Assembly (NCBI GenBank): GCA_002069885.1
Contig: MWCD01000004.1
Location: forward strand, 11,037 to 75,036
DNA length: 64,000 bases
From: a bacterium ADurb.Bin236
GTDB taxonomy: Bacteria; UBP15; UBA6099
Reading direction: 5' to 3'
Shown here: one piece after another, positions 1 to 64,000 of the stretch
Numbering within the stretch: the first letter of the stretch is position 1
Layout: each line of letters begins with the position of its first letter
The notes under the pieces: model-generated
The model's input: the letters and a program-made list of their open reading frames with translations, nothing else
Databases searched by the model: none
What the model was told of the DNA's origin: nothing
Position numbers and translations under genes: made by a program

Positions 1-950
1 ACGTTCAGCCGGTAGTATAGGTCTCTTCTGAAAGAGCCGTTCTCGACAAGTTCGGCGAGCGGGCGGTTTGACGCGGCTATTATTCTGACGTCGGCTTTTG
101 TTGTGGACACGGAACCTAGAGGCTCGTACTCTTTCTCCTGAATGACGCGCAGGAGTTTGACTTGAGCGGCGGGGGAAATATCGCCTATTTCGTCGAGGAA
201 AATCGCGCCGCCCTCCGCGACCGCGAATCTGCCCGGCTTGTCGCGGACGGCGTCGGTGAATGCGCCCTTCACATATCCGAAAAGTTCGGACTCGAAAAGG
301 TTGTCGGGCAGGACTCCGCAGTTGACAACGACATACGGTTTGTCTTTCCGGGGGCTTAGATTATGGATGGCGCGAGCGAAGATTTCTTTGCCGGAACCGC
401 TCGGCCCTTCTATCAGGACGGTGGCGTCGCTGTCCGCTATGTCCGGTAGGATGTTGAATATTTTATGTATATTTCTGTTCTTGCTTACGATGTCCTCGAA
501 AGTGTATTTGCCGCCGATTTCCTTTTTGAGGGCTTCGATGGCGGAAAGGTCGCGGAAGGTTTCGACGCCGCCGATTTGTTGTCCGTCGTCGCCGACGAGC
601 GCGGAAGCGCTGACGCTTATCGGAATTGAGGAGCCATCCTTGGAGATGATATTCAGGGGGCGGTCCACGACGTCGCGCTTCTCTCTGACGGCTTCGTCGA
701 TGGCGCACGCTTGCCGGCAGATGCTCGCCCTGAATATCTCGTTACAGAATTTACCGATAGCCTCTTCTTTTGCGTATCCAGTGATTTTCTCTGCGGCCCG
801 GTTGAAAGTGGTTATTCTTCTGTCGGCGTCGATGGTAAAAACGCCGTCTGCGATGCTGTCGAGGATTGTTCCGACGAATCCGCCGCATTCGTTTTCGCCT
901 ACGGAGAATTTCAATGCGATGTTCCTTCCATATCCGTTTTGTAATGCCAC
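1..950 (-). CDS. Sigma-54-dependent transcriptional activator with an N-terminal Cys-containing PAS domain and an AAA+ sigma-54 interaction domain. The C-terminus runs off the window edge. The start is probably TTG at ~914 or GTG at ~950.
   Basis: My own minus-strand translation gives ...ILDSIADGVFTIDADRRITTFNRAAEKITGY... (PAS) followed by ...DATVLIEGPSGSGKEIFARAIHN...ESELFGY.KGAFTDA... (Walker A and the GAFTGA-like region of NtrC-family activators). This ORF is absent from the supplied track because it lacks a stop inside the window. Confidence 0.8.
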   Translation of the reverse strand, partial: MALQNGYGRNIALKFSVGENECGGFVGTILDSIADGVFTIDADRRITTFNRAAEKITGYAKEEAIGKFCNEIFRASICRQACAIDEAVREKRDVVDRPLNIISKDGSSIPISVSASALVGDDGQQIGGVETFRDLSAIEALKKEIGGKYTFEDIVSKNRNIHKIFNILPDIADSDATVLIEGPSGSGKEIFARAIHNLSPRKDKPYVVVNCGVLPDNLFESELFGYVKGAFTDAVRDKPGRFAVAEGGAIFLDEIGDISPAAQVKLLRVIQEKEYEPLGSVSTTKADVRIIAASNRPLAELVENGSFRRDLYYRLN

Positions 951-1075
951 GCTGTCCGCGCTGTCGTTTGAACGAGCCGCGCTTGCTTCTTAAATTATAT
1001 AATCTCGCCGTCGAAGGTTTCCATATATACGAAAACAATGCCGCGACGGTTAAGATAACAGAAGACGCATTGGGC

Positions 1076-1112
1076 AAATAAAAAACGCAACCGGCATGTT
1101 AAACCGGCTGCG
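1076..1112 (-). terminator. Rho-independent terminator downstream of the RRM gene
   Basis: On the minus strand there is a stem CGCAGCCGG / CCGGTTGCG (one G-U pair) followed by TTTTTTATTT. Confidence 0.5.
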
Positions 1113-1197
1113 TTGATACATCTGAATCATGTGCGAGACGCGAAGCGACCCTGAAAAAGAACCTGGGGGCGACGCGTCGAACTTCCGGATCGGTTTA

Positions 1198-1614
1198 TTA
1201 CCAGCGTTTGCCGCCGCCGCCGTAACCGCCGCCGCCGTAGTCGCCATCGCCGCCGCGACCGCCGCCACCGCCACGGCTTCCGCCGCCGCCATAGCCGCCG
1301 CGTCCGCCGCCGCCGCCGCGATTTCCGCCGCCGCCGTAGCCGCCGCGTCCGCCGCCGCCTCTATCTTCTTTCGGTCGGGCGATATTAACTGTCAGCGCTC
1401 TGCCGTTGACTTCTTTCCCGTTCAACGCGCTGATCGCCGCGTTAGCTTCTTCGTCAGTGTTCATCTCGACGAATCCGAAACCCTTGCTTCTTCCGGTTTC
1501 CCTGTCGGTGATCACAGTCGCGCTCAACACGGTCCCGTGCTGCGAGAACAACTTCTCTAGTTCATCGCTCTTCATTCCGTAATCCAGACTTCCTACAAAC
1601 AGTTTCGTGCTCAA
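1198..1614 (-). CDS. RNA-binding protein with an N-terminal RRM domain and a Gly-rich RGG/GGY C-terminal tail
   Basis: The RNP motifs KLFVGSL and KGFGFVEM are present. The C-terminal ~55 aa are (G)nR / GGYGGGG repeats, which are also visible as near-tandem DNA repeats at 1215-1370. Confidence 0.9.
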   Translation of the reverse strand: MSTKLFVGSLDYGMKSDELEKLFSQHGTVLSATVITDRETGRSKGFGFVEMNTDEEANAAISALNGKEVNGRALTVNIARPKEDRGGGGRGGYGGGGNRGGGGGRGGYGGGGSRGGGGGRGGDGDYGGGGYGGGGKRW

Positions 1615-1790
1615 AACACACTCTCCTTTATTATCCTCCCCGCCGAGGCGGCGCGCATAAACGCGCCCTTCCAGTTCCGTTCAGGCATCCGGACTCGACA
1701 GTGTTGAGGTGAATTTACAATTTTTCGACAAGCAGTTCCCATTCGCGACGGCGCGATTCATAAACTTGCGCCGGATATGATTATACGCTT
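1615..1790 (-). promoter_or_regulatory. Promoter (-10 TATAAT at 1781-1786 on the minus strand) plus a ~155-nt structured 5' leader of the RRM gene
   Basis: CGTATAAT sits upstream. The leader contains GC-rich hairpins (GGCGCGTTTATGCGCGCC and CCGCCTCGGCGGGG) just 5' of the AGGAG RBS. Confidence 0.4.
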
Positions 1791-1851
1791 TTTTTAGAAT
1801 AAACTCCATCATTAAAAAATAATTCTTTTTGGCTAATCACGGCATTTTAAC

Positions 1852-2622
1852 TCACTTTTTCACAGCAATTCCTTTGGCGGCAAGATGCTCTTTCATCTGG
1901 GCGACGCTGAATGTTCCGAAATGAGCTATGGAAGCGACAAGAACGTGGCGCGCAAGCCCCTCGATGATTGCTTGAGAAAGGTGTTCGAGCTTGCCCGCGC
2001 CGCCTGATGCCGTCACCGGTATGCCTACCGCCCCGGCGATAGCCTTGGTCATCGGAATATCATAACCATTAAGGGTTCCGTCAGCGTCCATGCTAGTCGG
2101 CAGCAAGGCCCCCGCGCCGAAATCCTCCATTTTCTTGGCCCATTCGACGGCGTCGATGCCGGTCGGCTTTGTTCCCGCGTTCACTACGACTTCGAATCCG
2201 GAAGAAACCGTTTTCGAGCTTTTAGTGTCGATGGCGACGACGATTTTTTCGCCGCCGAAAGCTGACGCCGCTTCGCGTATCAGTTCGGGGTTCTTGACGG
2301 CGGCCGTATTTATGCCCACCTTTGCGACGCCGATTTCGAGAAGAGCCTCGATGTCCGACGTCGAGCGAATGCCTCCGCCGACGGTCAGCGGGATTGAGCA
2401 TCGTTCTAGAGTCCTTTTCACCGCGTCGCGTATGGTGTCTCTGTTTTCGACGGTGGCGGTGATGTCGAGAAAGACGAGTTCATCCGCTCCGGCAGCGCTG
2501 TAAGCGGCCGCGCTTTCCGCGGGGTCGCCGACATCCTTCAACTCGACGAAGTTTACTCCCTTCACCAGTTTGCCATTCTTTACATCCAGACACGGGATTA
2601 CATGCGTGTAGTTCATAAACAC
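1852..2622 (-). CDS. hisF: Imidazole glycerol phosphate synthase cyclase subunit HisF (the start may be the Met at 2614)
   Basis: VIPCLDVKNGKLVKG...LVFLDITAT... and GGGIRS are typical HisF TIM-barrel motifs. Confidence 0.9.
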   Translation of the reverse strand: MFMNYTHVIPCLDVKNGKLVKGVNFVELKDVGDPAESAAAYSAAGADELVFLDITATVENRDTIRDAVKRTLERCSIPLTVGGGIRSTSDIEALLEIGVAKVGINTAAVKNPELIREAASAFGGEKIVVAIDTKSSKTVSSGFEVVVNAGTKPTGIDAVEWAKKMEDFGAGALLPTSMDADGTLNGYDIPMTKAIAGAVGIPVTASGGAGKLEHLSQAIIEGLARHVLVASIAHFGTFSVAQMKEHLAAKGIAVKK

Positions 2623-2735
2623 CTCCTGATAGTAGAGTCATAGCGGCTAAGGGGATATTATCTCATAAAACAATAATTTCGTCGCCTCCCTGCGGCTTAT
2701 CATGTAAAATTGATTTCGAAATATATCGATAAGGA

Positions 2736-4049
2736 TTGCATGGTGAACGCATGGCTCGTGCCGGAACGGATAACGACATACCCGCCTCGGAAGGAACGGA
2801 TTTTTCGCGCAACGACGGGATGTCGGAGGAGCGCTTTGCGCGCGGTTTCATGAGGATTCTGATTCCGGCGTTTTTAGCGGTCGCCGTTTTGTATTCGCTG
2901 ATGATGCCCGCATGGTTGAGTTCGGACGAGCCTTTTCACTACAAATATATAAAAGTCATACAGACCGAGTTGAGGATACCATCGCACGAGGAGACATATC
3001 AGGCGGCGCATCCTCCTTTGTATTATGCCGCCGCCGCTGTTTGGGGACTTCCGTTCAGGAGCGCGCGCTCGGACGCGCAAAATCACTGGCTGAGGCTGAT
3101 GTCTGTTGTTTTCGGAACGCTGACAGTCTTCATAATCTTCAGGATAGGCCGGGACGCTCTAGGTTCCCCGGCTCTCGGCGCGGGCATGGCCGCGTTCGCG
3201 GCGGCAAATCCCGCTTTCGTCGCGATGAACTCCGTCGTCAACAACGACACCGCCGCAATTCTGGCGTGTTCGGCGACGATTTACTTTATTCTCACGATAA
3301 ATCGAAACGGCGGAAGCATTTGGCGCGCGGCGGCTTGCGGAGCGGCCTCCGGCTTGTGCTGCCTTGTCAAAATCAACGCCAATCTTATTCCGGTCTTTTT
3401 TCTCTTTTTCTATGCGCTTCATCCCGCAAACCGCTCACGGAAGGTTTCAGCTATCTGTCTGGAAACCGCTGTTTATCTTCTTGTATTCGCGGCTTTGGCT
3501 TCAAGCTGGTTCGTAGCAGGATATCTCGACCTCGGCGACAGGGTGTTTTTCAATCCCGTCAACGAAACCATCCCGAACTATCTTCATATTCCCGGCAACT
3601 TGTTGTGGTTTGTCAAATCGCACGCGCTCAACTTCTGGATTCCTCAGGACTATCTGAGGGGATACCCGCAAAATCTGCCGTTCATGATGAAGCTTCTCTA
3701 CTTTTCTCTTTCGGCGTTATTCGCGGCGCTAGCGGCTGTCGGTTTGGCGCGCGCGGCGCGGGGCAAACGCGAGCTTGAAAGACATGCTATGCTTTCGTTT
3801 TACGCGTGCGCCGCCGTGTATATTGCGCAGATGGCGGTTTACAACGCGCAGATGCCTGTGGCGCAGGCGAGGTACGCATATATAATCATCGCGCCGATTG
3901 CCGCAGTGGCCGCCGCGCCTGTTAAAAGCATTTTAGGCGACAGGTTCGGCGCTTTCGTGGTCGGCGGCGCCGCTGTGGGGTTCGCGCTGCATCTTGTGTG
4001 GTCGCTTGTTTTTTTGCGCTCAATCGGGCAGATGCCGTTTTCGGTTTGA
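2736..4049 (+). CDS. Polytopic membrane glycosyltransferase of the GT-C type (GT39/ArnT-like, or DUF2142-like). The track ORF begins with TTG at 2736; ATG at 2751 is the likelier start.
   Basis: The protein has more than 10 predicted TM helices and an N-proximal loop with the acidic motif SDEPFHY. It lies directly upstream of a Dpm1-like GT2. Confidence 0.55.
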   Translation: MHGERMARAGTDNDIPASEGTDFSRNDGMSEERFARGFMRILIPAFLAVAVLYSLMMPAWLSSDEPFHYKYIKVIQTELRIPSHEETYQAAHPPLYYAAAAVWGLPFRSARSDAQNHWLRLMSVVFGTLTVFIIFRIGRDALGSPALGAGMAAFAAANPAFVAMNSVVNNDTAAILACSATIYFILTINRNGGSIWRAAACGAASGLCCLVKINANLIPVFFLFFYALHPANRSRKVSAICLETAVYLLVFAALASSWFVAGYLDLGDRVFFNPVNETIPNYLHIPGNLLWFVKSHALNFWIPQDYLRGYPQNLPFMMKLLYFSLSALFAALAAVGLARAARGKRELERHAMLSFYACAAVYIAQMAVYNAQMPVAQARYAYIIIAPIAAVAAAPVKSILGDRFGAFVVGGAAVGFALHLVWSLVFLRSIGQMPFSV

Positions 4050-4098
4050 CGCTCCGCGTTCTTCTCGCCTTTTTGTTTATGGTTTATAATCCCAATCA

Positions 4099-4854
4099 AT
4101 GATAGAAAATAATGTTTCACACGATCGACCGCAGATAAGCGTTGTATTTCCCGCGTACAACGAGGAAAAACGCATTCCGGAATCCCTTGATAAGACGACG
4201 CGGCATCTGTCCGACGCGGGCCGCGCGTTCGAGATAATCGTGGTGGACGACGGAAGCGGGGACGCCACTTCAGACGTTTCGCGCGCGCAACTTGAAATAT
4301 CCGGCGCGGATTTCAGCATAATCCGCCTTGAGGAAAACAGAGGAAAGGGATATGCGGTGAAGACGGGAATGCTGTCCGCGCGAGGCGAATACGTGTTTTT
4401 CTCCGACGCCGACCTGTCCACGCCCATCGAGGAAATCGAACGATTGCTTCCGCTGCTTGAAGGCGAATGTGATGTTGCGATCGGCTCAAGGGCGCTGCGC
4501 GATTCCAAGCTTGACAAAAGGCAACCTATATACCGCGAAACTTCGGGCAAGTTGTTCAACCTCGCGATGCAGGCCGCGCTGTTGCCCGGGATAAAAGATT
4601 CGCAGTGCGGTTTCAAGGGGTTCCGCGCGGAAGCCGCGCGAAGAATAGCCGAGCTTCAAAAATTCGACCGGTTCTCGTTCGATGTGGAAATACTCTGGAT
4701 CGCCAGAAAACTCGGTTTAAGAATCAAAGAGGTTCCCGTGCGGTGGTCGAACAATCCTGACACGAGAGTAAGCTATTTGAAGGACGGCCTCGTAATGGTC
4801 GCCGACTTATTCAAAATACGTCTGGCGCACAGGAAGACGAACTTCCAACCCTAG
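4099..4854 (+). CDS. GT2 family polyprenol-phosphate sugar synthase (Dpm1/GtrB/ArnC-like)
   Basis: ISVVFPAYNEE...IIVVDDGSGDAT...SDADLS are the GT-A DxD-type motifs. Confidence 0.85.
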   Translation: MIENNVSHDRPQISVVFPAYNEEKRIPESLDKTTRHLSDAGRAFEIIVVDDGSGDATSDVSRAQLEISGADFSIIRLEENRGKGYAVKTGMLSARGEYVFFSDADLSTPIEEIERLLPLLEGECDVAIGSRALRDSKLDKRQPIYRETSGKLFNLAMQAALLPGIKDSQCGFKGFRAEAARRIAELQKFDRFSFDVEILWIARKLGLRIKEVPVRWSNNPDTRVSYLKDGLVMVADLFKIRLAHRKTNFQP

Positions 4855-4891
4855 CCTAAACAAGAGCCAAGCCGGAAATAACCCGCGCCTT

Positions 4892-7198
4892 TTACAGGAG
4901 CGGATGCTCGGACATCGCTTTAATCCTCTGCCATCTTCGCTCTACTTCCGCCTCGAAGGATTTCAATTCATTTTCGAACGCTGGTTTGGCGAGATGTTTC
5001 GTCTTGCCCATCATCTTGAGCCAGTCCAACGCGGGAATGCGCTTGTTTTTCTCTTCGGGGTCGTAAGTGAGAGTGGTGACACCGTTTTCTATTTCGTAAA
5101 GCGGGAAGAAGCAGCAGTCGACGCCGGCCTGAATAATCTCGCGGCATTTGTTTTCGGGTATGCGCCAGTTGAGCGGGCAGGCTGAGAAGATTTTTCCGTA
5201 AACGAAGCCGTGTTCTCGGGCCATGTACTGAGCCTTGGCGGCTTTGCGGGTCAGGTCAAGATGGTTGCACTCCGCGCCTGTGAAGACATAAGGGATGTGG
5301 CAAGCGTTCATAATCTGCACGGTGTCTTTGTGGTGAGTCTTCTTGCCGTGCTGAGCCGGGCCGACGTGGCTGGTGGTGGTCTCGTGTCCCAGAGGGGTGG
5401 AAAAAGACAACTGGTGTCCGGTGTTCATGTAACCGCCGTTGTCGTATTCGAGGCAAATCATGTTGTTGTTGCGCAGCGCGGAGCCGATGGTCGGCCCCAT
5501 GCCGATGTCGTTGCCGCCGTCGCCTGTGACCATAATAAAAGTGATGTCAAGGTCGGAAGGCAGTTCGCCCCGCCGTTTTTTCTCGTGGTACATCTCGACG
5601 ATTCCAGCGACTGTGGGGGCGCCGTTCTGGAAAAGGTTGTGGACGTAAGTCTGCCTGTGGGCGCTGTTGGGATATCCGGTTCCGATAATCATGCCGCAGC
5701 CGGTATGGAACAGAGTGACGACCGGGCCTTCGATGCCTCTCATAAAGAGGTTGAGGGAGGGGATGATGCCGCAGCCGGGGCAGGCTCCGTGTCCGGGGGC
5801 CAGCCGTTTCGGCATGCGGGTCAGTTCTCTTGAGTTGACCCCTTTAACCTGAAGCTTCCCGGTTTCGGGGTCGGGAGAGACGCTGATGATGCCGGGGGTG
5901 AGAGCCGCAATGTCCAGAGGGGGAGCGACGAGTTCGGGTTTGAAGCCGGTCTCGCCCTCAAAAGCGCCGACATATTCATAGGGCTTGGCAACTTTTCCGG
6001 TCTGCGCCGCTTCCAGAGCTTCGTTCAGCAGTTTCACGGCGTCGCTGATGTAGAACTCCAGACCGCCGAGGCCGTAAATACGCGAGAAGATGAGAGATTT
6101 GTTTTCGGGGTCGTCCTTGAGAGCGGCCTTTATTTCAATTGTCATCATGCCGCCCCATCCGCCGAATGTGTCCTGCCTGTCGGCGACGCATATCGCTTTG
6201 CAGTTTTTGAAGACAGCCTGAATCTCTCTAATCGGGAACGGGCGTATAACGTTGGCTGTGACAAGCCCGACTTTTTTGCCTTCGGAGCGAAGGCCGTCTA
6301 TGGCCGCGCGGGCGGTGCTGCTGGAACTGTTCAACATGAACAGAGCGGCTTCCGCGTCTTCCATCCTGTAGGTGGTGACAAGCTCATATTTGCGTCCGCT
6401 TATCGCCGCGTATTCCTCGAATATTTTGGGTATCACATCGTACGCGCGAATCATCGCGTCGCTCTGCTGTTTTCTGTTGTTGATCAAATCGTCGTTCATG
6501 TACGGGCCGACGGTTATCGGGTTAGTCGGATCGAGCAGGTCGTAGTCGGGTTTGAACGGGCCGATGAATTCGCGCACGGCCTCGTCGTTCTTAAACACGC
6601 GCACTCTGCGCTTCTGGTGGCTGGTGAAAAAGCCATCCTGCGAAACGATGACGGGGAGACGCACATCGGGATGCTCGCCGACGCGGACTGCGCAGATGTT
6701 CATATCGTAAACGGCCTGCGGGTCCGGAGCCATGAGAATAACCCATCCGATGTTGAGACAGGATGCGAGGTCAGAATGGTCTCCGCGGATGTTAAGCGGG
6801 CCGCTGACGGCGCGGTTCACAAGGTTCAGCACCATAGGCAGGCGGGTTCCGCTCTGAACGGGGAGTTGCTCAAGGGCAAAAAGAAGGCCTTGCGCGGAAG
6901 TGGCGTTGAACACGCGGCCTCCGGCTGCGGCGGCTCCGAAACATATCCCGGCGGCCCCGTGCTCTCCGTCGCCCGGAACCATGTTTATGGTGTTGTAGCC
7001 GTTCGCTTTCAGGCGGTCCATCTCTTCGGGTATCTGAGTCGAAGGCGTGATGGGATAGTAGCCCATCACGTGGTAGTTTATCTGCGACGCGGCCGCGGCG
7101 GCCATCTCGTTGCCGCTGTCCACCACGCTTATCTGTTCGTACTTTTCGGAAGCTTCGTTTTTCATCGCTCCGGAAGCCATTGTTGTTATTCCTCCCAA
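4892..7198 (-). CDS. 2-oxoacid (pyruvate-type):ferredoxin oxidoreductase, fused alpha (N) + beta (TPP-binding, C) subunits
   Basis: The N-terminal half is a POR alpha domain. The C-terminal half carries CPGCG and the TPP motif GDGG...NGGYMNTG. Confidence 0.9.
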   Translation of the reverse strand: MGGITTMASGAMKNEASEKYEQISVVDSGNEMAAAAASQINYHVMGYYPITPSTQIPEEMDRLKANGYNTINMVPGDGEHGAAGICFGAAAAGGRVFNATSAQGLLFALEQLPVQSGTRLPMVLNLVNRAVSGPLNIRGDHSDLASCLNIGWVILMAPDPQAVYDMNICAVRVGEHPDVRLPVIVSQDGFFTSHQKRRVRVFKNDEAVREFIGPFKPDYDLLDPTNPITVGPYMNDDLINNRKQQSDAMIRAYDVIPKIFEEYAAISGRKYELVTTYRMEDAEAALFMLNSSSSTARAAIDGLRSEGKKVGLVTANVIRPFPIREIQAVFKNCKAICVADRQDTFGGWGGMMTIEIKAALKDDPENKSLIFSRIYGLGGLEFYISDAVKLLNEALEAAQTGKVAKPYEYVGAFEGETGFKPELVAPPLDIAALTPGIISVSPDPETGKLQVKGVNSRELTRMPKRLAPGHGACPGCGIIPSLNLFMRGIEGPVVTLFHTGCGMIIGTGYPNSAHRQTYVHNLFQNGAPTVAGIVEMYHEKKRRGELPSDLDITFIMVTGDGGNDIGMGPTIGSALRNNNMICLEYDNGGYMNTGHQLSFSTPLGHETTTSHVGPAQHGKKTHHKDTVQIMNACHIPYVFTGAECNHLDLTRKAAKAQYMAREHGFVYGKIFSACPLNWRIPENKCREIIQAGVDCCFFPLYEIENGVTTLTYDPEEKNKRIPALDWLKMMGKTKHLAKPAFENELKSFEAEVERRWQRIKAMSEHPLL

Positions 7199-7248
7199 AT
7201 TATGTTCGCGCGCTCGGCGCGCTTAGGCGTTTCGCTCGGCGGCTCAAA

Positions 7249-8274
7249 TCACTCCGCCGCCTCTCTGGCTGACGTGAGAGCCTGCTTCGGACACACTTCT
7301 ACGCATCGCAGGCACCCTTTGCAGTGCATGTAATCGATATGATCGAAGAACTGCCTTTCTTTTCCCTTGTCGTCGGTTTTGCGGGAGAAGATGATGCACT
7401 GATCCGGGCAAGCTGTGTCGCACTCGGCGCAGTTGATGCACTTCGATTCGTCCCAAACGGGTTTGAACCCTGTGCGGGAAGCGGTCAAATCGTTCAACAC
7501 TGTGTTGCCGGGGTTGACGATGACGCCGCCGATGGGCGCGTTCTTCCATCCCAGTTTCGGCTGGAACTGCTTGAACTCTGAAATCGGATATTTATCGTCC
7601 GCCGGGACTTCATAGAGCGCCGCTTCGTCGTAGCCCCGCTTGAATCCTTTTATGTTAGGCTCGACAAGCGCCGGATACTTCTTTTCAAACATGCGTCTTA
7701 TGCCCGCTTCGAGCGCGTCCTTGTCAAGAAATTCCACCGCTCTGGATATCGCGCCGATAATTACGGTGTTTATCCTGACTTTCTCTTCGACGGCGATCTT
7801 CATGGCGTCTACGCAGTACAGCGTGACGCCGCCGGGGATTTTCAACAGGTCTCTGGTTTCTTCTGGAGATTTCGTGGTGTTTACCACTATCTGAGCGCCG
7901 GGCTTAATCCCGTTCATAATCGGCACGCTCTTGACCAGCACGGGAGCAAAGACGACCAGAAGATGCGGTTCAGTGACAGGGCTGTTGATGCGTATCTCCT
8001 TGTCGCTCTCGGCGAGCCTGATGTAGGCGCGGACGGGAGTGCCTTTTTTCTCCGAACCGTAACTGGCGAAACTAATGCCGTTAAGGCCCATGTCCATAAT
8101 GGCGGCGTCGGCGAGAATCTTGCCGGCAAGGTTGGCCCCCTGCCCTCCTATACTCTCCATGCGGATTTCATAATTGCCGAACTGGTTCTTCTTCGTGATG
8201 ACTTCCTTAGCTGTGTCAGTAGTCAAGTCCACCACCCCTTCGATGTTGAATGTTCCGGGATAAAACCGCGTCAT
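7249..8274 (-). CDS. 2-oxoacid:ferredoxin oxidoreductase, fused gamma (N) + delta (2x[4Fe-4S] ferredoxin, C) subunits
   Basis: The gamma-domain motif is GGQG. The C-terminus has CINCAECDTACP and CKGCLRCVEVCP. The gene is adjacent and co-directional with the alpha-beta gene. Confidence 0.9.
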   Translation of the reverse strand: MTRFYPGTFNIEGVVDLTTDTAKEVITKKNQFGNYEIRMESIGGQGANLAGKILADAAIMDMGLNGISFASYGSEKKGTPVRAYIRLAESDKEIRINSPVTEPHLLVVFAPVLVKSVPIMNGIKPGAQIVVNTTKSPEETRDLLKIPGGVTLYCVDAMKIAVEEKVRINTVIIGAISRAVEFLDKDALEAGIRRMFEKKYPALVEPNIKGFKRGYDEAALYEVPADDKYPISEFKQFQPKLGWKNAPIGGVIVNPGNTVLNDLTASRTGFKPVWDESKCINCAECDTACPDQCIIFSRKTDDKGKERQFFDHIDYMHCKGCLRCVEVCPKQALTSAREAAE

Positions 8275-8555
8275 TAAATAATGCGATTCGCCCGGACGCC
8301 CTGCCTATGTCAATCATTTGAATATCATAATGAAAAAAACGCGGTTTTACCACATCCGGGCAAATATTGGAGCGACTTAGGCGCGCGGCCCGGAGATTAG
8401 CTTTTCTTTGAAGCGAATCCGCCTTCAGGATTCGTTGGCATTTGTTCGGCATGGAATCATTAGCCCGCATTTGCGAAAAAAACGGGCTAATAGTTTTTCT
8501 ATCGTTATTTCAGTAAAAATAAAGCGGCACGAAAAGCAATCCGTCCGCTCCGAGC

Positions 8556-9440
8556 TTAACGTTTATCGAACCGTATTATAGTTTCCATTCCGTTGTGGTC
8601 GCTTATCAGCCGGCCTGAAACCAACTCGTCGAACACCCATCGCGCAGACTCTATCGTGATTTTCCAGTCCGACCCGTTCTCGTCGTAGAAGAGATGGTCC
8701 ACATGGTCCAGATGCGCGCTGGCCATTTTTAGTTTTGAATTCTGAAGGAGCCAATCGCAATCCTCTTCTCCGGGATTGCAGTTGAAATCGCCGTGGATGA
8801 TAACCGGCCGCCGCGTTCCGCCGGAAAACCGCTCTACAGCAGCCATCATCTGCTTATAGTTTTCTATCCTCGGCTTGGGACCGAAGCCCGCCTGCGCGTG
8901 CAGCGTGTACACGTCTATCTCAAGCCCTCCGGGAAGAACTGTCGTCGCCCCCATGAATCCTTTATGGCTGAAAGCGTCAACTCCGAACTGCTCTTTCCAT
9001 CTCTCGAAAACCGACCTCTGTATTTCGCCTTTTGAGAAAATGTACAATCCGCTTCCTGTCGGGGACGTCGGCGAGCCTGTCCCCATGGCCACGAAATGGT
9101 TTTTCAGCCTGCGCGGAAAAACCTCTCTCTCCGGAATGAACGCTTCCTGCAGCCCTATGACATCATAGTCTTTGATGAGCTTGGCGATGAGCGCGGCCCT
9201 TTTTTCCGTCGGAACCAGCAGGTTGCGGTCGAATGTTATGAAATCAGGAAGCATACAGACGTTGTAGGTCAGGAATTTCAAAGTGTGAGATTTCTTCGGC
9301 GACTGTTCCGCTGCTTCAGACGCCGACGCCGCCAACGGAACCAAAACAGCCATTGCCGTAAAAACAGCGGAAACAATCAAAGCAAAGCCATGTCTTTTCA
9401 GATTGGAGTTCAAGTGTCGGCAACCATCCTTTTCAACCAT
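8556..9440 (-). CDS. Secreted endonuclease/exonuclease/phosphatase (EEP, DNase I-like / sphingomyelinase-like) family protein
   Basis: There is a signal peptide, followed by YNVCMLP...GLQEAF...HGDFNCNPG...SDHNGM, which are EEP catalytic motifs. Confidence 0.7.
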   Translation of the reverse strand: MVEKDGCRHLNSNLKRHGFALIVSAVFTAMAVLVPLAASASEAAEQSPKKSHTLKFLTYNVCMLPDFITFDRNLLVPTEKRAALIAKLIKDYDVIGLQEAFIPEREVFPRRLKNHFVAMGTGSPTSPTGSGLYIFSKGEIQRSVFERWKEQFGVDAFSHKGFMGATTVLPGGLEIDVYTLHAQAGFGPKPRIENYKQMMAAVERFSGGTRRPVIIHGDFNCNPGEEDCDWLLQNSKLKMASAHLDHVDHLFYDENGSDWKITIESARWVFDELVSGRLISDHNGMETIIRFDKR

Positions 9441-9476
9441 GCGCTTCGGCGATGGCGATTTTTTTGTTATGAGCGA

Positions 9477-10673
9477 TTATTTGAAAACTTTTACAATAAT
9501 GCCCAAGGCCTCTTCTATCTGGTCTTTCGTAATTATAAGAGGCGGAGCGAATCTGATGATGTCTGGCCGGGCGTCTTTGGCCAGCAGTCCGGCGTCGAGC
9601 AACTCAAGCGATTTGTCATGAGCGACAGGTTTTTCAAGAACCACGCCGACAAGCAGGCCTTTGCCACGAACCAGAGAAACGCCGGGAAGCTTAAGCTCCC
9701 GAAGGCTGGACATGAAAAACTCTCCCATAATCGAGGAGTTCTCGACCATCTTTTCATCCCGCAGCGCGTCCATCGCGGCTATCGCCACAGCGGCGGCGAG
9801 CGGGTTGCCGCCGAACGTGCTTCCGTGCGTGCCGTGAGTAAAAACCCTCATAACGTTCTCGTTCGCGCAGACTGCGGACACCGGAAGAACGCCTCCGCCC
9901 AGAGCTTTTCCGAGCGTGACTATGTCGGGCCGGATTCCGTAATGCTCGAAGCAGAACATTTTTCCCGTGCGCCCGAGCCCAGTCTGAATCTCGTCTAGGC
10001 ACAAAAGAACGCTGCGCTTGTCGCAAATCTCCCGGACGCGGGCCAAATAATCGTCTGGAGGGACCACCACCCCGCCCTCTCCCTGTATCGGCTCAAGCAG
10101 AACGCCCGCCGTGTCCTCGGTAATCGCGGCCTCAAGAGCGGCGGCGTCCCCGAACGGGACGATGTCGATTCCGGGAAGAAGCGGGCCGAAGCTTTTCTTA
10201 GTCGTATCGCTGGTGGACATGCTGATGGCGGCGATGGTGCGGCCGTGAAAGTTGTTGGCGGCGGCGATAATTCTCGCGCGGCCATCCGGAACGCCTTTGA
10301 CCTCATACGCCCATTTGCGCATAGCCTTAAGCGCCGTCTCGACCGCTTCAGCCCCAGTGTTCATGGGCAACGCCTTCTCGAACCTTGTCAGCGCGCACAA
10401 TTTTTCGAGGAACGGCCCAAGCATGTCATTGTGAAACGCCCTAGATGTGAGGGTCGACCGCCCGGCCTGCTCTATCAGAGCCTTGACTATTTTAGGATGC
10501 CTGTGCCCGTGGCTCATCGCCGAATACGCGCTGAGCATGTCCATATACTTCCGGCCCTCCGGATCCCACACGTATACGCCTTCGCCTTTCGATATGCACA
10601 CCGGGAGTGGCTCGTAGTTTCTGGCGCACCATTTCTCCGCCAATTCCATCAGTCTTTCGCTTTCGCTGCCCAT
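9477..10673 (-). CDS. rocD: Ornithine aminotransferase (class III PLP aminotransferase)
   Basis: The OAT-type signature is SAYSAMSHGHRHPKIV, the DEIQTGLGRTG motif is present, and the PLP lysine lies in TLGKALGGG. Confidence 0.85.
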   Translation of the reverse strand: MGSESERLMELAEKWCARNYEPLPVCISKGEGVYVWDPEGRKYMDMLSAYSAMSHGHRHPKIVKALIEQAGRSTLTSRAFHNDMLGPFLEKLCALTRFEKALPMNTGAEAVETALKAMRKWAYEVKGVPDGRARIIAAANNFHGRTIAAISMSTSDTTKKSFGPLLPGIDIVPFGDAAALEAAITEDTAGVLLEPIQGEGGVVVPPDDYLARVREICDKRSVLLCLDEIQTGLGRTGKMFCFEHYGIRPDIVTLGKALGGGVLPVSAVCANENVMRVFTHGTHGSTFGGNPLAAAVAIAAMDALRDEKMVENSSIMGEFFMSSLRELKLPGVSLVRGKGLLVGVVLEKPVAHDKSLELLDAGLLAKDARPDIIRFAPPLIITKDQIEEALGIIVKVFK

Positions 10674-10805
10674 GCAAAGTTGACCCTGTCTTAAAATATT
10701 AGGTCGCGCCTACCTTCGCGCGACCCCGAATAATATACATCATCGTTGGTTTTTTTTCATCAATTCCGCGTTCCGCGGCGTTCACGGTCTATAATTTCGA
10801 TTATG

Positions 10806-12155
10806 AGCGAACCGAAAGTGATATTGAGGCGCTGCGAGACCGCCGACCCGGCGAGAATCAGAGCCATCATAGCGGAGTGTTTTGAAGAACTACAGTTTCA
10901 GCCGCGCGGGCGCACCCTCATCAAACCCAACGTCGTCACCGCAAACAGGCAATACATACATCACTCGCACACTCACCCGGCGGTGACGGAAGCTCTAGCT
11001 CATCACCTGAAAACCCGACCCGAAGTATCGCAGATTACCATCGGCGAATCCTCCGGCTTCGGCATACCCCCCGGCCTTTTCATGCATGAGGCAGGTTACG
11101 ACGCGCTCGCGCGGCGGCTCAAAGTGCGACTTGTCGATTTCAACGAGGACCGCGCGACTTGGGTGGACTTGAAGAAAGCCGTCGCCCAGAAAGGATTCCA
11201 CGTCCCCCGCTCCATCCTCGAAGCCGACACGAAAATATGGGTCCCGAAACTGAAATATCATATCTGTTGCGAATTGACGAACGCGCTGAAGCTCAACATA
11301 GGAATACTCCAGCACCGCGACCGGATGGCTGTGCACGACAACCGGCTCAACGACAAGATAGTGGATATGCTGGAAATCGGATATCCGGACTGCGTCGTAA
11401 CGGACGCGATACACATCGGGCACGGGTTCGAGAGCGCGCCTCAGGGGTTCCATCTCGGCCTGCTGCTGGTGTCAAACAATCCACTCGCCGCGGACGCTGT
11501 CGCAGGCTCCGCCCTCGGTTATAAGCCCGAAGAAATCGTTCATCTGCGCATCGCGCGCGACAGAGGCTACGGCTCCATTGACCTCAACGACATCCGGATT
11601 ACTGGCGACTATCCGCTGGATGAAATCATATCCAAGACAAAGGGGCTGACAAGCGAATATCAGGACATACTAGCGGTGGACACGCCGATAAAGTTTTATT
11701 GCGGAGACGCGCCGGAACACGAGCCGGAGAACGCTCCCTCGCCGAACTGTTCGCCGTCCGTGCGCAGGGAGTCCGACAGCGAGAACTTCTGTTACGGCGG
11801 CTGCCTCGCGGCTGTCAAAGGATGCCTCGGCACGATAGACAAAAGACGTCCCGGCTCAGTGGCGCGCGCCCGCCCCGGCGCTGTCGTCACCGGCATCTAC
11901 AAAGGCGACGTCATACATCCCGGCCAGACGGCTTTTCTCATCGGCGACTGTTCCCGCGTTGACGGCAGGCTCGAAGCGAAACGCGTCATCAGGCTCACCG
12001 GATGCCCCATCGGGGCCTCCAAGCTGCTGATAAAAATGCCGAGCGTATTCAAGATGCCATCCCCTATGAGCGACGCGCGCTCCGCAGTCCAGTTCATCTA
12101 CTTCACCCTCCGCCACGCCCTCAGAAAACTCGTCCTCAAAATCATCCCCGGCTGA
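10806..12155 (+). CDS. DUF362 domain protein with a Cys-rich C-terminal region. The track ORF starts at 10746; the Met at 10806 is the likelier start. Its last ~40 codons are repeated at 20008-20144.
   Basis: LIKPNVVTA...ITIGESSG is the DUF362 signature. The C-terminus has several CxxC motifs. The tail ...SAVQFIYFTLRHALRKLVLKIIPG* is shared with the remnant at 19989-20117. Confidence 0.6.
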   Translation, partial: SEPKVILRRCETADPARIRAIIAECFEELQFQPRGRTLIKPNVVTANRQYIHHSHTHPAVTEALAHHLKTRPEVSQITIGESSGFGIPPGLFMHEAGYDALARRLKVRLVDFNEDRATWVDLKKAVAQKGFHVPRSILEADTKIWVPKLKYHICCELTNALKLNIGILQHRDRMAVHDNRLNDKIVDMLEIGYPDCVVTDAIHIGHGFESAPQGFHLGLLLVSNNPLAADAVAGSALGYKPEEIVHLRIARDRGYGSIDLNDIRITGDYPLDEIISKTKGLTSEYQDILAVDTPIKFYCGDAPEHEPENAPSPNCSPSVRRESDSENFCYGGCLAAVKGCLGTIDKRRPGSVARARPGAVVTGIYKGDVIHPGQTAFLIGDCSRVDGRLEAKRVIRLTGCPIGASKLLIKMPSVFKMPSPMSDARSAVQFIYFTLRHALRKLVLKIIPG

Positions 12156-12182
12156 TCGAATCTTAATCTGCCGTTGTGATTT
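12045..12182 (+). repeat. Left copy of an imperfect ~135-bp direct repeat, covering the 3' end of the DUF362 gene plus ~27 bp downstream
   Basis: It aligns with 20008-20144 at roughly 75% identity. The identical cores are AAGTTCATCTA, TCCCCGGCTGA and CTGCCGTT, and the offset between copies is 7962-7963 bp. Confidence 0.65.
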
Positions 12183-12570
12183 GGGGTTAATGGATAATCG
12201 TTAGTTAATATGTCAACCCGAATTATTCATAGGCGGTTAAGAATCGTTGCCTAGACCGCATTGTCGCCGTACAAAGCTGCATCTTTGGTGCGCCTCCTTT
12301 TTTGCCGCTTGTCACTGCTCGCTACTATGATAATCGGCTGAGGAGGCTCACTTATTTAGTGGGGTTCATGAATAATTCGGGTATAATCAGGCTCACTTTA
12401 CTCATCGTTGCCAAGGTCTCCTTGGCAACGGGAAATAATGACAATGAATGCGGAGCTTTCGGCTCATCCGTTACAAAGGCGACCTTTGTAACGATGATAA
12501 ATATGCGTTGTTCATTGTGGCGGGTTCACGCGCCCGGGTGAGGTTACAAGCCCGGTGTGGGCGCGCGCGA

Positions 12571-12628
12571 AATAAAAGAAAATGGGGACAATCAGCGCGG
12601 TTTTTCGCGATGGGTGTCCCCTTTTTTC
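12571..12628. terminator. Bidirectional rho-independent terminator at the 3' end of the minus-strand acyl-CoA dehydrogenase gene
   Basis: The stem is GGGGACAATCAGCGCGG / CGCGATGGGTGTCCCC, with a T-run on both strands. Confidence 0.5.
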
Positions 12629-12661
12629 AGAGCTGTTATAACTGCTCGCTGCCGATTCAGT

Positions 12662-13861
12662 TCACAGCAGAGCCATGCCTTTGATGGTCATTATCTCATT
12701 TGTGGCGTCCATGATTTGAAGCAGTTTGGCGTCGCGCATGTATTTCTCCAAGTTGTATTCTTTGGAGATGCCGTAGCCGCCGAGTATCTGCACCATTTCG
12801 ACGGTGTGCTTCATGGCAAGGTTGGTGGCGAAGACGCGGGCGGCGGCGGAAAGTTTTAGGTCGCCCATAAATTTGTTGGCGAGCGTCCAAGACGCTTTCC
12901 AGAGGAGTCCGCGCGCGGCTTCTATTGCCTGATACGCCTCGAATAGCCTGAAACCTATCGCCTGGTGCTGGAAGATCGGTTTGCCGAACTGCACTCGCTC
13001 TTTGGCGTACTGCAACGCTTCTTCATACGCGGCGCGCATCAGCCCGACGGCCAGATATCCGACGCCGATGTTGCCGACTGTCTTTATCGCATTGTGGATG
13101 GTGGGATAGCCGTCTCCGGGCGGCATAATCATGTTGCCCTCCGGGATTCGCGCGCCGTCGAAGCATACTTCGCCCTGATTCAACGCTCTCATGCCCAGCT
13201 TGTCCATAGATTTGCCGCGTTCGACGCCCTGCCCCAGCGGAACCAGAAAAACGCCAGAGCCTTTTATCCCCTTTGACTGGTCGACGCAAGCAAAAACAAG
13301 AAATAAATCGGCTATGCTGCCGTTGCTGACGAAGCTGGATTTTGCTCCGGTGATGATGTATTCGGAGCCTTCTTTTTTCGCGGATGTTTCGTGATGGACG
13401 CACGGGTCGTAGTAGTTGCTGCCGTCTGAGCCGATGTTGCCTTCGGAGCTGCCCCATGCCGATATGTGCTCGGCTTTGGTGTCATCGCAGTAAGGGACGA
13501 CATGTTTTTCGATGAGTTCTTTTTTGCCGCCGGCGAGAACGCTGAGGAACGCGGGGGCGACCATTCCGGCGAGCAGAGTGGCGGGAATGCCCACGCCGCC
13601 GACAGCGAGTTCTTCCCAGACCAGCGCGGTGCTAAGCGGGTCAAGTCCAAGCCCGCCGTGCTGGACGTTTATCGTCATCTTATGGAATCCCAACTCGTAA
13701 GCCTGTCTTAAAGTGTTCCTGAATTCAGGGCTGGCGTATGCCTCGTCAGGATTCTGCATTTTATCTATGGCAAGCTCGGCGGGCCTTATCACCTCGCGGG
13801 CGAACTTCTTCGCCATCTTCTGCAACTCAAGCTGTTCCTGCGTCGGTTTGAAATCGATCAT
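12662..13861 (-). CDS. Acyl-CoA dehydrogenase
   Basis: The ACAD fold motifs are ...GSDGSNYY..., ...YEEALQYAKERVQFGKPI..., and a C-terminal ...IMDATNEIM... Confidence 0.9.
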   Translation of the reverse strand: MIDFKPTQEQLELQKMAKKFAREVIRPAELAIDKMQNPDEAYASPEFRNTLRQAYELGFHKMTINVQHGGLGLDPLSTALVWEELAVGGVGIPATLLAGMVAPAFLSVLAGGKKELIEKHVVPYCDDTKAEHISAWGSSEGNIGSDGSNYYDPCVHHETSAKKEGSEYIITGAKSSFVSNGSIADLFLVFACVDQSKGIKGSGVFLVPLGQGVERGKSMDKLGMRALNQGEVCFDGARIPEGNMIMPPGDGYPTIHNAIKTVGNIGVGYLAVGLMRAAYEEALQYAKERVQFGKPIFQHQAIGFRLFEAYQAIEAARGLLWKASWTLANKFMGDLKLSAAARVFATNLAMKHTVEMVQILGGYGISKEYNLEKYMRDAKLLQIMDATNEIMTIKGMALL

Positions 13862-14628
13862 TTCTCGAACCCCCAGTCAGTTCTTGCGAACGAGTAAGGA
13901 AGGAAAACGTCCGGGTCCGCTTCTCCGACCACTTCGCCGGGGTGCATGATGGTGTCGCTCGTGAAGAAGTAGGCAGCCACCGGGCGCTTGCAGACAATTT
14001 CGCTCCATGAGTCGTGCGCGGACGGCTCGAATGTGATTTTGCCCATGCCCATCTCGAAAGAATGATAGACGATTTCCGTGCGTTGCCTGACGAGAAGAAT
14101 CGGGCCGTCGAAGCCGGGTTTCAGGTCGGCGCGGGGCATGAACTTGAAAAGGAAACTGGGGCCGACTTTGAGTGGCGGCTCGGCCATTTTGACGGCCAGT
14201 TCCGCCCTGATGGTCGCAAATCGAACGCCCCTGCGCTCGACGGTTCCTTCGACCACTTTGCCGTCGCGGTTCAGAGTTATCTTTGCGGTTTTCTTCGGAA
14301 ATCCGTAGATTTCGCGTCCGTTGAAAATCCGGTCGTCGTCGCCGTCGAGGGGCATGGACAGGCAGTAGTTGCCGACCTCTCCCTTATATTGACACCTGAT
14401 GAAAAGAGCGCATTCCCTGTATCCCGGCCCGAGGTTCGTGTCAGGAAAGTTCGAGATGTAGGAAAGCGCCCACGGCTCTGCCGCAGGTTCCAGCGGCGGC
14501 GGCAGCAGTTTCGCGATAATGTCCGGCTCCGTCTCATACATGATGCCGAGCATCTGCGCTCCGTCGAACCTCCTCGTTGCGAATCCATAATAATTGTCAA
14601 TTTCCTCTTTGCTTCTGATGAACCCCAT
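13858..14628 (-). CDS. Acetoacetate decarboxylase (ADC) family protein. The track ORF has a spurious Arg-rich N-extension; the real start is the Met at 14628, preceded by AGGAGG.
   Basis: MGFIRSKEEIDNYYGF...YRECALFIRCQYKG...GREIYGFPKK resembles the ADC family, and a perfect RBS (GAGGAGG) lies 8 nt upstream. Confidence 0.7.
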   Translation of the reverse strand: MGFIRSKEEIDNYYGFATRRFDGAQMLGIMYETEPDIIAKLLPPPLEPAAEPWALSYISNFPDTNLGPGYRECALFIRCQYKGEVGNYCLSMPLDGDDDRIFNGREIYGFPKKTAKITLNRDGKVVEGTVERRGVRFATIRAELAVKMAEPPLKVGPSFLFKFMPRADLKPGFDGPILLVRQRTEIVYHSFEMGMGKITFEPSAHDSWSEIVCKRPVAAYFFTSDTIMHPGEVVGEADPDVFLPYSFARTDWGFEK

Positions 14629-14705
14629 TTCCCAGCCTCCTCTTAGTGTTTGAGCCTTCCGCGCGGGGCTTTCGACCGCCTTTCGCGTCCGGCTTATATT
14701 TGCTT

Positions 14706-17279
14706 TTAAGCAATATACTGCTCGGTGCGAGCAATCACCTCGTCCTGAATCTCCCTGCCGAGTTCTGTGAAATAAGCGCTGTATCCGCCGACTTTCACTA
14801 TAAGGTCGCGGTGCGCGTCCGGGTCTTGCTGGGCCTCGCGCATGGTTTCGGAAGACACGACGGTGGGCTGCAACTGAGCGCCGCCCATCCTGAAATATGC
14901 GCGTATGAGCGCGGCCCATTTCTTCCTCGCTTCTTGCGTTCCGCCGACGGCGGAGGGATGAAACTTCATGTTCACCGCCGCGCCTAGTATCTGCGTAAAA
15001 TCAAGCGAGGCGACCGACCGCATAGCCGCAGTCACGCCATTCTTTTCGACGTTGTATGGATTGCAGCTCGCGGCGTACGGGGTCGCTGCGCGGCGTCCGT
15101 CGGGCGTGGCTATGGACAACCTGCCGTCTATCGTGTGAGTGGTCATGCTTATCACGTAAGGAACGAAAACCCCGCCCCGGCTGGTACTGTATTTGTAAGT
15201 TTCATCGAACATCGCGTTCGTCACCCGCCGCGCCAACTCGTCCGTTTCCGCGAATCCATTCCCCCATTTTCCTTCAATTCCGGCTATCTCGCGCCGCAGG
15301 TCCTCGAGTCCGGCATAGTTCACGTTTATCGCCTCGATTATTTCGCGGAGCGCGAACTTGCGTTTTTCGAAAACGAGCTTTTTGATCACTAAAAGAGAGT
15401 CGGAAACATTTGCAATGCTGTTAATGAAGGAAATGCCGCTGAGGTCGTACAGAGCGCCGCCTTTGACGACGTCCCTGCCCTTTTCCGCGCATCCCTGCAT
15501 GAACGCCGAGATCAGAGGAGCGGGAAGCATGTCAGCAAAGACATCGTCCTTGATATTCGACGCGTCGGCGATGAGTTTTATCTGATGCCGGGCCTGCTTG
15601 AGAAAAGCCTCCTCGAAACTCTCGTAAGAGTCGAACGATTCCGGCTCGCCGGTCTTGAGTCCGACGTTTTTGATAAGGCCCATCATGGTGAGCGAGTTGC
15701 CGTTGCGCAAAGTGAGGTCGAGCAGACGGGAAAGAAGAAGAGCCGAGGCGCTCATGCCGCCGGTCTTGCCCGGACACAGCATCTCGACGCAACCCATTAC
15801 GGCGTAGTCGCGGGCGTCCTCGTCTGAGAACCCTCGCCTCCGCATCGACTCGACATTGATATCGTCGTTGAAAAGAGAAATGTTCGAGCCGCCCGTGAAA
15901 ACCGCTTCCGCAGCGGCAGGAAGCAGGTCTTCAGGAGAATCCTTGTGCACGCGGAGAGAAACGTTGGTCACCGCTTTGGCTCTCGCGGCCGCTTCCAAGA
16001 ACAGATAAGTCAATTCGTTCGTGCCGTCCGTCCCATCGGGTTTCACCCCGCCCACTGTGACAGGCGATGAACCGAGGAACCGGTGATAGAAATTGCTCAG
16101 CATGTTCGATTCCGGACGTATGTTTTGGGACATGATTTTGAGCAAAAGCTCTTCGAGCGCCGCGCGCGCTTCGTCCCGCGTTATTATTCCGTCCTCGATG
16201 TCTTTTTTGTAATAAGGATAGAATATCTGGTCCATCCTTCCGAAGCTGTGAAGGTTGACCGGATGAGCAAGCTCCACCGCCGTCTTGACCGTCCACGCCG
16301 CCTGAACAGCCTGCATGAAAGTCTCCGACGGCATCAAGGGAGCGGTTTTGCAGTTTTCCAATGCGGCGCGAAGAGCGACTCTGCATTCCGGGACAAGTTC
16401 GTCTTCGAGCGCGGCTTTAACGGCGTCTGCCAGCCTGCGCGCGAAAACAATGGCGCCGTCTAGAGCCATTTCAACAGAGCGATGGAAAGCCCGCGTTTCA
16501 TCGTCCGCCGCAGCCGCGATCCTTTGCGCGGCCTCTTCCTTCATCTTTAAAAGCCCTTTTTTCACTACCGTGTCGAAATCAATTATCACGTGCCCCTGAT
16601 AAGAGGATATCGTCGAGCAGATCGACACCATCATTGTCTGCCGGGAGGTGATAGTTGGCAGCGCGAGACTGAATTCCCGCATGTCTTCGCCGAGCAGCCC
16701 AGACGACATCAACCGACGGTCTACCTCTTCGACGACCGTTTTTCCTTCCCAGAAAGGAAGAAGCTCGTTGACGAGAACTTTTCTGTCTTCCGGATCAATC
16801 ACATATCTATTTATTTCGCGCTCGTCCATCGTTTTTATTTCAAGGTTCATGGGCTGCTGCCCGGCGGCTCGGGACGCTTTCATATTTCGCGCGAAATCCC
16901 GCAGGCCGCGTTTGCCGACAAGATACGAAAGAGCGCCGCCTAGAGACTTGAATCTGAATCTCATTATCGATCCGCGCGCAAGCTCGGTTTTAAAAACCCC
17001 GTTGAACACGCCCCGCTCAATGTCGATGGGGATGCCCATGAAATCTTCCGTCCAATATCCCGCGATAAGGTCTTCCGGCTCGACATGCATGTCCATGTTT
17101 TCATACACGTTCTTCATAGCGAGAGCCACGCGCTCGCCGGCGGTCAGTCCGGAACCTTCCGTCTTCTTCCAGCTTTCGGTGTAATACTTAGCGCGCTGAA
17201 TTGAAATCTTCGGAGTCTCCAGAATATACCTGTCGCGCAACTCGGCAATCCGGTTTTTGTTTTTCTCAATAGTCAGCAT
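14706..17279 (-). CDS. Glycyl radical enzyme of the PFL2 / glycerol-dehydratase-like clade (858 aa from the Met at 17279)
   Basis: The C-terminal glycyl-radical loop is ...LIVKVGGYSAYFTELGREIQDEVIARTE, the Cys loop is GCVE (AVMGCVEMLCPGKTGG), and the N-terminal region is GRE-like. An RBS (GAGGGGGA) precedes the start. Confidence 0.85.
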   Translation of the reverse strand: MLTIEKNKNRIAELRDRYILETPKISIQRAKYYTESWKKTEGSGLTAGERVALAMKNVYENMDMHVEPEDLIAGYWTEDFMGIPIDIERGVFNGVFKTELARGSIMRFRFKSLGGALSYLVGKRGLRDFARNMKASRAAGQQPMNLEIKTMDEREINRYVIDPEDRKVLVNELLPFWEGKTVVEEVDRRLMSSGLLGEDMREFSLALPTITSRQTMMVSICSTISSYQGHVIIDFDTVVKKGLLKMKEEAAQRIAAAADDETRAFHRSVEMALDGAIVFARRLADAVKAALEDELVPECRVALRAALENCKTAPLMPSETFMQAVQAAWTVKTAVELAHPVNLHSFGRMDQIFYPYYKKDIEDGIITRDEARAALEELLLKIMSQNIRPESNMLSNFYHRFLGSSPVTVGGVKPDGTDGTNELTYLFLEAAARAKAVTNVSLRVHKDSPEDLLPAAAEAVFTGGSNISLFNDDINVESMRRRGFSDEDARDYAVMGCVEMLCPGKTGGMSASALLLSRLLDLTLRNGNSLTMMGLIKNVGLKTGEPESFDSYESFEEAFLKQARHQIKLIADASNIKDDVFADMLPAPLISAFMQGCAEKGRDVVKGGALYDLSGISFINSIANVSDSLLVIKKLVFEKRKFALREIIEAINVNYAGLEDLRREIAGIEGKWGNGFAETDELARRVTNAMFDETYKYSTSRGGVFVPYVISMTTHTIDGRLSIATPDGRRAATPYAASCNPYNVEKNGVTAAMRSVASLDFTQILGAAVNMKFHPSAVGGTQEARKKWAALIRAYFRMGGAQLQPTVVSSETMREAQQDPDAHRDLIVKVGGYSAYFTELGREIQDEVIARTEQYIA

Positions 17280-17306
17280 TGTTAGTCCCCCTCGCACGGT
17301 CGCGCT

Positions 17307-17972
17307 TCAACCGTCCAGAACCGACGCGTCCGCGAACCTGTCCAGCATCGCGTCCACCACCATCCTGACATGCTCCCTGCGTTCGGCCAGCGCGCTCTTC
17401 GCCAGAGGATCGCCTTTCCACAGCAACTCAAGCGCGGGCGCGTATGTGTAGTAATTTATCGCCAACCCGAACAGAGTGACGAAAAAATGTCTGGGGGCAA
17501 CCGCTCCGCCGCCGGGCAGCAAAGCTCCGAACGCGACCTCTCCCCACCTCTGCAACGGCTCCATGTATTGCGCTATTTTCTCCAGACTCTGCGACCTCGA
17601 ACATATCTCTCTCTGAATCAGCCGCGCATAACCGGGATTCAACTCCACGAAATCCAGATACGCTTCCATTCCGGCGTGAACCTTCTGCCTCGCAGTCCCT
17701 CCCGCGGTCAATGCGCCTATCAACGCCTGCGCCTGCGCCTTGTAGTAAACGTCCAGCACGTTGTCAAATAGGTTCTTTTTGCTTTCGAAATAATAGAATA
17801 CGAGAGCTTTCGCGACTCCCGCCTTCTCCGCAATGTCGTTTACGCTCACTCCGTCATGCCCGCGTTCGATAAACAACTCCTCCGCCGCCCTGAAAATCTT
17901 TTCTCTGGCGTCCGGCTCGGACACCTTCGTTTCATTTTCGGTAACGACGTCTTTTTTTGTTAATGTGTTCAT
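17307..17972 (-). CDS. TetR family transcriptional regulator (the real start is the Met at 17972; the track ORF runs into its own operator region)
   Basis: The HTH is ...REKIFRAAEELFIERGHDGVSVNDIAEKAGVAKALVFYYFESKK. Confidence 0.85.
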   Translation of the reverse strand: MNTLTKKDVVTENETKVSEPDAREKIFRAAEELFIERGHDGVSVNDIAEKAGVAKALVFYYFESKKNLFDNVLDVYYKAQAQALIGALTAGGTARQKVHAGMEAYLDFVELNPGYARLIQREICSRSQSLEKIAQYMEPLQRWGEVAFGALLPGGGAVAPRHFFVTLFGLAINYYTYAPALELLWKGDPLAKSALAERREHVRMVVDAMLDRFADASVLDG

Positions 17973-18024
17973 CTTAATCACCGCCGCCGCCACAGTTATC
18001 TCACAGTTTTTATTTGCGAACGTC

Positions 18025-18070
18025 TTGACCGAACGGTCAACTCCTGTCATTATATTAACCGAGCGGTCAA
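18025..18070. promoter_or_regulatory. Two palindromic operator sites in the divergent tetR / epimerase intergenic region
   Basis: TTGACCGAACGGTCAA (18025-18040) is a perfect 16-bp palindrome, and TTAACCGAGCGGTCAA (18055-18070) is a near-perfect one. The centres are 30 bp apart. Confidence 0.5.
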
Positions 18071-18149
18071 AGACTGTCAAGACATCTCGCCGAATTTAAC
18101 CAGATTTTTACAAATGCAGGTAAAAAAGGTTAGACCGGCGGCAGAGAGG

Positions 18150-19175
18150 ATGAACAACATGAAAGCGCTTGTCACTGGAGCCGATGGGCTTCTTGGAGGA
18201 AATCTCATCAGGGAAATGATAGAAAGAGGAATCGAAGCGCGGGCGATTGTGCATCCGAAAAGCGTCTCGCGCACTCTCGACGGTCTTCCGATAGAACGGA
18301 TAACCGGAGATATCCTTGATGCCGCCGGGCTGGAGGAAGCGGCGAAGGGATGCGAGGCGGTGTACCATGTCGCGGCGTCCACCGCCCTGTGGCCGCCCAA
18401 AGCTCCGATAATCACCGCCGTGAACGTGGAAGGCACGCGGAATATGCTGGACGCGGCGGTAAAAGCGGGCGTTAAGAGGTTCGTCCATGTCGGTTCCGCC
18501 AGTTCATTCGGATATGGAACAAAGGAGAGGCCCGGAGACGAGTCGACTCCTTTTAAATACGCTGATTTCGGCCTAGCCTATTTTGATTCCAAGCTGGAAG
18601 CGCAAAGAATCGCGTTGAAGCACGCCGCCGACGGCAAGCTGGACGTTGTGGTGGTGAATCCGACATTTATGATAGGCCCGTTCGATTCCGGCCCGAGTTC
18701 TGGAAAAATGATATCAAGGTTTGCCGATATGAGGCCGCCGTTCTACCCGCCGGGAGGCCGCAACTTCATACACGCGCGCGACGCGGCAAAAGGAATGCTG
18801 GCGGCGTGCGAGCGGGGGCGGACCGGGGAATGTTACCTGCTGGGCAACAGGAACATGGATATGAAGGAGTTTTTTAGCGAGGTCGCGCGCGTGGCGGGAT
18901 TCAAGCCACCCGCGATTGAGATTCCCAAAGAGATAATGATGATCGCCGGGGCCGCCGGATCGGCTATTAGCAATGTTACCGGAAAGCAGCCTGAACTATC
19001 CTATGAAATGGCCCGCAGTTCGTGTGTCGGCGCGTATTATAGCGCCGCGAAGGCGGTCAAAGAGCTTGCCCTGCCGCAGACGCCGATAGAGACGGCGGTG
19101 GAGGAAGCGTACGAATGGCTCGCCGAAAACGGGCACATCAAGAGCGCGCGAGGTCGCGCCGGAAAGAGGCGATGA
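18150..19175 (+). CDS. NAD-dependent epimerase/dehydratase (extended SDR) family protein
   Basis: MKALVTGADGLLGGNLIREM is the Rossmann GxxGxxG motif, and the catalytic YxxxK lies in ...YFDSKLEAQ... Confidence 0.8.
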   Translation: MNNMKALVTGADGLLGGNLIREMIERGIEARAIVHPKSVSRTLDGLPIERITGDILDAAGLEEAAKGCEAVYHVAASTALWPPKAPIITAVNVEGTRNMLDAAVKAGVKRFVHVGSASSFGYGTKERPGDESTPFKYADFGLAYFDSKLEAQRIALKHAADGKLDVVVVNPTFMIGPFDSGPSSGKMISRFADMRPPFYPPGGRNFIHARDAAKGMLAACERGRTGECYLLGNRNMDMKEFFSEVARVAGFKPPAIEIPKEIMMIAGAAGSAISNVTGKQPELSYEMARSSCVGAYYSAAKAVKELALPQTPIETAVEEAYEWLAENGHIKSARGRAGKRR

Positions 19176-19993
19176 GCATGGCCGCTAAACATTTCGAGAA
19201 CAAGACCGCTCTCATAACCGGGGGCAGCCGGGGGATAGGGCTTGCGGTGGCGCGCGAACTGTCGCGCAGAGGCGCCCGCTGCGCCATCGCCGCTCGCGGA
19301 GCCGAGCACCTTGAACGCGCCCGCGCCTCTCTCGCGTCAGACGGTTTCGACGTCCTCACGATTCAAGCAGACGTCGCGGATGCGGCGTCTTGCGCCGACA
19401 TGGTCTCTCGCGCCGTCTCGGAGTTCGGGCGTCTGGACATCCTTGTGAACAACGCGGGCGTCTCTATGCGCGCCACTCTCGACGAACTCGACGCCGAAGC
19501 CTGCCGCTCGATGGTGGACATCAATCTGATGGGGTGCATATATCCGACGCTCAGCGCGCTCGATCAACTCAAGAGCAACAAAGGAAGCGTCGTCTTCACG
19601 TCCAGCATAGCGGGTCTGATAGGGTTGCCGACGGCGACGATATATTGCGCGACCAAGCACGCGCTTCGCGGATTTGCGGACGCGTTGAGATGCGAAATCG
19701 GGCCTTGCGGCGCGCATGTCGGCGTCGTCTATGTCGGTTTCACCGAGAACGACCCTGAGAAGAAAGTGGTCAGCGCAGACGGCGGAGCCGTCCCGCCCGG
19801 TCCGGCGCACATGACACAGGAGCAAGTGGCGCGCGAGTTCGCCGAGCTTATCCGCCACCGCCGCTCCCGCGCCGTGCTTTCGCCAATCGGCAAATTGGCC
19901 GAGCTGGCCGGCAGGCTGTCTCCGGACATTGTAGGCGACGCCATCGTCTTCAGCCGAAAAACCAAGCTCAACGAGCGCCTCGGCATAACTTGA
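19172..19993 (+). CDS. Classical short-chain dehydrogenase/reductase
   Basis: TALITGGSRGIGLAVA, NNAGV and YCATKHAL are the SDR motifs. There is a 4-bp ATGA overlap with the upstream gene. Confidence 0.85.
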   Translation: MSMAAKHFENKTALITGGSRGIGLAVARELSRRGARCAIAARGAEHLERARASLASDGFDVLTIQADVADAASCADMVSRAVSEFGRLDILVNNAGVSMRATLDELDAEACRSMVDINLMGCIYPTLSALDQLKSNKGSVVFTSSIAGLIGLPTATIYCATKHALRGFADALRCEIGPCGAHVGVVYVGFTENDPEKKVVSADGGAVPPGPAHMTQEQVAREFAELIRHRRSRAVLSPIGKLAELAGRLSPDIVGDAIVFSRKTKLNERLGIT

Positions 19994-20117
19994 CGGCATT
20001 ACGGCGCGTTTTCAAGGTGCCTTCTCCATAAGCGAAGCCCTCTACGCCGCCAAGTTCATCTATTTCACCTTCCGCAGCGCCACCAAATTTCTTTCGTTCA
20101 GAATCGTCCCCGGCTGA
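19989..20117 (+). pseudogene. Start-less 42-codon remnant homologous to the C-terminus of the DUF362 gene (a displaced 3' gene end), forming part of the right repeat copy 20008-20144
   Basis: It translates to LDGITARFQGAFSISEALYAAKFIYFTFRSATKFLSFRIVPG*, against ...FKMPSPMSDARSAVQFIYFTLRHALRKLVLKIIPG* in DUF362. It has no ATG/GTG/TTG start. It is in the +1 frame relative to the SDR and is preceded by an in-frame TAA. Confidence 0.55.
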
Positions 20118-20330
20118 TTGAACCCAAAACTGCCGTTAGGATTTAAAAGCGATTGTTATGAGATATGTAAGGCACAGACGAATTTTCGTTGTAATTAAGA
20201 TTTTCTATTTCTTATAGTTGTTTCGTTATGTATGCGCCACAGACAAAACTATATACAGAATGGGATTTTCCGTTTGATATTTGGGAGATAAACTAATATT
20301 TTAAGAAAGCTTTTTCAGTAGCCGAAACTT

Positions 20331-20969
20331 CTATTCTTCAATGACATTGAAATTAAACGTCTTTTGCTCGTGTTCTTCTGCTGATGTCGGCTCAGCCTTG
20401 GCAATTTCATTATTTATTTCTTCCGGAATAATTCTTACAAGACCACTGATAAATACTCTGAAACTCCGAGATTTGTTAATTGAGGGATTCATGTGCTTCC
20501 CTATAGCTCGTGCGCCACTTATTTTCTGATAGTTCACAACAATTCGCTTTATTTCTTCCGCGGGTTGGTTAATGCTGTCCGGATTTCTGAATTTGGATTG
20601 ATTTTGTCTGCCTGATAAGTTCCCGATTCCCATTCCGGCTTCAACGGCCTTCAGGTCTCCAAGAAACCATGACTCAAGTTCATGACATACCACACGGACA
20701 AGAACATCTGATCTTCCACCTTCTTCACAAAGTCTTGTAAGGTTCGTTTTCACAACTTGGCAATCAGCTTGGTCCTGATCCCTCAGCACTATGAATCTGA
20801 CATCGTCCTCTCGCCACGCTCTCAGTTTTCTCGGAATCGATTTCTCAAGATCTTGTTTTCCTTCGTGAACAACATATATACAGTGAATTGACCTTGGAAC
20901 AACTCTTGGCAAAAAGCCCTTTAGAGCCTCCTTCATTGACTGTTCTTCGAGCAGAAATACAATCTTCAT
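20331..20969 (-). CDS. Small TOPRIM-like protein (DUF4276-like), candidate nuclease partner of the adjacent ATPase
   Basis: The N-terminus MKIVFLLEEQSMKEALKGFL is like the conserved-Glu region of DUF4276. An acidic DxD-type motif is VLRDQDQAD, followed by ELESWFLGD. There is a 4-bp ATGA overlap with the upstream ATPase gene, and GC content is low. Confidence 0.55.
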   Translation of the reverse strand: MKIVFLLEEQSMKEALKGFLPRVVPRSIHCIYVVHEGKQDLEKSIPRKLRAWREDDVRFIVLRDQDQADCQVVKTNLTRLCEEGGRSDVLVRVVCHELESWFLGDLKAVEAGMGIGNLSGRQNQSKFRNPDSINQPAEEIKRIVVNYQKISGARAIGKHMNPSINKSRSFRVFISGLVRIIPEEINNEIAKAEPTSAEEHEQKTFNFNVIEE

Positions 20970-22144
20970 AACTCGCTGTTTATCTCCTCAAATAGCCCCT
21001 GTTTCCATAGCGCTCCTGGCAACTCTCCTTCCGCAACTAGGTTTCTAAGCACTTCACTATCTCTAGCTCTTTGTAGAGTTGTAAATCCGTTCATTTTCCG
21101 AAGATAGAACACCTCATCTAGTCTCGTTCCATTCAGGAAATCTGGTGAATGCGTCGAAACAAACACTTGTCCGCCGCGTTCGGAATACTGCCTAAATTCT
21201 TCTGCTAATTCTTGGAGCAGTTGAGGATACAACTGGTTCTCCGGCTCTTCTACGCATAAGAGTGGGTGAGGTGATGGATCGTGTAATAGCACAAGATATG
21301 CAAACATTTTTATAGTCCCATCTGATACATACCGCGCAATGAAAGGATCTTTGAATGAGCCATCTTGGAAACGCAGCACTATTCTTCCATCAATCGTAGG
21401 CTGCGCTTCTACTTTGCTTACACCCGGCACTCTTTCTGCCATCTTCCTAAGCACTTCGTCAAATATATCTCGGTGCCGGTCATAAAGGAATTGAGAAACT
21501 AGCGCAAGGTTTTCTCCTCTTGCTGACAGATGCTCCGCATACCCTTCCTCGTGACTAGGCCGAGCTTCATGTATATGGAAATCCGAAACATGCCAGTTCT
21601 CGATTAACTTCCTGAAAGCCGTCACTACTTTGAAACGTTGAAATTGCCCAAGTCCTTTGATAGCAAGTATATCCGGCGACTCAAGCTCCTGAGGCTCACG
21701 TTGCATCTCGCTTTCAGGCATCTTGTAATCGTCCTCATTTGTTATTGCTTGGCCATGCCCCTTGCTGAATTCTAGAAACTTCCATGGTTGCCCGTGCTGG
21801 CCCCTTCTATACTTAAGAACTTCACTTGCGACCACCGGCCTGCCGGAATCCAGTCCTATCGATAAACTATATGTAACGAGAGGACCATTTACTTCACGAA
21901 ATTTAATTTCAAAACTGACTGGCCCTTCGGCATTACGACTTATCACCTCGTTGAATCCTCCACGCATAGCAAGAGCTTTGTCAACGTTGTGAGTAAGCGC
22001 ATCTCTCAAAAAACCGAACACATCGAACATCGTGCTCTTGCCTGTTCCGTTTGCTCCCACGAGAACACACATACTAGGGATGTCTGTCATATTAGCTTCT
22101 CGGAACACTCTATAGTTTCGTATACTTATTGATTCAATATGCAT
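20966..22144 (-). CDS. ABC/SMC-like AAA_21-type ATPase (OLD/AbiL/PARIS-AriA-like N-terminal ATPase without a fused nuclease)
   Basis: Walker A is VLVGANGTGKST, Walker B plus D-loop is LLCVEEPENQLYP, and the H-loop is VFVSTHSP. The gene is 392 aa and AT-rich relative to its surroundings. Confidence 0.85.
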   Translation of the reverse strand: MHIESISIRNYRVFREANMTDIPSMCVLVGANGTGKSTMFDVFGFLRDALTHNVDKALAMRGGFNEVISRNAEGPVSFEIKFREVNGPLVTYSLSIGLDSGRPVVASEVLKYRRGQHGQPWKFLEFSKGHGQAITNEDDYKMPESEMQREPQELESPDILAIKGLGQFQRFKVVTAFRKLIENWHVSDFHIHEARPSHEEGYAEHLSARGENLALVSQFLYDRHRDIFDEVLRKMAERVPGVSKVEAQPTIDGRIVLRFQDGSFKDPFIARYVSDGTIKMFAYLVLLHDPSPHPLLCVEEPENQLYPQLLQELAEEFRQYSERGGQVFVSTHSPDFLNGTRLDEVFYLRKMNGFTTLQRARDSEVLRNLVAEGELPGALWKQGLFEEINSEL

Positions 22145-22419
22145 ATCCCGCGACCTTTGTACTCAATAGAGTTTTTTTATTTTTCTAATCGATCCATTCA
22201 GTAAAACATTCCAATATCATCAATATTATACACCTTGAGGCATATATAAAAGAATGGTTTAAAAAACCTTCATCGATCCTCAGAAATCTCATTTATATTC
22301 GTAAATATTTAAGAAACCACAGGATAATAACTTTGTTATACACACCATTAAACTGTTTTTCACAATATACTGTTACGGATAGTGAGTTTCTTCGTGAGTT
22401 GTTTATTTCGTCATCTCGA

Positions 22420-22650
22420 CTACGAGGAACCTGTTGTTGCCTCTGCGCTCGACGACGAGCAGAATCTCGACTGATTCGTCGCATTTGCGGCCCTAGAAAT
22501 GTCTTTGATGATATCGCGCAGTTCGGATGGTTTCTCGACTTCTTTTCTGTCTGCTTTGATGATGATGTCGCCCTGAATAGCTCCGGCTATACTGCCGGGG
22601 CTGTTCGAAGTCACGCCCGCCCGGCATCCGCCAGCGCGCTCGCGCCGGAT
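22420..22650 (-). pseudogene. Fragment of a PDZ domain (HtrA/DegP-like C-terminal part) lacking the rest of the gene
   Basis: ...AGVTSNSPGSIAGAIQGDIIIKADRKEVEKPSELRDIIKDI... matches the second half of a PDZ domain. There is no upstream protease domain, and the fragment lies at the edge of the AT-rich insertion. Confidence 0.45.
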
Positions 22651-22651
22651 T

Positions 22652-23146
22652 TCACTTCACTTCAAAGAAAGCTTCCTGTTTGGCTTGGCAAATGGGGCAT
22701 TTTTCAGGCAGCGTTCCGTCTGACACATATCCGCAAACCTTGCATACGTAGTATTCAGTTTCCCGCTCCTGAGCAAAATGGTCGAGCATCTTCTTGTAAA
22801 GGGACGCGTGGAACTCCTCGGCGTCCCTCGAATATGTGAACGCGAGAGCGGCTATCGGGTTGTCCTCTTCGTGAGCGGTCTTTATGAAATCCGGGTACAA
22901 CACTTCGCTTACGTTTTTCTCTCCCTCAAACGAGGAAGTGAGGTTCGATTCTGTGTCCTTGAGTTCCTTCATGTTTTTAAGGTGCTTCTTTGCGTGTATA
23001 AGCTCGGCCTCGGAAATCGCCCTGAAAAGTTTCGCTATCTGAGGATATCCCTCTTCCATAGCCTTGTCGGCGTAAAGCCTGAGCCGAACTACGGCCTTCG
23101 CCTCTCCGGCGAAAGCGGCTTTGATGTTTTCCTCTGTTTTTGCCAT
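22652..23146 (-). CDS. Rubrerythrin (a ferritin-like di-iron domain plus a C-terminal rubredoxin-like CxxC...CxxC)
   Basis: The di-iron motifs are EAKAVVRLRLYADKA...ELIHAKKH and the tail is CKVCGY...CPICQA. Confidence 0.9.
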   Translation of the reverse strand: MAKTEENIKAAFAGEAKAVVRLRLYADKAMEEGYPQIAKLFRAISEAELIHAKKHLKNMKELKDTESNLTSSFEGEKNVSEVLYPDFIKTAHEEDNPIAALAFTYSRDAEEFHASLYKKMLDHFAQERETEYYVCKVCGYVSDGTLPEKCPICQAKQEAFFEVK

Positions 23147-23165
23147 GTCCGATAGTCCTCCGTGT

Positions 23166-24563
23166 TCAGTCCAGTTTAAGCTCTGCGGCGGTCATAATAA
23201 TCTTCGGAACGCGGGGAGCGGCGTCTCCGAAAAGAGCGTCCGCCACCGATTGGTCGAACGAGCGGTAGTTCAATTCCGCGCGCACGGTCACCGGCTTTTT
23301 CGCGTCGGCGGGAATAACGAACGCGAAGCTTTCGACGGCATGCCCCTTCGGCGGTATGGTTTTATTGTAGGCGAAATGTGAAATCTTCCACGGTTTCAGA
23401 GTGGGCTGACCGAAGTCGTCCACCGCAAGGCTGTTGAAAATAACGGCTTTAGAATCGATTGCGCCTTTTTCATCCACAGCGCCTGAGCTCCAGAATATTC
23501 TTCCAGCCGCGTCCTCCGCTCTGACATCCAGCCACATCTGCCTGAGTTCGGTAAGGCTGGTGGGGAGGTTGTGTCCCGCCGCGATATTTTCAACTTTCAC
23601 ATCAACAACAGTCAGTCCGGGGGAACGCGTCGCCGAAGCGGACAAGCTCATTCGAGCCGCCGCCTTTAATCTCTTTTCAGCAATCACGGCGCTCTTTTCC
23701 GAGCCGAGCAGCCGGGACATGACGAAATTGCCGCCGACGAATTCGTGCGTGTATATATGAGGCCTCTCGTCCGCGATCTCTGAAGCGTAGCCGGGATTGG
23801 GAACCCGCTTGAGAGTGGCCGCCACCTCGGGCAAGTTGTCTACTGGGGCCATGTGGCAGTCCTGACACACTATGCCGTTGCGGGCGTACACCGAATGCCG
23901 CCACTCGTCGTATGTGCGCTCAATTGGAAATCCGGTCGAGCCGTGAAAAACATTGTGGCAGTTGCCGCAGAATTCCGCGCTCGTGTGCAGTTGGGAATAA
24001 ACGCTGTCGTGGAAAGAAGCCTCGGAGTCGCCGAACGGGCCGCGTTTGATTTGTCCGGGGTCGATTGCCACAGCCATGTTGTGAGGCTCAAGCGCCCGCG
24101 TCTTCTGATAGTGCGTCGAGTCTATCGAGTGGCAATAGTCGCACTGTACGCCGTTGGCGGATATGTTGTCCAGATTCTCCATGTCCGCCGGAGCGACGAG
24201 CCTGTCAGTCATCATGCCGATCGGGGAATGGCAGCCGATGCACTCGGTTCCGATGGTCCCGCCGGTTTCTTCGAATGCCATTTTCCATTTCTTCTGCCAG
24301 ACGGGGTCTTTGAACGAATTGGCGTGCATGGAGCCTTCCCACTGCTCATGAATGCCCTGATGGCACGCGCCGCACGTCTCCGGCCCTGTAAAATCGTTTA
24401 CAGTGACCTGTCTGTCGCCGGTGATTTTTAAAAGGTTTGGAAAAAAACGGTATTCGCTGTTGTCGGAGCCGGTGGAGATGTTAGCACCCGCAAAAATGAG
24501 AGCCGCCGCGATTAACGCTGGAGCCGCCCAAATATATCTGCCGCGTGGTTTCATGTCAGACAC
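23166..24563 (-). CDS. Periplasmic multiheme c-type cytochrome with five CXXCH motifs
   Basis: There is a signal peptide and five heme motifs: CGACH, CIGCH, CDYCH, CGNCH and CQDCH. The C-terminal motif NIAAGHNLPT is typical of multiheme cytochrome families. Confidence 0.85.
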   Translation of the reverse strand: MSDMKPRGRYIWAAPALIAAALIFAGANISTGSDNSEYRFFPNLLKITGDRQVTVNDFTGPETCGACHQGIHEQWEGSMHANSFKDPVWQKKWKMAFEETGGTIGTECIGCHSPIGMMTDRLVAPADMENLDNISANGVQCDYCHSIDSTHYQKTRALEPHNMAVAIDPGQIKRGPFGDSEASFHDSVYSQLHTSAEFCGNCHNVFHGSTGFPIERTYDEWRHSVYARNGIVCQDCHMAPVDNLPEVAATLKRVPNPGYASEIADERPHIYTHEFVGGNFVMSRLLGSEKSAVIAEKRLKAAARMSLSASATRSPGLTVVDVKVENIAAGHNLPTSLTELRQMWLDVRAEDAAGRIFWSSGAVDEKGAIDSKAVIFNSLAVDDFGQPTLKPWKISHFAYNKTIPPKGHAVESFAFVIPADAKKPVTVRAELNYRSFDQSVADALFGDAAPRVPKIIMTAAELKLD

Positions 24564-24641
24564 CCCCTATGTAAAAGAAGATTCGGACTCGCGCGTTCCC
24601 TATGATGCCAGCGAGGATGCCCGATAACACCATTCGAAAGG

Positions 24642-25502
24642 CTATTTCTCTTCCTCGACAGGCATCAGCAGATTGCCGACGCGGGTCATCAGATTGCCGA
24701 CCTTGATGCCATATTCGGCGGTTCCCCTGAAGGAAACAAGCTGTTGGCGGGTGGCGTCAAGAGCGCCCACCTCGCTCGACAGGACTTTTAGGGCGGCGTC
24801 GAGGTCCTTGAAATCCATGCCCACGTAAGGCCGCCTTTTGGTTTTGCCTTTCGTCGCCTTGATGTCTCCTTCGTCTATCCGCACATGCACCGCAGGCTCT
24901 TCCTGATTGACCGTCCACTCGATAATCTTTTTCCGGGCGGTTTTCGTGAGCCTGTAAATGTAGTCGTCTCCGCCGCGCGACATCTCCTGCAGGGCGAACG
25001 CCACCATGTACAGCATCATGCGGACTTTAAGCAGCTTTTCCTCTTCCGTCTTACACTTGTATTCTGGCATCAGCATCTTCATCTTCATCATCATCTTCAT
25101 AAGGAAGGTCATGAGGATAATCAGGTGAGACATCCCGGATATCTTCGGGAGTATCATCTTGCCTGTGAAGAAGCCGTTCATATCCGCGCAATTCTTGAAA
25201 GTCATCGTGATGACGGGTTTGTCATGAGTCCCCTGAACGACGGAAACGGCGCCCTTTTCGAACAGCACATAAGCGGCGGGAATGTCGTTCTTCACCTTGA
25301 ACTGAATCGCGCAGTTCCAGCCGGAAACCTTTTTCTGCAACGCTGCGTCGGAAGCCACAATTTCCTCGATGAGAGGAAGCGCGGCGGCAAGAAACGTGAC
25401 CGAACGCAAAGTCTCTGATTCCATAGGAACCGGAGGCTGCTTCTTCGCAGGCGCTCCCTCAGCGATGTCCTGTTCCACTACATTATCGTTATCTTCCGCC
25501 AT
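24642..25502 (-). CDS. SCP2 (sterol-carrier-like) domain protein with a Met/Lys-rich low-complexity segment and a C-terminal domain of unknown function
   Basis: The SCP2-like end is ...GFFTGKMILPKISGMSHLIILMTFLMKMMMKMKMLM. The start is probably the Met of MAEDNDNV at 25502. Confidence 0.45.
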   Translation of the reverse strand: MAEDNDNVVEQDIAEGAPAKKQPPVPMESETLRSVTFLAAALPLIEEIVASDAALQKKVSGWNCAIQFKVKNDIPAAYVLFEKGAVSVVQGTHDKPVITMTFKNCADMNGFFTGKMILPKISGMSHLIILMTFLMKMMMKMKMLMPEYKCKTEEEKLLKVRMMLYMVAFALQEMSRGGDDYIYRLTKTARKKIIEWTVNQEEPAVHVRIDEGDIKATKGKTKRRPYVGMDFKDLDAALKVLSSEVGALDATRQQLVSFRGTAEYGIKVGNLMTRVGNLLMPVEEEK

Positions 25503-25764
25503 ATCACGCCTCCGTTGCCTTTTTTGCGCGGAAGCTTGGAAAAAACGCATAGCTCATTTCATCCATTCCCGCGCAAGATGAAACAATACCATAAAACGCC
25601 TCTCCGAACAAGCGCAATGATTTGCCCTAATGTAATTAAGTTATCTTTACAACAATCCGTTCCATGGTTGATTGGATGTGTTTAATGATTTCAGCCAATT
25701 GCCATTAGTTGGAGGATTGAATAGAATATTGTTGAAAAACAATATTGATTTATCGGAGGACAAG

Positions 25765-26412
25765 ATGAAGAAACTGACGATTGCGCTAATTGCTCTTATT
25801 GTTTTGCCCGCGCTATGCCTCGGCAAAGCTAGAGATGAAGACGAGTTCCGGTTCTATGACGATGTGAAATATGAAGATATTAAAATAACCTCAGTCGCCC
25901 TGCTTCCGTTCAAGAACAGCGTTGGCAAGCAGACATCGCACGAAGTCGAGGACATGTTCGAAACTATGCAAATTTTCCTTCAGGCAAAAGGAATAAAGGT
26001 GATAGACGCGGCGGAGGAAGCTCGGAATCAGAAAATAGACATAGCTTTCGACGATCCGGACGCGGCCAAACTAGCGGCGATTGGAAAATCTCTCGGAACC
26101 GACGCGGTTCTGAATGGAACGATTTACAAATTCCAGACTTCCAAAAAAGGCATAGCCACAGTGGGCATAACAGGCAACCTTGTATATGTATCGAACGAAG
26201 ATTACATATACAGAGCAAAATTAGCTAGAGAAAAGAAGATAAATGCCACGAAAAAATGGATAACCGGCGTGGTAAGAGGCGAATCAAAACAGAATCGGAT
26301 GAAAGCGCTGAAGGATTGCGCGGCTGACCTTCTTAACCCGGTTTATGAAAAATTAAAACTCGGCAAGTTGACCGAAGAGGATTTGAAAAAGTTAGATAGT
26401 GAAGAAGAATAG
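25765..26412 (+). CDS. Secreted protein with a CsgG / LpoB / TolB-N-like domain
   Basis: The signal peptide is MKKLTIALIALIVLPALCLG, followed by ...VALLPFKNSVGKQ...LGTDAVLNGTIYKFQ, which is the family signature. Confidence 0.5.
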   Translation: MKKLTIALIALIVLPALCLGKARDEDEFRFYDDVKYEDIKITSVALLPFKNSVGKQTSHEVEDMFETMQIFLQAKGIKVIDAAEEARNQKIDIAFDDPDAAKLAAIGKSLGTDAVLNGTIYKFQTSKKGIATVGITGNLVYVSNEDYIYRAKLAREKKINATKKWITGVVRGESKQNRMKALKDCAADLLNPVYEKLKLGKLTEEDLKKLDSEEE

Positions 26413-26961
26413 TATTTCTTATATTATTTTCTTTATTTCGACGTAAACAGATTTTTGCTTGCTGATTCGACGATACAGTCGCCGAACCGGGGGCAATTTT
26501 CATAGCGTAGAACTGCGTCTGACTTACAGCTCTGTTTCTGCCTTTTTTTATAGATGAGTCTATAAAATAATGTAGTAGGTCAAAAGCGGCGGTTTATCGC
26601 GCTTGCTTTGCCGGGATAAATTCCTTCCCCCCTGTAACCGCCGATTATGTTATCCATATCCCAGAACAAGTGTTGCCCATAGCTCCGAAAATAAATGAAT
26701 TGCCGCAGTTTAAATTATCCCTAAATCTGGCGATAGGATACGTGCCGAGAAGGATAACCAGATGAGCAAAATGTCGAAACAGATGAAAAGAGGGTTTTTA
26801 TCGATAATTAATTTTTAGATGATTTGACACCAATACGCTTAAAGCCATAGATATTTTAAGATAAACGGCGTATTATTTAATAATAATCATTATTAACGCT
26901 ATAATACGAATTAAACGCTGTGTAAAAAACATCAGCAGGAATTATTGGGAATTTCAGTGGC

Positions 26962-27017
26962 TTGACAAATTTTTGAATTGATATAGAATATTAGCGCTTG
27001 CACGGATAGAGTGCTAA
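26962..27017 (+). promoter_or_regulatory. Sigma-70-type promoter overlapping a CIRCE (HrcA operator) inverted repeat upstream of groES
   Basis: TTGACA (26962-26967), a 16-nt spacer, TAGAAT (26984-26989). The CIRCE is TTAGCGCTT-N9-GAGTGCTAA at 26991-27017, against the consensus TTAGCACTC-N9-GAGTGCTAA. Confidence 0.8.
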
Positions 27018-27059
27018 ACAAATTGACGCTCAGTGGCAGCGGAAAGGAGGAAAGATATT

Positions 27060-27356
27060 ATGAGAATAGAGCCATTAGGAGACCGCGTGGTTCTGAAGCG
27101 CCTCGATGTGACCGAGGAGAAGACAGCAGGAGGGATCGTGCTGCCTGACACGGCAAAAGAGAAACCGCAAGAGGCGGAAGTGGTGGCAGTCGGACCGGGA
27201 AAGCGGGATGAGGACGGGAAGAGAATAGCCCTCGACCTGAAAGTCGGAGACGTCGTCATCATGCAAAAATGGGGCGGCACCGAATTCAAGCTTGACGGCA
27301 AGGAATACATCATCGTCAGCGAAGACGACGTTCTGGCAAAAGTAAAGAAAAAATAA
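27060..27356 (+). CDS. groES: Co-chaperonin GroES (the real start is the Met at 27060, after the GGAGG RBS)
   Basis: [14 protein letters not shown]...[24 protein letters not shown]. Confidence 0.95.
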
Positions 27357-27376
27357 CCGCTAGCAAAGGAGCGTGA

Positions 27377-29008
<1,632 letters not shown>

Positions 29009-29036
29009 TCCGTTCCGGCAGTAAATAGTTCTCACG

Positions 29037-29071
29037 AAGAGCCTCTCCTTGCGGGGAGGCTCTTTTTTTTT
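29037..29071 (+). terminator. Rho-independent terminator after groEL
   Basis: AAGAGCCTCTCC-TTGCG-GGGAGGCTCTT followed by T9. Confidence 0.7.
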
Positions 29072-29205
29072 GCGGGGATGCGGCGCTTTAGCTCGGCCGC
29101 CTTCGGCAACGGGGCGGGAACGCTTGAATTATCCTGTTGATTTATAGGGCATCCGTTGTCATATAATACCCATGTGCAGAAATTTATTAAAATTGAGAAG
29201 AATGG

Positions 29206-31128
29206 ATGATGAGCGAGGAAAGCAAAAAAAGAATTTCATTCGGCAAGATTGAGTTGGCGATTATGGCCGTTTTTTTCGCGCTGCTCGCGTTTTTTTATCC
29301 GCGCAATTTTTTGTTCTTCCATTCGATGTCCGAAATTTTTTCTATCGTAGTAGCGTTCATGATTTTCGTGGTCGGCTGGAACTCAAAAAAGTTTCACTCG
29401 AACGGATATTTTCTCTTCATAGGTATGGCGTTTTTATTTGTGGGCGTCGTCGATTTTCTGCACACCGTTTCATACAAGGGAATGAATGTGTTTGCGGGGA
29501 CAAGTTCCGACCTTGCGACGCAGTTGTGGATAACAGCAAGATATGTTTATGCGGTCTCGATGCTCGCCGCGCCGTTGTTTCTGACAAAAAGGTTCAGGCT
29601 GGAGATCGCCCTGCCCTTGTACGCGGGAATAACAGGAATTGTTCTTCTTTCTATCTTCAGTTGGAAAGTTTTCCCCGTCTGCTTCGTTGACGGAGCCGGA
29701 TTAACCACTTTCAAAATCTCGAGCGAGTATGCGATATGCGCGGTTCTCGCGGCGGCGATACTGTTTCTTAAAACGAAGAAAGAATATCTTGAGCCGGGAG
29801 TGTTCAGGCTGCTTGCGGCGTCTATGGCAGTGTCCATCGCTTCTGAGTTGGCATTCACGCTGTACATAGACGTTTATGGAGCTTTGAACGCTGCGGGGCA
29901 TATGCTGAAGATTCTTTCTTTCTATATTTTTTATAAAGCTGTCGTGGTAGTAGGTTTGCAGCGGCCGCGCGAACTGCTATTCAGGAATCTGAGCGAGAGC
30001 GAAAAGAGGTTGAGGAAAAGCGAAAAGAAATACCGCGATCTGGTGGAAGGTATAAACGAGGGAGTATGGGCGATAGACGAGAACGCGAACACGGTTTTCG
30101 TGAATCGAGCGATGGCTGAAATGCTGGGATACGGGCCGGAGGAAATGCAGGGAAGACATTTGTTTTCGTTCATTGACGAAAGGGATATAGATGAGGCGAA
30201 GTTCAGCCTTGAGAGGAGAAAATCTGGAATCAGCGAAAAACACGAGTTCGAGTTTATCCGCAAAGACGGAGTTATGATTAGCGCGCATCTGACAACTGCG
30301 GCGGTAGTAGACGAGGCGGGCAATTTCAAAGGGGCTGTGGCCGCGGTGATGGACATCTCGGAGAAAAAACGCATCGAGCGCGATTTGTTGCAAGCGAAGG
30401 AAATCGCGGAAACCGCCAGCAAGTCGAAAAGCGAATTTCTAGCGAACATGAGCCACGAGCTTCGCACTCCTCTGAACGCGATTATCGGTTTTTCCGAGTT
30501 CATGTTGAAGGCTGACTCGGAAGGCTTGAGCAAGAATCATATAGAATACTTGGAGAGGATATATTCCGCAGGGCAACACCTTCTGTCGCTGATAAACGAC
30601 ATACTTGATTTGTCGCGCATCGAGGCGGGGAAGATGGAGTTGTTCTCGGAAAGCATAGACCTTCCGGGAACGCTAGGATATTGCATGACGATGTTCAGAG
30701 AGAAGGCGGGCAATCATAGGATAAAGATGAGCCTCGCGGCGGAGGAGGCTCCTGAAATCATCCGCGCCGACCTGCGGAAGTTCAAGCAGATCGTCATCAA
30801 CCTGCTGTCTAACGCGTTGAAGTTCACGCCTGACGGCGGCGAGGTTCAGGTGTCTGCCTCTTTGAACGGCGGCGAGGTTCTAATCTCAGTGAGAGACAGC
30901 GGAATCGGTTTCAAGCCGGAAGACATGGAAAGGATATTCACTCCTTTCGAGAGGGCCGGAGAGGACGCAAACAAGAATATTGAAGGAACCGGACTGGGGT
31001 TGTCGATGGTGAAGAGGCTAGTGGAGTTGCACGGCGGCCGAGTGTGGGCGGAGAGCGCTCCCGGAGAGGGCAGCGTTTTCCATTTCACTTTGCCCGCTGA
31101 ACAGGAAAACCCGGCAAGCGAATCATGA
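29206..31128 (+). CDS. Membrane sensor histidine kinase (multi-TM sensor domain, PAS, HisKA, HATPase_c)
   Basis: About 8 N-terminal TM helices. A PAS domain is at ...VWAIDENANTVFVNRAMAEMLGY..., the H-box is MSHELRTPLNAI, and the N/G boxes are present. Confidence 0.85.
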   Translation: MMSEESKKRISFGKIELAIMAVFFALLAFFYPRNFLFFHSMSEIFSIVVAFMIFVVGWNSKKFHSNGYFLFIGMAFLFVGVVDFLHTVSYKGMNVFAGTSSDLATQLWITARYVYAVSMLAAPLFLTKRFRLEIALPLYAGITGIVLLSIFSWKVFPVCFVDGAGLTTFKISSEYAICAVLAAAILFLKTKKEYLEPGVFRLLAASMAVSIASELAFTLYIDVYGALNAAGHMLKILSFYIFYKAVVVVGLQRPRELLFRNLSESEKRLRKSEKKYRDLVEGINEGVWAIDENANTVFVNRAMAEMLGYGPEEMQGRHLFSFIDERDIDEAKFSLERRKSGISEKHEFEFIRKDGVMISAHLTTAAVVDEAGNFKGAVAAVMDISEKKRIERDLLQAKEIAETASKSKSEFLANMSHELRTPLNAIIGFSEFMLKADSEGLSKNHIEYLERIYSAGQHLLSLINDILDLSRIEAGKMELFSESIDLPGTLGYCMTMFREKAGNHRIKMSLAAEEAPEIIRADLRKFKQIVINLLSNALKFTPDGGEVQVSASLNGGEVLISVRDSGIGFKPEDMERIFTPFERAGEDANKNIEGTGLGLSMVKRLVELHGGRVWAESAPGEGSVFHFTLPAEQENPASES

Positions 31129-31493
31129 AGAAGAAAAAAGCGTTAATAGTGGACGACAACGAGGCGAACCTGATTCTCGCGCGCGACATATTGAGGGTTG
31201 TCGGCTTTGACACTCTCGAAGAGAAGGACGCGGAAGCTGGCATTGAAACGGCGGCAAGAGAGATGCCGGATTTCATCCTTATGGATATCAGGCTTCCGGG
31301 GATGAGCGGATTGGAAGCGACAGCGGTATTAAAATCAAAACCTGAAACAGCAGCAATCCCCGTTGTCGCAATATCGGCGTCTGTTTTCGGGGAGGACCGT
31401 CAGAAGGCTATCTCGGCTGGTTGCGATGGATTTTTAGAGAAACCTTTCAAGTTCGACGAATTCAAGGCTGTCGCAAGAAAATATCTTGATTGA
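31125..31493 (+). CDS. Single-domain (CheY-like) response regulator receiver
   Basis: KALIVDDNEAN...DFILMDIRLPGMSGLE...K. There is a 4-bp ATGA overlap with the kinase gene. Confidence 0.85.
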   Translation: MKKKKALIVDDNEANLILARDILRVVGFDTLEEKDAEAGIETAAREMPDFILMDIRLPGMSGLEATAVLKSKPETAAIPVVAISASVFGEDRQKAISAGCDGFLEKPFKFDEFKAVARKYLD

Positions 31494-31597
31494 GCGAGCG
31501 TGCCAGCGGAGCTAGCGTCTGTTTCCGTTTAAGGGCGTGTCTGTCGGCGTCAAATGTTATATAATGGACGCGTTCGGCAAAAGATATTGGCGGATAT

Positions 31598-32947
31598 TTG
31601 AACAAGATGGATAAGGTTTTAATCATAGACGACGACCCTTCAGCTTTGAGGCTGATAGAGGTGTATCTCAAGAAGTGGGGATACCGCGTCTCTGAAATAT
31701 CAGACGGAAACGAAGCGACGCCGGAAGCCGTGGCCGCGATTGATCCCGACGTGATACTTCTGGACATGATGCTACCGGGCAAATCCGGCGAAGAGATACT
31801 CGGCGAGTTGCGCCCCGCTCTGCCGGACACTCCGATAATAATGATAACCTCATTCGGCTCCATCGAGACGGCGGTGAGGACGATGAAAGTGGGCGCGTAT
31901 GATTTCATGACGAAGCCCATCGACCCGACGCGCCTTGAAATAATGGTTGGGAACGCGGCGAAAGCGTCGAGGATGGCGAGAAAACTGATGGAGTTCGACG
32001 CTGCGCACGCGTCCAGAAGCAGGCACGGCGATATTATCGGCGCAAGCGACGCGATGCAGAAAATATATGAAATGATAGACGCGCTTGCGGACAGCGACGC
32101 TACGGCGCTGATAACGGGAGAGACCGGGACAGGCAAGGAGATGGTGGCGTGCGCGATACATGAGAAGAGCGCGAGAGCGGGAAAGATGTTCGTGCCGGTG
32201 AACTGCGGCGCTCTTCCCGAGGGGATAATTGAGAGCGAATTGTTCGGTCACGTGAGGGGGGCTTTCACAGGGGCAGTGAGAGACAAGAAGGGGCGTTTCG
32301 AGATGGCGAACGGCGGGACGATTTTTCTCGACGAAGTGGGCGATCTGCCGCCTTCTACGCAAGTGAAGCTTCTTAGGGTTCTTCAGGAAGGGAAGTTCGA
32401 GCGAGTGGGCGGGGAAGAAACGGTGAAGTGCGACGCCAGAGTGATAAGCGCCACCAACAGAGACCTAAAAAGCATGATGGCGCAGGGCAAGTTCCGGGAA
32501 GACCTTTTTTACAGGATATGCGTGGCGCCGGTAGAGATGCCGCCATTGCGAGAGCGCCGGACTGACATTCCGAAGCTGGCTGAACATTTCCTTATATTGC
32601 TGTCAGGCAACAGGGCTGCCGTCGCCAAGCTGTCGAAGGCGGCGATGGACGCGCTTTTAGATTATGAATGGCCGGGCAATGTCAGGCAGTTCAGGAACGC
32701 GCTTGAGTTCGCTCTTCTGAAATGCAGGGATGAGAACGTGATAGAACCGAGACACCTTCCTCCTGAAATATGTCAAAGCCGTAGCGCTGGAGAAAAACTC
32801 AAGCCCGGCAGAAAACCTTCGCTGAATGATATTGAGGTGAGAGACGCTCTAAGACGCGCGGGAGGAAACAAAGCAAAAGCCGCCCGGATGTTGCGAGTAG
32901 GCCGCGCCACTCTTTACAGATTCCTTAGAGACAACAACATGGATTGA
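31598..32947 (+). CDS. NtrC-family sigma-54-dependent response regulator (REC, AAA+ sigma-54 activator, Fis-type HTH)
   Basis: ITGETGTGKEMVACAIH...ESELFGHVRGAFTGA...GNVRQFRN... and a C-terminal HTH. Confidence 0.9.
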   Translation: MNKMDKVLIIDDDPSALRLIEVYLKKWGYRVSEISDGNEATPEAVAAIDPDVILLDMMLPGKSGEEILGELRPALPDTPIIMITSFGSIETAVRTMKVGAYDFMTKPIDPTRLEIMVGNAAKASRMARKLMEFDAAHASRSRHGDIIGASDAMQKIYEMIDALADSDATALITGETGTGKEMVACAIHEKSARAGKMFVPVNCGALPEGIIESELFGHVRGAFTGAVRDKKGRFEMANGGTIFLDEVGDLPPSTQVKLLRVLQEGKFERVGGEETVKCDARVISATNRDLKSMMAQGKFREDLFYRICVAPVEMPPLRERRTDIPKLAEHFLILLSGNRAAVAKLSKAAMDALLDYEWPGNVRQFRNALEFALLKCRDENVIEPRHLPPEICQSRSAGEKLKPGRKPSLNDIEVRDALRRAGGNKAKAARMLRVGRATLYRFLRDNNMD

Positions 32948-32983
32948 ACCGGATTCGCCGGATGAGGCAAAGCGCGCGCCGGT

Positions 32984-34531
32984 TTATTTCCAGAGTTTGA
33001 CGATTTTCGAGCCGGGATAGTAATGGGCTAGGATTTTGTCGTAAACGACGCCGTCGCGAGCCATTTTCATCGCGCCGATTTGACAGAGTCCGAGGCCGTG
33101 CCCCCAACCAGCTCCTTTTATGTCGTACCTGCGGGAGTTTCCCTTGCCTTCTGAGTCTATGATGAACATGGTGCTTTTGAGGCTTCCGAGAACCCATCTT
33201 ATGGTGTCTTTATCGAAAATGAAATCGCCTTGGTCGGTCGAAATTTTAAGCTGTTGCGCCCTGCCCGACTTTGAATAAGAGAGGACGGAAACGCTTCGGA
33301 GTTCATTTATCTTCAATTCCGGGTTGTTCGTGAATTCAGGGATCGTCAATTTGAGAAGGCTGAGCAACTGCTCGTGAGTATAGGACTTGTCCCAACGGAA
33401 ATATTTGGAACTGTGACAATTAGCTGAATTTAGTTCAAGGAATTTCTTAACTTTGTCGCGAGAGCTTAAATCTTTATCCTTCATGCTCGTCCCGTCGTCG
33501 ACCGAGATCAGATAAGGCAGGTCGTCGCCGTGCCAGACATCGGTGTAGGCGGCTGTTCTGCCGCCGCAGGTGGAATGAAACAATGCGTTCACAATCTGTC
33601 CGGCGTTCGACAGGGCCATGCCTCGCGTCTGTCTGACGGCGTCGATGGCGGTGGGAGCCTCGTCGCCGATTCCGCCGTATACTTGGCAGTCAGTCGTTGA
33701 GCATAGATTAAACCCGTCAATTTTGTGTCTGTGAAGATTTTTCAGAAGGTAAGACCGGGCGATGATCGCCTGCGCTTTAAGGGCTTCGGGGTGAGAGAGC
33801 GCGGGCATCTCGCGTGGCAGAACGCTGAAGAGATAATCCTCGACCTTGACGCGGTTAATAACGGAGAAAGAACCGTAAGCGTCAAGAGCGACTTCTACGT
33901 TGCCTCTATATTCGCGGCCGTTCACAATGAATTTCCCGTCGGACGGATAGAAGAAGACAGGCTCAGAGCCGAGGTGAATCAGGGAGCCGTCGGGCGCGTA
34001 AAGAGTAAGCACCGGGATATCGGAACTTTCAGGCTCTATTCGGGTGTTCATGTATCCCTTAGCCTGAAGCTGTTCGAGTTTCTGTTGCGCGTCAGCAAGA
34101 GTATTATAGGGGCCGTGCCAGATGCTCCACTGTTTGGGTTGGGCGATAACCGCTTCGCCGGGTTTGGCTCCGATGCTTTTCAATGTGAATTCCGCCTGCT
34201 CGAAGCTCCTGAACTGCCCGAGAGAAACCCTGAACCTCGTGGGCATCTGCTTGAGTCTCACGGTGTACAGTTCAACCTGAATCGTCTCGCCAGAGCCGGT
34301 TCTTATCGGTTCGGCGACCCCTGACTTATGAATGCGGTACGAACCTGCGAACTTGAGTCTGGCGCTGGAGGCTTTCTGGATAATGCCTATCCGAACTTCA
34401 GGCTCAGTCTTGAATTCGTCGATTGAAGTCGGAAGCGAAATCGCGCAAATAGATATGACAAAAGCAACGGAAGCGATAGCGCAAACAAGGCGCGCGGAGA
34501 TTCTATTTTTCACAGGTTTTTCTCCCACCAT
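32984..34531 (-). CDS. SpoIID/LytB domain protein (amidase enhancer / lytic transglycosylase-like)
   Basis: ALFHSTCGGRTAAYTDVW is the SpoIID family signature. There is an N-terminal TM/signal sequence. Confidence 0.8.
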   Translation of the reverse strand: MVGEKPVKNRISARLVCAIASVAFVISICAISLPTSIDEFKTEPEVRIGIIQKASSARLKFAGSYRIHKSGVAEPIRTGSGETIQVELYTVRLKQMPTRFRVSLGQFRSFEQAEFTLKSIGAKPGEAVIAQPKQWSIWHGPYNTLADAQQKLEQLQAKGYMNTRIEPESSDIPVLTLYAPDGSLIHLGSEPVFFYPSDGKFIVNGREYRGNVEVALDAYGSFSVINRVKVEDYLFSVLPREMPALSHPEALKAQAIIARSYLLKNLHRHKIDGFNLCSTTDCQVYGGIGDEAPTAIDAVRQTRGMALSNAGQIVNALFHSTCGGRTAAYTDVWHGDDLPYLISVDDGTSMKDKDLSSRDKVKKFLELNSANCHSSKYFRWDKSYTHEQLLSLLKLTIPEFTNNPELKINELRSVSVLSYSKSGRAQQLKISTDQGDFIFDKDTIRWVLGSLKSTMFIIDSEGKGNSRRYDIKGAGWGHGLGLCQIGAMKMARDGVVYDKILAHYYPGSKIVKLWK

Positions 34532-35481
34532 TCCAGAGCAAGCTCAATCATCTCTTTCAACGGAGGGATGTGCCCGGTCGGGTCTCCCGGAACGCCGTCA
34601 ATCCAGACGACTTTCTTCGGCTCTCGCGCCTTTTGATGAAGCAGTTTGTTAGTGGAAGTCGGCACGATGGTGTCATGTTTCGTGTTTATCATCAGAACAG
34701 GGCGAGGAGAGATGGAGCCTATAAAATTGAGCGGTTCAAGATAAGAAAGTTCGGCGGCTATCTCGTCGATATCTCCCATCTGCCCTTTTTCGATTCTGGT
34801 TCTTATAGTTTTCGCCGGCCCGATGCGGCTCTCGGCAAGCAGGGTTTTCCAGTCTCCGCCGCCGACGACCAGAACGGGAGCCTGAATGCGAGGTTCGACG
34901 CCGGAGACGATGCTTCCTAGAATGGCCCCCATGCTGACGCCCAGATAGGTTATCCTTTGCGGGTCCACGCCCTCGCGGGATTGAAGCAGATCGACGGCCC
35001 GCCTCAAGTCGATTACGGTTTGAACCATCGCGGCGGCGTCCGCTTCGATGTCGGGAGAAAACATGTCCTTGCCCGGTTTTCTGCGTTCGCCGTGATACTG
35101 AGCGTCTATAGCGAAAACGGCGTAGCCCGCTTTTGCCATGTCGAAACCGCCCATCGTTTTAGCGTTGTCCTTGCTGCCGCTGTATCCATGCTGGAGAATA
35201 ACGCACGGGAACGGGCGCTTGGCGGCCTTCGGCTCCATGTACAGCGCGGGGACTTTTTCTCCGTTCTCGCTATCGTATATGACTTTGTAAAGATTGTAAT
35301 AAGGATTGCCCTGCAAACCCGCCCATCTTGAGTTGAGCGGCTTTGAACCTTCATATTTGAAACGCGCGGCTAAAGCGGCCTCCGACGCATGAGCGGAAAT
35401 CGACGCGAACAAAACCGCTAAAGCGGTTAATGCCGCGAAACCGCAGATTGACACATGTTTTCTGTTCTTAATCTTTTTCAT
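34510..35481 (-). CDS. Secreted alpha/beta-hydrolase (dienelactone hydrolase / esterase-like)
   Basis: Signal peptide. The nucleophile elbow is GVSMG, followed by ...ILQHGYSGSKD... Confidence 0.7.
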   Translation of the reverse strand: MKKIKNRKHVSICGFAALTALAVLFASISAHASEAALAARFKYEGSKPLNSRWAGLQGNPYYNLYKVIYDSENGEKVPALYMEPKAAKRPFPCVILQHGYSGSKDNAKTMGGFDMAKAGYAVFAIDAQYHGERRKPGKDMFSPDIEADAAAMVQTVIDLRRAVDLLQSREGVDPQRITYLGVSMGAILGSIVSGVEPRIQAPVLVVGGGDWKTLLAESRIGPAKTIRTRIEKGQMGDIDEIAAELSYLEPLNFIGSISPRPVLMINTKHDTIVPTSTNKLLHQKAREPKKVVWIDGVPGDPTGHIPPLKEMIELALEWWEKNL

Positions 35482-35539
35482 GCGCTTATTCTCCTCAGCC
35501 GCATTATCATAACACATCGAGCGTCGCGCGCATTAAATA

Positions 35540-36478
35540 TTATGGTCGCGCTATGAGATATCCCTGCCGCGTCTTGTCCACCTTTGCAAGCACCTCTTCG
35601 GCGATATCGAGGAGGTATGCCAAGCTGTTTCCCCAATTCGAAGGGACGTGGACGGCGGCGACGAGCAACTCGCAAAGATAGTAGTCTCCCGCGCTGTTGC
35701 CGCCTTCCACGGTGAGGTATCCTTTCATCCATTCGAATGAAGAGTAATAGTTGCGAAAGAACCTTTCAGATTTCGTTTTAATAGTGCGGCATACGGACTC
35801 CACTTTTCTCGGTTCAGCGACAATGCAGAATCTAGGGCCGAAAAGCCGTCCTACAAAATCCGTTTCGCTTCCGTATTCTGCCGCAATTTCCGTCAGCAGT
35901 TCGCCAAGCCCTTTTAGCAATTCGTCTCCCAAGTCGTAGCCCTTCTGAAGATTGTAGGGTTTGATTCCGAGGAGTTTCACTTCGATGAAGTACCACTCCT
36001 TGCGTGATTCCATGGAAAGAGATTCGAGACGCCTAGCGAGAGCGGGGCCTGAGATTAAACCGGTGATATGGTCTGTCATCGAAACGCCTTCGGCGGTTAT
36101 CAGCGTCTCGATAATGTTGGCGATTTCATCCGGGTCGGCGTATTCGCAAAGAGATTCGGAAATGCCGCGCGCGCGCATTGAAACTCTCAACTCCGATGTG
36201 GGTTCGTCCGGGCAGAGAGCAATAATCGGATGCCCTAGATCAGGGCCGTCGGCGCGAAGCTGCTCGGCGATTTCGACAGCGGTCGAACTTCCGAAAGGCT
36301 CCCGTATGAGAACCGCTTGATAATTCATGATTTCAATATGAGACATTTCCGAGGATGTTTCTGACACGACGGCAACGTCAAAACCCCTTTTAGCAAGAGC
36401 TTCGAGTATCGGAGCGAGCGCTCCTTCGTCGGAGTGAATCGCCAGCAGCCGCCCATGTGATTCGTTTGATTGAGTCAT
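35540..36478 (-). CDS. Receiver-like domain fused to a degenerate GGDEF-like domain (FGPRF in place of GG[DE]EF)
   Basis: ...DHITGLISGPALARRL...YFIEVKLLGIKPYNLQKGYDLGDELLKGLG...FVGRLFGPRFCIVAE has a GGDEF-like architecture with a mutated active site. Confidence 0.6.
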   Translation of the reverse strand: MTQSNESHGRLLAIHSDEGALAPILEALAKRGFDVAVVSETSSEMSHIEIMNYQAVLIREPFGSSTAVEIAEQLRADGPDLGHPIIALCPDEPTSELRVSMRARGISESLCEYADPDEIANIIETLITAEGVSMTDHITGLISGPALARRLESLSMESRKEWYFIEVKLLGIKPYNLQKGYDLGDELLKGLGELLTEIAAEYGSETDFVGRLFGPRFCIVAEPRKVESVCRTIKTKSERFFRNYYSSFEWMKGYLTVEGGNSAGDYYLCELLVAAVHVPSNWGNSLAYLLDIAEEVLAKVDKTRQGYLIARP

Positions 36479-36965
36479 TTAGCTCCTATTTTGATGAAGT
36501 CTTTCAATCTGCTGAATTTAACTTCGCCGATGCCTTGGACAAGCATGATTTCTTCTGCGGAGCGGAAAGGGCCTCTCCTGTTTCTGAGTTCGACAATTCT
36601 TGCGGCGTACGTGGGGCCTATTCCCGGGAGGCGTTGCAACTCGTCCTCCAAAGCGGCGTTAATGTCGATTTTTTCGCCGGGTTGAAGCTTGTCGTTAACG
36701 GCGGAGCCGACGGAAACGCTGGCGCGGCTTCCGATGATGATTTCGTCTCCGAACCGGCTTCGAGCGTGGCAAGTCCGGGGCGCTTAACCGCGCCTTTAAC
36801 ATGAACCACGATGTGGGGAATAGCCTCGTCCGTCCTCTCGGCTTCCAGCCTGACCTTTGTTGCCTCGCGGCTTGAAAGATATACGCGTAGCAAGGCGGCA
36901 GACACAAGCGCGGCGATGATAGCGCATATCATTGCCTTCTGCTTTGATGTCAGACCGCGAGTCAT
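36477..36965 (-). pseudogene. comEA: comEA (competence protein ComEA, TM + ComEA N-domain + 2xHhH) interrupted by a frameshift near 36750-36765
   Basis: In frame 1 I read MTRGL...IPHIVVHVKGAVKRPGLATLEAGS. In a second frame I read ...RFGDEIIIGSRASVSVGSAVNDKLQPGEKIDINAALEDELQRLPGIGPTYAARIVELRNRRGPFRSAEEIMLVQGIGEVKFSRLKDFIKIGAK*. The stop overlaps the ATG of the downstream gene (ATGA). Confidence 0.6.
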
Positions 36966-37105
36966 TAAGCCCTTCCGAATTCTTTGAATTCAAACTCATA
37001 TAAAGAATATTCGAAACCGGCGCTTATTACAATAACTTCGGCGGCGGCGGAATGCCTTCCCTCGAATGCTTGAACGATGAATGCTTTTAGTGCAAAATCA
37101 CATCT

Positions 37106-38581
37106 ATGAGAGAATACCGATTTCTTGCGATAACGGGAGTTTTAATAACGGCGCTCGCGGCGACCGTTGCGGCGAAAGCGGACGGCTCCGGGTGGATTGA
37201 AATAATGACGCGCGAGACAGTGTTGCACAAAAACGCTGGTTCGGGCTGGTCTGACAACAGGCTTACGCGCGGAGCGCTTGTGGAATGGCTAGGCGTCGAA
37301 AAAGAATCATGGTATCAGGTGAGGATGAGGAACGGAGAGGAAGGGTGGGTTCCGACATGGCTGACGGCGAAAGCAGCCTCTGGAGCGAGAGGGCCGGCGG
37401 CGTTTGCGCCTGACGAAAGGCCGGGCGTCGGCGCGCCTTTCTACGGAAGAGTCGTTGCGGACTTCGTTTCATGCAGGTCTGTTCCTTACGGCGGGCTTAG
37501 CGCCAAGCGAGACGCCACGCGCGGGGGCGATTTGCCGAAAGGCTCAACCGTTAAACTGGTGGACAGAATCGGGCATTGGTTTCAGGCGCAACTCGCTCCG
37601 GCGGAGTTCTGCTGGGTTTACGACGAGGCTCTGTCTCCCGCCGGACGGCCCCCGCGCGCAAACTCCTACTTCGGAGTCCCTGTAGCGAAACTTTCCGCCG
37701 CCGAAAGCGTGTCAGACAAAAAAGGAGCCGGACTCGAATTCACTCTTTCATCTCAGGTTCCGTTTGAGGCCGTCGGCGCGATTATCCCCGAGCTGGTCTC
37801 TTTTAAGCTTATGGGCGTCGATTGCGGCTCATCGGCGAAAAAAGTTTCTTCGGCCTGCGCCGAGGCTGGGGGATGGTGTCACTGCGAACCGGAATCCGCT
37901 TCTATTCAGGGAGCAATTCACGCCCCCGCTTTGCTTGCCGGGTTTTCGGCGGGATGGAACGGGAATGTTTTTCGCTTGAGCATTTCGGATTCGAGAACTC
38001 GGCGCGTAAAGAAAATCGTCATTGACCCCGGACACGGCGCGCCTCAGCCTTTCCCAAAAGGATACGCGGAAGGAACAAGAAACAAGGACGGCCTGCTCGA
38101 AAAGGACGCGGTGATGACGATATCGCGTCAACTGGCGGATCGCCTGTCATCCGAGGGTTTTGAGGTTCTGCTGACCAGAGACGGCGATTCGGAACGGATG
38201 ATGGATTTGTACGAACGGCTGGAATACGCGGAGCGAGCCAAAGCCGACCTGTTCGTTTCTGTTCACGCGAATGGAGATGTGGACGCGTCCCTCGAAGGAG
38301 TCGAGGTTTACTGGTTCGAGCAACATAGCCGTCCGGCGGCGGAGTACATCGCCGTAGAGACGGCGGCGGCGACCGCTCGCCCCGGCGGGGCTGCTTTCTT
38401 CGGCTCTTTCGCTGTCATACGGACGACCGCCTTCCCGGCTGTGCTAGTCGAAACGGGCTACATGACCAACCTTGCGGAGGGAAAGCGATACAACGACCCG
38501 GAATTTCTGAGGCAAAACGCGGACGGCATCGCAAGAGGAATAATAAGATTCGCCGATTCGCTCAGAGCCTCTTCCAATTGA
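37106..38581 (+). CDS. N-acetylmuramoyl-L-alanine amidase (Amidase_3) with N-terminal SH3-like targeting domains
   Basis: The C-terminus ...KIVIDPGHG...DLFVSVHANG...GVEVYW... is Amidase_3, and the N-terminus has a signal peptide. Confidence 0.85.
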   Translation: MREYRFLAITGVLITALAATVAAKADGSGWIEIMTRETVLHKNAGSGWSDNRLTRGALVEWLGVEKESWYQVRMRNGEEGWVPTWLTAKAASGARGPAAFAPDERPGVGAPFYGRVVADFVSCRSVPYGGLSAKRDATRGGDLPKGSTVKLVDRIGHWFQAQLAPAEFCWVYDEALSPAGRPPRANSYFGVPVAKLSAAESVSDKKGAGLEFTLSSQVPFEAVGAIIPELVSFKLMGVDCGSSAKKVSSACAEAGGWCHCEPESASIQGAIHAPALLAGFSAGWNGNVFRLSISDSRTRRVKKIVIDPGHGAPQPFPKGYAEGTRNKDGLLEKDAVMTISRQLADRLSSEGFEVLLTRDGDSERMMDLYERLEYAERAKADLFVSVHANGDVDASLEGVEVYWFEQHSRPAAEYIAVETAAATARPGGAAFFGSFAVIRTTAFPAVLVETGYMTNLAEGKRYNDPEFLRQNADGIARGIIRFADSLRASSN

Positions 38582-38648
38582 TATATCCGCCGCCCGGCGC
38601 TAGCATTGAAGCGAAACTGCCGAACGACGCGAAAAGAGTCGCCGCCAG

Positions 38649-39815
38649 ATGAAAAGCCACATCAAACTCGGAACGAGAAACCTGACTCGAAGACGGGGCC
38701 GCTCTATGCTCACCATCATGGGCGTCGCTCTCGCTATCGGATTCACCGTCGGGCTGCTGTCGATAAGCGAGGGCTTCATGAGCGCGCTGGACGGCATGTT
38801 GACCGGAAGCGGCCCCGACCTTTTCGTTCGGCCCAAAGGCGGCTCCAAGATGCCGTTCGGGATGCAGGGAAACGCGATGCTCGACGCCGACCTTCTTCCT
38901 GTCGTCCGAGGCATTCCCGGCGTCGAATTCGTCGAGCCTATCTATCAGGCGTTCTCCGTTGACGGCGGCTCAACCGGCTTCGGCCCGATGATGACTATGG
39001 TGTCGGGCATGCCGGCAGACGATTTTTTCAAGATCAGGCCGACCGCATCCATCGCGCGCGGCAGGTTCTTTTCCAACGACGACGGCGCGGTGGTCGTACT
39101 CGGCGGCGTGGTCGCGGAAAACACGGGCAAAGACGTCGGAGACAAGCTCGAACTGATATCAGGCCGCAAACTCGAAGTCATCGGCATAATGGAAAAAACC
39201 GACGAGCCGTTCGACTATTTCGCGTATTCACCCATAGCGTCTCTTCAAAAGATGTTCCGCGATTCAGGCAGGGTCAGCTATTTCCTCGTTAAAGCGTCTG
39301 AGGAAGCCGGTCCTGAGTCGGTTTCCGAAAAGCTTTCCAAAGCTTTTCCGCATCTCGACGTCCAGACCGTAAGAGAGTTGATATCAGAAGCGAAGAAGAT
39401 GTTGAGCATGGCGCGGGCGGTGCATTTCGGGGTGTCCTGTTTCGCGCTGGTTATCGGAGTGTTGTTCGTCGCATGCACTATGGTGATGAGCGTTTCAGAG
39501 AGGATACGCGAGTTCGCGACGCTCAGAGTTATCGGGGCGTCCAAAGGTTTCGTGATAAGAATGATACTGGCCGAGTCGATAATATTGAGCGTTGTGGGCG
39601 GCGCGCTCGGCTGCTGCATCGGCGTCGCCTTGTCGAAACTCATTGATTTGCTGATAGGCTACTTTGTCGGGGAGACGTTCATGAGCGCGCTGGTTTCGCC
39701 CCGGATTTTTGCGGTCGGGCTTCTTATATCCGTTCTGATAGGCGCGTTCGCCGGGCTTCTTCCCGCCGCGATGATAATGCGCCGCAACATTGCCGACAGC
39801 CTCAGATACGAATGA
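38649..39815 (+). CDS. FtsX-like (MacB/LolCE-type) ABC transporter permease with no adjacent ATPase
   Basis: It has TM1, a large periplasmic domain and 3 C-terminal TMs with ...LRVIGASKGFVIRMILAESIIL..., which is the FtsX signature. Confidence 0.8.
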   Translation: MKSHIKLGTRNLTRRRGRSMLTIMGVALAIGFTVGLLSISEGFMSALDGMLTGSGPDLFVRPKGGSKMPFGMQGNAMLDADLLPVVRGIPGVEFVEPIYQAFSVDGGSTGFGPMMTMVSGMPADDFFKIRPTASIARGRFFSNDDGAVVVLGGVVAENTGKDVGDKLELISGRKLEVIGIMEKTDEPFDYFAYSPIASLQKMFRDSGRVSYFLVKASEEAGPESVSEKLSKAFPHLDVQTVRELISEAKKMLSMARAVHFGVSCFALVIGVLFVACTMVMSVSERIREFATLRVIGASKGFVIRMILAESIILSVVGGALGCCIGVALSKLIDLLIGYFVGETFMSALVSPRIFAVGLLISVLIGAFAGLLPAAMIMRRNIADSLRYE

Positions 39816-39866
39816 TTCCTCCGCTACGCGTTTGATTTTCCGTCCCCCTCATATATATTTATTGTC

Positions 39867-40625
39867 ATGGAAGAACGAGAGCGGATAGGGATTGTTGGCG
39901 CGCCACCATGGGATATGATGCAAGAGCGCGTCGAGAACGGCGCGCTTATTTTCGACCTAGACGAGCCTCTTGCCGGCCGTCCCGTAAAAGACATCTATCT
40001 GCCCAACGCGTACTGCTCGATTCTAAAAAGGGTCGTCTCAAACATATTTTCTCTGCGCGAAGACGGCGGCTTAGACCTCGTCATCGCCACCGTCGGCAAA
40101 TGCAAATGCGACGGTATGCGCAACATCGCGTCTTGGCTTGAAAGGACGACAGATATCCCGATTCTGAAAGTGGAAAACGACAACGCGAAGGGAGCCGGGT
40201 TTCCCATCTCGCGCAGCGGACTGCCGCTGTTGAAAAAGATGGAGCTTATCGTCAACTCTGTCTTCGCTCCGCTGCCTGATGGGCTGACGCTCGAAGAATG
40301 CGCGCCCAAATGCGGCTTCTGGGGCGTACCCCCGTACGACTTCGGCATCCTCGAACTGTTTCCTGACGAAACTCATATATTCGGCTGGACCCGCTGCATG
40401 GAAAACAAAACTCCCGCCGACATCGAAATGGAATGCGAGGTCGCTTCGGGCGTCCCGACTGTTTTCTTCACGCAGTCTTTCTGCCAGAAATCCGCGTTTG
40501 CGTACAATCTGGCGCGCGAACACGGCGGCCTGTACGTGGAAGTTGACAAGATGATGTCTCATTCTACCCGCGCGAAGATAGAGGCTTTTCTTGAATTCAA
40601 CCTCGGATGGAGGGGAAAAAGATGA
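39867..40625 (+). CDS. Short Cys-rich protein resembling the 2-hydroxyacyl-CoA dehydratase / benzoyl-CoA reductase HgdB/BcrC (D-component) family
   Basis: ...VIATVGKCKCDGMRNIASWLERTTDIPILKVEND... resembles the conserved C-D-x-M-R region of HGD-D proteins. At 252 aa it is shorter than canonical HgdB. Confidence 0.4.
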   Translation: MEERERIGIVGAPPWDMMQERVENGALIFDLDEPLAGRPVKDIYLPNAYCSILKRVVSNIFSLREDGGLDLVIATVGKCKCDGMRNIASWLERTTDIPILKVENDNAKGAGFPISRSGLPLLKKMELIVNSVFAPLPDGLTLEECAPKCGFWGVPPYDFGILELFPDETHIFGWTRCMENKTPADIEMECEVASGVPTVFFTQSFCQKSAFAYNLAREHGGLYVEVDKMMSHSTRAKIEAFLEFNLGWRGKR

Positions 40626-41296
40626 GCGCGCCCTCCCCTATCCTTCTCGACTGCGGCACTGGTTACGCCAAGATTTTCAATCTTGAGGATTCCACCCGCG
40701 CGATTGTTCCCGCGCGGCGTTTCATCAAAAAGCTGTCCGAATATGATATTAAGGCGTCAACTGGGCATAACTTATCTTCAGGCGCTGGAGTTAGAGTGAA
40801 CGAGCTTGTGGCGCTTGCCGAAGGCTCTCTTTCTATGGTGGACGAGCCGGACTTCACAGTCCTCGACTGCGGAGCGCGGGACGTCAAATACGTCCAGATA
40901 CGGAACCGTCGCGTCGCGGGAATGGATTGGAACACTGAGTGCGGAGCCTTCGCGGGGCAGGTCGTAGAGTTGCTAACGCGCTACTTAGACATAGAGCCTG
41001 AGAACTTGCCCTCGGACGCGCCCCGCATCCCGGTCGTCTGCGGAGTGCTTGGAATGACTTCCATGTTCGACATGATATCCAAGGGAAAAAGCCACGAGGA
41101 AGCGCTGGCGGGTTTTCTTCGAGGAGTGGCCTTCAACTGCGAGACGCTTGTCGGCAGGCCCGACAGGCTGTACCTTTCCGGCGGCCTGTGCGACAACAAG
41201 GCTTTCGTCTCCGCGTTCACTCGCGAAACTATCCCCCTCGGAAGATTCGTCCTCATCGAGGGTCTTCGCAAAATTTATTCAGAGAAAATCATCTGA
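40622..41296 (+). CDS. BadF/BadG/BcrA/BcrD-type ATPase (HgdC-like CoA-substrate-specific enzyme activase)
   Basis: ILLDCGTGYAKIF is the ASKHA phosphate-1 motif, followed by ...VLDCGARDVKYVQI...VCGVLGM... The RBS is GGAGGGG, and there is a 4-bp overlap with the upstream gene. Confidence 0.7.
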   Translation: MSAPSPILLDCGTGYAKIFNLEDSTRAIVPARRFIKKLSEYDIKASTGHNLSSGAGVRVNELVALAEGSLSMVDEPDFTVLDCGARDVKYVQIRNRRVAGMDWNTECGAFAGQVVELLTRYLDIEPENLPSDAPRIPVVCGVLGMTSMFDMISKGKSHEEALAGFLRGVAFNCETLVGRPDRLYLSGGLCDNKAFVSAFTRETIPLGRFVLIEGLRKIYSEKII

Positions 41297-42415
41297 CTAC
41301 TTTATTCCAAGCGCGTCTTTGACGATACCTTCGTCGATGGTGAGTTCGTATTGGTTTTCGCCCAGTTTTCTGACGCATTCGTGCTCGAAAGGGTCGAATT
41401 CGAACTGTTTGATGATGCGTCCGTAGGTGTCCTTGAGGGCGCGCGCGCCGACGCGGGTGTTCTTTGCCGCCTCCGACGCCACCAGCCTGCGCGCCTTTTT
41501 CGTTATGTTCAGCTCGATGTTGAACCTCTTGAAGAACCTCCGCGAAATATTGAACACGGACTCTTCCGGCTCCGTGAATATCGTTTCGAGATCGTCGGCG
41601 GTAAGGTCTTCGAGGACGATTGAGTTGTCAAATCGGGAAAGGAACTGAGGCATCATCCCGTATTTGAAGATGTCTTCCTGCATCAGGTTCTCTTTTAGTG
41701 TAAAAATCTGCTTGAATTCGACTTTGCCGTCTTCTCCCATCACCATTTTTGTCAGCTTGTCCTGTTTTCCCTCTTCGAAGACTCTTGCGTAAACCTGATT
41801 GTAAAGTTCCTCAAACGCGCCGCCGCAGATAAAAAGGATATTGCTCGTGTCAATGTTCATCTGGTAGGGCTTGAACTCGCCGTCCTGCAGGAAGTGCGTG
41901 TCGAAAACCACGCTCTCCCCTTCCATCAGAGTGAGAAGCGACTGCTGAATGTTAATGCCGACGACGTTGGGTTTGCCGCCGACATATGCGGTTATCTTGT
42001 CTATTTCATCCATGCAGACGGTGCTGTGCTCGATGTATTCCTGAACCTTTTCAGGGGTGGATTCCTTGCCGAGAATATGCAAAGCGCGCTCCTGAAGGGT
42101 GCGGAAAAGCTGGTGTCCGGTTATTACGGTTCCTTCTTCGTTCGCCATCGAGTTCGCGTTCATCCTCACTACTACTCTGTGCTTGGCGAAGAAAGGATTC
42201 TTCATATACAGCTTTTCCATCGCCTTCATGACCGAGGTTTTTCCGGTTCCGCTGTTTCCGATCATGATGATGTTGCCGTACTTCTCGCCGCACACGTGTT
42301 TGAATATGGCGACAGACACATATTTGAGGACAAGGTCCTGTCCGATAATGTCTTTCTTCATTTCGTTATAAATCTCGCGGGGTCTCATCGACGCCGAATT
42401 GCCGTTCGCGGCCAT
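41297..42415 (-). CDS. ClpX/HslU-like AAA+ ATPase lacking the N-terminal zinc-binding domain, the GYVG pore loop and the IGF loop
   Basis: IIGQDLVLKYVSVAIFKH...NIIMIGNSGTGKTSVMKAMEKL...CMDEIDKIT...SNILFICGGAFEEL...RVGARALK aligns to ClpX motifs, but there is no C4 zinc finger, no GYVG and no IGF. Confidence 0.75.
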   Translation of the reverse strand: MAANGNSASMRPREIYNEMKKDIIGQDLVLKYVSVAIFKHVCGEKYGNIIMIGNSGTGKTSVMKAMEKLYMKNPFFAKHRVVVRMNANSMANEEGTVITGHQLFRTLQERALHILGKESTPEKVQEYIEHSTVCMDEIDKITAYVGGKPNVVGINIQQSLLTLMEGESVVFDTHFLQDGEFKPYQMNIDTSNILFICGGAFEELYNQVYARVFEEGKQDKLTKMVMGEDGKVEFKQIFTLKENLMQEDIFKYGMMPQFLSRFDNSIVLEDLTADDLETIFTEPEESVFNISRRFFKRFNIELNITKKARRLVASEAAKNTRVGARALKDTYGRIIKQFEFDPFEHECVRKLGENQYELTIDEGIVKDALGIK

Positions 42416-42521
42416 CTTTTAGCGTCCTCCTTGAGGAATCAACAGTCAGCGTCTGATTTTAACATTGGAAAAAAATTAAATCAACGCGGCGCAATCCGCC
42501 ACGCGCGACACAGGAAAATAT

Positions 42522-43121
42522 TTATGCGATGATTCCTTTGAATATGACATCCATCAGGAAATCTTCGAACTTATCGACGGAGCCGCAATATTCGCGCATT
42601 TCGGGGGAATTCCCCCAGAGAACGCAGAAATTGCATACGAGCACGTTAAGCAGCATGGAATCAACCTGCCTGAACACGCCAGCCGCGACGCCTTCTTCAT
42701 AAATCGTGGAAAATTTCTCTATGTACTTCTCGTTCATCTGCACGAGCCTGCTGCTTTCGTGCTCGCTCATGCCGAGAATCTGAGGAAGAACAGCGGTCGC
42801 GGTCTCCTTATACCTGTCCATAAGGCGCAGTTGAACGCTTATGGCCCCCCGCCACTTTTCCAGAGGGGATAAATCCTGTTTTGTAATCTCGTCAATTTCA
42901 GCGAGTATCATCGCGTGGCCTTCCTCGGCCACTAGGAAAAGCATTTCTTTTTTGCTTCTGATGTACTCGTACAGAGTGCCCTTGCCGAGGCCGGCCTCGC
43001 GCGCGATCTCGCTTACGGTCGCCGCGTGGTATCCTTTCCGGGCGAAGACTTTTATCGCCGCCTCGAAAATTTGTTTTCTCCGCTCCGCCACCAGAGCGCT
43101 CTGCCTGTCTTCCAGCGACAT
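42522..43121 (-). CDS. TetR family transcriptional regulator (last gene of the RND efflux operon)
   Basis: The HTH is ...FARKGYHAATVSEIAREAGLGKGTLYEYIRSKKE. Confidence 0.85.
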   Translation of the reverse strand: MSLEDRQSALVAERRKQIFEAAIKVFARKGYHAATVSEIAREAGLGKGTLYEYIRSKKEMLFLVAEEGHAMILAEIDEITKQDLSPLEKWRGAISVQLRLMDRYKETATAVLPQILGMSEHESSRLVQMNEKYIEKFSTIYEEGVAAGVFRQVDSMLLNVLVCNFCVLWGNSPEMREYCGSVDKFEDFLMDVIFKGIIA

Positions 43122-43157
43122 CTCCCCTGCCTTCCGTTTATTCGCGGTCAGCCCGCG

Positions 43158-46100
43158 TCACAGTCTCTTTTCCTCTAACGCGCCTGAAGCCAATAACGCC
43201 TTCAACTCTTCCTTTGTTCCCCACACCGGCTGTTTTTCGGTTCTGCGGACAAGTCTTCTGATCCTGTCCATGATCGCGTCAATCAGCATATACATTATAG
43301 GAATAATAATGAGAGTCAGAGCAGTCGCCACAACCATTCCGCCTATGCCAACAATCGCCATCGGTTTCCTGAAGCCGGCGCCCTCGCCGGACAACACGGC
43401 CGAAGGAACCATAGCGCAGATAGTCGTCAGAGAAGTTATTAGAATAGGCCTCAGCCTTGTTATGCCCGCCTGAATTATCGCGTTGTTTCTCGGAACGCCT
43501 TTCGCCCTCAACTGGTTTACGAAATCAACCAGCACGATGCTGTTGTTCACCACTATTCCTATTAGCATCACCATTCCTATCATCGACATCATGTTGAATG
43601 TGCTTCCTGTAAGGAACAGGGACCAAACGACGCCTATGAAAGTCAGCGGGAGAGTGAACATAACGACGAAAGGATAAATAAGAGACTCGAACTGAGCGGC
43701 CATGACCATGTAAACGAACAGAATGGCCAGAATCATAGCGACTATCAACTGAGTCATCATGTCATTCATGTCTTCGGCGTTGTGCCCGAAGCCGATTTCA
43801 TATCCTTCAGGCAATTCAAGCTTTTCCTCGACCGCTTTGGCTATGTCCTTTTGAACCTCGCCTGACGAGCGCTCGGCAAGGTTGCCGCCTATGGTTATCT
43901 GCGGAACTCCGTTCTTCCTTTCATATTCGTTAGGCCCGAGTTCCTGTTTCACGGATGCGATATTGCCCAACTTGATCGCGCCCATCTGGGTCATAAGAGG
44001 AATATTCTGAACATCCTGAACCGTCATCCTGTCTTTGTCGGAGAACCTGACCAAAATATCGTATTCGTCGCCCTTCTCTTTGAACTTGACGCTGTCGTCG
44101 CCTTCGAGGGAAACGCGCATAGTGTATCCGACCGTCGCCACATCCAACCCCATGAGAGCCATTTTCTGTTTGTCTAGCGTCACCTGAATTTCTGATTTGC
44201 CTGTTTTCCAGCTTGAGTTCAGATCGATGACGCCGGGTGTGTTTTCGACTATATGATAAATTTTATCCGTGAGAGGAATAAGAATGTCGTAGTCCGCGCC
44301 TTTAACCTCGACCTGTAGAGGCAATTGCCCCGGAGCTCCAGCCATGCTTCGCGCAGTGACTTGGAATATCGCGTCCGGTATGTCGGCAACATCCTTCCTT
44401 ATCTGCTGCATAATCTTCTTCGTGCTACGCTTTCTTTCTTTCATGTCAATCAGTTTTACGCTAAGAAAACCGTAGTCGGGCGTAGGCTGGCTTACTCCCG
44501 TGTCGCCTATCTTTTTCCCGGAAACTGCGGTGTAAGCTTCCACTTCATCTATGCCTTTGATAATTTCCTCTACCTGCCGGACAACTTTATCAGTGTCGTC
44601 GAGAGAAGCGTAAGGAGGCATCTGCACCATAACGTTGAATTCGCCCTGATCCGAGTCCGGCACGAATTCCGAGCCGATTAACCCCATCCCAACGATTGCT
44701 ATAGAGGAAACAAACAACGCCGCAGTGACTATCGCGGGCACGGGCCACGCTTTAAGCGAGAAATATATCGCTTTCGGATATATCTTTCTAAACAACCCGT
44801 ATCCGAAATCGAAAGCCGGATAAATGACATATTTGAAAGGAATCACGATCCAGAAAAACACCCAAGTCATAACTGAGATCGCGAACTTCTTGCCCGGAGT
44901 CATTTCTTTCGGGGCGGCGTCATTGAGTTTGAGTATCCGCGACGCAACGGCCGGAGTTAGCGTGAAGGCGATGAATATCGCGAACGCGGTAGCGAACGCG
45001 ACGGAGAAACCGAACTCCTTAAAGAACTGTCCGACGGTTCCGCTCATGAATGCGACAGGAGTGAAGACGCAGATATTCGTGGTCCCGGAAGCGAGCACGG
45101 CCAGCCCCACTTCGCTTACGCCGTCTTTGGCCGCCTCTTTCGCGCTCTTGCCCATTTCCAAGTGGCGGAATATGTTCTCAAGCACGACTACCGAATTGTC
45201 AACGAGCGTGCCTACCGCAATCGCAAGTCCCATGAGAGACATGAAGTTAAGAGTGAATCCCGCCATGTAAACTGGCATGAAAGTGCTGAGGATGGCAGTC
45301 GGGATGGCAAGGAATATGATGAACGTGCTGCGCGGGTCGCGCAAAAACAGCATTATCATCAATGTCGCGAATAACGCTCCGTACAACAGGTTCGTCTTCA
45401 CGTCCGACAGCGAATTCGTGATGAAAGTCGAGAGGTCCATTACGACGGAAACTTCGTAATCGTCGGGTATGCTCCTGCCGGGCATCTTGGCTAAAGTTTC
45501 CTTAACTTGTTTGCTCACCTGAACTGTGTTCGCGCCGCTCTGTTTGACAATCTGGATAAGAATAGAATTATTGCCGCCCAACCTTGAATATGATTCTACG
45601 TCCTTAAAACCGTCATTAACAGTCGCTATGTCCCTGATTTTGATTGGACCCATCTGGGTCATAATGTCAACATTGCCGATTTCGGAAACTCTGGAGTGTT
45701 CGCCAATCACTCGAACGACATTTTCCTCAGTCCCTTTTTTAATCTTTCCTACCGGAAAATTCATATTATCCTTCGTCAGGGCCTGAACTAGCTGAAGGAT
45801 GGAAAGGTTGTAGCCGAACATTTTGTCGCGGTCGACATCGATGTTGATCTGGCGTTCTTTTCCGCCGGACACCGCGACAGTGGCTACGCCGGGAATCTTC
45901 TCAAGAATCTTTTTTACATCGTCTTCTACCGTCTTTCTAACCTCGACTTCGGGTCTGGGGGACGAGATGGCGGCCATAATAATCGGAAACGAGTTTAGGT
46001 CGAACTTCTGGATGATGGGGTCTTCAGCGTCGTCAGGCAGTTCGCTTTTCAACGCGTCGATTTTTTCCCTGACGTCAGCCACTTTCGCGTCCGGGTCGGC

Positions 46101-46424
46101 CTCGGCCTTGAACTCGATGGCGACCATCGACACGCTCTCCATCGACTTGCTGGTCATGTTCTTCATGTCGCTCAGAGCGCTCAGGCCGTCTTCGATCTTG
46201 TCAGTGACGAGAGATTCCATCTCGGTGGGCGACGCCCCCGGATACACCGTGACGACGGTGACGAAAGGAAACTCGATGTTCGGAAACAGATCCACGGGAA
46301 GCTTGTAAAGAGCGTTTACGCCCAGAACGACCACCGCGAGGATGACCATCATTATAAATATCGGTCTTTTAATGGATACTTCCGCCACGTTAGGATACCT
46401 CTTTTCGAGTTGTTCGGCCCGCAA
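43158..46424 (-). CDS. RND family efflux transporter permease (HAE1/AcrB-like)
   Basis: 1088 aa with 12 TM helices and 2 large periplasmic loops, including ...MAAQFESLIYPFVVMFTLPL... Confidence 0.95.
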   Translation of the reverse strand: MRAEQLEKRYPNVAEVSIKRPIFIMMVILAVVVLGVNALYKLPVDLFPNIEFPFVTVVTVYPGASPTEMESLVTDKIEDGLSALSDMKNMTSKSMESVSMVAIEFKAEADPDAKVADVREKIDALKSELPDDAEDPIIQKFDLNSFPIIMAAISSPRPEVEVRKTVEDDVKKILEKIPGVATVAVSGGKERQINIDVDRDKMFGYNLSILQLVQALTKDNMNFPVGKIKKGTEENVVRVIGEHSRVSEIGNVDIMTQMGPIKIRDIATVNDGFKDVESYSRLGGNNSILIQIVKQSGANTVQVSKQVKETLAKMPGRSIPDDYEVSVVMDLSTFITNSLSDVKTNLLYGALFATLMIMLFLRDPRSTFIIFLAIPTAILSTFMPVYMAGFTLNFMSLMGLAIAVGTLVDNSVVVLENIFRHLEMGKSAKEAAKDGVSEVGLAVLASGTTNICVFTPVAFMSGTVGQFFKEFGFSVAFATAFAIFIAFTLTPAVASRILKLNDAAPKEMTPGKKFAISVMTWVFFWIVIPFKYVIYPAFDFGYGLFRKIYPKAIYFSLKAWPVPAIVTAALFVSSIAIVGMGLIGSEFVPDSDQGEFNVMVQMPPYASLDDTDKVVRQVEEIIKGIDEVEAYTAVSGKKIGDTGVSQPTPDYGFLSVKLIDMKERKRSTKKIMQQIRKDVADIPDAIFQVTARSMAGAPGQLPLQVEVKGADYDILIPLTDKIYHIVENTPGVIDLNSSWKTGKSEIQVTLDKQKMALMGLDVATVGYTMRVSLEGDDSVKFKEKGDEYDILVRFSDKDRMTVQDVQNIPLMTQMGAIKLGNIASVKQELGPNEYERKNGVPQITIGGNLAERSSGEVQKDIAKAVEEKLELPEGYEIGFGHNAEDMNDMMTQLIVAMILAILFVYMVMAAQFESLIYPFVVMFTLPLTFIGVVWSLFLTGSTFNMMSMIGMVMLIGIVVNNSIVLVDFVNQLRAKGVPRNNAIIQAGITRLRPILITSLTTICAMVPSAVLSGEGAGFRKPMAIVGIGGMVVATALTLIIIPIMYMLIDAIMDRIRRLVRRTEKQPVWGTKEELKALLASGALEEKRL

Positions 46425-46465
46425 AAGGGCTTAGCGTTATCTGCGACGGCGTTCTCAGCGCCGCG

Positions 46466-47722
46466 TCAATATTCGACTGTCTCCAATATTTTTACTTTCT
46501 GTCCGTCTTTTACTATCCCCTGCCCCTCGATGAGAATCATGTCGCCGGGCTTGACGCATTCGTCGGTAATCTGAACATAGTCCAGAATCCTTTTCGCGCC
46601 GGAACACTTCCTGATGACGGCTTTGTCTCCCTCGACGACCGTCACCCTGCTGTTCTCCACCAAAGATTTAAACGGGATTGCGAACAATTCCTGTTCGGGA
46701 AGGATGATGTTTCCCTCGACGAACATTCCGTGGGAGAGCGGCTTCGACTCGTCGACGATAATCGCTTCGCCTTCGGCCTCGCGCGTCATCTTCCGGACGA
46801 ACCTGCTTATGTAGCTTATCCGCGCGCCGTACTCTACGCCGGGAATTCCCGCGGCGCGGAATTTGACTTCGTCGCCTTCGTTGATTTTCTTCAAATCCGC
46901 TTCGTTGATGGTGAAGCTGATTTTCTTCTCGCCTTTTTTAAGAATCTGGAACACGGCTTCCTGCGGTCCTGTGCTCTCGCCGACCTTGCACATCCTATAG
47001 GATATGACGCCGTCCACCGGGGATTTCACCGTGGCGCGCTCAAGCGCCAGCTTTACGTTGTCCACCGCGACAGCCGCCTGCCGCAACTGAGCCTCGAGCA
47101 TCTTCACCTGTTCGGCCCGCGCGCCCGTCTGCGCCATTTCAAGCTGCTTCTTCGCGTTGTCGTACTGTTTGTCTGCGGAAATATACTGCGCTTCTACGCC
47201 GTCAAGCTCCTGTTTGGAGATGACGCCTTTGTCATAAAGCTCTTTCATGCGCGTGTATGTTTTCGACGCGACGTTGAATCCGGCCTCCGCCTGAGCGAGC
47301 ATGTTTTGCGCCTGTACCAGTTCTTCGGGTCTTGCGCCCGCTCGCGCCATAGCCAAGTTCTGTTTGGCCATCTCGTGAGCCGCTTCAGCCTGCCTCAAGC
47401 CCAGCATGTAGTCCTGAGTGTCAATCTGCAACAGCGGCTCGCCTTTGCGGACGTAATCGCCTTTGTCTTTATAGATGGCGACAACTTCTCCGCCTACTCT
47501 GGGCGTAAGGTTAATCTCGTCCGGCGACTCCACGGTCCCGGTCAGCGGAATCGAGGACGCAAGCATGAGAGAGCGCGCTTTCGCAATTTTCACAGGCGTT
47601 CCCTCGGCTTCTCTCACTTCCGCCGTTGAGACTGTAACATCTTTTTTCTTCAGCAGCGCGCAACCGGATAGCGCCGTCGCCGCGCACATAATGCACACCA
47701 TCACCGCTATAATGCGTCTCAT
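46466..47722 (-). CDS. RND efflux periplasmic adaptor (membrane fusion protein) lipoprotein
   Basis: The lipobox is ALSGC. Coiled-coil and HlyD_D23 regions follow. The start is probably the Met of MRRIIAV. Confidence 0.85.
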   Translation of the reverse strand: MRRIIAVMVCIMCAATALSGCALLKKKDVTVSTAEVREAEGTPVKIAKARSLMLASSIPLTGTVESPDEINLTPRVGGEVVAIYKDKGDYVRKGEPLLQIDTQDYMLGLRQAEAAHEMAKQNLAMARAGARPEELVQAQNMLAQAEAGFNVASKTYTRMKELYDKGVISKQELDGVEAQYISADKQYDNAKKQLEMAQTGARAEQVKMLEAQLRQAAVAVDNVKLALERATVKSPVDGVISYRMCKVGESTGPQEAVFQILKKGEKKISFTINEADLKKINEGDEVKFRAAGIPGVEYGARISYISRFVRKMTREAEGEAIIVDESKPLSHGMFVEGNIILPEQELFAIPFKSLVENSRVTVVEGDKAVIRKCSGAKRILDYVQITDECVKPGDMILIEGQGIVKDGQKVKILETVEY

Positions 47723-47802
47723 CACTGTGTCTCCTCCGTCGGCCTTGCCGCCGTGTTTATCCAACCCGGAACTTCGCGTTCCGGCTTAATGTCAGCCCGA
47801 TG

Positions 47803-49251
47803 CTACTCAAGACCCGTCAGTCCGCAAGCCGCAGCCAGTTTCGCCTTTGCCGTCTCATAGTCGAATTTTGATTTCGCCCGGTTCAAGCGCGCCTGAGTCA
47901 GCGCGTGCTCAGCATCTATAAGGTCTATGGCAGCCGTCACGCCTTCCTTGAACCCGATGTCCGCCATCCTGTACGCCTCTTCTGCCGCTTCCAGCATGGC
48001 TGCCGATGTCTCAAGCCTCAACTCAGCCTCTCCCAAAGATAGATACGCTTGGCTTATCTGCAGCGCTATCCCTTCTTTAAGGTCGGTCTCGGACAACGAC
48101 ACCTTGTCGTATGTCCTTTTTGATTGAGCTTTTCTCGTCCGCGAAATCCCAGCGTCAAACAACGGAATATCTCCGGCAATCACCGCGCGCCACGAATTTT
48201 CAGAACCGAAACCTGACCCACGAGAGGAAAGATTGTATATTCCCGCGAAGGCTATCGACGGCTTCATCTCCTGCAATCTCCCGGCGAGCAACACCTGATC
48301 CTTTGTCAGCTTTATCTGTTCAAGCTCAAGCCTGTTTTCAGATCCCAGCTTGTGGTAATATTCAATTTCCTTCAAAGACAGCGTCTGATATATCCCGCTG
48401 TCGCAGATTTCAGTTTTGTTTTCCACCGGCAGCCCCAACGTGTTGTTAAGCGCCATGCGGGACAGCTCCAGCCCCTTCTCCGCGCCGGCAAGCGATTCCC
48501 GCGCGCTTTCCACTTCAACCTTTGCCCTTATCACGCTGAACTTTGGAGCCATCCCCACGTCGTGCCTGCTCTCGGCTACTTTATAATGAGCTTCGGCCTG
48601 CGCGAGCGACTGTTTCTGCGTTTTCACTACTTCCTTCATAAGCAGCAGATTGAAGAAGCTTTCCTTTACTTTCTCCGTGAGCAGCACTTTTTCCACTTCG
48701 ACTCCCAGAAGAGCCTGCTCGCGCTGCCTCTTCAACGAATTGACTGCGTCCTCTCTCTTTCCGAACACAATCAAAGGTTTCGAAATCTTCAGATCGACGC
48801 CGTGCTGCCAATCTTTATTAAGGGAATACTCGATAAGAGTCGGTTCAGGCGATGCGACATACAGTCCGCCGTATCCGCCGATAACAGCCGTGCCGGTCGC
48901 GCTTATCGCTCCCGGATTAAAATAGTCCTGTATGTCCATCGGCATGTAAACAGGAGATGAAAGGCTCGACGGATCGTTGACTCTCTGATATGTGGCCTCG
49001 ATACCTATCTGCGTGCCGAACTGCGCGCGCGCTTCTGACACTTGATTCCGGGATTTTTCTAACTCCACAACCGTTGCCTTAAGGCTCCGGCTGTTGGTCA
49101 TGGCTATGCTTATCGCCCTATCCAAAGTAATTGGGGCGTCGGCAAGCGAGATTTCCTTTTCTAAATCGACTCCTTGAGCGTGACAGGCATTCACAATAAT
49201 CATCCCTGTCAGCAAAAACATCTTTATGAACTTGTTTTTTTGAGATTTCAT
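47803..49251 (-). CDS. TolC-family outer membrane efflux protein
   Basis: There is a signal peptide and two OEP repeats with coiled-coil segments. It is the first gene of the operon OMF-MFP-RND-TetR. Confidence 0.85.
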   Translation of the reverse strand: MKSQKNKFIKMFLLTGMIIVNACHAQGVDLEKEISLADAPITLDRAISIAMTNSRSLKATVVELEKSRNQVSEARAQFGTQIGIEATYQRVNDPSSLSSPVYMPMDIQDYFNPGAISATGTAVIGGYGGLYVASPEPTLIEYSLNKDWQHGVDLKISKPLIVFGKREDAVNSLKRQREQALLGVEVEKVLLTEKVKESFFNLLLMKEVVKTQKQSLAQAEAHYKVAESRHDVGMAPKFSVIRAKVEVESARESLAGAEKGLELSRMALNNTLGLPVENKTEICDSGIYQTLSLKEIEYYHKLGSENRLELEQIKLTKDQVLLAGRLQEMKPSIAFAGIYNLSSRGSGFGSENSWRAVIAGDIPLFDAGISRTRKAQSKRTYDKVSLSETDLKEGIALQISQAYLSLGEAELRLETSAAMLEAAEEAYRMADIGFKEGVTAAIDLIDAEHALTQARLNRAKSKFDYETAKAKLAAACGLTGLE

Positions 49252-49462
49252 TTAATGCGCCTCCGAGTGACGAGCCGCCGACCGACCGGTCGGTCGCTTT
49301 GTGAAAAGTATAACTATGCCTTTTTTTCTGTCAAGGCTCATTTTAAATATTTCTTTGTTTGATATTGTTTTTTATTTGTTGACGGTTTTGTCGCTATTGG
49401 CTTGCTTTTCTCTGTTTTGAACTTTTGACGCTTTATTTTGTTATAATTTTAGGAGAAGATAT

Positions 49463-51931
49463 ATGGATAATGAAATTTCTAACAATCATCTAAATAACTC
49501 GCGGCAACTGATTCTGCCTGTGTCGGGGATGTCGTGCGCGTCATGCGCCGCTAATATTGAAAAAAACATGTATACCCTACCCGGCGTAAAGAGCGCGGCT
49601 GTAAACTTCGCGGCGGAGAACGCTTCCGTATCATACGATGAAAAAGAAATATCCCCTGAAACGCTTATAACCCGCATTGAATCTATGGGTTACAAGGTTC
49701 CCCTAGAAAGAGCGGCGTTCTTAATTAAAGGAATATCATGCGCGTCATGCGTGGCGAGAGTCGAAACCGCGCTCCGGGCGCTGCCCGGCGTGATTCGCGC
49801 AAATGTCAACTTTGCGTCTCAGGAAGCGATGGTGGATTTCTCGCCGGGCGCTTTATCTCATTCAAGGATAATCGCTGCGATTGAAAAAGCGGGCGACTAT
49901 AAAGCCGAAGCGATAAAAGACGGCGGCGCCGGGTTCGACGACAGCGCTTCAAAACGGGCAGAGTTCGTATCTCTGCGTAACAAGTTCATCTTCAGCGCGG
50001 CATTGACGCTCCCCGTGGCATGGCTGAGCATGAGAGGAATGTTCGGCGGGGGGACGTCTCACCACTATCAGACTCCGAACCTCCTGTTGTTTTTCCTCTC
50101 GACTCCGGTCATGTTCTGGGCCGGAAGCGGTTTTTTGAAAGGATTCTATAAATCAGCTTTAAACCGCGCCGCCGATATGAACACACTGGTGGCGGTTGGC
50201 ACATCTGCGGCGTACATTTACAGCGCGGCGGCCACTTTCGCGCCCAGTCTTTTTTCGGAAGCGGGAAAAAATCCGGATGTATATTACGAGACCGCCTGCG
50301 TGATAATCACCTTGATACTTTTCGGAAGGATGCTTGAAGCGCGAGCGAAAGACAGAACGACGGAGGCGATACGGCGTCTAATGGGGCTTCGCCCTGCGAC
50401 TGCGCGAGTCGAACGGGACGGAAGCATAATCGAAGTCCCTATTGAAAACGTGGCGGTGGGAGATATCGTAGTTGTGAAACCCGGCGAGAGCATCCCTGTC
50501 GATGGAGTGGTTATTGGAGGCTCGTCAGCCGTCGACGAATCCATGCTCACAGGGGAAAGCGCGCCGGTAGAGAAATCCGTAGGAGACGAGGCGACGGGCG
50601 CGACCGTCAATTCCACCGGAAGCCTTAGAATCAAGGCCGCGCGGATAGGAGACGACACCGCGCTGTCTCAGATAATACGTCTGGTGAGGGAGGCGCAAGG
50701 CTCGAAAGCGCCGATACAGAGGACGGCGGACAGGGTTGCAGCGGTGTTCGTCCCGATAGTTATCGCCATAGCCGCGCTGTCCTTCGCCGTTTGGTATTTT
50801 GCCGCTCAGCAATCTTTTCAATTCTCGATGCTCATATTCATATCCGTGCTCATAATAGCGTGCCCCTGCGCGCTGGGGCTTGCCACGCCGACGGCGATAA
50901 TGGTCGGCTCCGGCCGGGGCGCGTCGATGGGGATTCTTATACGAAAGAGCGAAACGCTCGAAATAGCGGGCAAGCTCACCACCGTCGTGTTCGACAAAAC
51001 CGGCACTCTCACTAGAGGAAAACCATCCGTTTCCGACATCGTCCCCGCCTCCGGCATTGACGAGCGCGAGGTTGTTTCCGTCGCCGCGTCAGTCGAGAGC
51101 GATTCTGAACACCCGATAGCGTCCGCGATAATAACAAGAGCTTCCGAGACGGGCGTTCCGACTGCAAAAGCGGCTTCTTTCAAAGCCGAACCGGGTTTGG
51201 GAGCGGAGGCCGATGTGTCTGGCATCCGTTCGGCGGTGGGAAACGAAAAATTCATGAGGATGAAAAACATAACCTTCGCTTCGATGGCGGGCGCGCTCGA
51301 AAAACTTTATTCAGAAGGAAAAACCCTTGTCTATGTGTCAAAAGGAGAAACCCCGCTGGGAGTTATCGCGGTGGCGGACACTCTGAAGGAGAACGCTGCA
51401 GAGGCGACCGCCGAGTTGAAGCGCAGCGGGCTAGACGTCGTGATGCTTACGGGAGACAACGCGCGCGCGGCGCAGGCAATCGCAGCGAAAGCCGGGATAA
51501 CGAGAGTCATCGCGGAAGTCGCTCCCGGAGGCAAGGCGGATGTGATAAACAATCTTCGCGCGGACGGGGAAATCGTGGCGATGGTCGGGGACGGAATCAA
51601 CGACGCGCCCGCGCTCGCTGCAGCCGACATCGGAATCGCGCTCGGTTCAGGAACGGACATAGCGATGCAAGCGGCCGGCGCGACTCTTATCCGCGATAAT
51701 TTGATGGTCGTGCCGGCTGCGATAAAGCTGAGCCGCGCCACCCTCAAGACCATCAGAATGAACCTCTTCTGGGCTTTTGCGTACAACGTGGCTGGCATCC
51801 CTATAGCCGCAGGGATACTTTATCCATTCTTCGGATTCACCCTTAATCCTATGGTGGCATCAGCGGCGATGGCTCTTTCATCCGTGTCTGTGGTGACGAA
51901 CTCTCTGCTGCTGGCAAAGAAAAGGATTTGA
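49463..51931 (+). CDS. copA: Copper-translocating P1B-type ATPase with two N-terminal HMA domains
   Basis: [12 protein letters not shown] and [12 protein letters not shown] are the HMA motifs. [10 protein letters not shown] is the CPC motif. FDKTGTLT and GDGINDAP are the P-type ATPase motifs. Confidence 0.95.
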
Positions 51932-52098
51932 GGATAGCGATACCGCGCACGCAGTCTTCCGGCTCGTCATCGGCGGACAAACCGTCTGCAGGCGGTTGAA
52001 AAACAAATTATTCCAGCATTTGACAAACAAAAACGGCGGGACTACACTATTTTGTTGCTTTGAGAGGGACGTTCAGTTTCGAGCGTCCGGGATAGGGT

Positions 52099-53424
52099 AT
52101 GCTTGACAGCTTTACAGAGAAGCTAGGCGGGATATTCCGCAAGCTGGGCGGCAAAGGCCGCATCACCGAAAGCAATGTGCAGGAGGCGCTGCGCGAGCTT
52201 CGCTTCACTTTGCTCGACGCCGACGTGAATTTTGAGGTTGTCAAGAAGTTCATCGCCAACGTGAAAGAAGCCGCGATGGGCGAGGAAGTTCTCAAGAGCC
52301 TCACCCCGCACCAGCAGTTTTTCAAGATTGTTAAAGACAATCTGATAGACATGCTGGGAGGCGAACACGCCGCGCTGGCTACCGGCCCGAAGAAACCCAC
52401 AGTGTATTTGCTCTGCGGGCTTCAAGGCTCAGGCAAAACAACCACTTGCGGCAAGCTCGCGGGCCAGCAATCGAAAAAAGGCAAACGCGTCCTCGCCACG
52501 CCTCTGGACATTTACCGTCCGGCGGCAATAGAGCAATTGAGAGTGGTGGCCGGAAAGACGGGCGTCTCCTTCTTCTTCCCTGAAGGCGACAACGACCCTG
52601 TTTCCATCGCTCGCAAGGCCGTCTCTCACGCTGAAGACAACAACTATGATTTGTTGCTGCTTGACACTGCGGGCCGCCTGCACGTGGATGAGAAGATGAT
52701 GGAGGAAGTGCGAGCCATCATATCCGCCGTGAATCCCACCGAAGTTCTTCTGGTGGTGGACGGAATGACCGGGCAGGACGCGGTGAACATCGCCACTTCC
52801 TTCGACCCGGTGGGAGTGACGGGGATCGTGCTGACCAAGATGGACGGCGACACCAGAGGCGGAGCCGCCCTTTCGGTGAAGTACGCCACCGGCAAGCCTA
52901 TCAAGCTTATCGGCACAGGAGAAAAGTTCGACGCGCTCGAATCTTTCCATCCCGACAGGTTCGTCTCAAGAATCCTCGACATGGGAGACATGCTTTCCCT
53001 GATTGAAAAGGTCGAGGCCAATTTGGACGACGAGGACGCCAGAAAACTCGAAAAGAAACTGATGTCCAACAAGTTCGACCTTGAGGATTTCAGGAATCAG
53101 ATAAAACAGGTCAGGAAACTCGGCCCGATAGCCAATCTGCTGGGCATGATACCCGGTTTCAGCGGCCTGAAGAAGCATGTGTCTGACGACATGGCCGAGC
53201 AGCAGGTGGGAAGAATCGAGGCGATAATCTGCTCGATGACTCCGGACGAGCGAAAGAATCCCGGAGTGATCAACGCGAGCAGAAAGAGACGGATATCGAA
53301 AGGAAGCGGGACGACTGTGCAGGAAGTCAACCAGCTTCTGAAGCAGTTTGACATGATGAAGAAGATGATAACCCAGATGCAAAAAGGCGCGATGAGGCAG
53401 CCGGGGTTTGGAAAATTTAGATAA
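52099..53424 (+). CDS. ffh: Signal recognition particle protein Ffh
   Basis: N, G and M domains are present. LLCGLQGSGKTTTCGKLA and DTAGRL lie in the G domain. Confidence 0.95.
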   Translation: MLDSFTEKLGGIFRKLGGKGRITESNVQEALRELRFTLLDADVNFEVVKKFIANVKEAAMGEEVLKSLTPHQQFFKIVKDNLIDMLGGEHAALATGPKKPTVYLLCGLQGSGKTTTCGKLAGQQSKKGKRVLATPLDIYRPAAIEQLRVVAGKTGVSFFFPEGDNDPVSIARKAVSHAEDNNYDLLLLDTAGRLHVDEKMMEEVRAIISAVNPTEVLLVVDGMTGQDAVNIATSFDPVGVTGIVLTKMDGDTRGGAALSVKYATGKPIKLIGTGEKFDALESFHPDRFVSRILDMGDMLSLIEKVEANLDDEDARKLEKKLMSNKFDLEDFRNQIKQVRKLGPIANLLGMIPGFSGLKKHVSDDMAEQQVGRIEAIICSMTPDERKNPGVINASRKRRISKGSGTTVQEVNQLLKQFDMMKKMITQMQKGAMRQPGFGKFR

Positions 53425-53460
53425 ATAGTATATAATTATAAGATTGACCGGAGGTGAAAT

Positions 53461-53709
53461 GTGGCGGTAAGGTTGAGACTGGCAAGAACCGGAAGGAAGC
53501 ATGTCCCGCACTACAGAGTCGTTGCGGCCGAGCAATCGAAGGCCAGAGACGGAAGATTCGTGGAGATACTGGGACACTTTGATCCGGCGAACTACCCCGA
53601 ATCCATAACCCTGAACGAAGACCGGGTTCTGGATTGGTTGAACAAAGGCGCACAGCCGAGCGACGCGGTTAAAAAGCTGCTATCGGCCAAAGGCTTGCTG
53701 AGCAAGTAA
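53461..53709 (+). CDS. rpsP: 30S ribosomal protein S16 (GTG start)
   Basis: VAVRLRLARTGRKHVPHYRVVAAE... Confidence 0.95.
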   Translation: MAVRLRLARTGRKHVPHYRVVAAEQSKARDGRFVEILGHFDPANYPESITLNEDRVLDWLNKGAQPSDAVKKLLSAKGLLSK

Positions 53710-53746
53710 GCGCCGGTTGACGCAATGTCCGGGAGGAGGTGTTCGT

Positions 53747-53977
53747 ATGAACGAATTACTGCAACTGCTGGTGAAGTCGATAGTCGACACTCCTGAAGAA
53801 GTGACCATATCCGAAGTCGTGGGCGAAAAAGCGGTCGTGTACGAGATCAAAGTCGCTGAATCGGACATCGGAAAAGTGATCGGAAAACAGGGGCGGATAA
53901 TCAACGCCATCCGCACGATTGTAAGAGCCGCGGCTGTGAAAGACGGCAAAAAGGTATCCATAGAGCTTCTCGGATGA
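53747..53977 (+). CDS. KH-domain RNA-binding protein (KhpA/YlqC-like)
   Basis: GKVIGKQGRIINAIRTIV is the KH GXXG motif. It holds the conserved position between rpsP and rimM. Confidence 0.85.
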   Translation: MNELLQLLVKSIVDTPEEVTISEVVGEKAVVYEIKVAESDIGKVIGKQGRIINAIRTIVRAAAVKDGKKVSIELLG

Positions 53978-54495
53978 GCCGGCTTGTCAACATCGGAATC
54001 GTCAGAGGTTCCCATGGCATAAGGGGATGGGTGAAGGTTTCGCTTCTCACCGACGACCCCGACAGGTTCGCTCTCCTGAAGAAAGTTGTTGTGGAGAAGG
54101 CCGAAGGCAAACCCGGAGGCCCCGGCGAACTCAGGCTGGAAGGCTCGAAGAAGCACTCTGGCAACGTGTTGCTGAAATTCGAGGGGATCGACACCCCGGA
54201 AGACGCGGCCAAGCTCAAGGGCTGTCTGGTCAGGATTCCGGAGGAGGAAACCCTTCCGATAACTGAGAAGGACACATACTACGTCTACCAACTAGAAGGC
54301 CTCAAGGTGTTCGACGCCGGAGGGGAAGAGTTGGGGATTCTGGAGGCTGTGATGTCCGCGAGCGGCAACGAGTTTTATGTGATTCGTTCCGCGGACGGAA
54401 AAACTGAATATATGGCGCCGGCGATAAAAGCGTGCGTCAAAGAGATCGACCTAGAGCGCGGCGCGATGACAATCGACAAGGCTTGGACGACATGA
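53974..54495 (+). CDS. rimM: 16S rRNA processing protein RimM
   Basis: IGIVRGSHGIRGWVKV... with a PRC-barrel C-terminus. Confidence 0.9.
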   Translation: MSRLVNIGIVRGSHGIRGWVKVSLLTDDPDRFALLKKVVVEKAEGKPGGPGELRLEGSKKHSGNVLLKFEGIDTPEDAAKLKGCLVRIPEEETLPITEKDTYYVYQLEGLKVFDAGGEELGILEAVMSASGNEFYVIRSADGKTEYMAPAIKACVKEIDLERGAMTIDKAWTT

Positions 54496-55238
54496 GAGTC
54501 CACGTGATAACGCTCTTTCCGGAACTGGTGGAATTCTACGCCGGGTTGAGCTTGGTGGGCAAAGCCCGCGAGAAAGGTCTTATAGAGGTCTCGGCGACGC
54601 AACTGAGAGACTGGGCCTGCGACAAGCACAGAACCGTCGACGACACGCCGTACGGCGGAGGGGCCGGGATGATTCTTAAACCGGATGTGCTGGCGGCGGC
54701 GATAGACGATGTCGCCGGAGCGCCGGGAACTCCCGGAAGGATGCCGGTGGTGTTCACCACTCCGCGAGGCCGAAAGTTCGACTCTGCCCTCGCCCGCAAA
54801 TATGGAGAGACTCCGGAATGGACGGTCGTCTGCGGACACTACGGCGGAATAGACGCGCGGGTGGTGGAAAGCAGGGCTACGGATGAAATCTCCATCGGGG
54901 ATTTCGTGCTTATGGGCGGCGAGCTTGCGGCGCTGGCGATGATCGAGGCGGCGGCCCGGTTTGTTCCGGGAGCGCTCGGCAACGCCGAATCGGCGGAGAC
55001 GGACACCTTCGAGGACTCCCTCTTAGGCCCGCCGCTTTACACCCGCCCCCCGGAGTTCGAGGGGATGGCGGTTCCGGAGGAACTTATCTCCGGGCACCAC
55101 GCAAAAATCGCCGAATGGCGAAGGCTTAAAAGCTTGGAGACGACTTTCAGGCGAAGGCCGGACCTGCTGGAAGGCGCGGAATTGAGCGACAAAGATGTAA
55201 AGTTCATCAAGTCGCTTAAATGTTCTGGAAACGAATAA
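54492..55238 (+). CDS. trmD: tRNA (guanine37-N1)-methyltransferase TrmD
   Basis: MRVHVITLFPE...DDTPYGGGAGMILKP... Confidence 0.9.
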   Translation: MRVHVITLFPELVEFYAGLSLVGKAREKGLIEVSATQLRDWACDKHRTVDDTPYGGGAGMILKPDVLAAAIDDVAGAPGTPGRMPVVFTTPRGRKFDSALARKYGETPEWTVVCGHYGGIDARVVESRATDEISIGDFVLMGGELAALAMIEAAARFVPGALGNAESAETDTFEDSLLGPPLYTRPPEFEGMAVPEELISGHHAKIAEWRRLKSLETTFRRRPDLLEGAELSDKDVKFIKSLKCSGNE

Positions 55239-55292
55239 AGGCCGCGAGATCGCGGAACCTTAACGAATAAGATTAAAGACAGGAGCAGCGGT

Positions 55293-55685
55293 ATGAGAAT
55301 CAAGGCGATTGAGCAGTTTGAAAAAGACTACATGAAAAAGGCCGAAGACATCCCGAAGTTCGAAGTCGGGGATTTGGTGAAAGTGGACCATAAGATTGTC
55401 GAAGGCGGCAAAGAACGCACGCAGGTGTTTCAGGGCGTGGTGATAAGGAAGAGAGGCGGGGGGCTGGGCGCGACGTTCACCGTGCGCAAGACATCCTTCT
55501 CCATAGGCGTTGAAAAAACGTTCCCGCTGCACTCGCCGAGGGTGGAAAAAGTCACCATCGTCCGGCACAGCAAAGTCAGGCGCGCCCGCTTGTACTATCT
55601 GCGCGACCTTTCAGGCAAATCCGCGAGACTCAAAGAGCGCATCGTCGTCAGGAAGAAACAGAAATCCTCCGAAAGCGCGACGTGA
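55293..55685 (+). CDS. rplS: 50S ribosomal protein L19
   Basis: ...[42 protein letters not shown]... Confidence 0.95.
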
Positions 55686-55710
55686 CGCCGGCGTTGCTTC
55701 GGTTTTGAAG

Positions 55711-56562
55711 ATGCCCGACGGTAAAGACAACATCCCATCAATACGGGTGGAGGTCAAGCCGGATTCAGTGGTGTCCGACGGACTTTCCGAAGTTGTCGTA
55801 AAATGTTCTTTCAAAGACTCAAAAGGCAAGGCGGTCAAAGAAGACATTCCGGTGACCGCCGAATGCCGCAAGCTTAAATACAAAGAAGAAAAAACAGCCC
55901 GGGGCGGCTCCGTCACCTTCAAGATAAAGCCCCTTAAACCCACAGGAAAAACTAAAGTGGCAGTCTCTTCTCCACACGGAGAGCAGACCGCCGTTTTCTT
56001 TGTCAAACCGACTCCTAAGCAATATGTCAGAGACCTTCTTCAGGCGATAGTTCTGGCGTTTATCGTCGCGTTCGGGATAATCCGCCCCTTCATCCTTCAA
56101 ACCTATGTCATCCCGTCAAGCTCCATGGAACCGACTATCTACATAGGCGACAGGGTCGTCGGATTCATGTTCACGTATAGATTCAGGGAGCCGCAACGTG
56201 GCGAGATTATCGTTTTTAATCAGGACGGAGAACGCACTCCCCGCCCTATCCCTATACCTTTCCTGAAAGACCCGAAAACCAATTTCATTAAGCGGGTCGT
56301 CGCGGTCGGCGGAGACACCATTGAAGTAAGAGACCTCACAGTCTATGTAAATCACATGCCAATCAACGAGCCTTATATCAAGGCCCCTCCCCTCTACAAT
56401 ATGCCGGCCGTGAAAGTGCCCGAAGGACATGTCTTCCTTATGGGAGACAACAGGAACAACAGCAACGACAGTCATGTCTGGGGTCCGCTGCCTCTGAAAA
56501 ACGTGCGCAGCAAAGGATGGGCTAGATTCTGGCCTCTGGATAGAATTAAAATCTTAAAGTAA
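55711..56562 (+). CDS. lepB: Signal peptidase I with an unusual ~100-aa beta-rich N-terminal extension before the TM helix
   Basis: SSMEPT (catalytic Ser), ...FIKRVVAVGGD (Lys box) and GDNRNNSNDSHVWG are the SPase I boxes. The track ORF's N-terminal part overlaps rplS, so it was trimmed to the Met at 55711. Confidence 0.8.
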   Translation: MPDGKDNIPSIRVEVKPDSVVSDGLSEVVVKCSFKDSKGKAVKEDIPVTAECRKLKYKEEKTARGGSVTFKIKPLKPTGKTKVAVSSPHGEQTAVFFVKPTPKQYVRDLLQAIVLAFIVAFGIIRPFILQTYVIPSSSMEPTIYIGDRVVGFMFTYRFREPQRGEIIVFNQDGERTPRPIPIPFLKDPKTNFIKRVVAVGGDTIEVRDLTVYVNHMPINEPYIKAPPLYNMPAVKVPEGHVFLMGDNRNNSNDSHVWGPLPLKNVRSKGWARFWPLDRIKILK

Positions 56563-56655
56563 TTTCTTCAATGACGAATCCCGGTTGAACCGGTTTAACG
56601 CAATGAAAACCGCCCCGGCTCGCCTATGGGAGGCGAGCCGGGATACTATCTTCGC

Positions 56656-59217
56656 TCATGCCCAGAGAATGATCCCCATCTTGAACGGGTCCTGAAGGCT
56701 CTTGTTGGTCGGAATGACGCGCAGGGTGTGGCCGTGCCTTCCGCTGTTAACCGCCGTTATGTCGCCTTTGAAGACGGTTGCGCCGTCGCCTGTGGTTCCC
56801 GCCGGTTGAAGCGTGACAATCGAAGGCTTGTCTATCATGCCGTCGGCGTTGAGAGGGCCGTGCACGCTCTGAACGAGAACATCGTCGGGAGTTAGGCCGG
56901 CCAACTCCACCTGCGCCTCGATCTCCATCTTGTCCCCGACTTTGACCATGTCGCCGCCGTTGCATTTCACAGAGCGGATTTTCAGGTTCTTCCAAACGCT
57001 CCGGACTTTGATTTTCCACTGAGTGAAGGCGCGCGTTTCGGCGCAATCGTTCTCGGTGAGCATATCGTGTCTGCGGGCGCAGGGGTCGTAAGTCTCGACA
57101 GCATATTGCTGAACCATCCGGTTCGTATTGAAGACCGGACAGTTGTTTTTCATCGAGTTCTTCATCATCTGAATCCATCTGCGGGGCAAGCCGTCCGAGC
57201 CGCGTTCGTAATAAAGAGGAACGACTTCTTTCTCCAAGATTTCATATAACTGATTTGCTTCAATCTCATCCTGATATTGATAGTTGTCATACACCTCGCC
57301 GTGGCCGATGGCCCATCCGAGGTCGGCGTTATAACCCTCGCACCACCATCCGTCCAGCACGCTGATGTTGAGAGCGCCGTTGGCGGTGGCCTTCATTCCG
57401 CTAGTGCCGCTGGCTTCCATCGGACGCCTCGGCGTGTTCAGCCAGATGTCCACTCCCTGAGTCATGTAGCGCGCAAGGAAGATGTCGTAGTTTTCCAGAA
57501 AGACGATGTGGGAGCGCAGTTCGGGGCGTCTGGCCTGATGGATGATGTGCTTGATAACCTCTTTGCCTTCGACGTCTCGCGGGTGCGCTTTCCCGGCGTA
57601 AATTATCTGAACCGGTCTGTCTTTGTCGTTTAGGAGCTTTATAAGCCTTTCAGGGTCTCTCATCAGCAGGTCGCCGCGTTTGTACGTGGCGAATCTGCGG
57701 GCGAAGCCTATGGTGAGAGCCTCTGGGTTGAGGACTTCGGCGGCCTTGCGGACTTCCGACGAAAGTGCGCCCTGCGACTCAAGCTGTTGGGCAAGTTTCC
57801 TTCTGGCAAACGCCACCAGCCTCTCCCGCCGCCGCTCGTGCGTCCTCCACAACTCCTCGGGCGGAATCACATCCGTTCTTTTCCACAGCTCTTTGTCCGT
57901 CGGGTCCGTTTTCCATTTCGGGCCGAGATATCTGTCGAGCAAGTCTGTCATTTCCTTCGACACCCATGAAAGAGTGTGGACGCCGTTCGTCACGTGAGTA
58001 ATCGGCACTTCGTCCACCGGCACGTCCGGCCAAATTCCGGCGAACATCTTTCTTGACACGTCTCCGTGAAGCTCGCTGACGCCGTTTATCAGAGCCGCGT
58101 TCTTTATCGCAAACACCGCCATGCTGAAACTCTCGGCCTTGTCCGACGGATTCTGCCTTCCCAGACCGAGAAATGCGTCTTCGCCGATTCCCAGAGCGTC
58201 GATGTATCTTTTCAAATACTTGACCACGATGTCCGGAGAGAAAATGTCGATGCCGGCGGGAACGGGCGTGTGAGTCGTAAAAACGTTGCTAGCTCTCACA
58301 ACCGATCTGGATTCCCAGAAGTCGAGGTTCTTAAGCCTCATGTATCTGGCAATCCGCTCCATGCTCAGGAAAGCCGAATGGCCCTCGTTCATGTGATAGA
58401 CGTTCGGCTCAATCCCGGCGGCAACCAGCGTCCTCACGCCGCCTATCCCCAGCAATATCTCCTGTTTCATCCTCAGATGGATGTCGCCGCCGTACAGCGC
58501 GCTGGTAATCTTGCAGTCTTCGGGGCTGTTCGCTTCCGGCAGGTTCGTGTCAAGCAACAGGAGCATGTTTCTGCCGACCTGAATGTTCCACACCTGCGCA
58601 GTCACCGTTCCGGTCGGGTACTCCACCTGTATCCTTACAGGCTTGCCGTCTTTGTCCGTCAACTGCCTAATCGGCATTGTGAAGAAATCGTTATCAAGAT
58701 ATTTCTCGTTTTGCCATCCGTCCGCGTTGAGATACTGAGCGAAATAACCTTCCTGATAGAGCAGGCCGATCCCCGTGAAAGGAATGCCGAGGTCGCTGGC
58801 GGCCTTGATATGGTCTCCGGAGAGCAGTCCCAGACCGCCCGAATAGTTGGTGATGCATTCGGTGAGTCCGAACTCCATCGAGAAATAAGCCACTTCGAGC
58901 GGATATTTCGGCTTCTGATAAGTCTGATACCATGTTTTCGGTTCGCCGAGATATTCAACAAGACTCTCATACGCGCGTTCGAGGTGGGCCATTATCGCGT
59001 CGTCGTTCTCGACTTCCTTCAGCCTGTTCTGTTTGATATGCCCCAGCATCTTCACCGGGTTGCCGTACATGTTGTCCCACAAGTCTCTGTCGAGTCTGCG
59101 GAACAGGTCCACCGTATCGTGATCCCAACTCCATCGGATGTTATACGCAAGCTCCATCAAAGTGTTAAGTTTTTCAGGAAGCGACGGAGCCACATGGAAA
59201 ACGTGACATGGTTTCAT
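56656..59217 (-). CDS. glgP: Alpha-glucan (glycogen/maltodextrin) phosphorylase, GT35, of the GlgP/DUF3417 type
   Basis: 853 aa, including ...AYFSMEFGL... and the PLP-lysine region ...TSGMKATANGALN... Confidence 0.9.
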   Translation of the reverse strand: MKPCHVFHVAPSLPEKLNTLMELAYNIRWSWDHDTVDLFRRLDRDLWDNMYGNPVKMLGHIKQNRLKEVENDDAIMAHLERAYESLVEYLGEPKTWYQTYQKPKYPLEVAYFSMEFGLTECITNYSGGLGLLSGDHIKAASDLGIPFTGIGLLYQEGYFAQYLNADGWQNEKYLDNDFFTMPIRQLTDKDGKPVRIQVEYPTGTVTAQVWNIQVGRNMLLLLDTNLPEANSPEDCKITSALYGGDIHLRMKQEILLGIGGVRTLVAAGIEPNVYHMNEGHSAFLSMERIARYMRLKNLDFWESRSVVRASNVFTTHTPVPAGIDIFSPDIVVKYLKRYIDALGIGEDAFLGLGRQNPSDKAESFSMAVFAIKNAALINGVSELHGDVSRKMFAGIWPDVPVDEVPITHVTNGVHTLSWVSKEMTDLLDRYLGPKWKTDPTDKELWKRTDVIPPEELWRTHERRRERLVAFARRKLAQQLESQGALSSEVRKAAEVLNPEALTIGFARRFATYKRGDLLMRDPERLIKLLNDKDRPVQIIYAGKAHPRDVEGKEVIKHIIHQARRPELRSHIVFLENYDIFLARYMTQGVDIWLNTPRRPMEASGTSGMKATANGALNISVLDGWWCEGYNADLGWAIGHGEVYDNYQYQDEIEANQLYEILEKEVVPLYYERGSDGLPRRWIQMMKNSMKNNCPVFNTNRMVQQYAVETYDPCARRHDMLTENDCAETRAFTQWKIKVRSVWKNLKIRSVKCNGGDMVKVGDKMEIEAQVELAGLTPDDVLVQSVHGPLNADGMIDKPSIVTLQPAGTTGDGATVFKGDITAVNSGRHGHTLRVIPTNKSLQDPFKMGIILWA

Positions 59218-59395
59218 ATTATCTCTCCGTTTTGATTTAAAAGGCGTTTTTCATATAGTTGACTAATATACCATAAAACGAAATATCGCACAACGCGTTT
59301 TCAGCTTGCGCTCGCGTCTTTTCCGCATCGCGGCTGCCCGGTCGACGAAAATTGGCGAAACCTTCGACTGAATGATAATTAGAATGAGATTATTG

Positions 59396-60022
59396 TCATG
59401 CTGAGCCGGGGATGCGCAGTTCTCGAAGGTGATCGGTCTCGTTTGACGATACGACTATCCATTTGCCATTACATTTGTTTAGTCTGAAAATCGAACCGAG
59501 TTCAACCGGAGAATTTGCATAATCCACAGGATCGGTTCCGGCAAGCCCGGCAAGAACGCCTTTGATGACTCCCTTGTGAAGAACCGCCAGCGCAGGGGTT
59601 TCCAGCCTCGGAAAAATTTCAGCCGCAGCCACGGCGACTCTTCGGAAGAATCCTTTTTTAGACTCGCCGCCGGGAAAAGTGAAGTCCGTTCCAGTCGTTT
59701 TCCAGAGGTTGTATGCGACCGGGTCTCTGGCTTCGGCTTCCGCAAGGCTCCATCCCTCCCAGAGGCCGAATCCGATTTCTCTCAATCCGTCAAAAGCGAC
59801 AGGTTCCACGCCGGAGCGGGCGGAAACAATAGCGGCGCCTTCGCGCGAGCGCTTCAGCGGGCTTGACGCTACGCTGCGGAAGTCTATCCCCGAAAGCGTC
59901 TCCCCCGCCCTTTTCATCTGCTCGCGTCCGGTTTCGCTCAACTCTATGTCCGTGCTTCCGTACAACCGGATCGAAGATTCGCCCTGCGTCTCTCCGTGCC
60001 TTACCAGTATTAAATCAGCCAT
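59396..60022 (-). CDS. Histidine phosphatase (phosphoglycerate mutase family; CobC/alpha-ribazole phosphatase-like)
   Basis: MADLILVRHGETQ is the RHG motif. The track ORF's Arg-rich N-extension was trimmed. Confidence 0.8.
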   Translation of the reverse strand: MADLILVRHGETQGESSIRLYGSTDIELSETGREQMKRAGETLSGIDFRSVASSPLKRSREGAAIVSARSGVEPVAFDGLREIGFGLWEGWSLAEAEARDPVAYNLWKTTGTDFTFPGGESKKGFFRRVAVAAAEIFPRLETPALAVLHKGVIKGVLAGLAGTDPVDYANSPVELGSIFRLNKCNGKWIVVSSNETDHLRELRIPGSA

Positions 60023-60060
60023 ATTATCCCTTTGCCGCCGCGCGAGATGTTGCCTGCGCG

Positions 60061-61833
60061 TCACATGTCTTCGCTGATGAATCCGAAATATCTTCCCATC
60101 CAGTAAGCAAGCAGATAGTCCTGCGGAGGCTGAACAATGCGGGGGTCGGCTTCGCAGTCGCCTAAACCGTACGGGTCGCCCCACCACACGAAATGGCGGA
60201 CGCATCTTTCCGCTATGGGCCGCGCGTAATTTCCTGTCTGACGCCCCGCCCTGTCCTCGCAGTAAGGCTTGCATTTGTCCGGCGGACATTTTATTTCCTG
60301 AAGCCTCTTTCGGGCGGGAAACTGTTTGAGCATCCGTATGCCGTTGTCCACCGCGCCGTAAGCGTGCCCGTCTGAGCCGGGGCCGACGCGCTTCATCGCC
60401 GCCCACATAAAGTCGAACCAAGCGTTGTTCTGGTTTATCACCGCGCGCGGCTGCCCCTCCGCCCTCATAACATCCGCGTCCAGAGTCTGTTGATAGATTT
60501 CCTTCAGTTCGGGATCCCGCTCAAGCCAGATCAAATCAAACAGACTCAGCATGTGCATCGACACTCCGTTGTAGTTGCTGTAACAGCCTTCGAAACCTCT
60601 GAAGAACCCGTTGGTCGGAAGGTATTTCGTGTAATCGCGCGCAGGCTCGTTCTTGCCTTTGATGCAAACCACCTTCCCGCTCTTCTGCAACAGGCAGTCC
60701 CTGTACCACTTGTCGAGTTTCTCATTGCCGGAAGCAGCATGCGCGACTTTTATGAAAGACAGCGCCATAGCCGCGTTGAACCCGACGAAGTCGTCCATCA
60801 CCCCCGCCCTGATTTTTCCGTGTTCGGTTACGCGCCCGTCCCAGTCAGTGAAATCCATTCCGTTCCTGACCATGTGAGCGCCGACCTGACCCGCCATATC
60901 CGCCACTGTCGCCCTGACCTCTTCATCGTCCACAAGCTGAGAGAGCGCGGCCAGCATGAACATGTGTCCGGAGTATTCGTCCTTGCTGACGTTGTCCAGC
61001 CACTTCCATCCCGCGAACTCCTCTAAGCCGCAATGGTCGGACTTTTGCCATTGCATCGTCGCCGGGTCCACCGCCCAGACGCACCCTTCGTCTCCTATCC
61101 GCACCCACTTGTTGTTCAGCTTGTCCGCGTCTACCGTATAGTGAGACAAGTCTTCGGGAGCAGAAAGACCGGGAATGCCCGGCATCACATACTGCCGCGT
61201 GAGCAGACCGGGGACGCCCGTTATCTTCATCCGGGTGGCTTCGCCTTCGAGAAGCAGTTTTATGTTATTGAGAGTTTGCTCGTCGCGAGTCACAGCGTAT
61301 TTGAAAGCCTGAGCCGCCGTGTACAGAGCGTTCCACAACCCGTCGTTCTCTCCAGAAAGCCACCTTTCCACGTCCTGCCACGTCGCCATCTCCTCTTGAG
61401 GTTCGGCCTTGGAGCAGTCGAGACACGGCGGATTCTGCCCGGGAGCGCAATCCACCTTCGCGCACGGCAGAACAACAGGATTTATCCATTTCAATTTCGG
61501 ATGCAAGTGAAGCCTGACAGCCTGTTCCTCGAAATACGCGGCCTTCTCCGCAAGGGACTCTTTTGTCGCGCGAGGCTCATCCTCGGCCTTCGGCCATGCC
61601 GGGCTGCCATAGCGCCACGGCTCCACGCACTCGCCGGAATCGCACAACATGCCGAAGTCGCGCATGCATTCAACGCGTTTCCATTCCCCCGACTCGCACG
61701 CCGTCGCCGCGTAAGCGTCATCGGAGCATTTCTTAGCCCCGTCTACGCAAGGCTCCTCGCATCGCGCGGGCTGAGTTGCGAGCGCCGCCCACAGCAAAAC
61801 CGCAAATATCGCATTAATCTTCGTTCGTTTCAT
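60061..61833 (-). CDS. Secreted Cys-rich protein of unknown function (possibly an alpha/alpha-barrel glycan-active enzyme)
   Basis: The signal peptide is MKRTKINAIFAVLLWAALA, followed by an N-terminal Cys-rich module (CEEPC...C...C). There is no clear motif match. Confidence 0.45.
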   Translation of the reverse strand: MKRTKINAIFAVLLWAALATQPARCEEPCVDGAKKCSDDAYAATACESGEWKRVECMRDFGMLCDSGECVEPWRYGSPAWPKAEDEPRATKESLAEKAAYFEEQAVRLHLHPKLKWINPVVLPCAKVDCAPGQNPPCLDCSKAEPQEEMATWQDVERWLSGENDGLWNALYTAAQAFKYAVTRDEQTLNNIKLLLEGEATRMKITGVPGLLTRQYVMPGIPGLSAPEDLSHYTVDADKLNNKWVRIGDEGCVWAVDPATMQWQKSDHCGLEEFAGWKWLDNVSKDEYSGHMFMLAALSQLVDDEEVRATVADMAGQVGAHMVRNGMDFTDWDGRVTEHGKIRAGVMDDFVGFNAAMALSFIKVAHAASGNEKLDKWYRDCLLQKSGKVVCIKGKNEPARDYTKYLPTNGFFRGFEGCYSNYNGVSMHMLSLFDLIWLERDPELKEIYQQTLDADVMRAEGQPRAVINQNNAWFDFMWAAMKRVGPGSDGHAYGAVDNGIRMLKQFPARKRLQEIKCPPDKCKPYCEDRAGRQTGNYARPIAERCVRHFVWWGDPYGLGDCEADPRIVQPPQDYLLAYWMGRYFGFISEDM

Positions 61834-61979
61834 ATCATCCCCCGCGCGTTCAAGACCGCAGTCCATTTTAGTCTGTTATTATAGCGCCGTTTCATCGAGT
61901 CATCTTGAATCCGAACCCGGCTTCTTCAATTTTAACCCCTGAACATATATAATCTAACAATCAAATTTTGGAGGAAACA

Positions 61980-62555
61980 ATGAACAGGCAGATCGCATCC
62001 AGACTCTTCACAGCCGCTCTCGTTGTCGCGGTTGTCTTCGCCGCCGGTTGTTCCAAGCGCGGCGTGGATATTTCCGTCAAAGGAGAAAACGGAGAGCAGG
62101 TTCAGATAAAGACTGACGGGAGAGGAACCAACATATCCGTCGAAGGCAAAGATGTGAATGCGGAGTTCAAAGCGGGAAAAGACGGCGGCAAGCTCGAAGT
62201 GCGCGACGAAAAGGGCAATGTGACGGTCGTCGAAACAAACGAAGCCGACTTGAAGGCCCTCGGCGCTCTCGCGTATCCGGGCGCCAAGGTCGTCACAGGC
62301 GGCAGCGTTTCATCGCACGGCGAAAACAAAGGCACATATAAAGGCGCAACTCTTTCAACTTCGGATTCGCTTGATAAAGTCGGCAAATACTACAGGGGCG
62401 TTCTGAAAAACGCCAACGTGGTCGATATGACTGCGACGCAGAAGACCATCATTTTCACAAGCGAAGAAAACAACACGATGAAATCGGTCTCCGTCACACA
62501 AGACTCGAACGACGCGTCGAAGACTCTCATTACTGTTGGAATAATGGAAAAATAG
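61980..62555 (+). CDS. Putative lipoprotein of unknown function
   Basis: MNRQIASRLFTAALVVAVVFAAGCSKRG has a signal peptide and a lipobox-like AAGC. The RBS is GGAGG. Confidence 0.5.
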   Translation: MNRQIASRLFTAALVVAVVFAAGCSKRGVDISVKGENGEQVQIKTDGRGTNISVEGKDVNAEFKAGKDGGKLEVRDEKGNVTVVETNEADLKALGALAYPGAKVVTGGSVSSHGENKGTYKGATLSTSDSLDKVGKYYRGVLKNANVVDMTATQKTIIFTSEENNTMKSVSVTQDSNDASKTLITVGIMEK

Positions 62556-62592
62556 GCGGCGCGCCGACTCGCGCCGCATAGGATGAGGTCTT

Positions 62593-63099
62593 ATGGGTTA
62601 TCGTCAGAAATGGCTCGAAAAAATACGCGCTTCGCTCGCCGAGGCGAACGAAAAAGCCGCCACTCGCGCGGCGGATATCGCCGTGTCTCTCTCCGAAAAA
62701 GCTGACGAAGAGGACGCTTTCGAATTGACCAAGGGCTTCATGGAAATCGTCGAATTCATTCCCGGCATAGTCCTTCTCGCAGGGAATCTCGCCGTCGACG
62801 AGCGGGTTCCGATAGCCGAAAAAATAAAGATCGGCGTTCTTGCCGCATACCTGATTCTGCCGACCGATCTCGTTCTCATGCAGCTTGTCGGGCCGCTGGC
62901 CTTCATGGACGACGTTGTGGTTATCGCCTATCTTCTTTTCAGCATCTGCTCCCTGATAGCGCGGCTGGACGACGATGTGTTGCGCGACAACTGGGTCGGC
63001 AAACCCGGGCAGGTCGATAAACTCGCCGAAGCCGCGCGCGCTGTTTCAGGCATGAGCGGAACCCAGAGGTTCATTCAGTCGACTCAACAACAATTCTGA
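62593..63099 (+). CDS. DUF1232 (YkvA-like) membrane protein
   Basis: ...EFIPGIVLLAGNLAVDERVP...LILPTDLV...MDDVVVIAYLL resembles the DUF1232 signature. Confidence 0.4.
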   Translation: MGYRQKWLEKIRASLAEANEKAATRAADIAVSLSEKADEEDAFELTKGFMEIVEFIPGIVLLAGNLAVDERVPIAEKIKIGVLAAYLILPTDLVLMQLVGPLAFMDDVVVIAYLLFSICSLIARLDDDVLRDNWVGKPGQVDKLAEAARAVSGMSGTQRFIQSTQQQF

Positions 63100-63102
63100 T
63101 AT

Positions 63103-63735
63103 CTATTTGCTTGTTCTTTGCGAAGAGAAAAAACGCAGCAATCTTTCGAGCAGGGAAATATTAGCGCCGGGTTCCGCGACTTTTCGTATAAAAACCTCAG
63201 TCAGTTTCGGATCCAACTTGGAGCCTTCAAGTTTTCGCAACGCCGCCGCCGCTTTCCTAGACGCTAGAGCTTTCCTTTGCGGCCTTTCTGCGGATATCGC
63301 GTCATACACGTCGCAGACCGCAAGCATCCGGGCCGTCGGCGGTATATCCGTTCCCGCCAACCCGTCCGGATAGCCGCTTCCGTCCCACTTCTCATGGTGA
63401 TGCCTTATCGCCAGCCTTACGGTGGCCGGCAGGTCGATGTGGGCTATCCTCGCGGCTTCCACGTGCCGTTTCATCTCTTCCTTTTGCGCATCATTTTCAA
63501 ACGGTTCGCCTTGCGATATCTTTTCGAGCAATTCATTCGGCGTGTCCAGTTTGCCTGTGTCGTGGAGCAACCCGGCTATCGTCATTTCTTTGGCTTGTGG
63601 CAACGGCAGGGACATCGCCGCCGCGAACCTCCCCATCAACATGCCCACCCTTTCGCTATGAAGCCGGGTGTACGGGTCCTTCGCGTCCAACGCGGCAAGC
63701 ATCTCGGCCGTCTGTCTCTCAATTGCGCTCGGCAT
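63103..63735 (-). CDS. HD-GYP domain phosphohydrolase (likely a c-di-GMP phosphodiesterase)
   Basis: ...AGLLHDTGK...HHEKWDGSGYP... Confidence 0.8.
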   Translation of the reverse strand: MPSAIERQTAEMLAALDAKDPYTRLHSERVGMLMGRFAAAMSLPLPQAKEMTIAGLLHDTGKLDTPNELLEKISQGEPFENDAQKEEMKRHVEAARIAHIDLPATVRLAIRHHHEKWDGSGYPDGLAGTDIPPTARMLAVCDVYDAISAERPQRKALASRKAAAALRKLEGSKLDPKLTEVFIRKVAEPGANISLLERLLRFFSSQRTSK

Positions 63736-63839
63736 AATGCTATTATACTCATGCTTAAATGGATTTTTCTATGAGTTCGCCGGGAAAGCATTTTTTCGCA
63801 AAAAAATCAGTTTCCCGCTCCACTCCTTAATGCTCTGAA

Positions 63840-64000
63840 TCCGACACTTTAGAATCTGAACGCCCTCACGTCGTCTATCGCCTCGAACATCGCTTTAAGG
63901 TTCTCTATCGGAGTGTCGTTCTGCAGGCCATTGGTGTGCGCGAGTATGAACCGTCCGCCCTCCGCCGCGACCTTCGCCGTGCCGACGATGTCTTTATACG
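63840..64000 (-). CDS. C-terminal end of an unidentified protein whose N-terminus lies beyond the window edge
   Basis: The open minus-strand frame is ...YKDIVGTAKVAAEGGRFILAHTNGLQNDTPIENLKAMFEAIDDVRAFRF*. Confidence 0.3.

Follow-up and report, generated by a model that had tools for sequence, protein, structure and literature searches.

The 64-kb stretch of DNA analysed here (the window) contains a gene that we predict, from invariant motifs, low dN/dS and a confident structure model with the GRE fold, to encode a functional glycyl radical enzyme (GRE). By sequence comparison the gene is intact and selectively maintained, and its product belongs to a distinct, uncharacterised clade of PFL2-type GREs, the KVGGY clade. 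The CXE motif of its Cys loop, a histidine (His230) and the dehydratases found as its closest structures together point to a predicted 1,2-eliminase of a hydroxylated substrate. Our explanation as a whole, to which we give an even chance, is that this eliminase is activated in trans and feeds a cassette encoding an acetoacetate-decarboxylase (ADC)-family protein, SDRs and an acyl-CoA dehydrogenase (ACAD)-family flavoprotein.

The GRE gene, a member of sub-clade A of the KVGGY clade, lies at 14706..17279 on the minus strand. The open reading frame at this position, earlier described as coding for 858 residues, is real and begins with an ATG (MLTIEKN...), but it encodes 857 aa, the higher figure having included the stop codon; an alternative in-frame GTG start at 17297 would give a protein of 863 aa. 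The PFL-like barrel (PF02901, 8.2e-136) and the C-terminal glycyl radical domain (PF01228, 5.4e-21) of the superfamily are both present, and the C-terminus reads KVGGYSAYFTELGREIQDEVIARTEQYIA. The protein is 100% identical to P0001 of 'bacterium ADurb.Bin236', and its deposited name is 'HPAD large subunit'. The structure model (pLDDT 88.8, pTM 0.92) matches solved GREs at TM 0.84-0.91 in Foldseek and, when compared with GD and PD, shows an N-terminal insertion of ~50 residues with two helices at 102-138.

Two loops carry the predicted radical residues. Translation and clade alignment place the glycyl radical loop, K829-V-G-G832-Y833, at 14781..14795 (minus strand), with Gly832 as the predicted radical site; KVGGY is invariant in 238/238 clade members. 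The preliminary description called this loop non-canonical, and the motif is indeed present. When read against the published GRE fingerprint, RVxG[FWY]x6-8[FL]x4Qx2[IV]x2R (PMC13450708), the protein gives KVGGY-SAYFTE-L-GREI-Q-DE-V-IA-R, in which Gly is permitted at the x position and the sole mismatch is R to K. The loop is a conservative single-residue variant, fixed in the clade, and K-type loops recur in other uncharacterised GREs: of 115 related cluster representatives, 16 carry one. The GCVE thiyl-cysteine loop reported earlier is found at residues 496-499 (G496-C497-V-E499; 15783..15794, minus strand) and supplies the predicted thiyl Cys and the Glu of the CXE motif. GCVE occurs in 117 of the 121 sub-clade A members, and GCVD in all 117 members of sub-clade B. 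Cys497 is present in every sequence compared (60/60 and 238/238), and among 60 diverse clade members Gly832, Cys497 and more than 100 further columns do not vary. An inactive paralogue with unconserved Gly and Cys loops, envisaged beforehand as one outcome, is not what these alignments describe.

Selection bears on the same question. Across three related genomes, all without an adjacent activase, the dN/dS of the GRE is 0.04-0.07, and in this same activase-less lineage the values are 0.03 for the ADC-family gene and 0.01-0.02 for the ACAD gene. The notion that the GRE is a non-functional relic, bereft of its activase and silent or decaying, draws on the lack of an activase within 64 kb and on other phyla, where an activase gene immediately follows that of the GRE. 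It is contradicted by the selection analysis, and all catalytic motifs are intact, as is the whole operon with its coupled ADC/ACAD pair, while an activase is encoded elsewhere in the genome; we find a relic scarcely credible.

Motif and domain scans bear out the earlier statement that no radical-SAM activase is encoded within 64 kb. No large ORF of the window carries a Radical_SAM domain, and CxxxCxxC is absent from its plausible genes, the only match being a 91-aa antisense ORF (41956-42228). The term 'orphan' consequently holds inside the window and fails beyond it, since the genome has a GRE activase gene at another locus, next to that of a paralogous GRE: the search of the rest of the genome that had been proposed yields a candidate next to P0240, as seen in a sister assembly. 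P0240 is a sub-clade B paralogue with 48% identity to the window GRE and is likewise named as 'bacterium ADurb.Bin236'. The sister assembly, GCA_029561055.1, is connected to the window by an identical GRE and this shared organism name; it carries the window GRE at 100% identity without an activase (locus L003) and, at locus L081, P0240, followed after 14 nt by a 309-aa Radical_SAM gene that scores 313 bits against the NCBIfam GRE-activase cut-off of 174. The two GREs share an identical 19-residue radical loop, IVKVGGYSAYFTELGREIQ, and activase cross-reactivity is documented among GREs with conserved Gly loops (PMC13450708). An activase is adjacent in 6/17 non-redundant sub-clade A loci (absent in 11/17), compared with 12/14 in sub-clade B, and the combination of a sub-clade A gene without an activase and a sub-clade B gene with one also occurs in UBA6099, USMO_maxbin.112, USCA_metabat.19 and one Promethearchaeota MAG. 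We infer that the window GRE is activated in trans by the candidate activase from the paralogue locus, a further activase elsewhere being conceivable. A DUF362 gene (10746-12155, Fe-S-like) was considered as an alternative activating partner and set aside, as it is a neighbour in the UBP15 lineage only.

The KVGGY clade is large and occurs in Asgard archaea as well as in many anaerobic bacteria; it shares at most 39% identity with other full-length GREs and is separated from all of them by a sharp score gap. Every NCBIfam equivalog cut-off lies far above the score of the window GRE (score/cut-off: HpsG 425/1000, HypD 415/1100, HpfG 386/1000, CutC TIGR04394 394/1050, HPAD 256/1150, IAD 310/1100), and its PFL2-3 subfamily score is also below cut-off (500/678), which places the protein outside every named eliminase family. 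The closest solved structure by sequence is HypD (6vxc; 5e-108, 366 bits) at 28% identity, and the best matches by sequence and structure together are HypD, PD and GD (TM 0.84/0.91). With such distances and the score gap, the protein does not show the tight clustering with a characterised GRE that the preliminary description had named as counting against its proposal. Database labels for members of the clade include HPAD, benzylsuccinate synthase, PFL and HypD, all of them mislabels.

The likeness to the X-succinate synthase and HPAD pathways that was suggested earlier is not supported: sequence and fold are clearly nearer to the C-O eliminases, small subunits could not be accommodated, and the sister sub-clade resides in sugar-catabolic loci. 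An X-succinate-synthase-like enzyme would join a hydrocarbon to fumarate, with beta-oxidation-like steps by the ACAD and SDRs to follow; one ACAD and two SDRs do recall the bbs genes, and the database entry for the paralogue P0240 bears the name 'Benzylsuccinate synthase alpha subunit'. Genes of this kind from Asgard archaea and MAGs often carry such an annotation. Similar PflD-like Asgard genes have also been named Ass/Bss in the Hermodarchaeota paper, on the basis of ~30% identity alone (PMC8163825). Against such a function, BSS (4pkc) and MASS (9o8u) score 183 and 175 bits compared with 366 for HypD, with a Foldseek E of 1e-38 and TM of 0.78. Characterised benzylic and allylic X-succinate synthases are alpha-beta-gamma enzymes, and here small subunits are absent and the gaps that flank the GRE measure 27 and 77 nt. 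The cassette also lacks a CoA-transferase, hydratase and thiolase, and the pairing of CXE with His is typical of eliminases, so that we judge hydrocarbon addition extremely improbable. Decarboxylation of a carboxylic acid, in the manner of HPAD, PAD, IAD or AAD, is very unlikely in our estimate. The deposited name would suit it, HPAD has a Glu two residues past its Cys, and AAD works without a small subunit; the NCBIfam scores for HPAD and IAD, however, fall far short of their cut-offs, and the solved decarboxylases (HPAD 2y8n, 6.7e-52; AAD 7e7l, 5e-79) rank below the eliminases, in fold as well as in sequence. A second decarboxylase, of the Schiff-base type, in one operon would be odd, and aromatic-acid genes are absent nearby, as is an adjacent HpdC-like gene.

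The case for elimination comes from the active site, where our statements about the pocket are read from sequence alignment to solved GREs. His230 (16590..16592, minus strand), the predicted acid for the leaving group, aligns with PD His166 (5i2a) and HypD His160 (6vxc), at the GD His164 position, and is invariant in both sub-clades. All 1,2-eliminases and isomerases characterised so far keep the CXE, and in GD the leaving OH is protonated by His164 (PMC13450708). Both features of the C-O 1,2-eliminases (GD, PD, HypD, HpfG) are found in the window GRE, the CXE as C497-V-E499 and the leaving-hydroxyl His as His230. In a third sub-clade, represented by P0253, the His is replaced by Asn (QGN) and the CXE is lost (C-A-N), so that His and acid disappear together. 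CXE alone is not proof of elimination, because the decarboxylase HPAD also carries it (Glu505).

GD (1r8w) and PD (5i2a/5i2g, 9rco) are the top Foldseek matches (TM ~0.84/0.91) and share with the window GRE the fold, the CXE of the Cys loop, the His at the GD His164/PD His166 position and the need for a radical-SAM activase with a ferredoxin-like insert. Identity, however, is only 27-28%. The Asp that GD and PD carry 14 residues past the Cys is Ala511 in the window GRE, whose pocket strand reads M-S-A-S-A, and these two features make its active site unlike that of any known dehydratase. The protein further differs from GD and PD in the additional invariant residues Asn342 and His344, in the ~50-residue N-terminal insertion, in the Lys for Arg of the radical loop, and in its context, an ADC-ACAD-SDR cassette without microcompartment or aldehyde-dehydrogenase genes. 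HypD likewise keeps the CXE and the His; as we read the alignment, HypD Asp278 falls on Asn342 and the HypD Tyr at Cys+16 on Ala513, and the cassette has no proline-metabolism genes.

HpsG (6lon), IslA/IseG and CutC resemble the window GRE in the CXE, the overall fold and comparable scores (341-342 bits). In HpsG the sulfonate is held by Arg183, Gln187 and Arg672 (PMC13450708), whose counterparts in a hand-counted alignment are Gln228, His230 and Pro707. An organosulfonate substrate, prompted by recurrent TauE permeases and by HpsG as second-best NCBIfam match, was rejected with 0/3 sulfonate-binding residues kept. For CutC we take the trimethylammonium pocket to consist of Tyr208, Thr502 and Tyr506, in part from PDB mutant entries; these residues correspond to His230, Ser510 and Leu514 (Cys+17) and are not kept. 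A carnitine- or choline-type substrate is disfavoured on these grounds, and the conserved His would better suit a hydroxyl leaving group.

Around the GRE, the ACAD, ADC-family, TetR and two SDR genes of the preliminary description are all confirmed. A TetR-family regulator (17307..18080, minus strand; TetR_N, 3.6e-16) is the first gene of the operon and ends 27 nt upstream of the GRE; its best matches, RefZ and the fatty-acid-metabolism regulator FasR, are weak and far below cut-off. A sigma-70-like site lies at 18080-18052, a consensus match only. Between 12000 and 20400, promoter-like sites are in weak excess over shuffled sequence (8 vs 4.2), and terminators show no excess (11 vs 11.2). Downstream of the GRE is the 256-aa ADC-family protein (13858..14628, minus strand; PF06314, 1.1e-51), which shows the ADC-family fold and the pair of Schiff-base lysines. 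Its closest solved relatives, aligned end to end, are true ADCs (3c8w, 3bgt, 3bh2), and its GREIYGFPKK, with K111 and K112 invariant, aligns with GREIWGFPKK of 3c8w. Its NCBIfam subfamily score is 75 against a cut-off of 150, so that specificity for acetoacetate itself is no more than a possibility. The 399-aa ACAD-family flavoprotein (12662..13861, minus strand) carries the N, M and C ACAD domains of Pfam. Its gene and the ADC stop codon overlap by 4 nt, making the two genes a translationally coupled pair; the closest solved relatives of the flavoprotein are the Bcd-type butyryl-CoA dehydrogenases 4l1f, 5lnx and 1buc. Both proteins differ from acetoacetate decarboxylase and butyryl-CoA dehydrogenase proper, at ~30% identity and below the NCBIfam cut-offs. 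Divergent from the TetR gene, an extended SDR of the epimerase/3beta-HSD type (18159..19175, plus strand; 3wj7, 5e-54) is followed by a classical SDR that overlaps its end (19115..19993, plus strand; adh_short, 2.3e-50). The best NCBIfam matches of the extended SDR, all below cut-off, are the lipid-type enzymes HpnA (284 bits), SdmB (165) and OleD (89); together with the TetR matches they could indicate a larger hydrophobic substrate. A domain scan of the window ORFs found no CoA ligase, CoA-transferase or ETF for the ACAD in the cassette, which leaves the role of the ACAD unexplained.

The full cassette comprises seven genes: those of the TetR regulator and the GRE, an activase gene that is not always present, two SDR genes and the closely linked ADC-ACAD pair. 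Its conservation extends to Myxococcota, Syntrophomonadaceae, UBP15 and other MAGs. Comparison of these loci shows that the genes around the GRE form a truly conserved cassette and are not neighbours by chance. At the 17 non-redundant sub-clade A loci a TetR gene occurs in 8, an extended SDR in 11 and an ADC near the GRE in 12, and this steadiest of partners is kept even in Asgard loci without ACAD and SDRs. The two SDRs are fused into a single ~600-aa protein in L085 and appear as single ~1.85-kb ORFs in L020, L024, L025, L067 and L069. Where a metagenomic locus extends far enough downstream, the ADC gene is almost always followed by the ACAD gene. Away from the GRE, the ADC-ACAD pair is accompanied by thiolase, family-III CoA-transferase, AMP-ligase and SDR genes, and such loci are, by their gene content, ones of short-chain beta-keto-acid/acyl-CoA metabolism. 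We have not seen this fixed, translationally coupled pair described before. TauE-family permeases recur near ADC-ACAD and are unexplained by the pathway proposed below.

In the proposed mechanism, the activase from the sub-clade B paralogue locus would install the radical on Gly832 in trans, and Gly832 would generate a thiyl radical on Cys497 that abstracts H from the hydroxyl-bearing carbon. Glu499 would deprotonate that hydroxyl and His230 would protonate the vicinal leaving group, most likely a second hydroxyl. Motifs and fold suggest that this GD/PD/HypD-style 1,2-elimination would give a carbonyl product. Its passage to the TetR-controlled cassette, suggested by gene context, is the weakest step; there the two SDRs may interconvert hydroxy and keto groups, the ADC-family protein may decarboxylate a beta-keto acid through a Schiff base, and the Bcd-like ACAD may also act.

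An isomerase of the YbiW/PflD/HplG type would begin identically, as isomerases also retain the CXE (PMC13450708). By the same CXE-assisted ketyl-radical chemistry it would open the ring of a cyclic ether or anhydro-sugar-like substrate through C-O/C-N cleavage, with no net elimination, and the cassette would handle a keto compound. Some encouragement comes from sub-clade B, which shares 46-54% identity with sub-clade A, an identical radical loop, the N-terminal insertion, His230, Asn342, His344 and the activase family. It differs in the GCVD for GCVE and in 11 systematic residue differences (385, 399, 402, 438, 495, 499, 511, 617, 619, 706 and 708), mostly on or beside the inner barrel strands. 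Its loci have none of the ADC, ACAD, SDR and TetR genes and are instead of a sugar type (MFS_2 transporter, FGGY kinase, KDPG/KHG aldolase, DUF2804), which recalls YbiW/PflD, whose products pass to aldolases; TrmB, a PfkB kinase and a KDPG aldolase also lie near the Asgard sub-clade A genes. Sub-clade B is likewise uncharacterised. For the window GRE we nevertheless consider isomerisation unlikely: the YbiW/PflD structures match less well (8id7, 4e-79; 8id0, 6e-84; compared with 5e-108) and rank lower in fold, the bacterial cassette has neither kinase nor aldolase, and the conserved His230 suits protonation of a departing hydroxyl.

Returning to 1,2-elimination, the simplest chemistry linking the GRE to the ADC-family protein would start from a beta-hydroxy acid whose neighbouring carbon bears a leaving group, e.g. 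a 3,4- or 2,3-dihydroxy acid. The eliminase would turn it into an acetoacetate-like beta-keto acid, to be decarboxylated or channelled to CoA-ester metabolism. That sub-clade A carries out such an undescribed radical 1,2-elimination, its product consumed by a dedicated ADC and a coupled flavoprotein, is a tentative proposal that we hold with considerable doubt.

Among the papers that our literature search covered, none describes the KVGGY clade, links a GRE to an ADC or reports a GRE whose product is a beta-keto acid. According to a 2026 review, there are entire GRE clades for which no function has yet been established by experiment, and this applies to every archaeal PFL-like GRE (PMC13450708). 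The KVGGY clade is abundant among the Asgard archaea and, within the bacteria, in several phyla of anoxic sediments and digesters, and annotation of such MAG genes as 'hydrocarbon-activating' is not supported by the present evidence. The scope of the finding is enzyme discovery and not a new biological principle; it marks out the limits of the clade, and the targets that it supplies are the diagnostic loop KVGGYS, CXE and CXD sub-clades with distinct contexts, the seven-gene cassette and a candidate activase. If the beta-keto-acid reading is true, Asgard archaea and the bacteria of sediments and digesters would widely share an anaerobic catabolic route that is new, and an archaeal PFL-like GRE clade would receive its first functional assignment.

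The glycyl radical enzyme (GRE) is encoded by an ORF at 14706..17279 on the minus strand, which begins with an ATG (MLTIEKN...) and specifies 857 residues; an in-frame GTG at 17297, upstream of this ATG, would give six more. Its Pfam domains are PFL-like (8.2e-136) and Gly_radical (5.4e-21), with the GCVE Cys loop at 15783-15794 (minus strand; residues 496-499) and the KVGGY radical loop at 14781-14795 (minus strand; residues 829-833). A TetR gene (17307-18080, minus strand) precedes the GRE with a 27-nt gap, and an acetoacetate decarboxylase (ADC)-family gene (13858-14628, minus strand) follows it after 77 nt, itself overlapped by 4 nt by an acyl-CoA dehydrogenase (ACAD) gene (12662-13861, minus strand). 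An extended SDR (18159-19175, plus strand) and a classical SDR (19115-19993, plus strand) are together divergent from these genes. The CxxxCxxC motif of an activase occurs in no plausible gene of the 64-kb window, and a Radical_SAM domain in none of its large ORFs. ORF, Pfam, motif positions and domain scans all agree with the preliminary description of the enzyme, its two loops, its neighbours and the lack of an activase in the window.

In one 1132-aa NCBI protein (P0052), TetR_N and a full GRE are joined, either as a real regulator-enzyme fusion or because the gene call reads through the 27-nt gap. Convergent with the ACAD gene lies a DUF362 gene (10746-12155, plus strand), whose product has 445-469 aa and is Cys-rich towards the C-terminus; UBP15 is the one lineage in which it adjoins the cassette. 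Directly beside the cassette, where GC content is at its lowest in the window (0.436), two genes (20331-22144, minus strand) score as HEC-01, a candidate defence system in PADLOC: an AAA_21 ATPase (392 aa, 632 bits) and a DUF4276 protein (212 aa, 239 bits). They were probably acquired as a small defence island. Elsewhere in the window are genes for a two-subunit 2-oxoacid:ferredoxin oxidoreductase and for a multihaem cytochrome c (4892-8274 and 23166-24563, both minus strand), which fits a strictly anaerobic lifestyle of the host.

The GRE is 100% identical to a protein from 'bacterium ADurb.Bin236', is encoded on a 543-kb contig of GCA_022704265.1, and has its nearest relatives in MAGs of candidate phylum UBP15. 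No NCBIfam model reaches its cut-off on this protein (score/cut-off: PFL2-3 subfamily 500/678, HpsG 425/1000, HypD 415/1100, CutC 394/1050, IAD 310/1100, HPAD 256/1150, PFL 86/994). Among solved structures, HypD is the top sequence match (5e-108), with PD, CutC, HpsG and A. fulgidus PflD close behind and BSS, MASS and HPAD far weaker, near 1e-50. An exhaustive HMMER search over 1.84 billion cluster representatives delimits a discrete family, with representatives at 987 bits (52% identity) and 778 bits (42%), beyond which other full-length GREs score at most 462 bits and 39% identity. In the databases the window GRE (P0001) is named 'HPAD large subunit' and its paralogue from the same MAG (P0240) 'Benzylsuccinate synthase alpha subunit', names backed by neither scores nor motifs.

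The radical loop had been described as non-canonical, and appears to be ordinary. Measured against the published fingerprint, RVxG[FWY]x6-8[FL]x4Qx2[IV]x2R (PMC13450708), the window sequence (KVGGY-SAYFTE-L-GREI-Q-DE-V-IA-R) departs solely by Lys for Arg. KVGGYS is present in all 238 clade members, and among the 115 readable loops in the best 150 representatives, 99 are Arg-first and 16 Lys-first (KVGGY 6, KVAGY 5, KVSGY 4, KVGGF 1). Being fixed in the clade, with Lys loops recurring elsewhere, the motif makes a useful clade marker; judged from these alignments, it appears to be a conservative, recurrent variant that gives no evidence of unusual radical chemistry.

Queries taken from the window's protein set, plus the activase of a relative, were run against 72 fetched genomic loci. 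Sub-clade A, which includes the window GRE, comprises sequences at least 55% identical to it, and sub-clade B those at 46-54%. The Cys loop is GCVE in 117/121 members of A and GCVD in 117/117 of B. Of the 17 non-redundant A groups whose loci extend 4 kb or more on either side, 12 have ADC, 11 the extended SDR, 8 TetR, 8 ACAD and just 6 an activase. Myxococcota, an uncultured bacterium and Syntrophomonadaceae hold the complete cassette, in which the activase gene comes straight after that of the GRE. At L006:12590-13495 a relative encodes its cassette activase. The two SDRs are a single fused protein in Hydrogenedentota and four other loci. Asgard loci of sub-clade A keep ADC, at times immediately adjoining the GRE, together with a FAD_binding_4/CCG pair, TrmB, PfkB and KDPG aldolase, and none has an activase.

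Sub-clade B has an adjacent activase in 12/14 non-redundant groups and cassette genes in 0/14. Its recurrent neighbours are an MFS_2 transporter, FGGY kinase, KDPG/KHG aldolase, DUF2804, 2-hydroxyacid dehydrogenase and cupin isomerase. A and B consistently differ at eleven positions, most of them on or next to the inner barrel strands, which fits different substrates. The MFS_2/FGGY/aldolase/DUF2804 context suggests that sub-clade B, found mostly in Asgard archaea, acts in a sugar or sugar-acid pathway, at a radical step not yet characterised. GREs of this kind, with GCVD and not CXE, lie at L081:4289-8584 and in L079 (same genome lineage), and in the Asgard loci L028, L032, L043 and others. 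Tandem GRE gene pairs occur in a Promethearchaeota MAG and Dehalococcoidia MAGs (L086:7409-12607, L041:4748-10017, L063:1365-6657), with no activase within 10 kb in L086 and one directly downstream of the pair in L041 and L063; loci L016 and L066 have a distant second GRE about 3.5 kb upstream.

The distribution in sub-clade A, where only a minority of groups have an adjacent activase, makes the supposedly orphan state of the window GRE unremarkable, and a candidate partner lies elsewhere. UBP15 genomes with the window's cassette also hold a sub-clade B paralogue with an activase (loci L055, L057, L064), and P0240, deposited from 'bacterium ADurb.Bin236', falls in the 90%-identity cluster of that paralogue. 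A single assembly, GCA_029561055.1, encodes both the window GRE at 100% identity without an activase (L003) and P0240 (L081). In L081, the gene that begins 14 nt beyond P0240 (L081:7655-8584) encodes a Radical_SAM/ferredoxin-insert protein of 309 aa, and the locus is under a GntR regulator; on the GRE-activase model (cut-off 174), the homologue beside the GRE in L057 reaches 313 bits. Over the radical loop, 19 consecutive residues are identical in the window GRE and P0240, and cross-activation is known between GREs with conserved Gly loops (PMC13450708). Compared with activases that adjoin GREs of sub-clade A (42-49%) and of sub-clade B (45-56%), the UBP15 activase is no nearer to one set than to the other. 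We infer that the activase of the paralogue locus would be shared in trans with the window GRE.

The window GRE is predicted to be a working gene. Against three related genomes likewise without an adjacent activase, the dN/dS values are 0.04-0.07 (GRE), 0.03 (ADC) and 0.01-0.02 (ACAD). An alignment of 60 sequences shows no variation at Gly832, Cys497, His230 and many further columns, and the AlphaFold model built from it is confident (pLDDT 88.8, pTM 0.92). The top structural matches of this model are GD, PD and HypD (TM 0.84/0.91), with BSS and AAD clearly lower.

CXE is kept in all characterised GRE 1,2-eliminases and isomerases, its Glu bonded to the substrate hydroxyl, and His164 of GD protonates the leaving hydroxyl (PMC13450708). 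The window GRE has Glu499 of this motif, and its His230 aligns with PD His166 and HypD His160. P0253 represents a third related sub-clade (42% identity) whose radical loop is KVGGF; here Asn replaces the His (QGN for QGH) and the Cys loop, C-A-N, carries neither Glu nor Asp, so the presumed acid/base residues are lost together and this sub-clade may perform a different chemistry. Despite its GD/PD/HypD-like fold, the window GRE appears to have a pocket of its own: the Asp at Cys+14 of GD and PD is Ala511, the Tyr at Cys+16 of HypD is Ala513, and neither the sulfonate triad of HpsG nor the pocket residues of CutC are kept. Asn342 and His344 are additional near-invariant residues, and a clade-specific insertion of about 50 residues is modelled as two helices at 102-138. 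The enzyme is best filed with the GREs of the eliminase kind, of which it would be a variant.

The ADC-family protein can be aligned over its whole length with true acetoacetate decarboxylases, GREI.GFPKK lysine pair included, and the nearest solved relatives of the ACAD are butyryl-CoA dehydrogenases. Of the 80 loci obtained by scanning metagenomes with the ADC alignment, almost all whose downstream sequence is long enough have ACAD after ADC, which makes the two a fixed pair. We know of no description of this two-gene module. In about two dozen of the 80 loci, several with a full 10-kb flank, the pair occurs without a GRE in the fetched sequence, beside MFS_1, biotin carboxylase and PYC_OADA carboxyltransferase, family-III CoA-transferase, thiolase, AMP-ligase, SDR and TauE, neighbours that place it in short-chain beta-keto-acid/acyl-CoA metabolism. 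Loci L103, L107, L108 and L109 (ADC match near 10000) show the often-overlapping pair without any GRE, surrounded by DctP, family-III CoA-transferase, biotin carboxylase, PYC_OADA carboxyltransferase, MFS, thiolase, SDR and TauE. TauE is recurrent in the loci, the extended SDR scores best on lipid-type enzymes (HpnA, SdmB, OleD), and the cassette has no CoA ligase or transferase and no ETF. A GRE eliminase puts a carbonyl on the carbon that bore the hydroxyl, and ADC-type enzymes require a beta-keto acid; a beta-hydroxy acid bearing a vicinal leaving group would therefore be the simplest way to connect the two, serving as GRE substrate and giving a product that passes to ADC.

The searched literature contains no description of the conserved cassette of the KVGGY clade. 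The window gene is a member of a well-delimited, widespread, uncharacterised GRE clade with a conserved cassette, and is a target for enzyme discovery.

Follow-up and report, generated by a model that had tools for sequence, protein, structure and literature searches.

A solitary HEC-01 gene pair with predicted ABC ATPase and TOPRIM nuclease subunits in an AT-rich islet of bacterium ADurb.Bin236

ATPase–TOPRIM systems and the identity of the pair

[quoted passage not shown] DUF4276 is among the Pfam domains annotating a tree of AAA15/21 defence ATPases (PMC11464382, Fig. 6c) and was explicitly assigned to the Toprim superfamily in 2025 (PMC12065111). In published plaque assays, HEC-01 has given one negative and one positive result: an Hma-derived representative, tested alone in E. 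coli, failed to protect against any of the phages used (bioRxiv 10.1101/2024.01.29.577857), and another HEC-01 cluster, also cloned alone, protected E. coli B from at least one of T7, T5, and T4 (PMC12881386). Among related systems, ATPase and TOPRIM domains are fused in the OLD family (class 1 P2 Old; class 2 BpOLD and TsOLD; Gabija GajA), variants of the three-gene Menshen system (NsnA-NsnB-NsnC) and AbiL pair an ABC ATPase with a Toprim-superfamily effector that is either DUF4276 or RloB (PMC12065111), and in MADS a related ATPase, Mad3, occurs with the DUF4276 homologue Mad4 (PMC12065111).

Here, we examine two adjacent minus-strand genes in a window of 64,000 nucleotides, this being the whole stretch of DNA analysed, from bacterium ADurb.Bin236:

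20966..22144, minus strand: ABC ATPase gene, 392 aa; ATPase subunit with a head of SMC/Rad50 type, no long coiled coil, and a full nucleotide-binding motif set; predicted sensor/regulator of the nuclease
20331..20969, minus strand: DUF4276/TOPRIM subunit gene, 212 aa; predicted metal-dependent nuclease effector

The ATPase matches the PADLOC HEC-01 model PDLC04144 over nearly its whole length, residues 1-389 of 392 aligning with profile positions 1-393 of 395 (E 1.3e-190, 631.6 bits), as well as nine more HEC-01 ATPase models in PADLOC, and the small protein matches the HEC-01 model PDLC04143 over its full length (E 9.7e-72, 238.6 bits). Because both proteins match HEC-01 models in full, with DUF4276 (Pfam PF14103) scoring 65 bits against a cut-off of 30.2, these profile matches place the pair in an already catalogued candidate antiphage family rather than in a new kind of system. 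The Pfam result bears out the first-pass annotation of this DNA in calling the small protein DUF4276-like, and the end-to-end HEC-01 matches overturn its suggestion that the pair may represent a distinct, undescribed family. The same two proteins, in the same order and with the same domains, make up HEC-01 and the pair studied here. Unlike HEC-01 as it was discovered, the present copy lies outside any Hma system, alone among housekeeping genes, and its small protein differs from that of most relatives by an extra C-terminal tail of about 30 residues. Run in the usual way, PADLOC would assign the pair to HEC-01, which is routine in itself; what is new is the strict pairing of the two genes, the solitary islet in which they lie, its absence from one close relative, and the contrast in identity between module and flanks in another, as set out below.

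Comparison with the other ATPase–TOPRIM systems led us to reject each as a home for the pair. For PARIS, the effector here is DUF4276 and not DUF4435, and the small protein matched neither AriB/DUF4435 nor RloB/AbiLii models in profile searches, in agreement with the initial impression that it resembled neither AriB nor RloB. The ATPase does match AriA models (4.1e-29 and 9.4e-22), essentially through its AAA_21/AAA_15 domains alone and with the HEC-01 models some 160 orders of magnitude better. PARIS is also often phage- or satellite-borne (PMC11464382), whereas no phage-borne homologues of the present pair were found. A single-chain OLD or GajA nuclease was rejected because ATPase and TOPRIM are encoded by separate ORFs, each with its own start and stop, as they are in 79 loci; sequence identity to OLD-family nucleases is only 13–17%, and the pair lacks the UvrD/GajB-type helicase partner of Gabija. 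The absence of an RloB or AbiLii match in the small protein likewise excludes AbiL. Menshen was rejected since the insert holds two genes rather than three, NsnA and the N-terminal domain of NsnC both being absent; the ATPase matches NsnB weakly (7.3e-23) and AbiLi at 6.2e-27. Finally, matches to MADS are weak (mad3, 9.3e-22 for the ATPase; mad4, 7.5e-5 for the small protein) and were rejected at the NCBIfam equivalog cut-offs (MAD3, 107.4 bits against 420; MAD4, 18.3 against 160), and no methyltransferase or other MAD gene was found among 50 ORFs of the window. Thus, of the earlier description of an uncharacterised split system of OLD/PARIS/AbiL type, the split OLD-like organization stands, membership of PARIS or AbiL does not, and the family has already been catalogued and phage-tested.

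Predicted subunits and a proposed mechanism

Pfam profile search assigns the ATPase to AAA_21/AAA_15, and its nucleotide-binding motifs, comprising Walker A (G30-x-N-G-x-G-K-x-T38), a signature-like S274-D-G-T, Walker B (ending E299-E300-P-E), and the H-loop H332, are invariant across 33 homologues, so the Walker A, Walker B, H-loop, and domain assignments made on first reading are all retained. Its fold is of the ABC/SMC-Rad50 kind, near the defence ATPases PtuA, AriA, GajA, and OLD, and comparison of its sequence with the PDB returned marginal matches only, to PtuA and a retron ATPase. From the invariant ABC motifs and this fold, the ATPase subunit is predicted to be active.

The structural model of the small protein is of high confidence, and two independent structure searches returned the TOPRIM C-terminal region of OLD as the best match, with 157 of 204 residues of the BpOLD region aligning to the small protein, metal site included. 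Neither the single sequence nor a 35-sequence profile gave a meaningful match to any PDB chain, and the link to TOPRIM is therefore visible at the level of fold only. As in the OLD family, a TOPRIM domain and a helical C-terminal region carry conserved acidic metal ligands; the acidic motifs E8/E9, D64-x-D66, and E97/E99 are kept in 35 close homologues, and across 131 diverse relatives D64 and E99 are conserved at 100% and D66 at 97%, with E8, D64, D66, E99, and D131 at least at 89–100%. Candidate catalytic residues are E8 (E9), D64, D66, E97/E99, D105, and D131. The C-terminal tail of about 30 residues is lineage-specific, modelled with low confidence, and missing in most relatives. Taken as modelled, the small protein has a TOPRIM fold of OLD type and is predicted to be a metal-dependent nuclease, and the glutamate plus DxD layout first read from its N-terminus is consistent with both the best fold match and the residue set conserved among its relatives.

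The ORF check found 4 nt (ATGA) common to the two genes, confirming exactly the coordinates, lengths, and overlap first proposed. As the genes are translationally coupled, the subunits would be made together and would probably form one complex. The ATPase would form an ATP-bound dimer by way of its Walker A and signature motifs, as expected from ABC-ATPase chemistry, and could serve as a sensor or switch that restrains the nuclease until a cue from phage or other foreign DNA licenses it to cut nucleic acid. By analogy with OLD and GajA, the closest folds, the target would most likely be DNA, and less likely tRNA as for PARIS AriB; cutting would then destroy the invader or abort the infection. 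We think it probable that the pair is a self-contained, split OLD-like HEC-01 operon, consisting of an ABC ATPase sensor and a DUF4276 TOPRIM nuclease, carried on a recently inserted cassette.

An AT-rich cassette at a strain-variable junction

The pair forms a solitary AT-rich islet of 2.3–2.4 kb among housekeeping genes, flanked by an SDR gene and a rubrerythrin gene. The parts of the islet outside the two coding sequences, and the ORF at its edge, are as follows:

19994..20330, minus strand: 3' non-coding end of the module, following the DUF4276 gene over 337 bp with GC 0.40; left boundary directly after the SDR stop codon
22145..22402, minus strand: AT-rich 5' leader of the operon with its presumed promoter, GC 0.30; right boundary between 22325 and 22402
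22420..22614, minus strand: truncated PDZ-domain ORF, 64 aa, with a weak PDZ_6 match (E 4.6e-4); chromosomal, abutting the insert and marking the junction, outside the system

Base composition sets the islet apart, with a GC content of 0.418 for the small-protein gene and 0.452 for the ATPase gene, GC3 values of 0.38 and 0.41 for the pair against 0.61–0.74 in adjoining genes, and a GC minimum for the window (0.43 against a mean of 0.534, sd 0.027) in the 2.65-kb stretch that holds the pair. The spacers are AT-rich as well (GC 0.40 at 19994-20330 and 0.30 at 22145-22400). These values agree with the roughly 40–45% GC and AT-rich spacers estimated by eye in the first-pass annotation, but the flanks, put there at about 60% GC, are in fact non-uniform at about 50–63%, with a window mean of 53%.

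Presence or absence of the module among near-identical genomes defines the ends of the cassette. It is missing, with sharp breakpoints, from a relative about 95% identical (L081), whose homology to the window ends at 19993 and restarts at 22403; the equivalent junction there carries a PemK/MazF toxin gene, and the PDZ ORF is a full 96 aa (PDZ_2, 1e-10), with DNA 82% identical to window positions 22403-22607. A second relative (L001) carries the module at 98–99.6% identity, compared with 86–95% in the flanks: the 3' non-coding end is 97.9% identical and the adjacent SDR gene 85.8%, and on the other side homology reaches 22325 at 98.3%. Recent horizontal acquisition, suggested at first from composition and spacers, is strengthened by the low GC and GC3, the absence from L081, and the contrast between module and flank identity with L001.

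The 3' non-coding end holds no gene remnant, and neither non-coding end matched any of the other 79 loci by blastx or blastn. No terminal inverted or direct repeats were found at the module ends, only two-copy matches of 11–20 nt at chance level, and since no tRNA gene or Rfam family occurs anywhere in the 64-kb window, there is neither a tRNA-type integration site nor an associated RNA. A simple promoter and terminator scan gave no sigma-70-like minus-strand promoter upstream of the ATPase, and its sites were no more frequent than in shuffled sequence; the operon promoter presumably lies within 22145..22402. At the DNA level the nearest other module reaches only about 67% identity, and a donor could therefore not be named. 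The best explanation is recent entry of the cassette, which has no integrase of its own, through recombination at a junction that lies between housekeeping genes and varies among strains.

It is very improbable that the pair is a housekeeping module for DNA repair or maintenance, akin to RecF/RecR (ABC ATPase and TOPRIM) or Rad50/Mre11. Such a role would sit poorly with presence/absence polymorphism between genomes of about 95% identity, foreign composition, and patchy spread over phyla in unrelated contexts; moreover, the catalytic acidic residues are conserved, unlike in the non-catalytic RecR, and among TOPRIM proteins OLD nucleases, rather than RecR, give the best match.

Family distribution and alternative roles

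The family is large, with 1315 clusters at 50% identity and at least 591 species genomes, and the pairing is strict: across many phyla, the ATPase gene lies directly upstream of the small-protein gene in 79 of 80 loci, the two overlapping in 74 of 79 (by 4 nt in 66 and by 1 nt in 8), with no third conserved gene found around the pair. In raw counts with no background rate, from neighbour genes called by a crude longest-ORF rule, immediate defence neighbours elsewhere include HmaB (7 of 65 loci), HmaC (4 of 68), PglX (3), and type I methyltransferases (2), with single cases of PglZ, HamA, GajB, DarG, DRT, DrmD, and HEC-02. On the Synechocystis plasmid pSYSM, the pair, WP_011153560/WP_011153561, lies among HNH, MNT/HEPN, and RelE/HigA genes and a dnd-associated methylase. 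No other defence gene, Hma included, was found in the window, and in many loci the pair adjoins housekeeping genes, for which reason association with defence islands is only partial. Checking context across homologues, as proposed in the first-pass annotation, upholds a conserved two-gene unit and lends partial support to its link with defence genes. In Methylococcales, the pair is found repeatedly inside the prfB-lysS translation operon.

These contexts bear on whether the unit acts alone. An accessory effector that needs a methylation-based system (of Hma, MADS, BREX, or R-M type), leaving the solitary copy here orphaned and nearly or wholly inactive, would fit the discovery of HEC-01 inside Hma systems and the failure of the Hma-derived copy to protect by itself (both bioRxiv 10.1101/2024.01.29.577857), the prominence of HmaB/HmaC, PglX/PglZ, and type I/II methylases as the commonest defence neighbours, and the weak, sub-threshold Mad3 and Mad4 matches. 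We nevertheless consider such dependence distinctly unlikely, as in most of the 79 loci no gene of this kind directly adjoins the pair, the solitary cassette retains intact ORFs and all catalytic residues, its near-identical copy in a second genome (L001) argues for stand-alone function, and an HEC-01 cluster was protective in E. coli B when cloned on its own (PMC12881386). That HEC-01 exists also as a free-standing, recently transferred cassette outside Hma or R-M systems bears on the same question.

A selfish addiction module of toxin–antitoxin type, in which the ATPase restrains a nuclease toxin and the unit persists by post-segregational killing or as a mobile passenger with no dedicated antiphage role, is also unlikely, if a little less so. 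The solitary, mobile nature of the cassette here, the PemK/MazF toxin gene at the equivalent junction in L081, the RelE/HigA and MNT/HEPN modules beside the pSYSM pair, the Pfam name of AAA_21 ('putative AbiEii toxin, Type IV TA system'), and the negative phage test (bioRxiv 10.1101/2024.01.29.577857) are all compatible with addiction. Weighing on the other side are the phage protection given by one HEC-01 representative (PMC12881386), the role of the same architecture in phage defence in PARIS, Gabija, OLD, and retron-associated ATPase/TOPRIM systems, and the recurring fraction of loci within Hma, BREX-like, and R-M systems; only seven plasmid records carry the pair, few for a plasmid-stabilisation module. 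A self-contained, defence-related operon remains our preferred reading.

More speculatively, and with little expectation that it will prove correct, DUF4276 systems could form, independently of PARIS, a second lineage of TOPRIM nucleases under ABC-ATPase control that strike the translation apparatus (for example, tRNA) instead of DNA and may spread through recombination at variable junctions as minimal integrase-free cassettes; a translation target is hinted at only by fold resemblance to AriB and by the placement in Methylococcales. For this large family, the homologous pair on pSYSM of Synechocystis PCC 6803 offers a genetically tractable native host.

The gene pair and its family

Both open reading frames lie exactly where the first-pass annotation had placed them and share a 4-base overlap (ATGA):

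20966..22144, minus strand: ABC ATPase gene, 392 aa
20331..20969, minus strand: small-protein (DUF4276) gene, 212 aa

The region of the pair is compositionally foreign. GC content is 0.452 in the ATPase gene and 0.418 in the small-protein gene, with third-position GC of 0.41 and 0.38 compared to 0.61-0.74 in adjoining genes, and the 2.65 kb around the pair has the lowest GC for that size in all 64 kb of the window (0.43; mean 0.534, sd 0.027). The non-coding spacers are AT-rich as well (0.40 at 19994-20330 and 0.30 at 22145-22400), confirming the low GC noted earlier for genes and spacers. The contrast with the flanks also holds, although the earlier figure of ~60% GC for these is a little high, as the window averages 53%.

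Using PADLOC-DB v2.0.0 models and NCBIfam for family assignment, we find that both proteins match models of HEC-01 (Hma-embedded candidate 01) over their whole length, the ATPase matching PDLC04144 (E 1.3e-190, 631.6 bits) and the small protein PDLC04143 (E 9.7e-72, 238.6 bits). HEC-01 has been described as a TOPRIM protein-associated ABC ATPase embedded in Hma systems, with a metal site that aligns to BpOLD, and protected against none of the phages in that study (bioRxiv 10.1101/2024.01.29.577857); a cold-seep survey reports that one HEC-01 cluster cloned into E. coli B protected against one or more of T7, T5 and T4 (PMC12881386). The Toprim superfamily explicitly includes DUF4276, with Mad4 as a homologue (PMC12065111), and DUF4276 is among the Pfam domains annotating the AAA15/21 defence-ATPase tree in Fig. 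6c of the PARIS paper (PMC11464382). No mechanism for HEC-01 was found in the literature searched. The two-gene ATPase and TOPRIM architecture recognized at first reading is upheld; the suggestion of a possibly undescribed family is not supported, given the full-length PADLOC matches and the published HEC-01 and DUF4276 descriptions. The cassette is a further member of a known candidate family, already in PADLOC and in print.

Models for other ATPase-based defence systems (AriA, AbiLi, NsnB, mad3, Old and GajA) score at least 160 orders of magnitude worse than HEC-01, and the NCBIfam matches to MADS are sub-threshold (MADS3, 107 vs 420 bits; MADS4, 18 vs 160). Neither the AriB nor the AbiLii/RloB model in PADLOC matches the small protein, in keeping with the earlier impression that it resembles neither. 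The HEC-01 A and B labels are inconsistent in PADLOC-DB v2.0.0, which could confuse automated annotation: HEC-01B is the name of the best ATPase model and HEC-01A that of the best DUF4276 model, whereas A denotes the ATPase and B denotes DUF4276 in all other HEC-01 models (PDLC04175-04210).

The small-protein family is large, with 1315 clusters at 50% identity (E<=1e-3). No fewer than 591 species-representative genomes carry it, from Cyanobacteria, Desulfobacterota, Firmicutes, Gammaproteobacteria, Acidobacteriota, Planctomycetota, Chlorobi and other groups. Of the 80 best loci, 79 have a co-directional gene for an ATPase homologue (58-76% identical) immediately upstream; the remaining locus is truncated by its contig end. 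Stop and start codons overlap by 4 nt at 66 of these 79 loci and by 1 nt at another 8, making translational coupling a family trait. Pairing is thus obligate and the genes are coupled, with no conserved third gene: even the most frequent neighbour families are lineage-specific and occur at only 7-9 of 65-68 loci. A search of 50,697 phage records gave no match to the family, and only 7 plasmid records carry it. That this coupled pair is a toxin-antitoxin-like selfish module seems unlikely to us.

The two subunits

The ATPase exceeds Pfam thresholds for AAA_21 (1e-30) and AAA_15 (7.7e-20), and its ABC nucleotide-binding site is intact, with all ABC-ATPase motifs invariant among 33 homologues of 66-76% identity:

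G30..K36..T38: Walker A
Q167: Q loop
S274-D-G-T: signature-like motif
E299-E300: Walker B
H332: H-loop histidine

Defence ATPases ranked close behind when the ATPase was compared, namely the retron Ec83 ATPase (17.2), the retron Eco8 OLD (17.0) and PtuA (16.6), followed by AriA (15.9), GajA (15.3) and Thermus OLD (15.0). The model has only a short helical insert at the place of the SMC coiled coil, and confidence is low in this part (residues 190-210 and 263-272).

Pfam DUF4276 covers the small protein nearly end to end (65 bits, cut-off 30.2), bearing out the earlier DUF4276-like call, while searches by sequence, single and as a profile, detected no relative among solved structures. Its predicted structure is confident (pLDDT 92.6, pTM 0.84) and places helices after a core of beta-alpha repeats. 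D64 and E99 are invariant (100%) across 131 diverse members of the family, in which D66 is conserved at 97% and D131 at 95%; E8 is kept in 89%, the remainder being N-terminal gaps. The acidic residues singled out in the first-pass annotation are these conserved ones, and its TOPRIM reading, with conserved acidic ligands, is supported both by the predicted fold and by conservation. The possibility that the ATPase and TOPRIM protein constitute a RecF/RecR-like repair pair strikes us as very remote.

The same 131 relatives also conserve C70 (97%), just past the DxD, C95 (94%), just before E97-x-E99, and C81 (79%), along with K74 (95%) and R92 (94%), for which structural, metal-binding or redox roles are conceivable. 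An acidic C-terminal tail of about 30 residues (residues ~183-212, window 20331-20423; pLDDT 62-70) is absent from nearly all homologues, which are typically 182-190 aa long; only one, P0002, carries a comparably long tail.

Recent acquisition at a variable junction

Recent horizontal acquisition, proposed earlier, is borne out by two relatives. The metagenome contig L081, from a close relative, matches the window at ~95% nucleotide identity across the genes for the glycyl-radical enzyme, TetR regulator, epimerase and SDR but has neither gene of the pair; homology ends with the SDR stop codon, whose final base is window 19993, and restarts at 22403. In L001, a candidate-phylum MAG (bacterium UBP15_UBA6099), the pair occupies the same SDR-side junction and divergence from the window begins past 22325. 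DNA identity to L001 is 97.9-99.6% in the module (19994-22325), as opposed to 85.8% for SDR, 87.0% for epimerase, 94.4% for TetR and 95.2% for the glycyl-radical enzyme, so the module was shared far more recently than the surrounding chromosome. Identity falls to 77-89% at window 18800-19993 (epimerase 3' half and SDR), compared with 94-95% a few kb away and 98-100% within the module, which points to either a recombination tract or raised divergence next to the point of insertion.

The insert is ~2.33-2.41 kb, the two genes with their AT-rich ends making up its whole content. Its ends bear no integrase, tRNA gene, terminal repeat or gene remnant, so it most likely arrived through recombination, homologous or illegitimate, at a variable junction. 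In L081, the junction is filled by a different 5.7-kb segment containing, in order, a rearranged block also found at window 8556-12153, an uncharacterized ORF of 151 aa, a toxin gene of the PemK/MazF type and a full-length PDZ ORF of 96 aa, of which a 64-aa remnant remains at window 22420-22614. The equivalent of window 19994-22402 is L081 10789-12504, with these small ORFs:

11008-11463: 151-aa ORF
11652-12020: PemK/MazF-type toxin gene
12017-12241: 74-aa ORF overlapping the toxin start, which may be an antitoxin

The same junction therefore carries different small mobile cassettes, strain by strain. What remains of interest is the mechanism of HEC-01 and its travel as a free-standing cassette, for which the evidence here is clean.

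The rearranged 3.6-kb block (Exo_endo_phos, class III aminotransferase and DUF362 genes; window 8556-12153, L081 7189-10786, 95% identity) is on the upstream side of the glycyl-radical cluster in the window and on the downstream side of the SDR gene in L081, reflecting either a genome rearrangement adjoining the insertion site or an artefact of assembly. Such artefacts could account for part of the larger rearrangements, since the sequences come from metagenome assemblies; the identity contrast with L001 is independent of them. A second AT-rich patch at window 25400-27200 (GC 0.36-0.47) may be another acquired segment, and its 246-aa ORF (25672-26412, GC3 0.48) has no Pfam match.

Neighbours and proposed activity

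Association with defence genes is partial. Immediately upstream, the defence genes in 65 loci are HmaB methylase (7), PglX (3) and type I methylases (2), and immediately downstream, HmaC occurs in 4 of 68 loci, with single cases of PglZ, HamA, GajB, DarG, DRT reverse transcriptase, DrmD, HEC-02 and SngC, all counts being approximate because neighbours were called by a simple longest-ORF rule. Defence genes are thus recurrent neighbours of the homologues, and at many other loci the neighbours are housekeeping genes. In the window, the flanking genes encode a glycyl-radical enzyme, TetR regulator, epimerase, SDR, rubrerythrin, multihaem cytochrome and SCP2-like protein, and a PADLOC search of 50 ORFs found no other defence genes, giving only generic hits to one sigma-54-activator-type protein. 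With methylases among the neighbours elsewhere and none of these systems here, the pair could be an accessory effector dependent on a methylation system and orphaned in this genome, which we consider quite unlikely.

We favor, as the probable reading by analogy, an ATPase-controlled, cue-triggered TOPRIM nuclease defence pair. Its computed bases are family membership, the nucleotide site, the TOPRIM fold and ligands, pairing and coupling, mobility, and the partial defence association; the literature adds two phage tests of other HEC-01 members, one positive and the other negative. By analogy with OLD, Gabija and PARIS, the ATPase would dimerize on ATP in complex with the nuclease, and sensing of a phage-derived cue by the ATPase would license metal-dependent cleavage. 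The target would more probably be DNA, given that the nearest fold is that of the OLD C-terminal region, and could be tRNA, as for PARIS AriB, which cleaves tRNA-Lys.

In Methylococcales, the pair interrupts what is ordinarily the prfB-lysS operon, in the same orientation as its neighbours: a prfB-like release-factor gene (RF-1/PCRF domains) on one side and a gene resembling class II lysyl-tRNA synthetase on the other (L041 7723-12301; L051, L052, L056, L057, L068, L080 and L043; L031, lysS side only). Given 87-99% identity of the flanking genes across these loci, the placements probably represent one lineage-specific insertion.

Plasmid pSYSM of Synechocystis PCC 6803 (L161 5808-7549) carries a pair annotated as 'AAA family ATPase' (WP_011153560) and 'DUF4276 family protein' (WP_011153561), the latter a 46% identical homologue of the small protein. 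Around this homologous pair are genes for HNH endonucleases, MNT/HEPN, RelE/HigA and a phosphorothioation-associated methylase, a group of restriction-type and toxin-antitoxin genes, and the plasmid's host is a model cyanobacterium that is genetically tractable.
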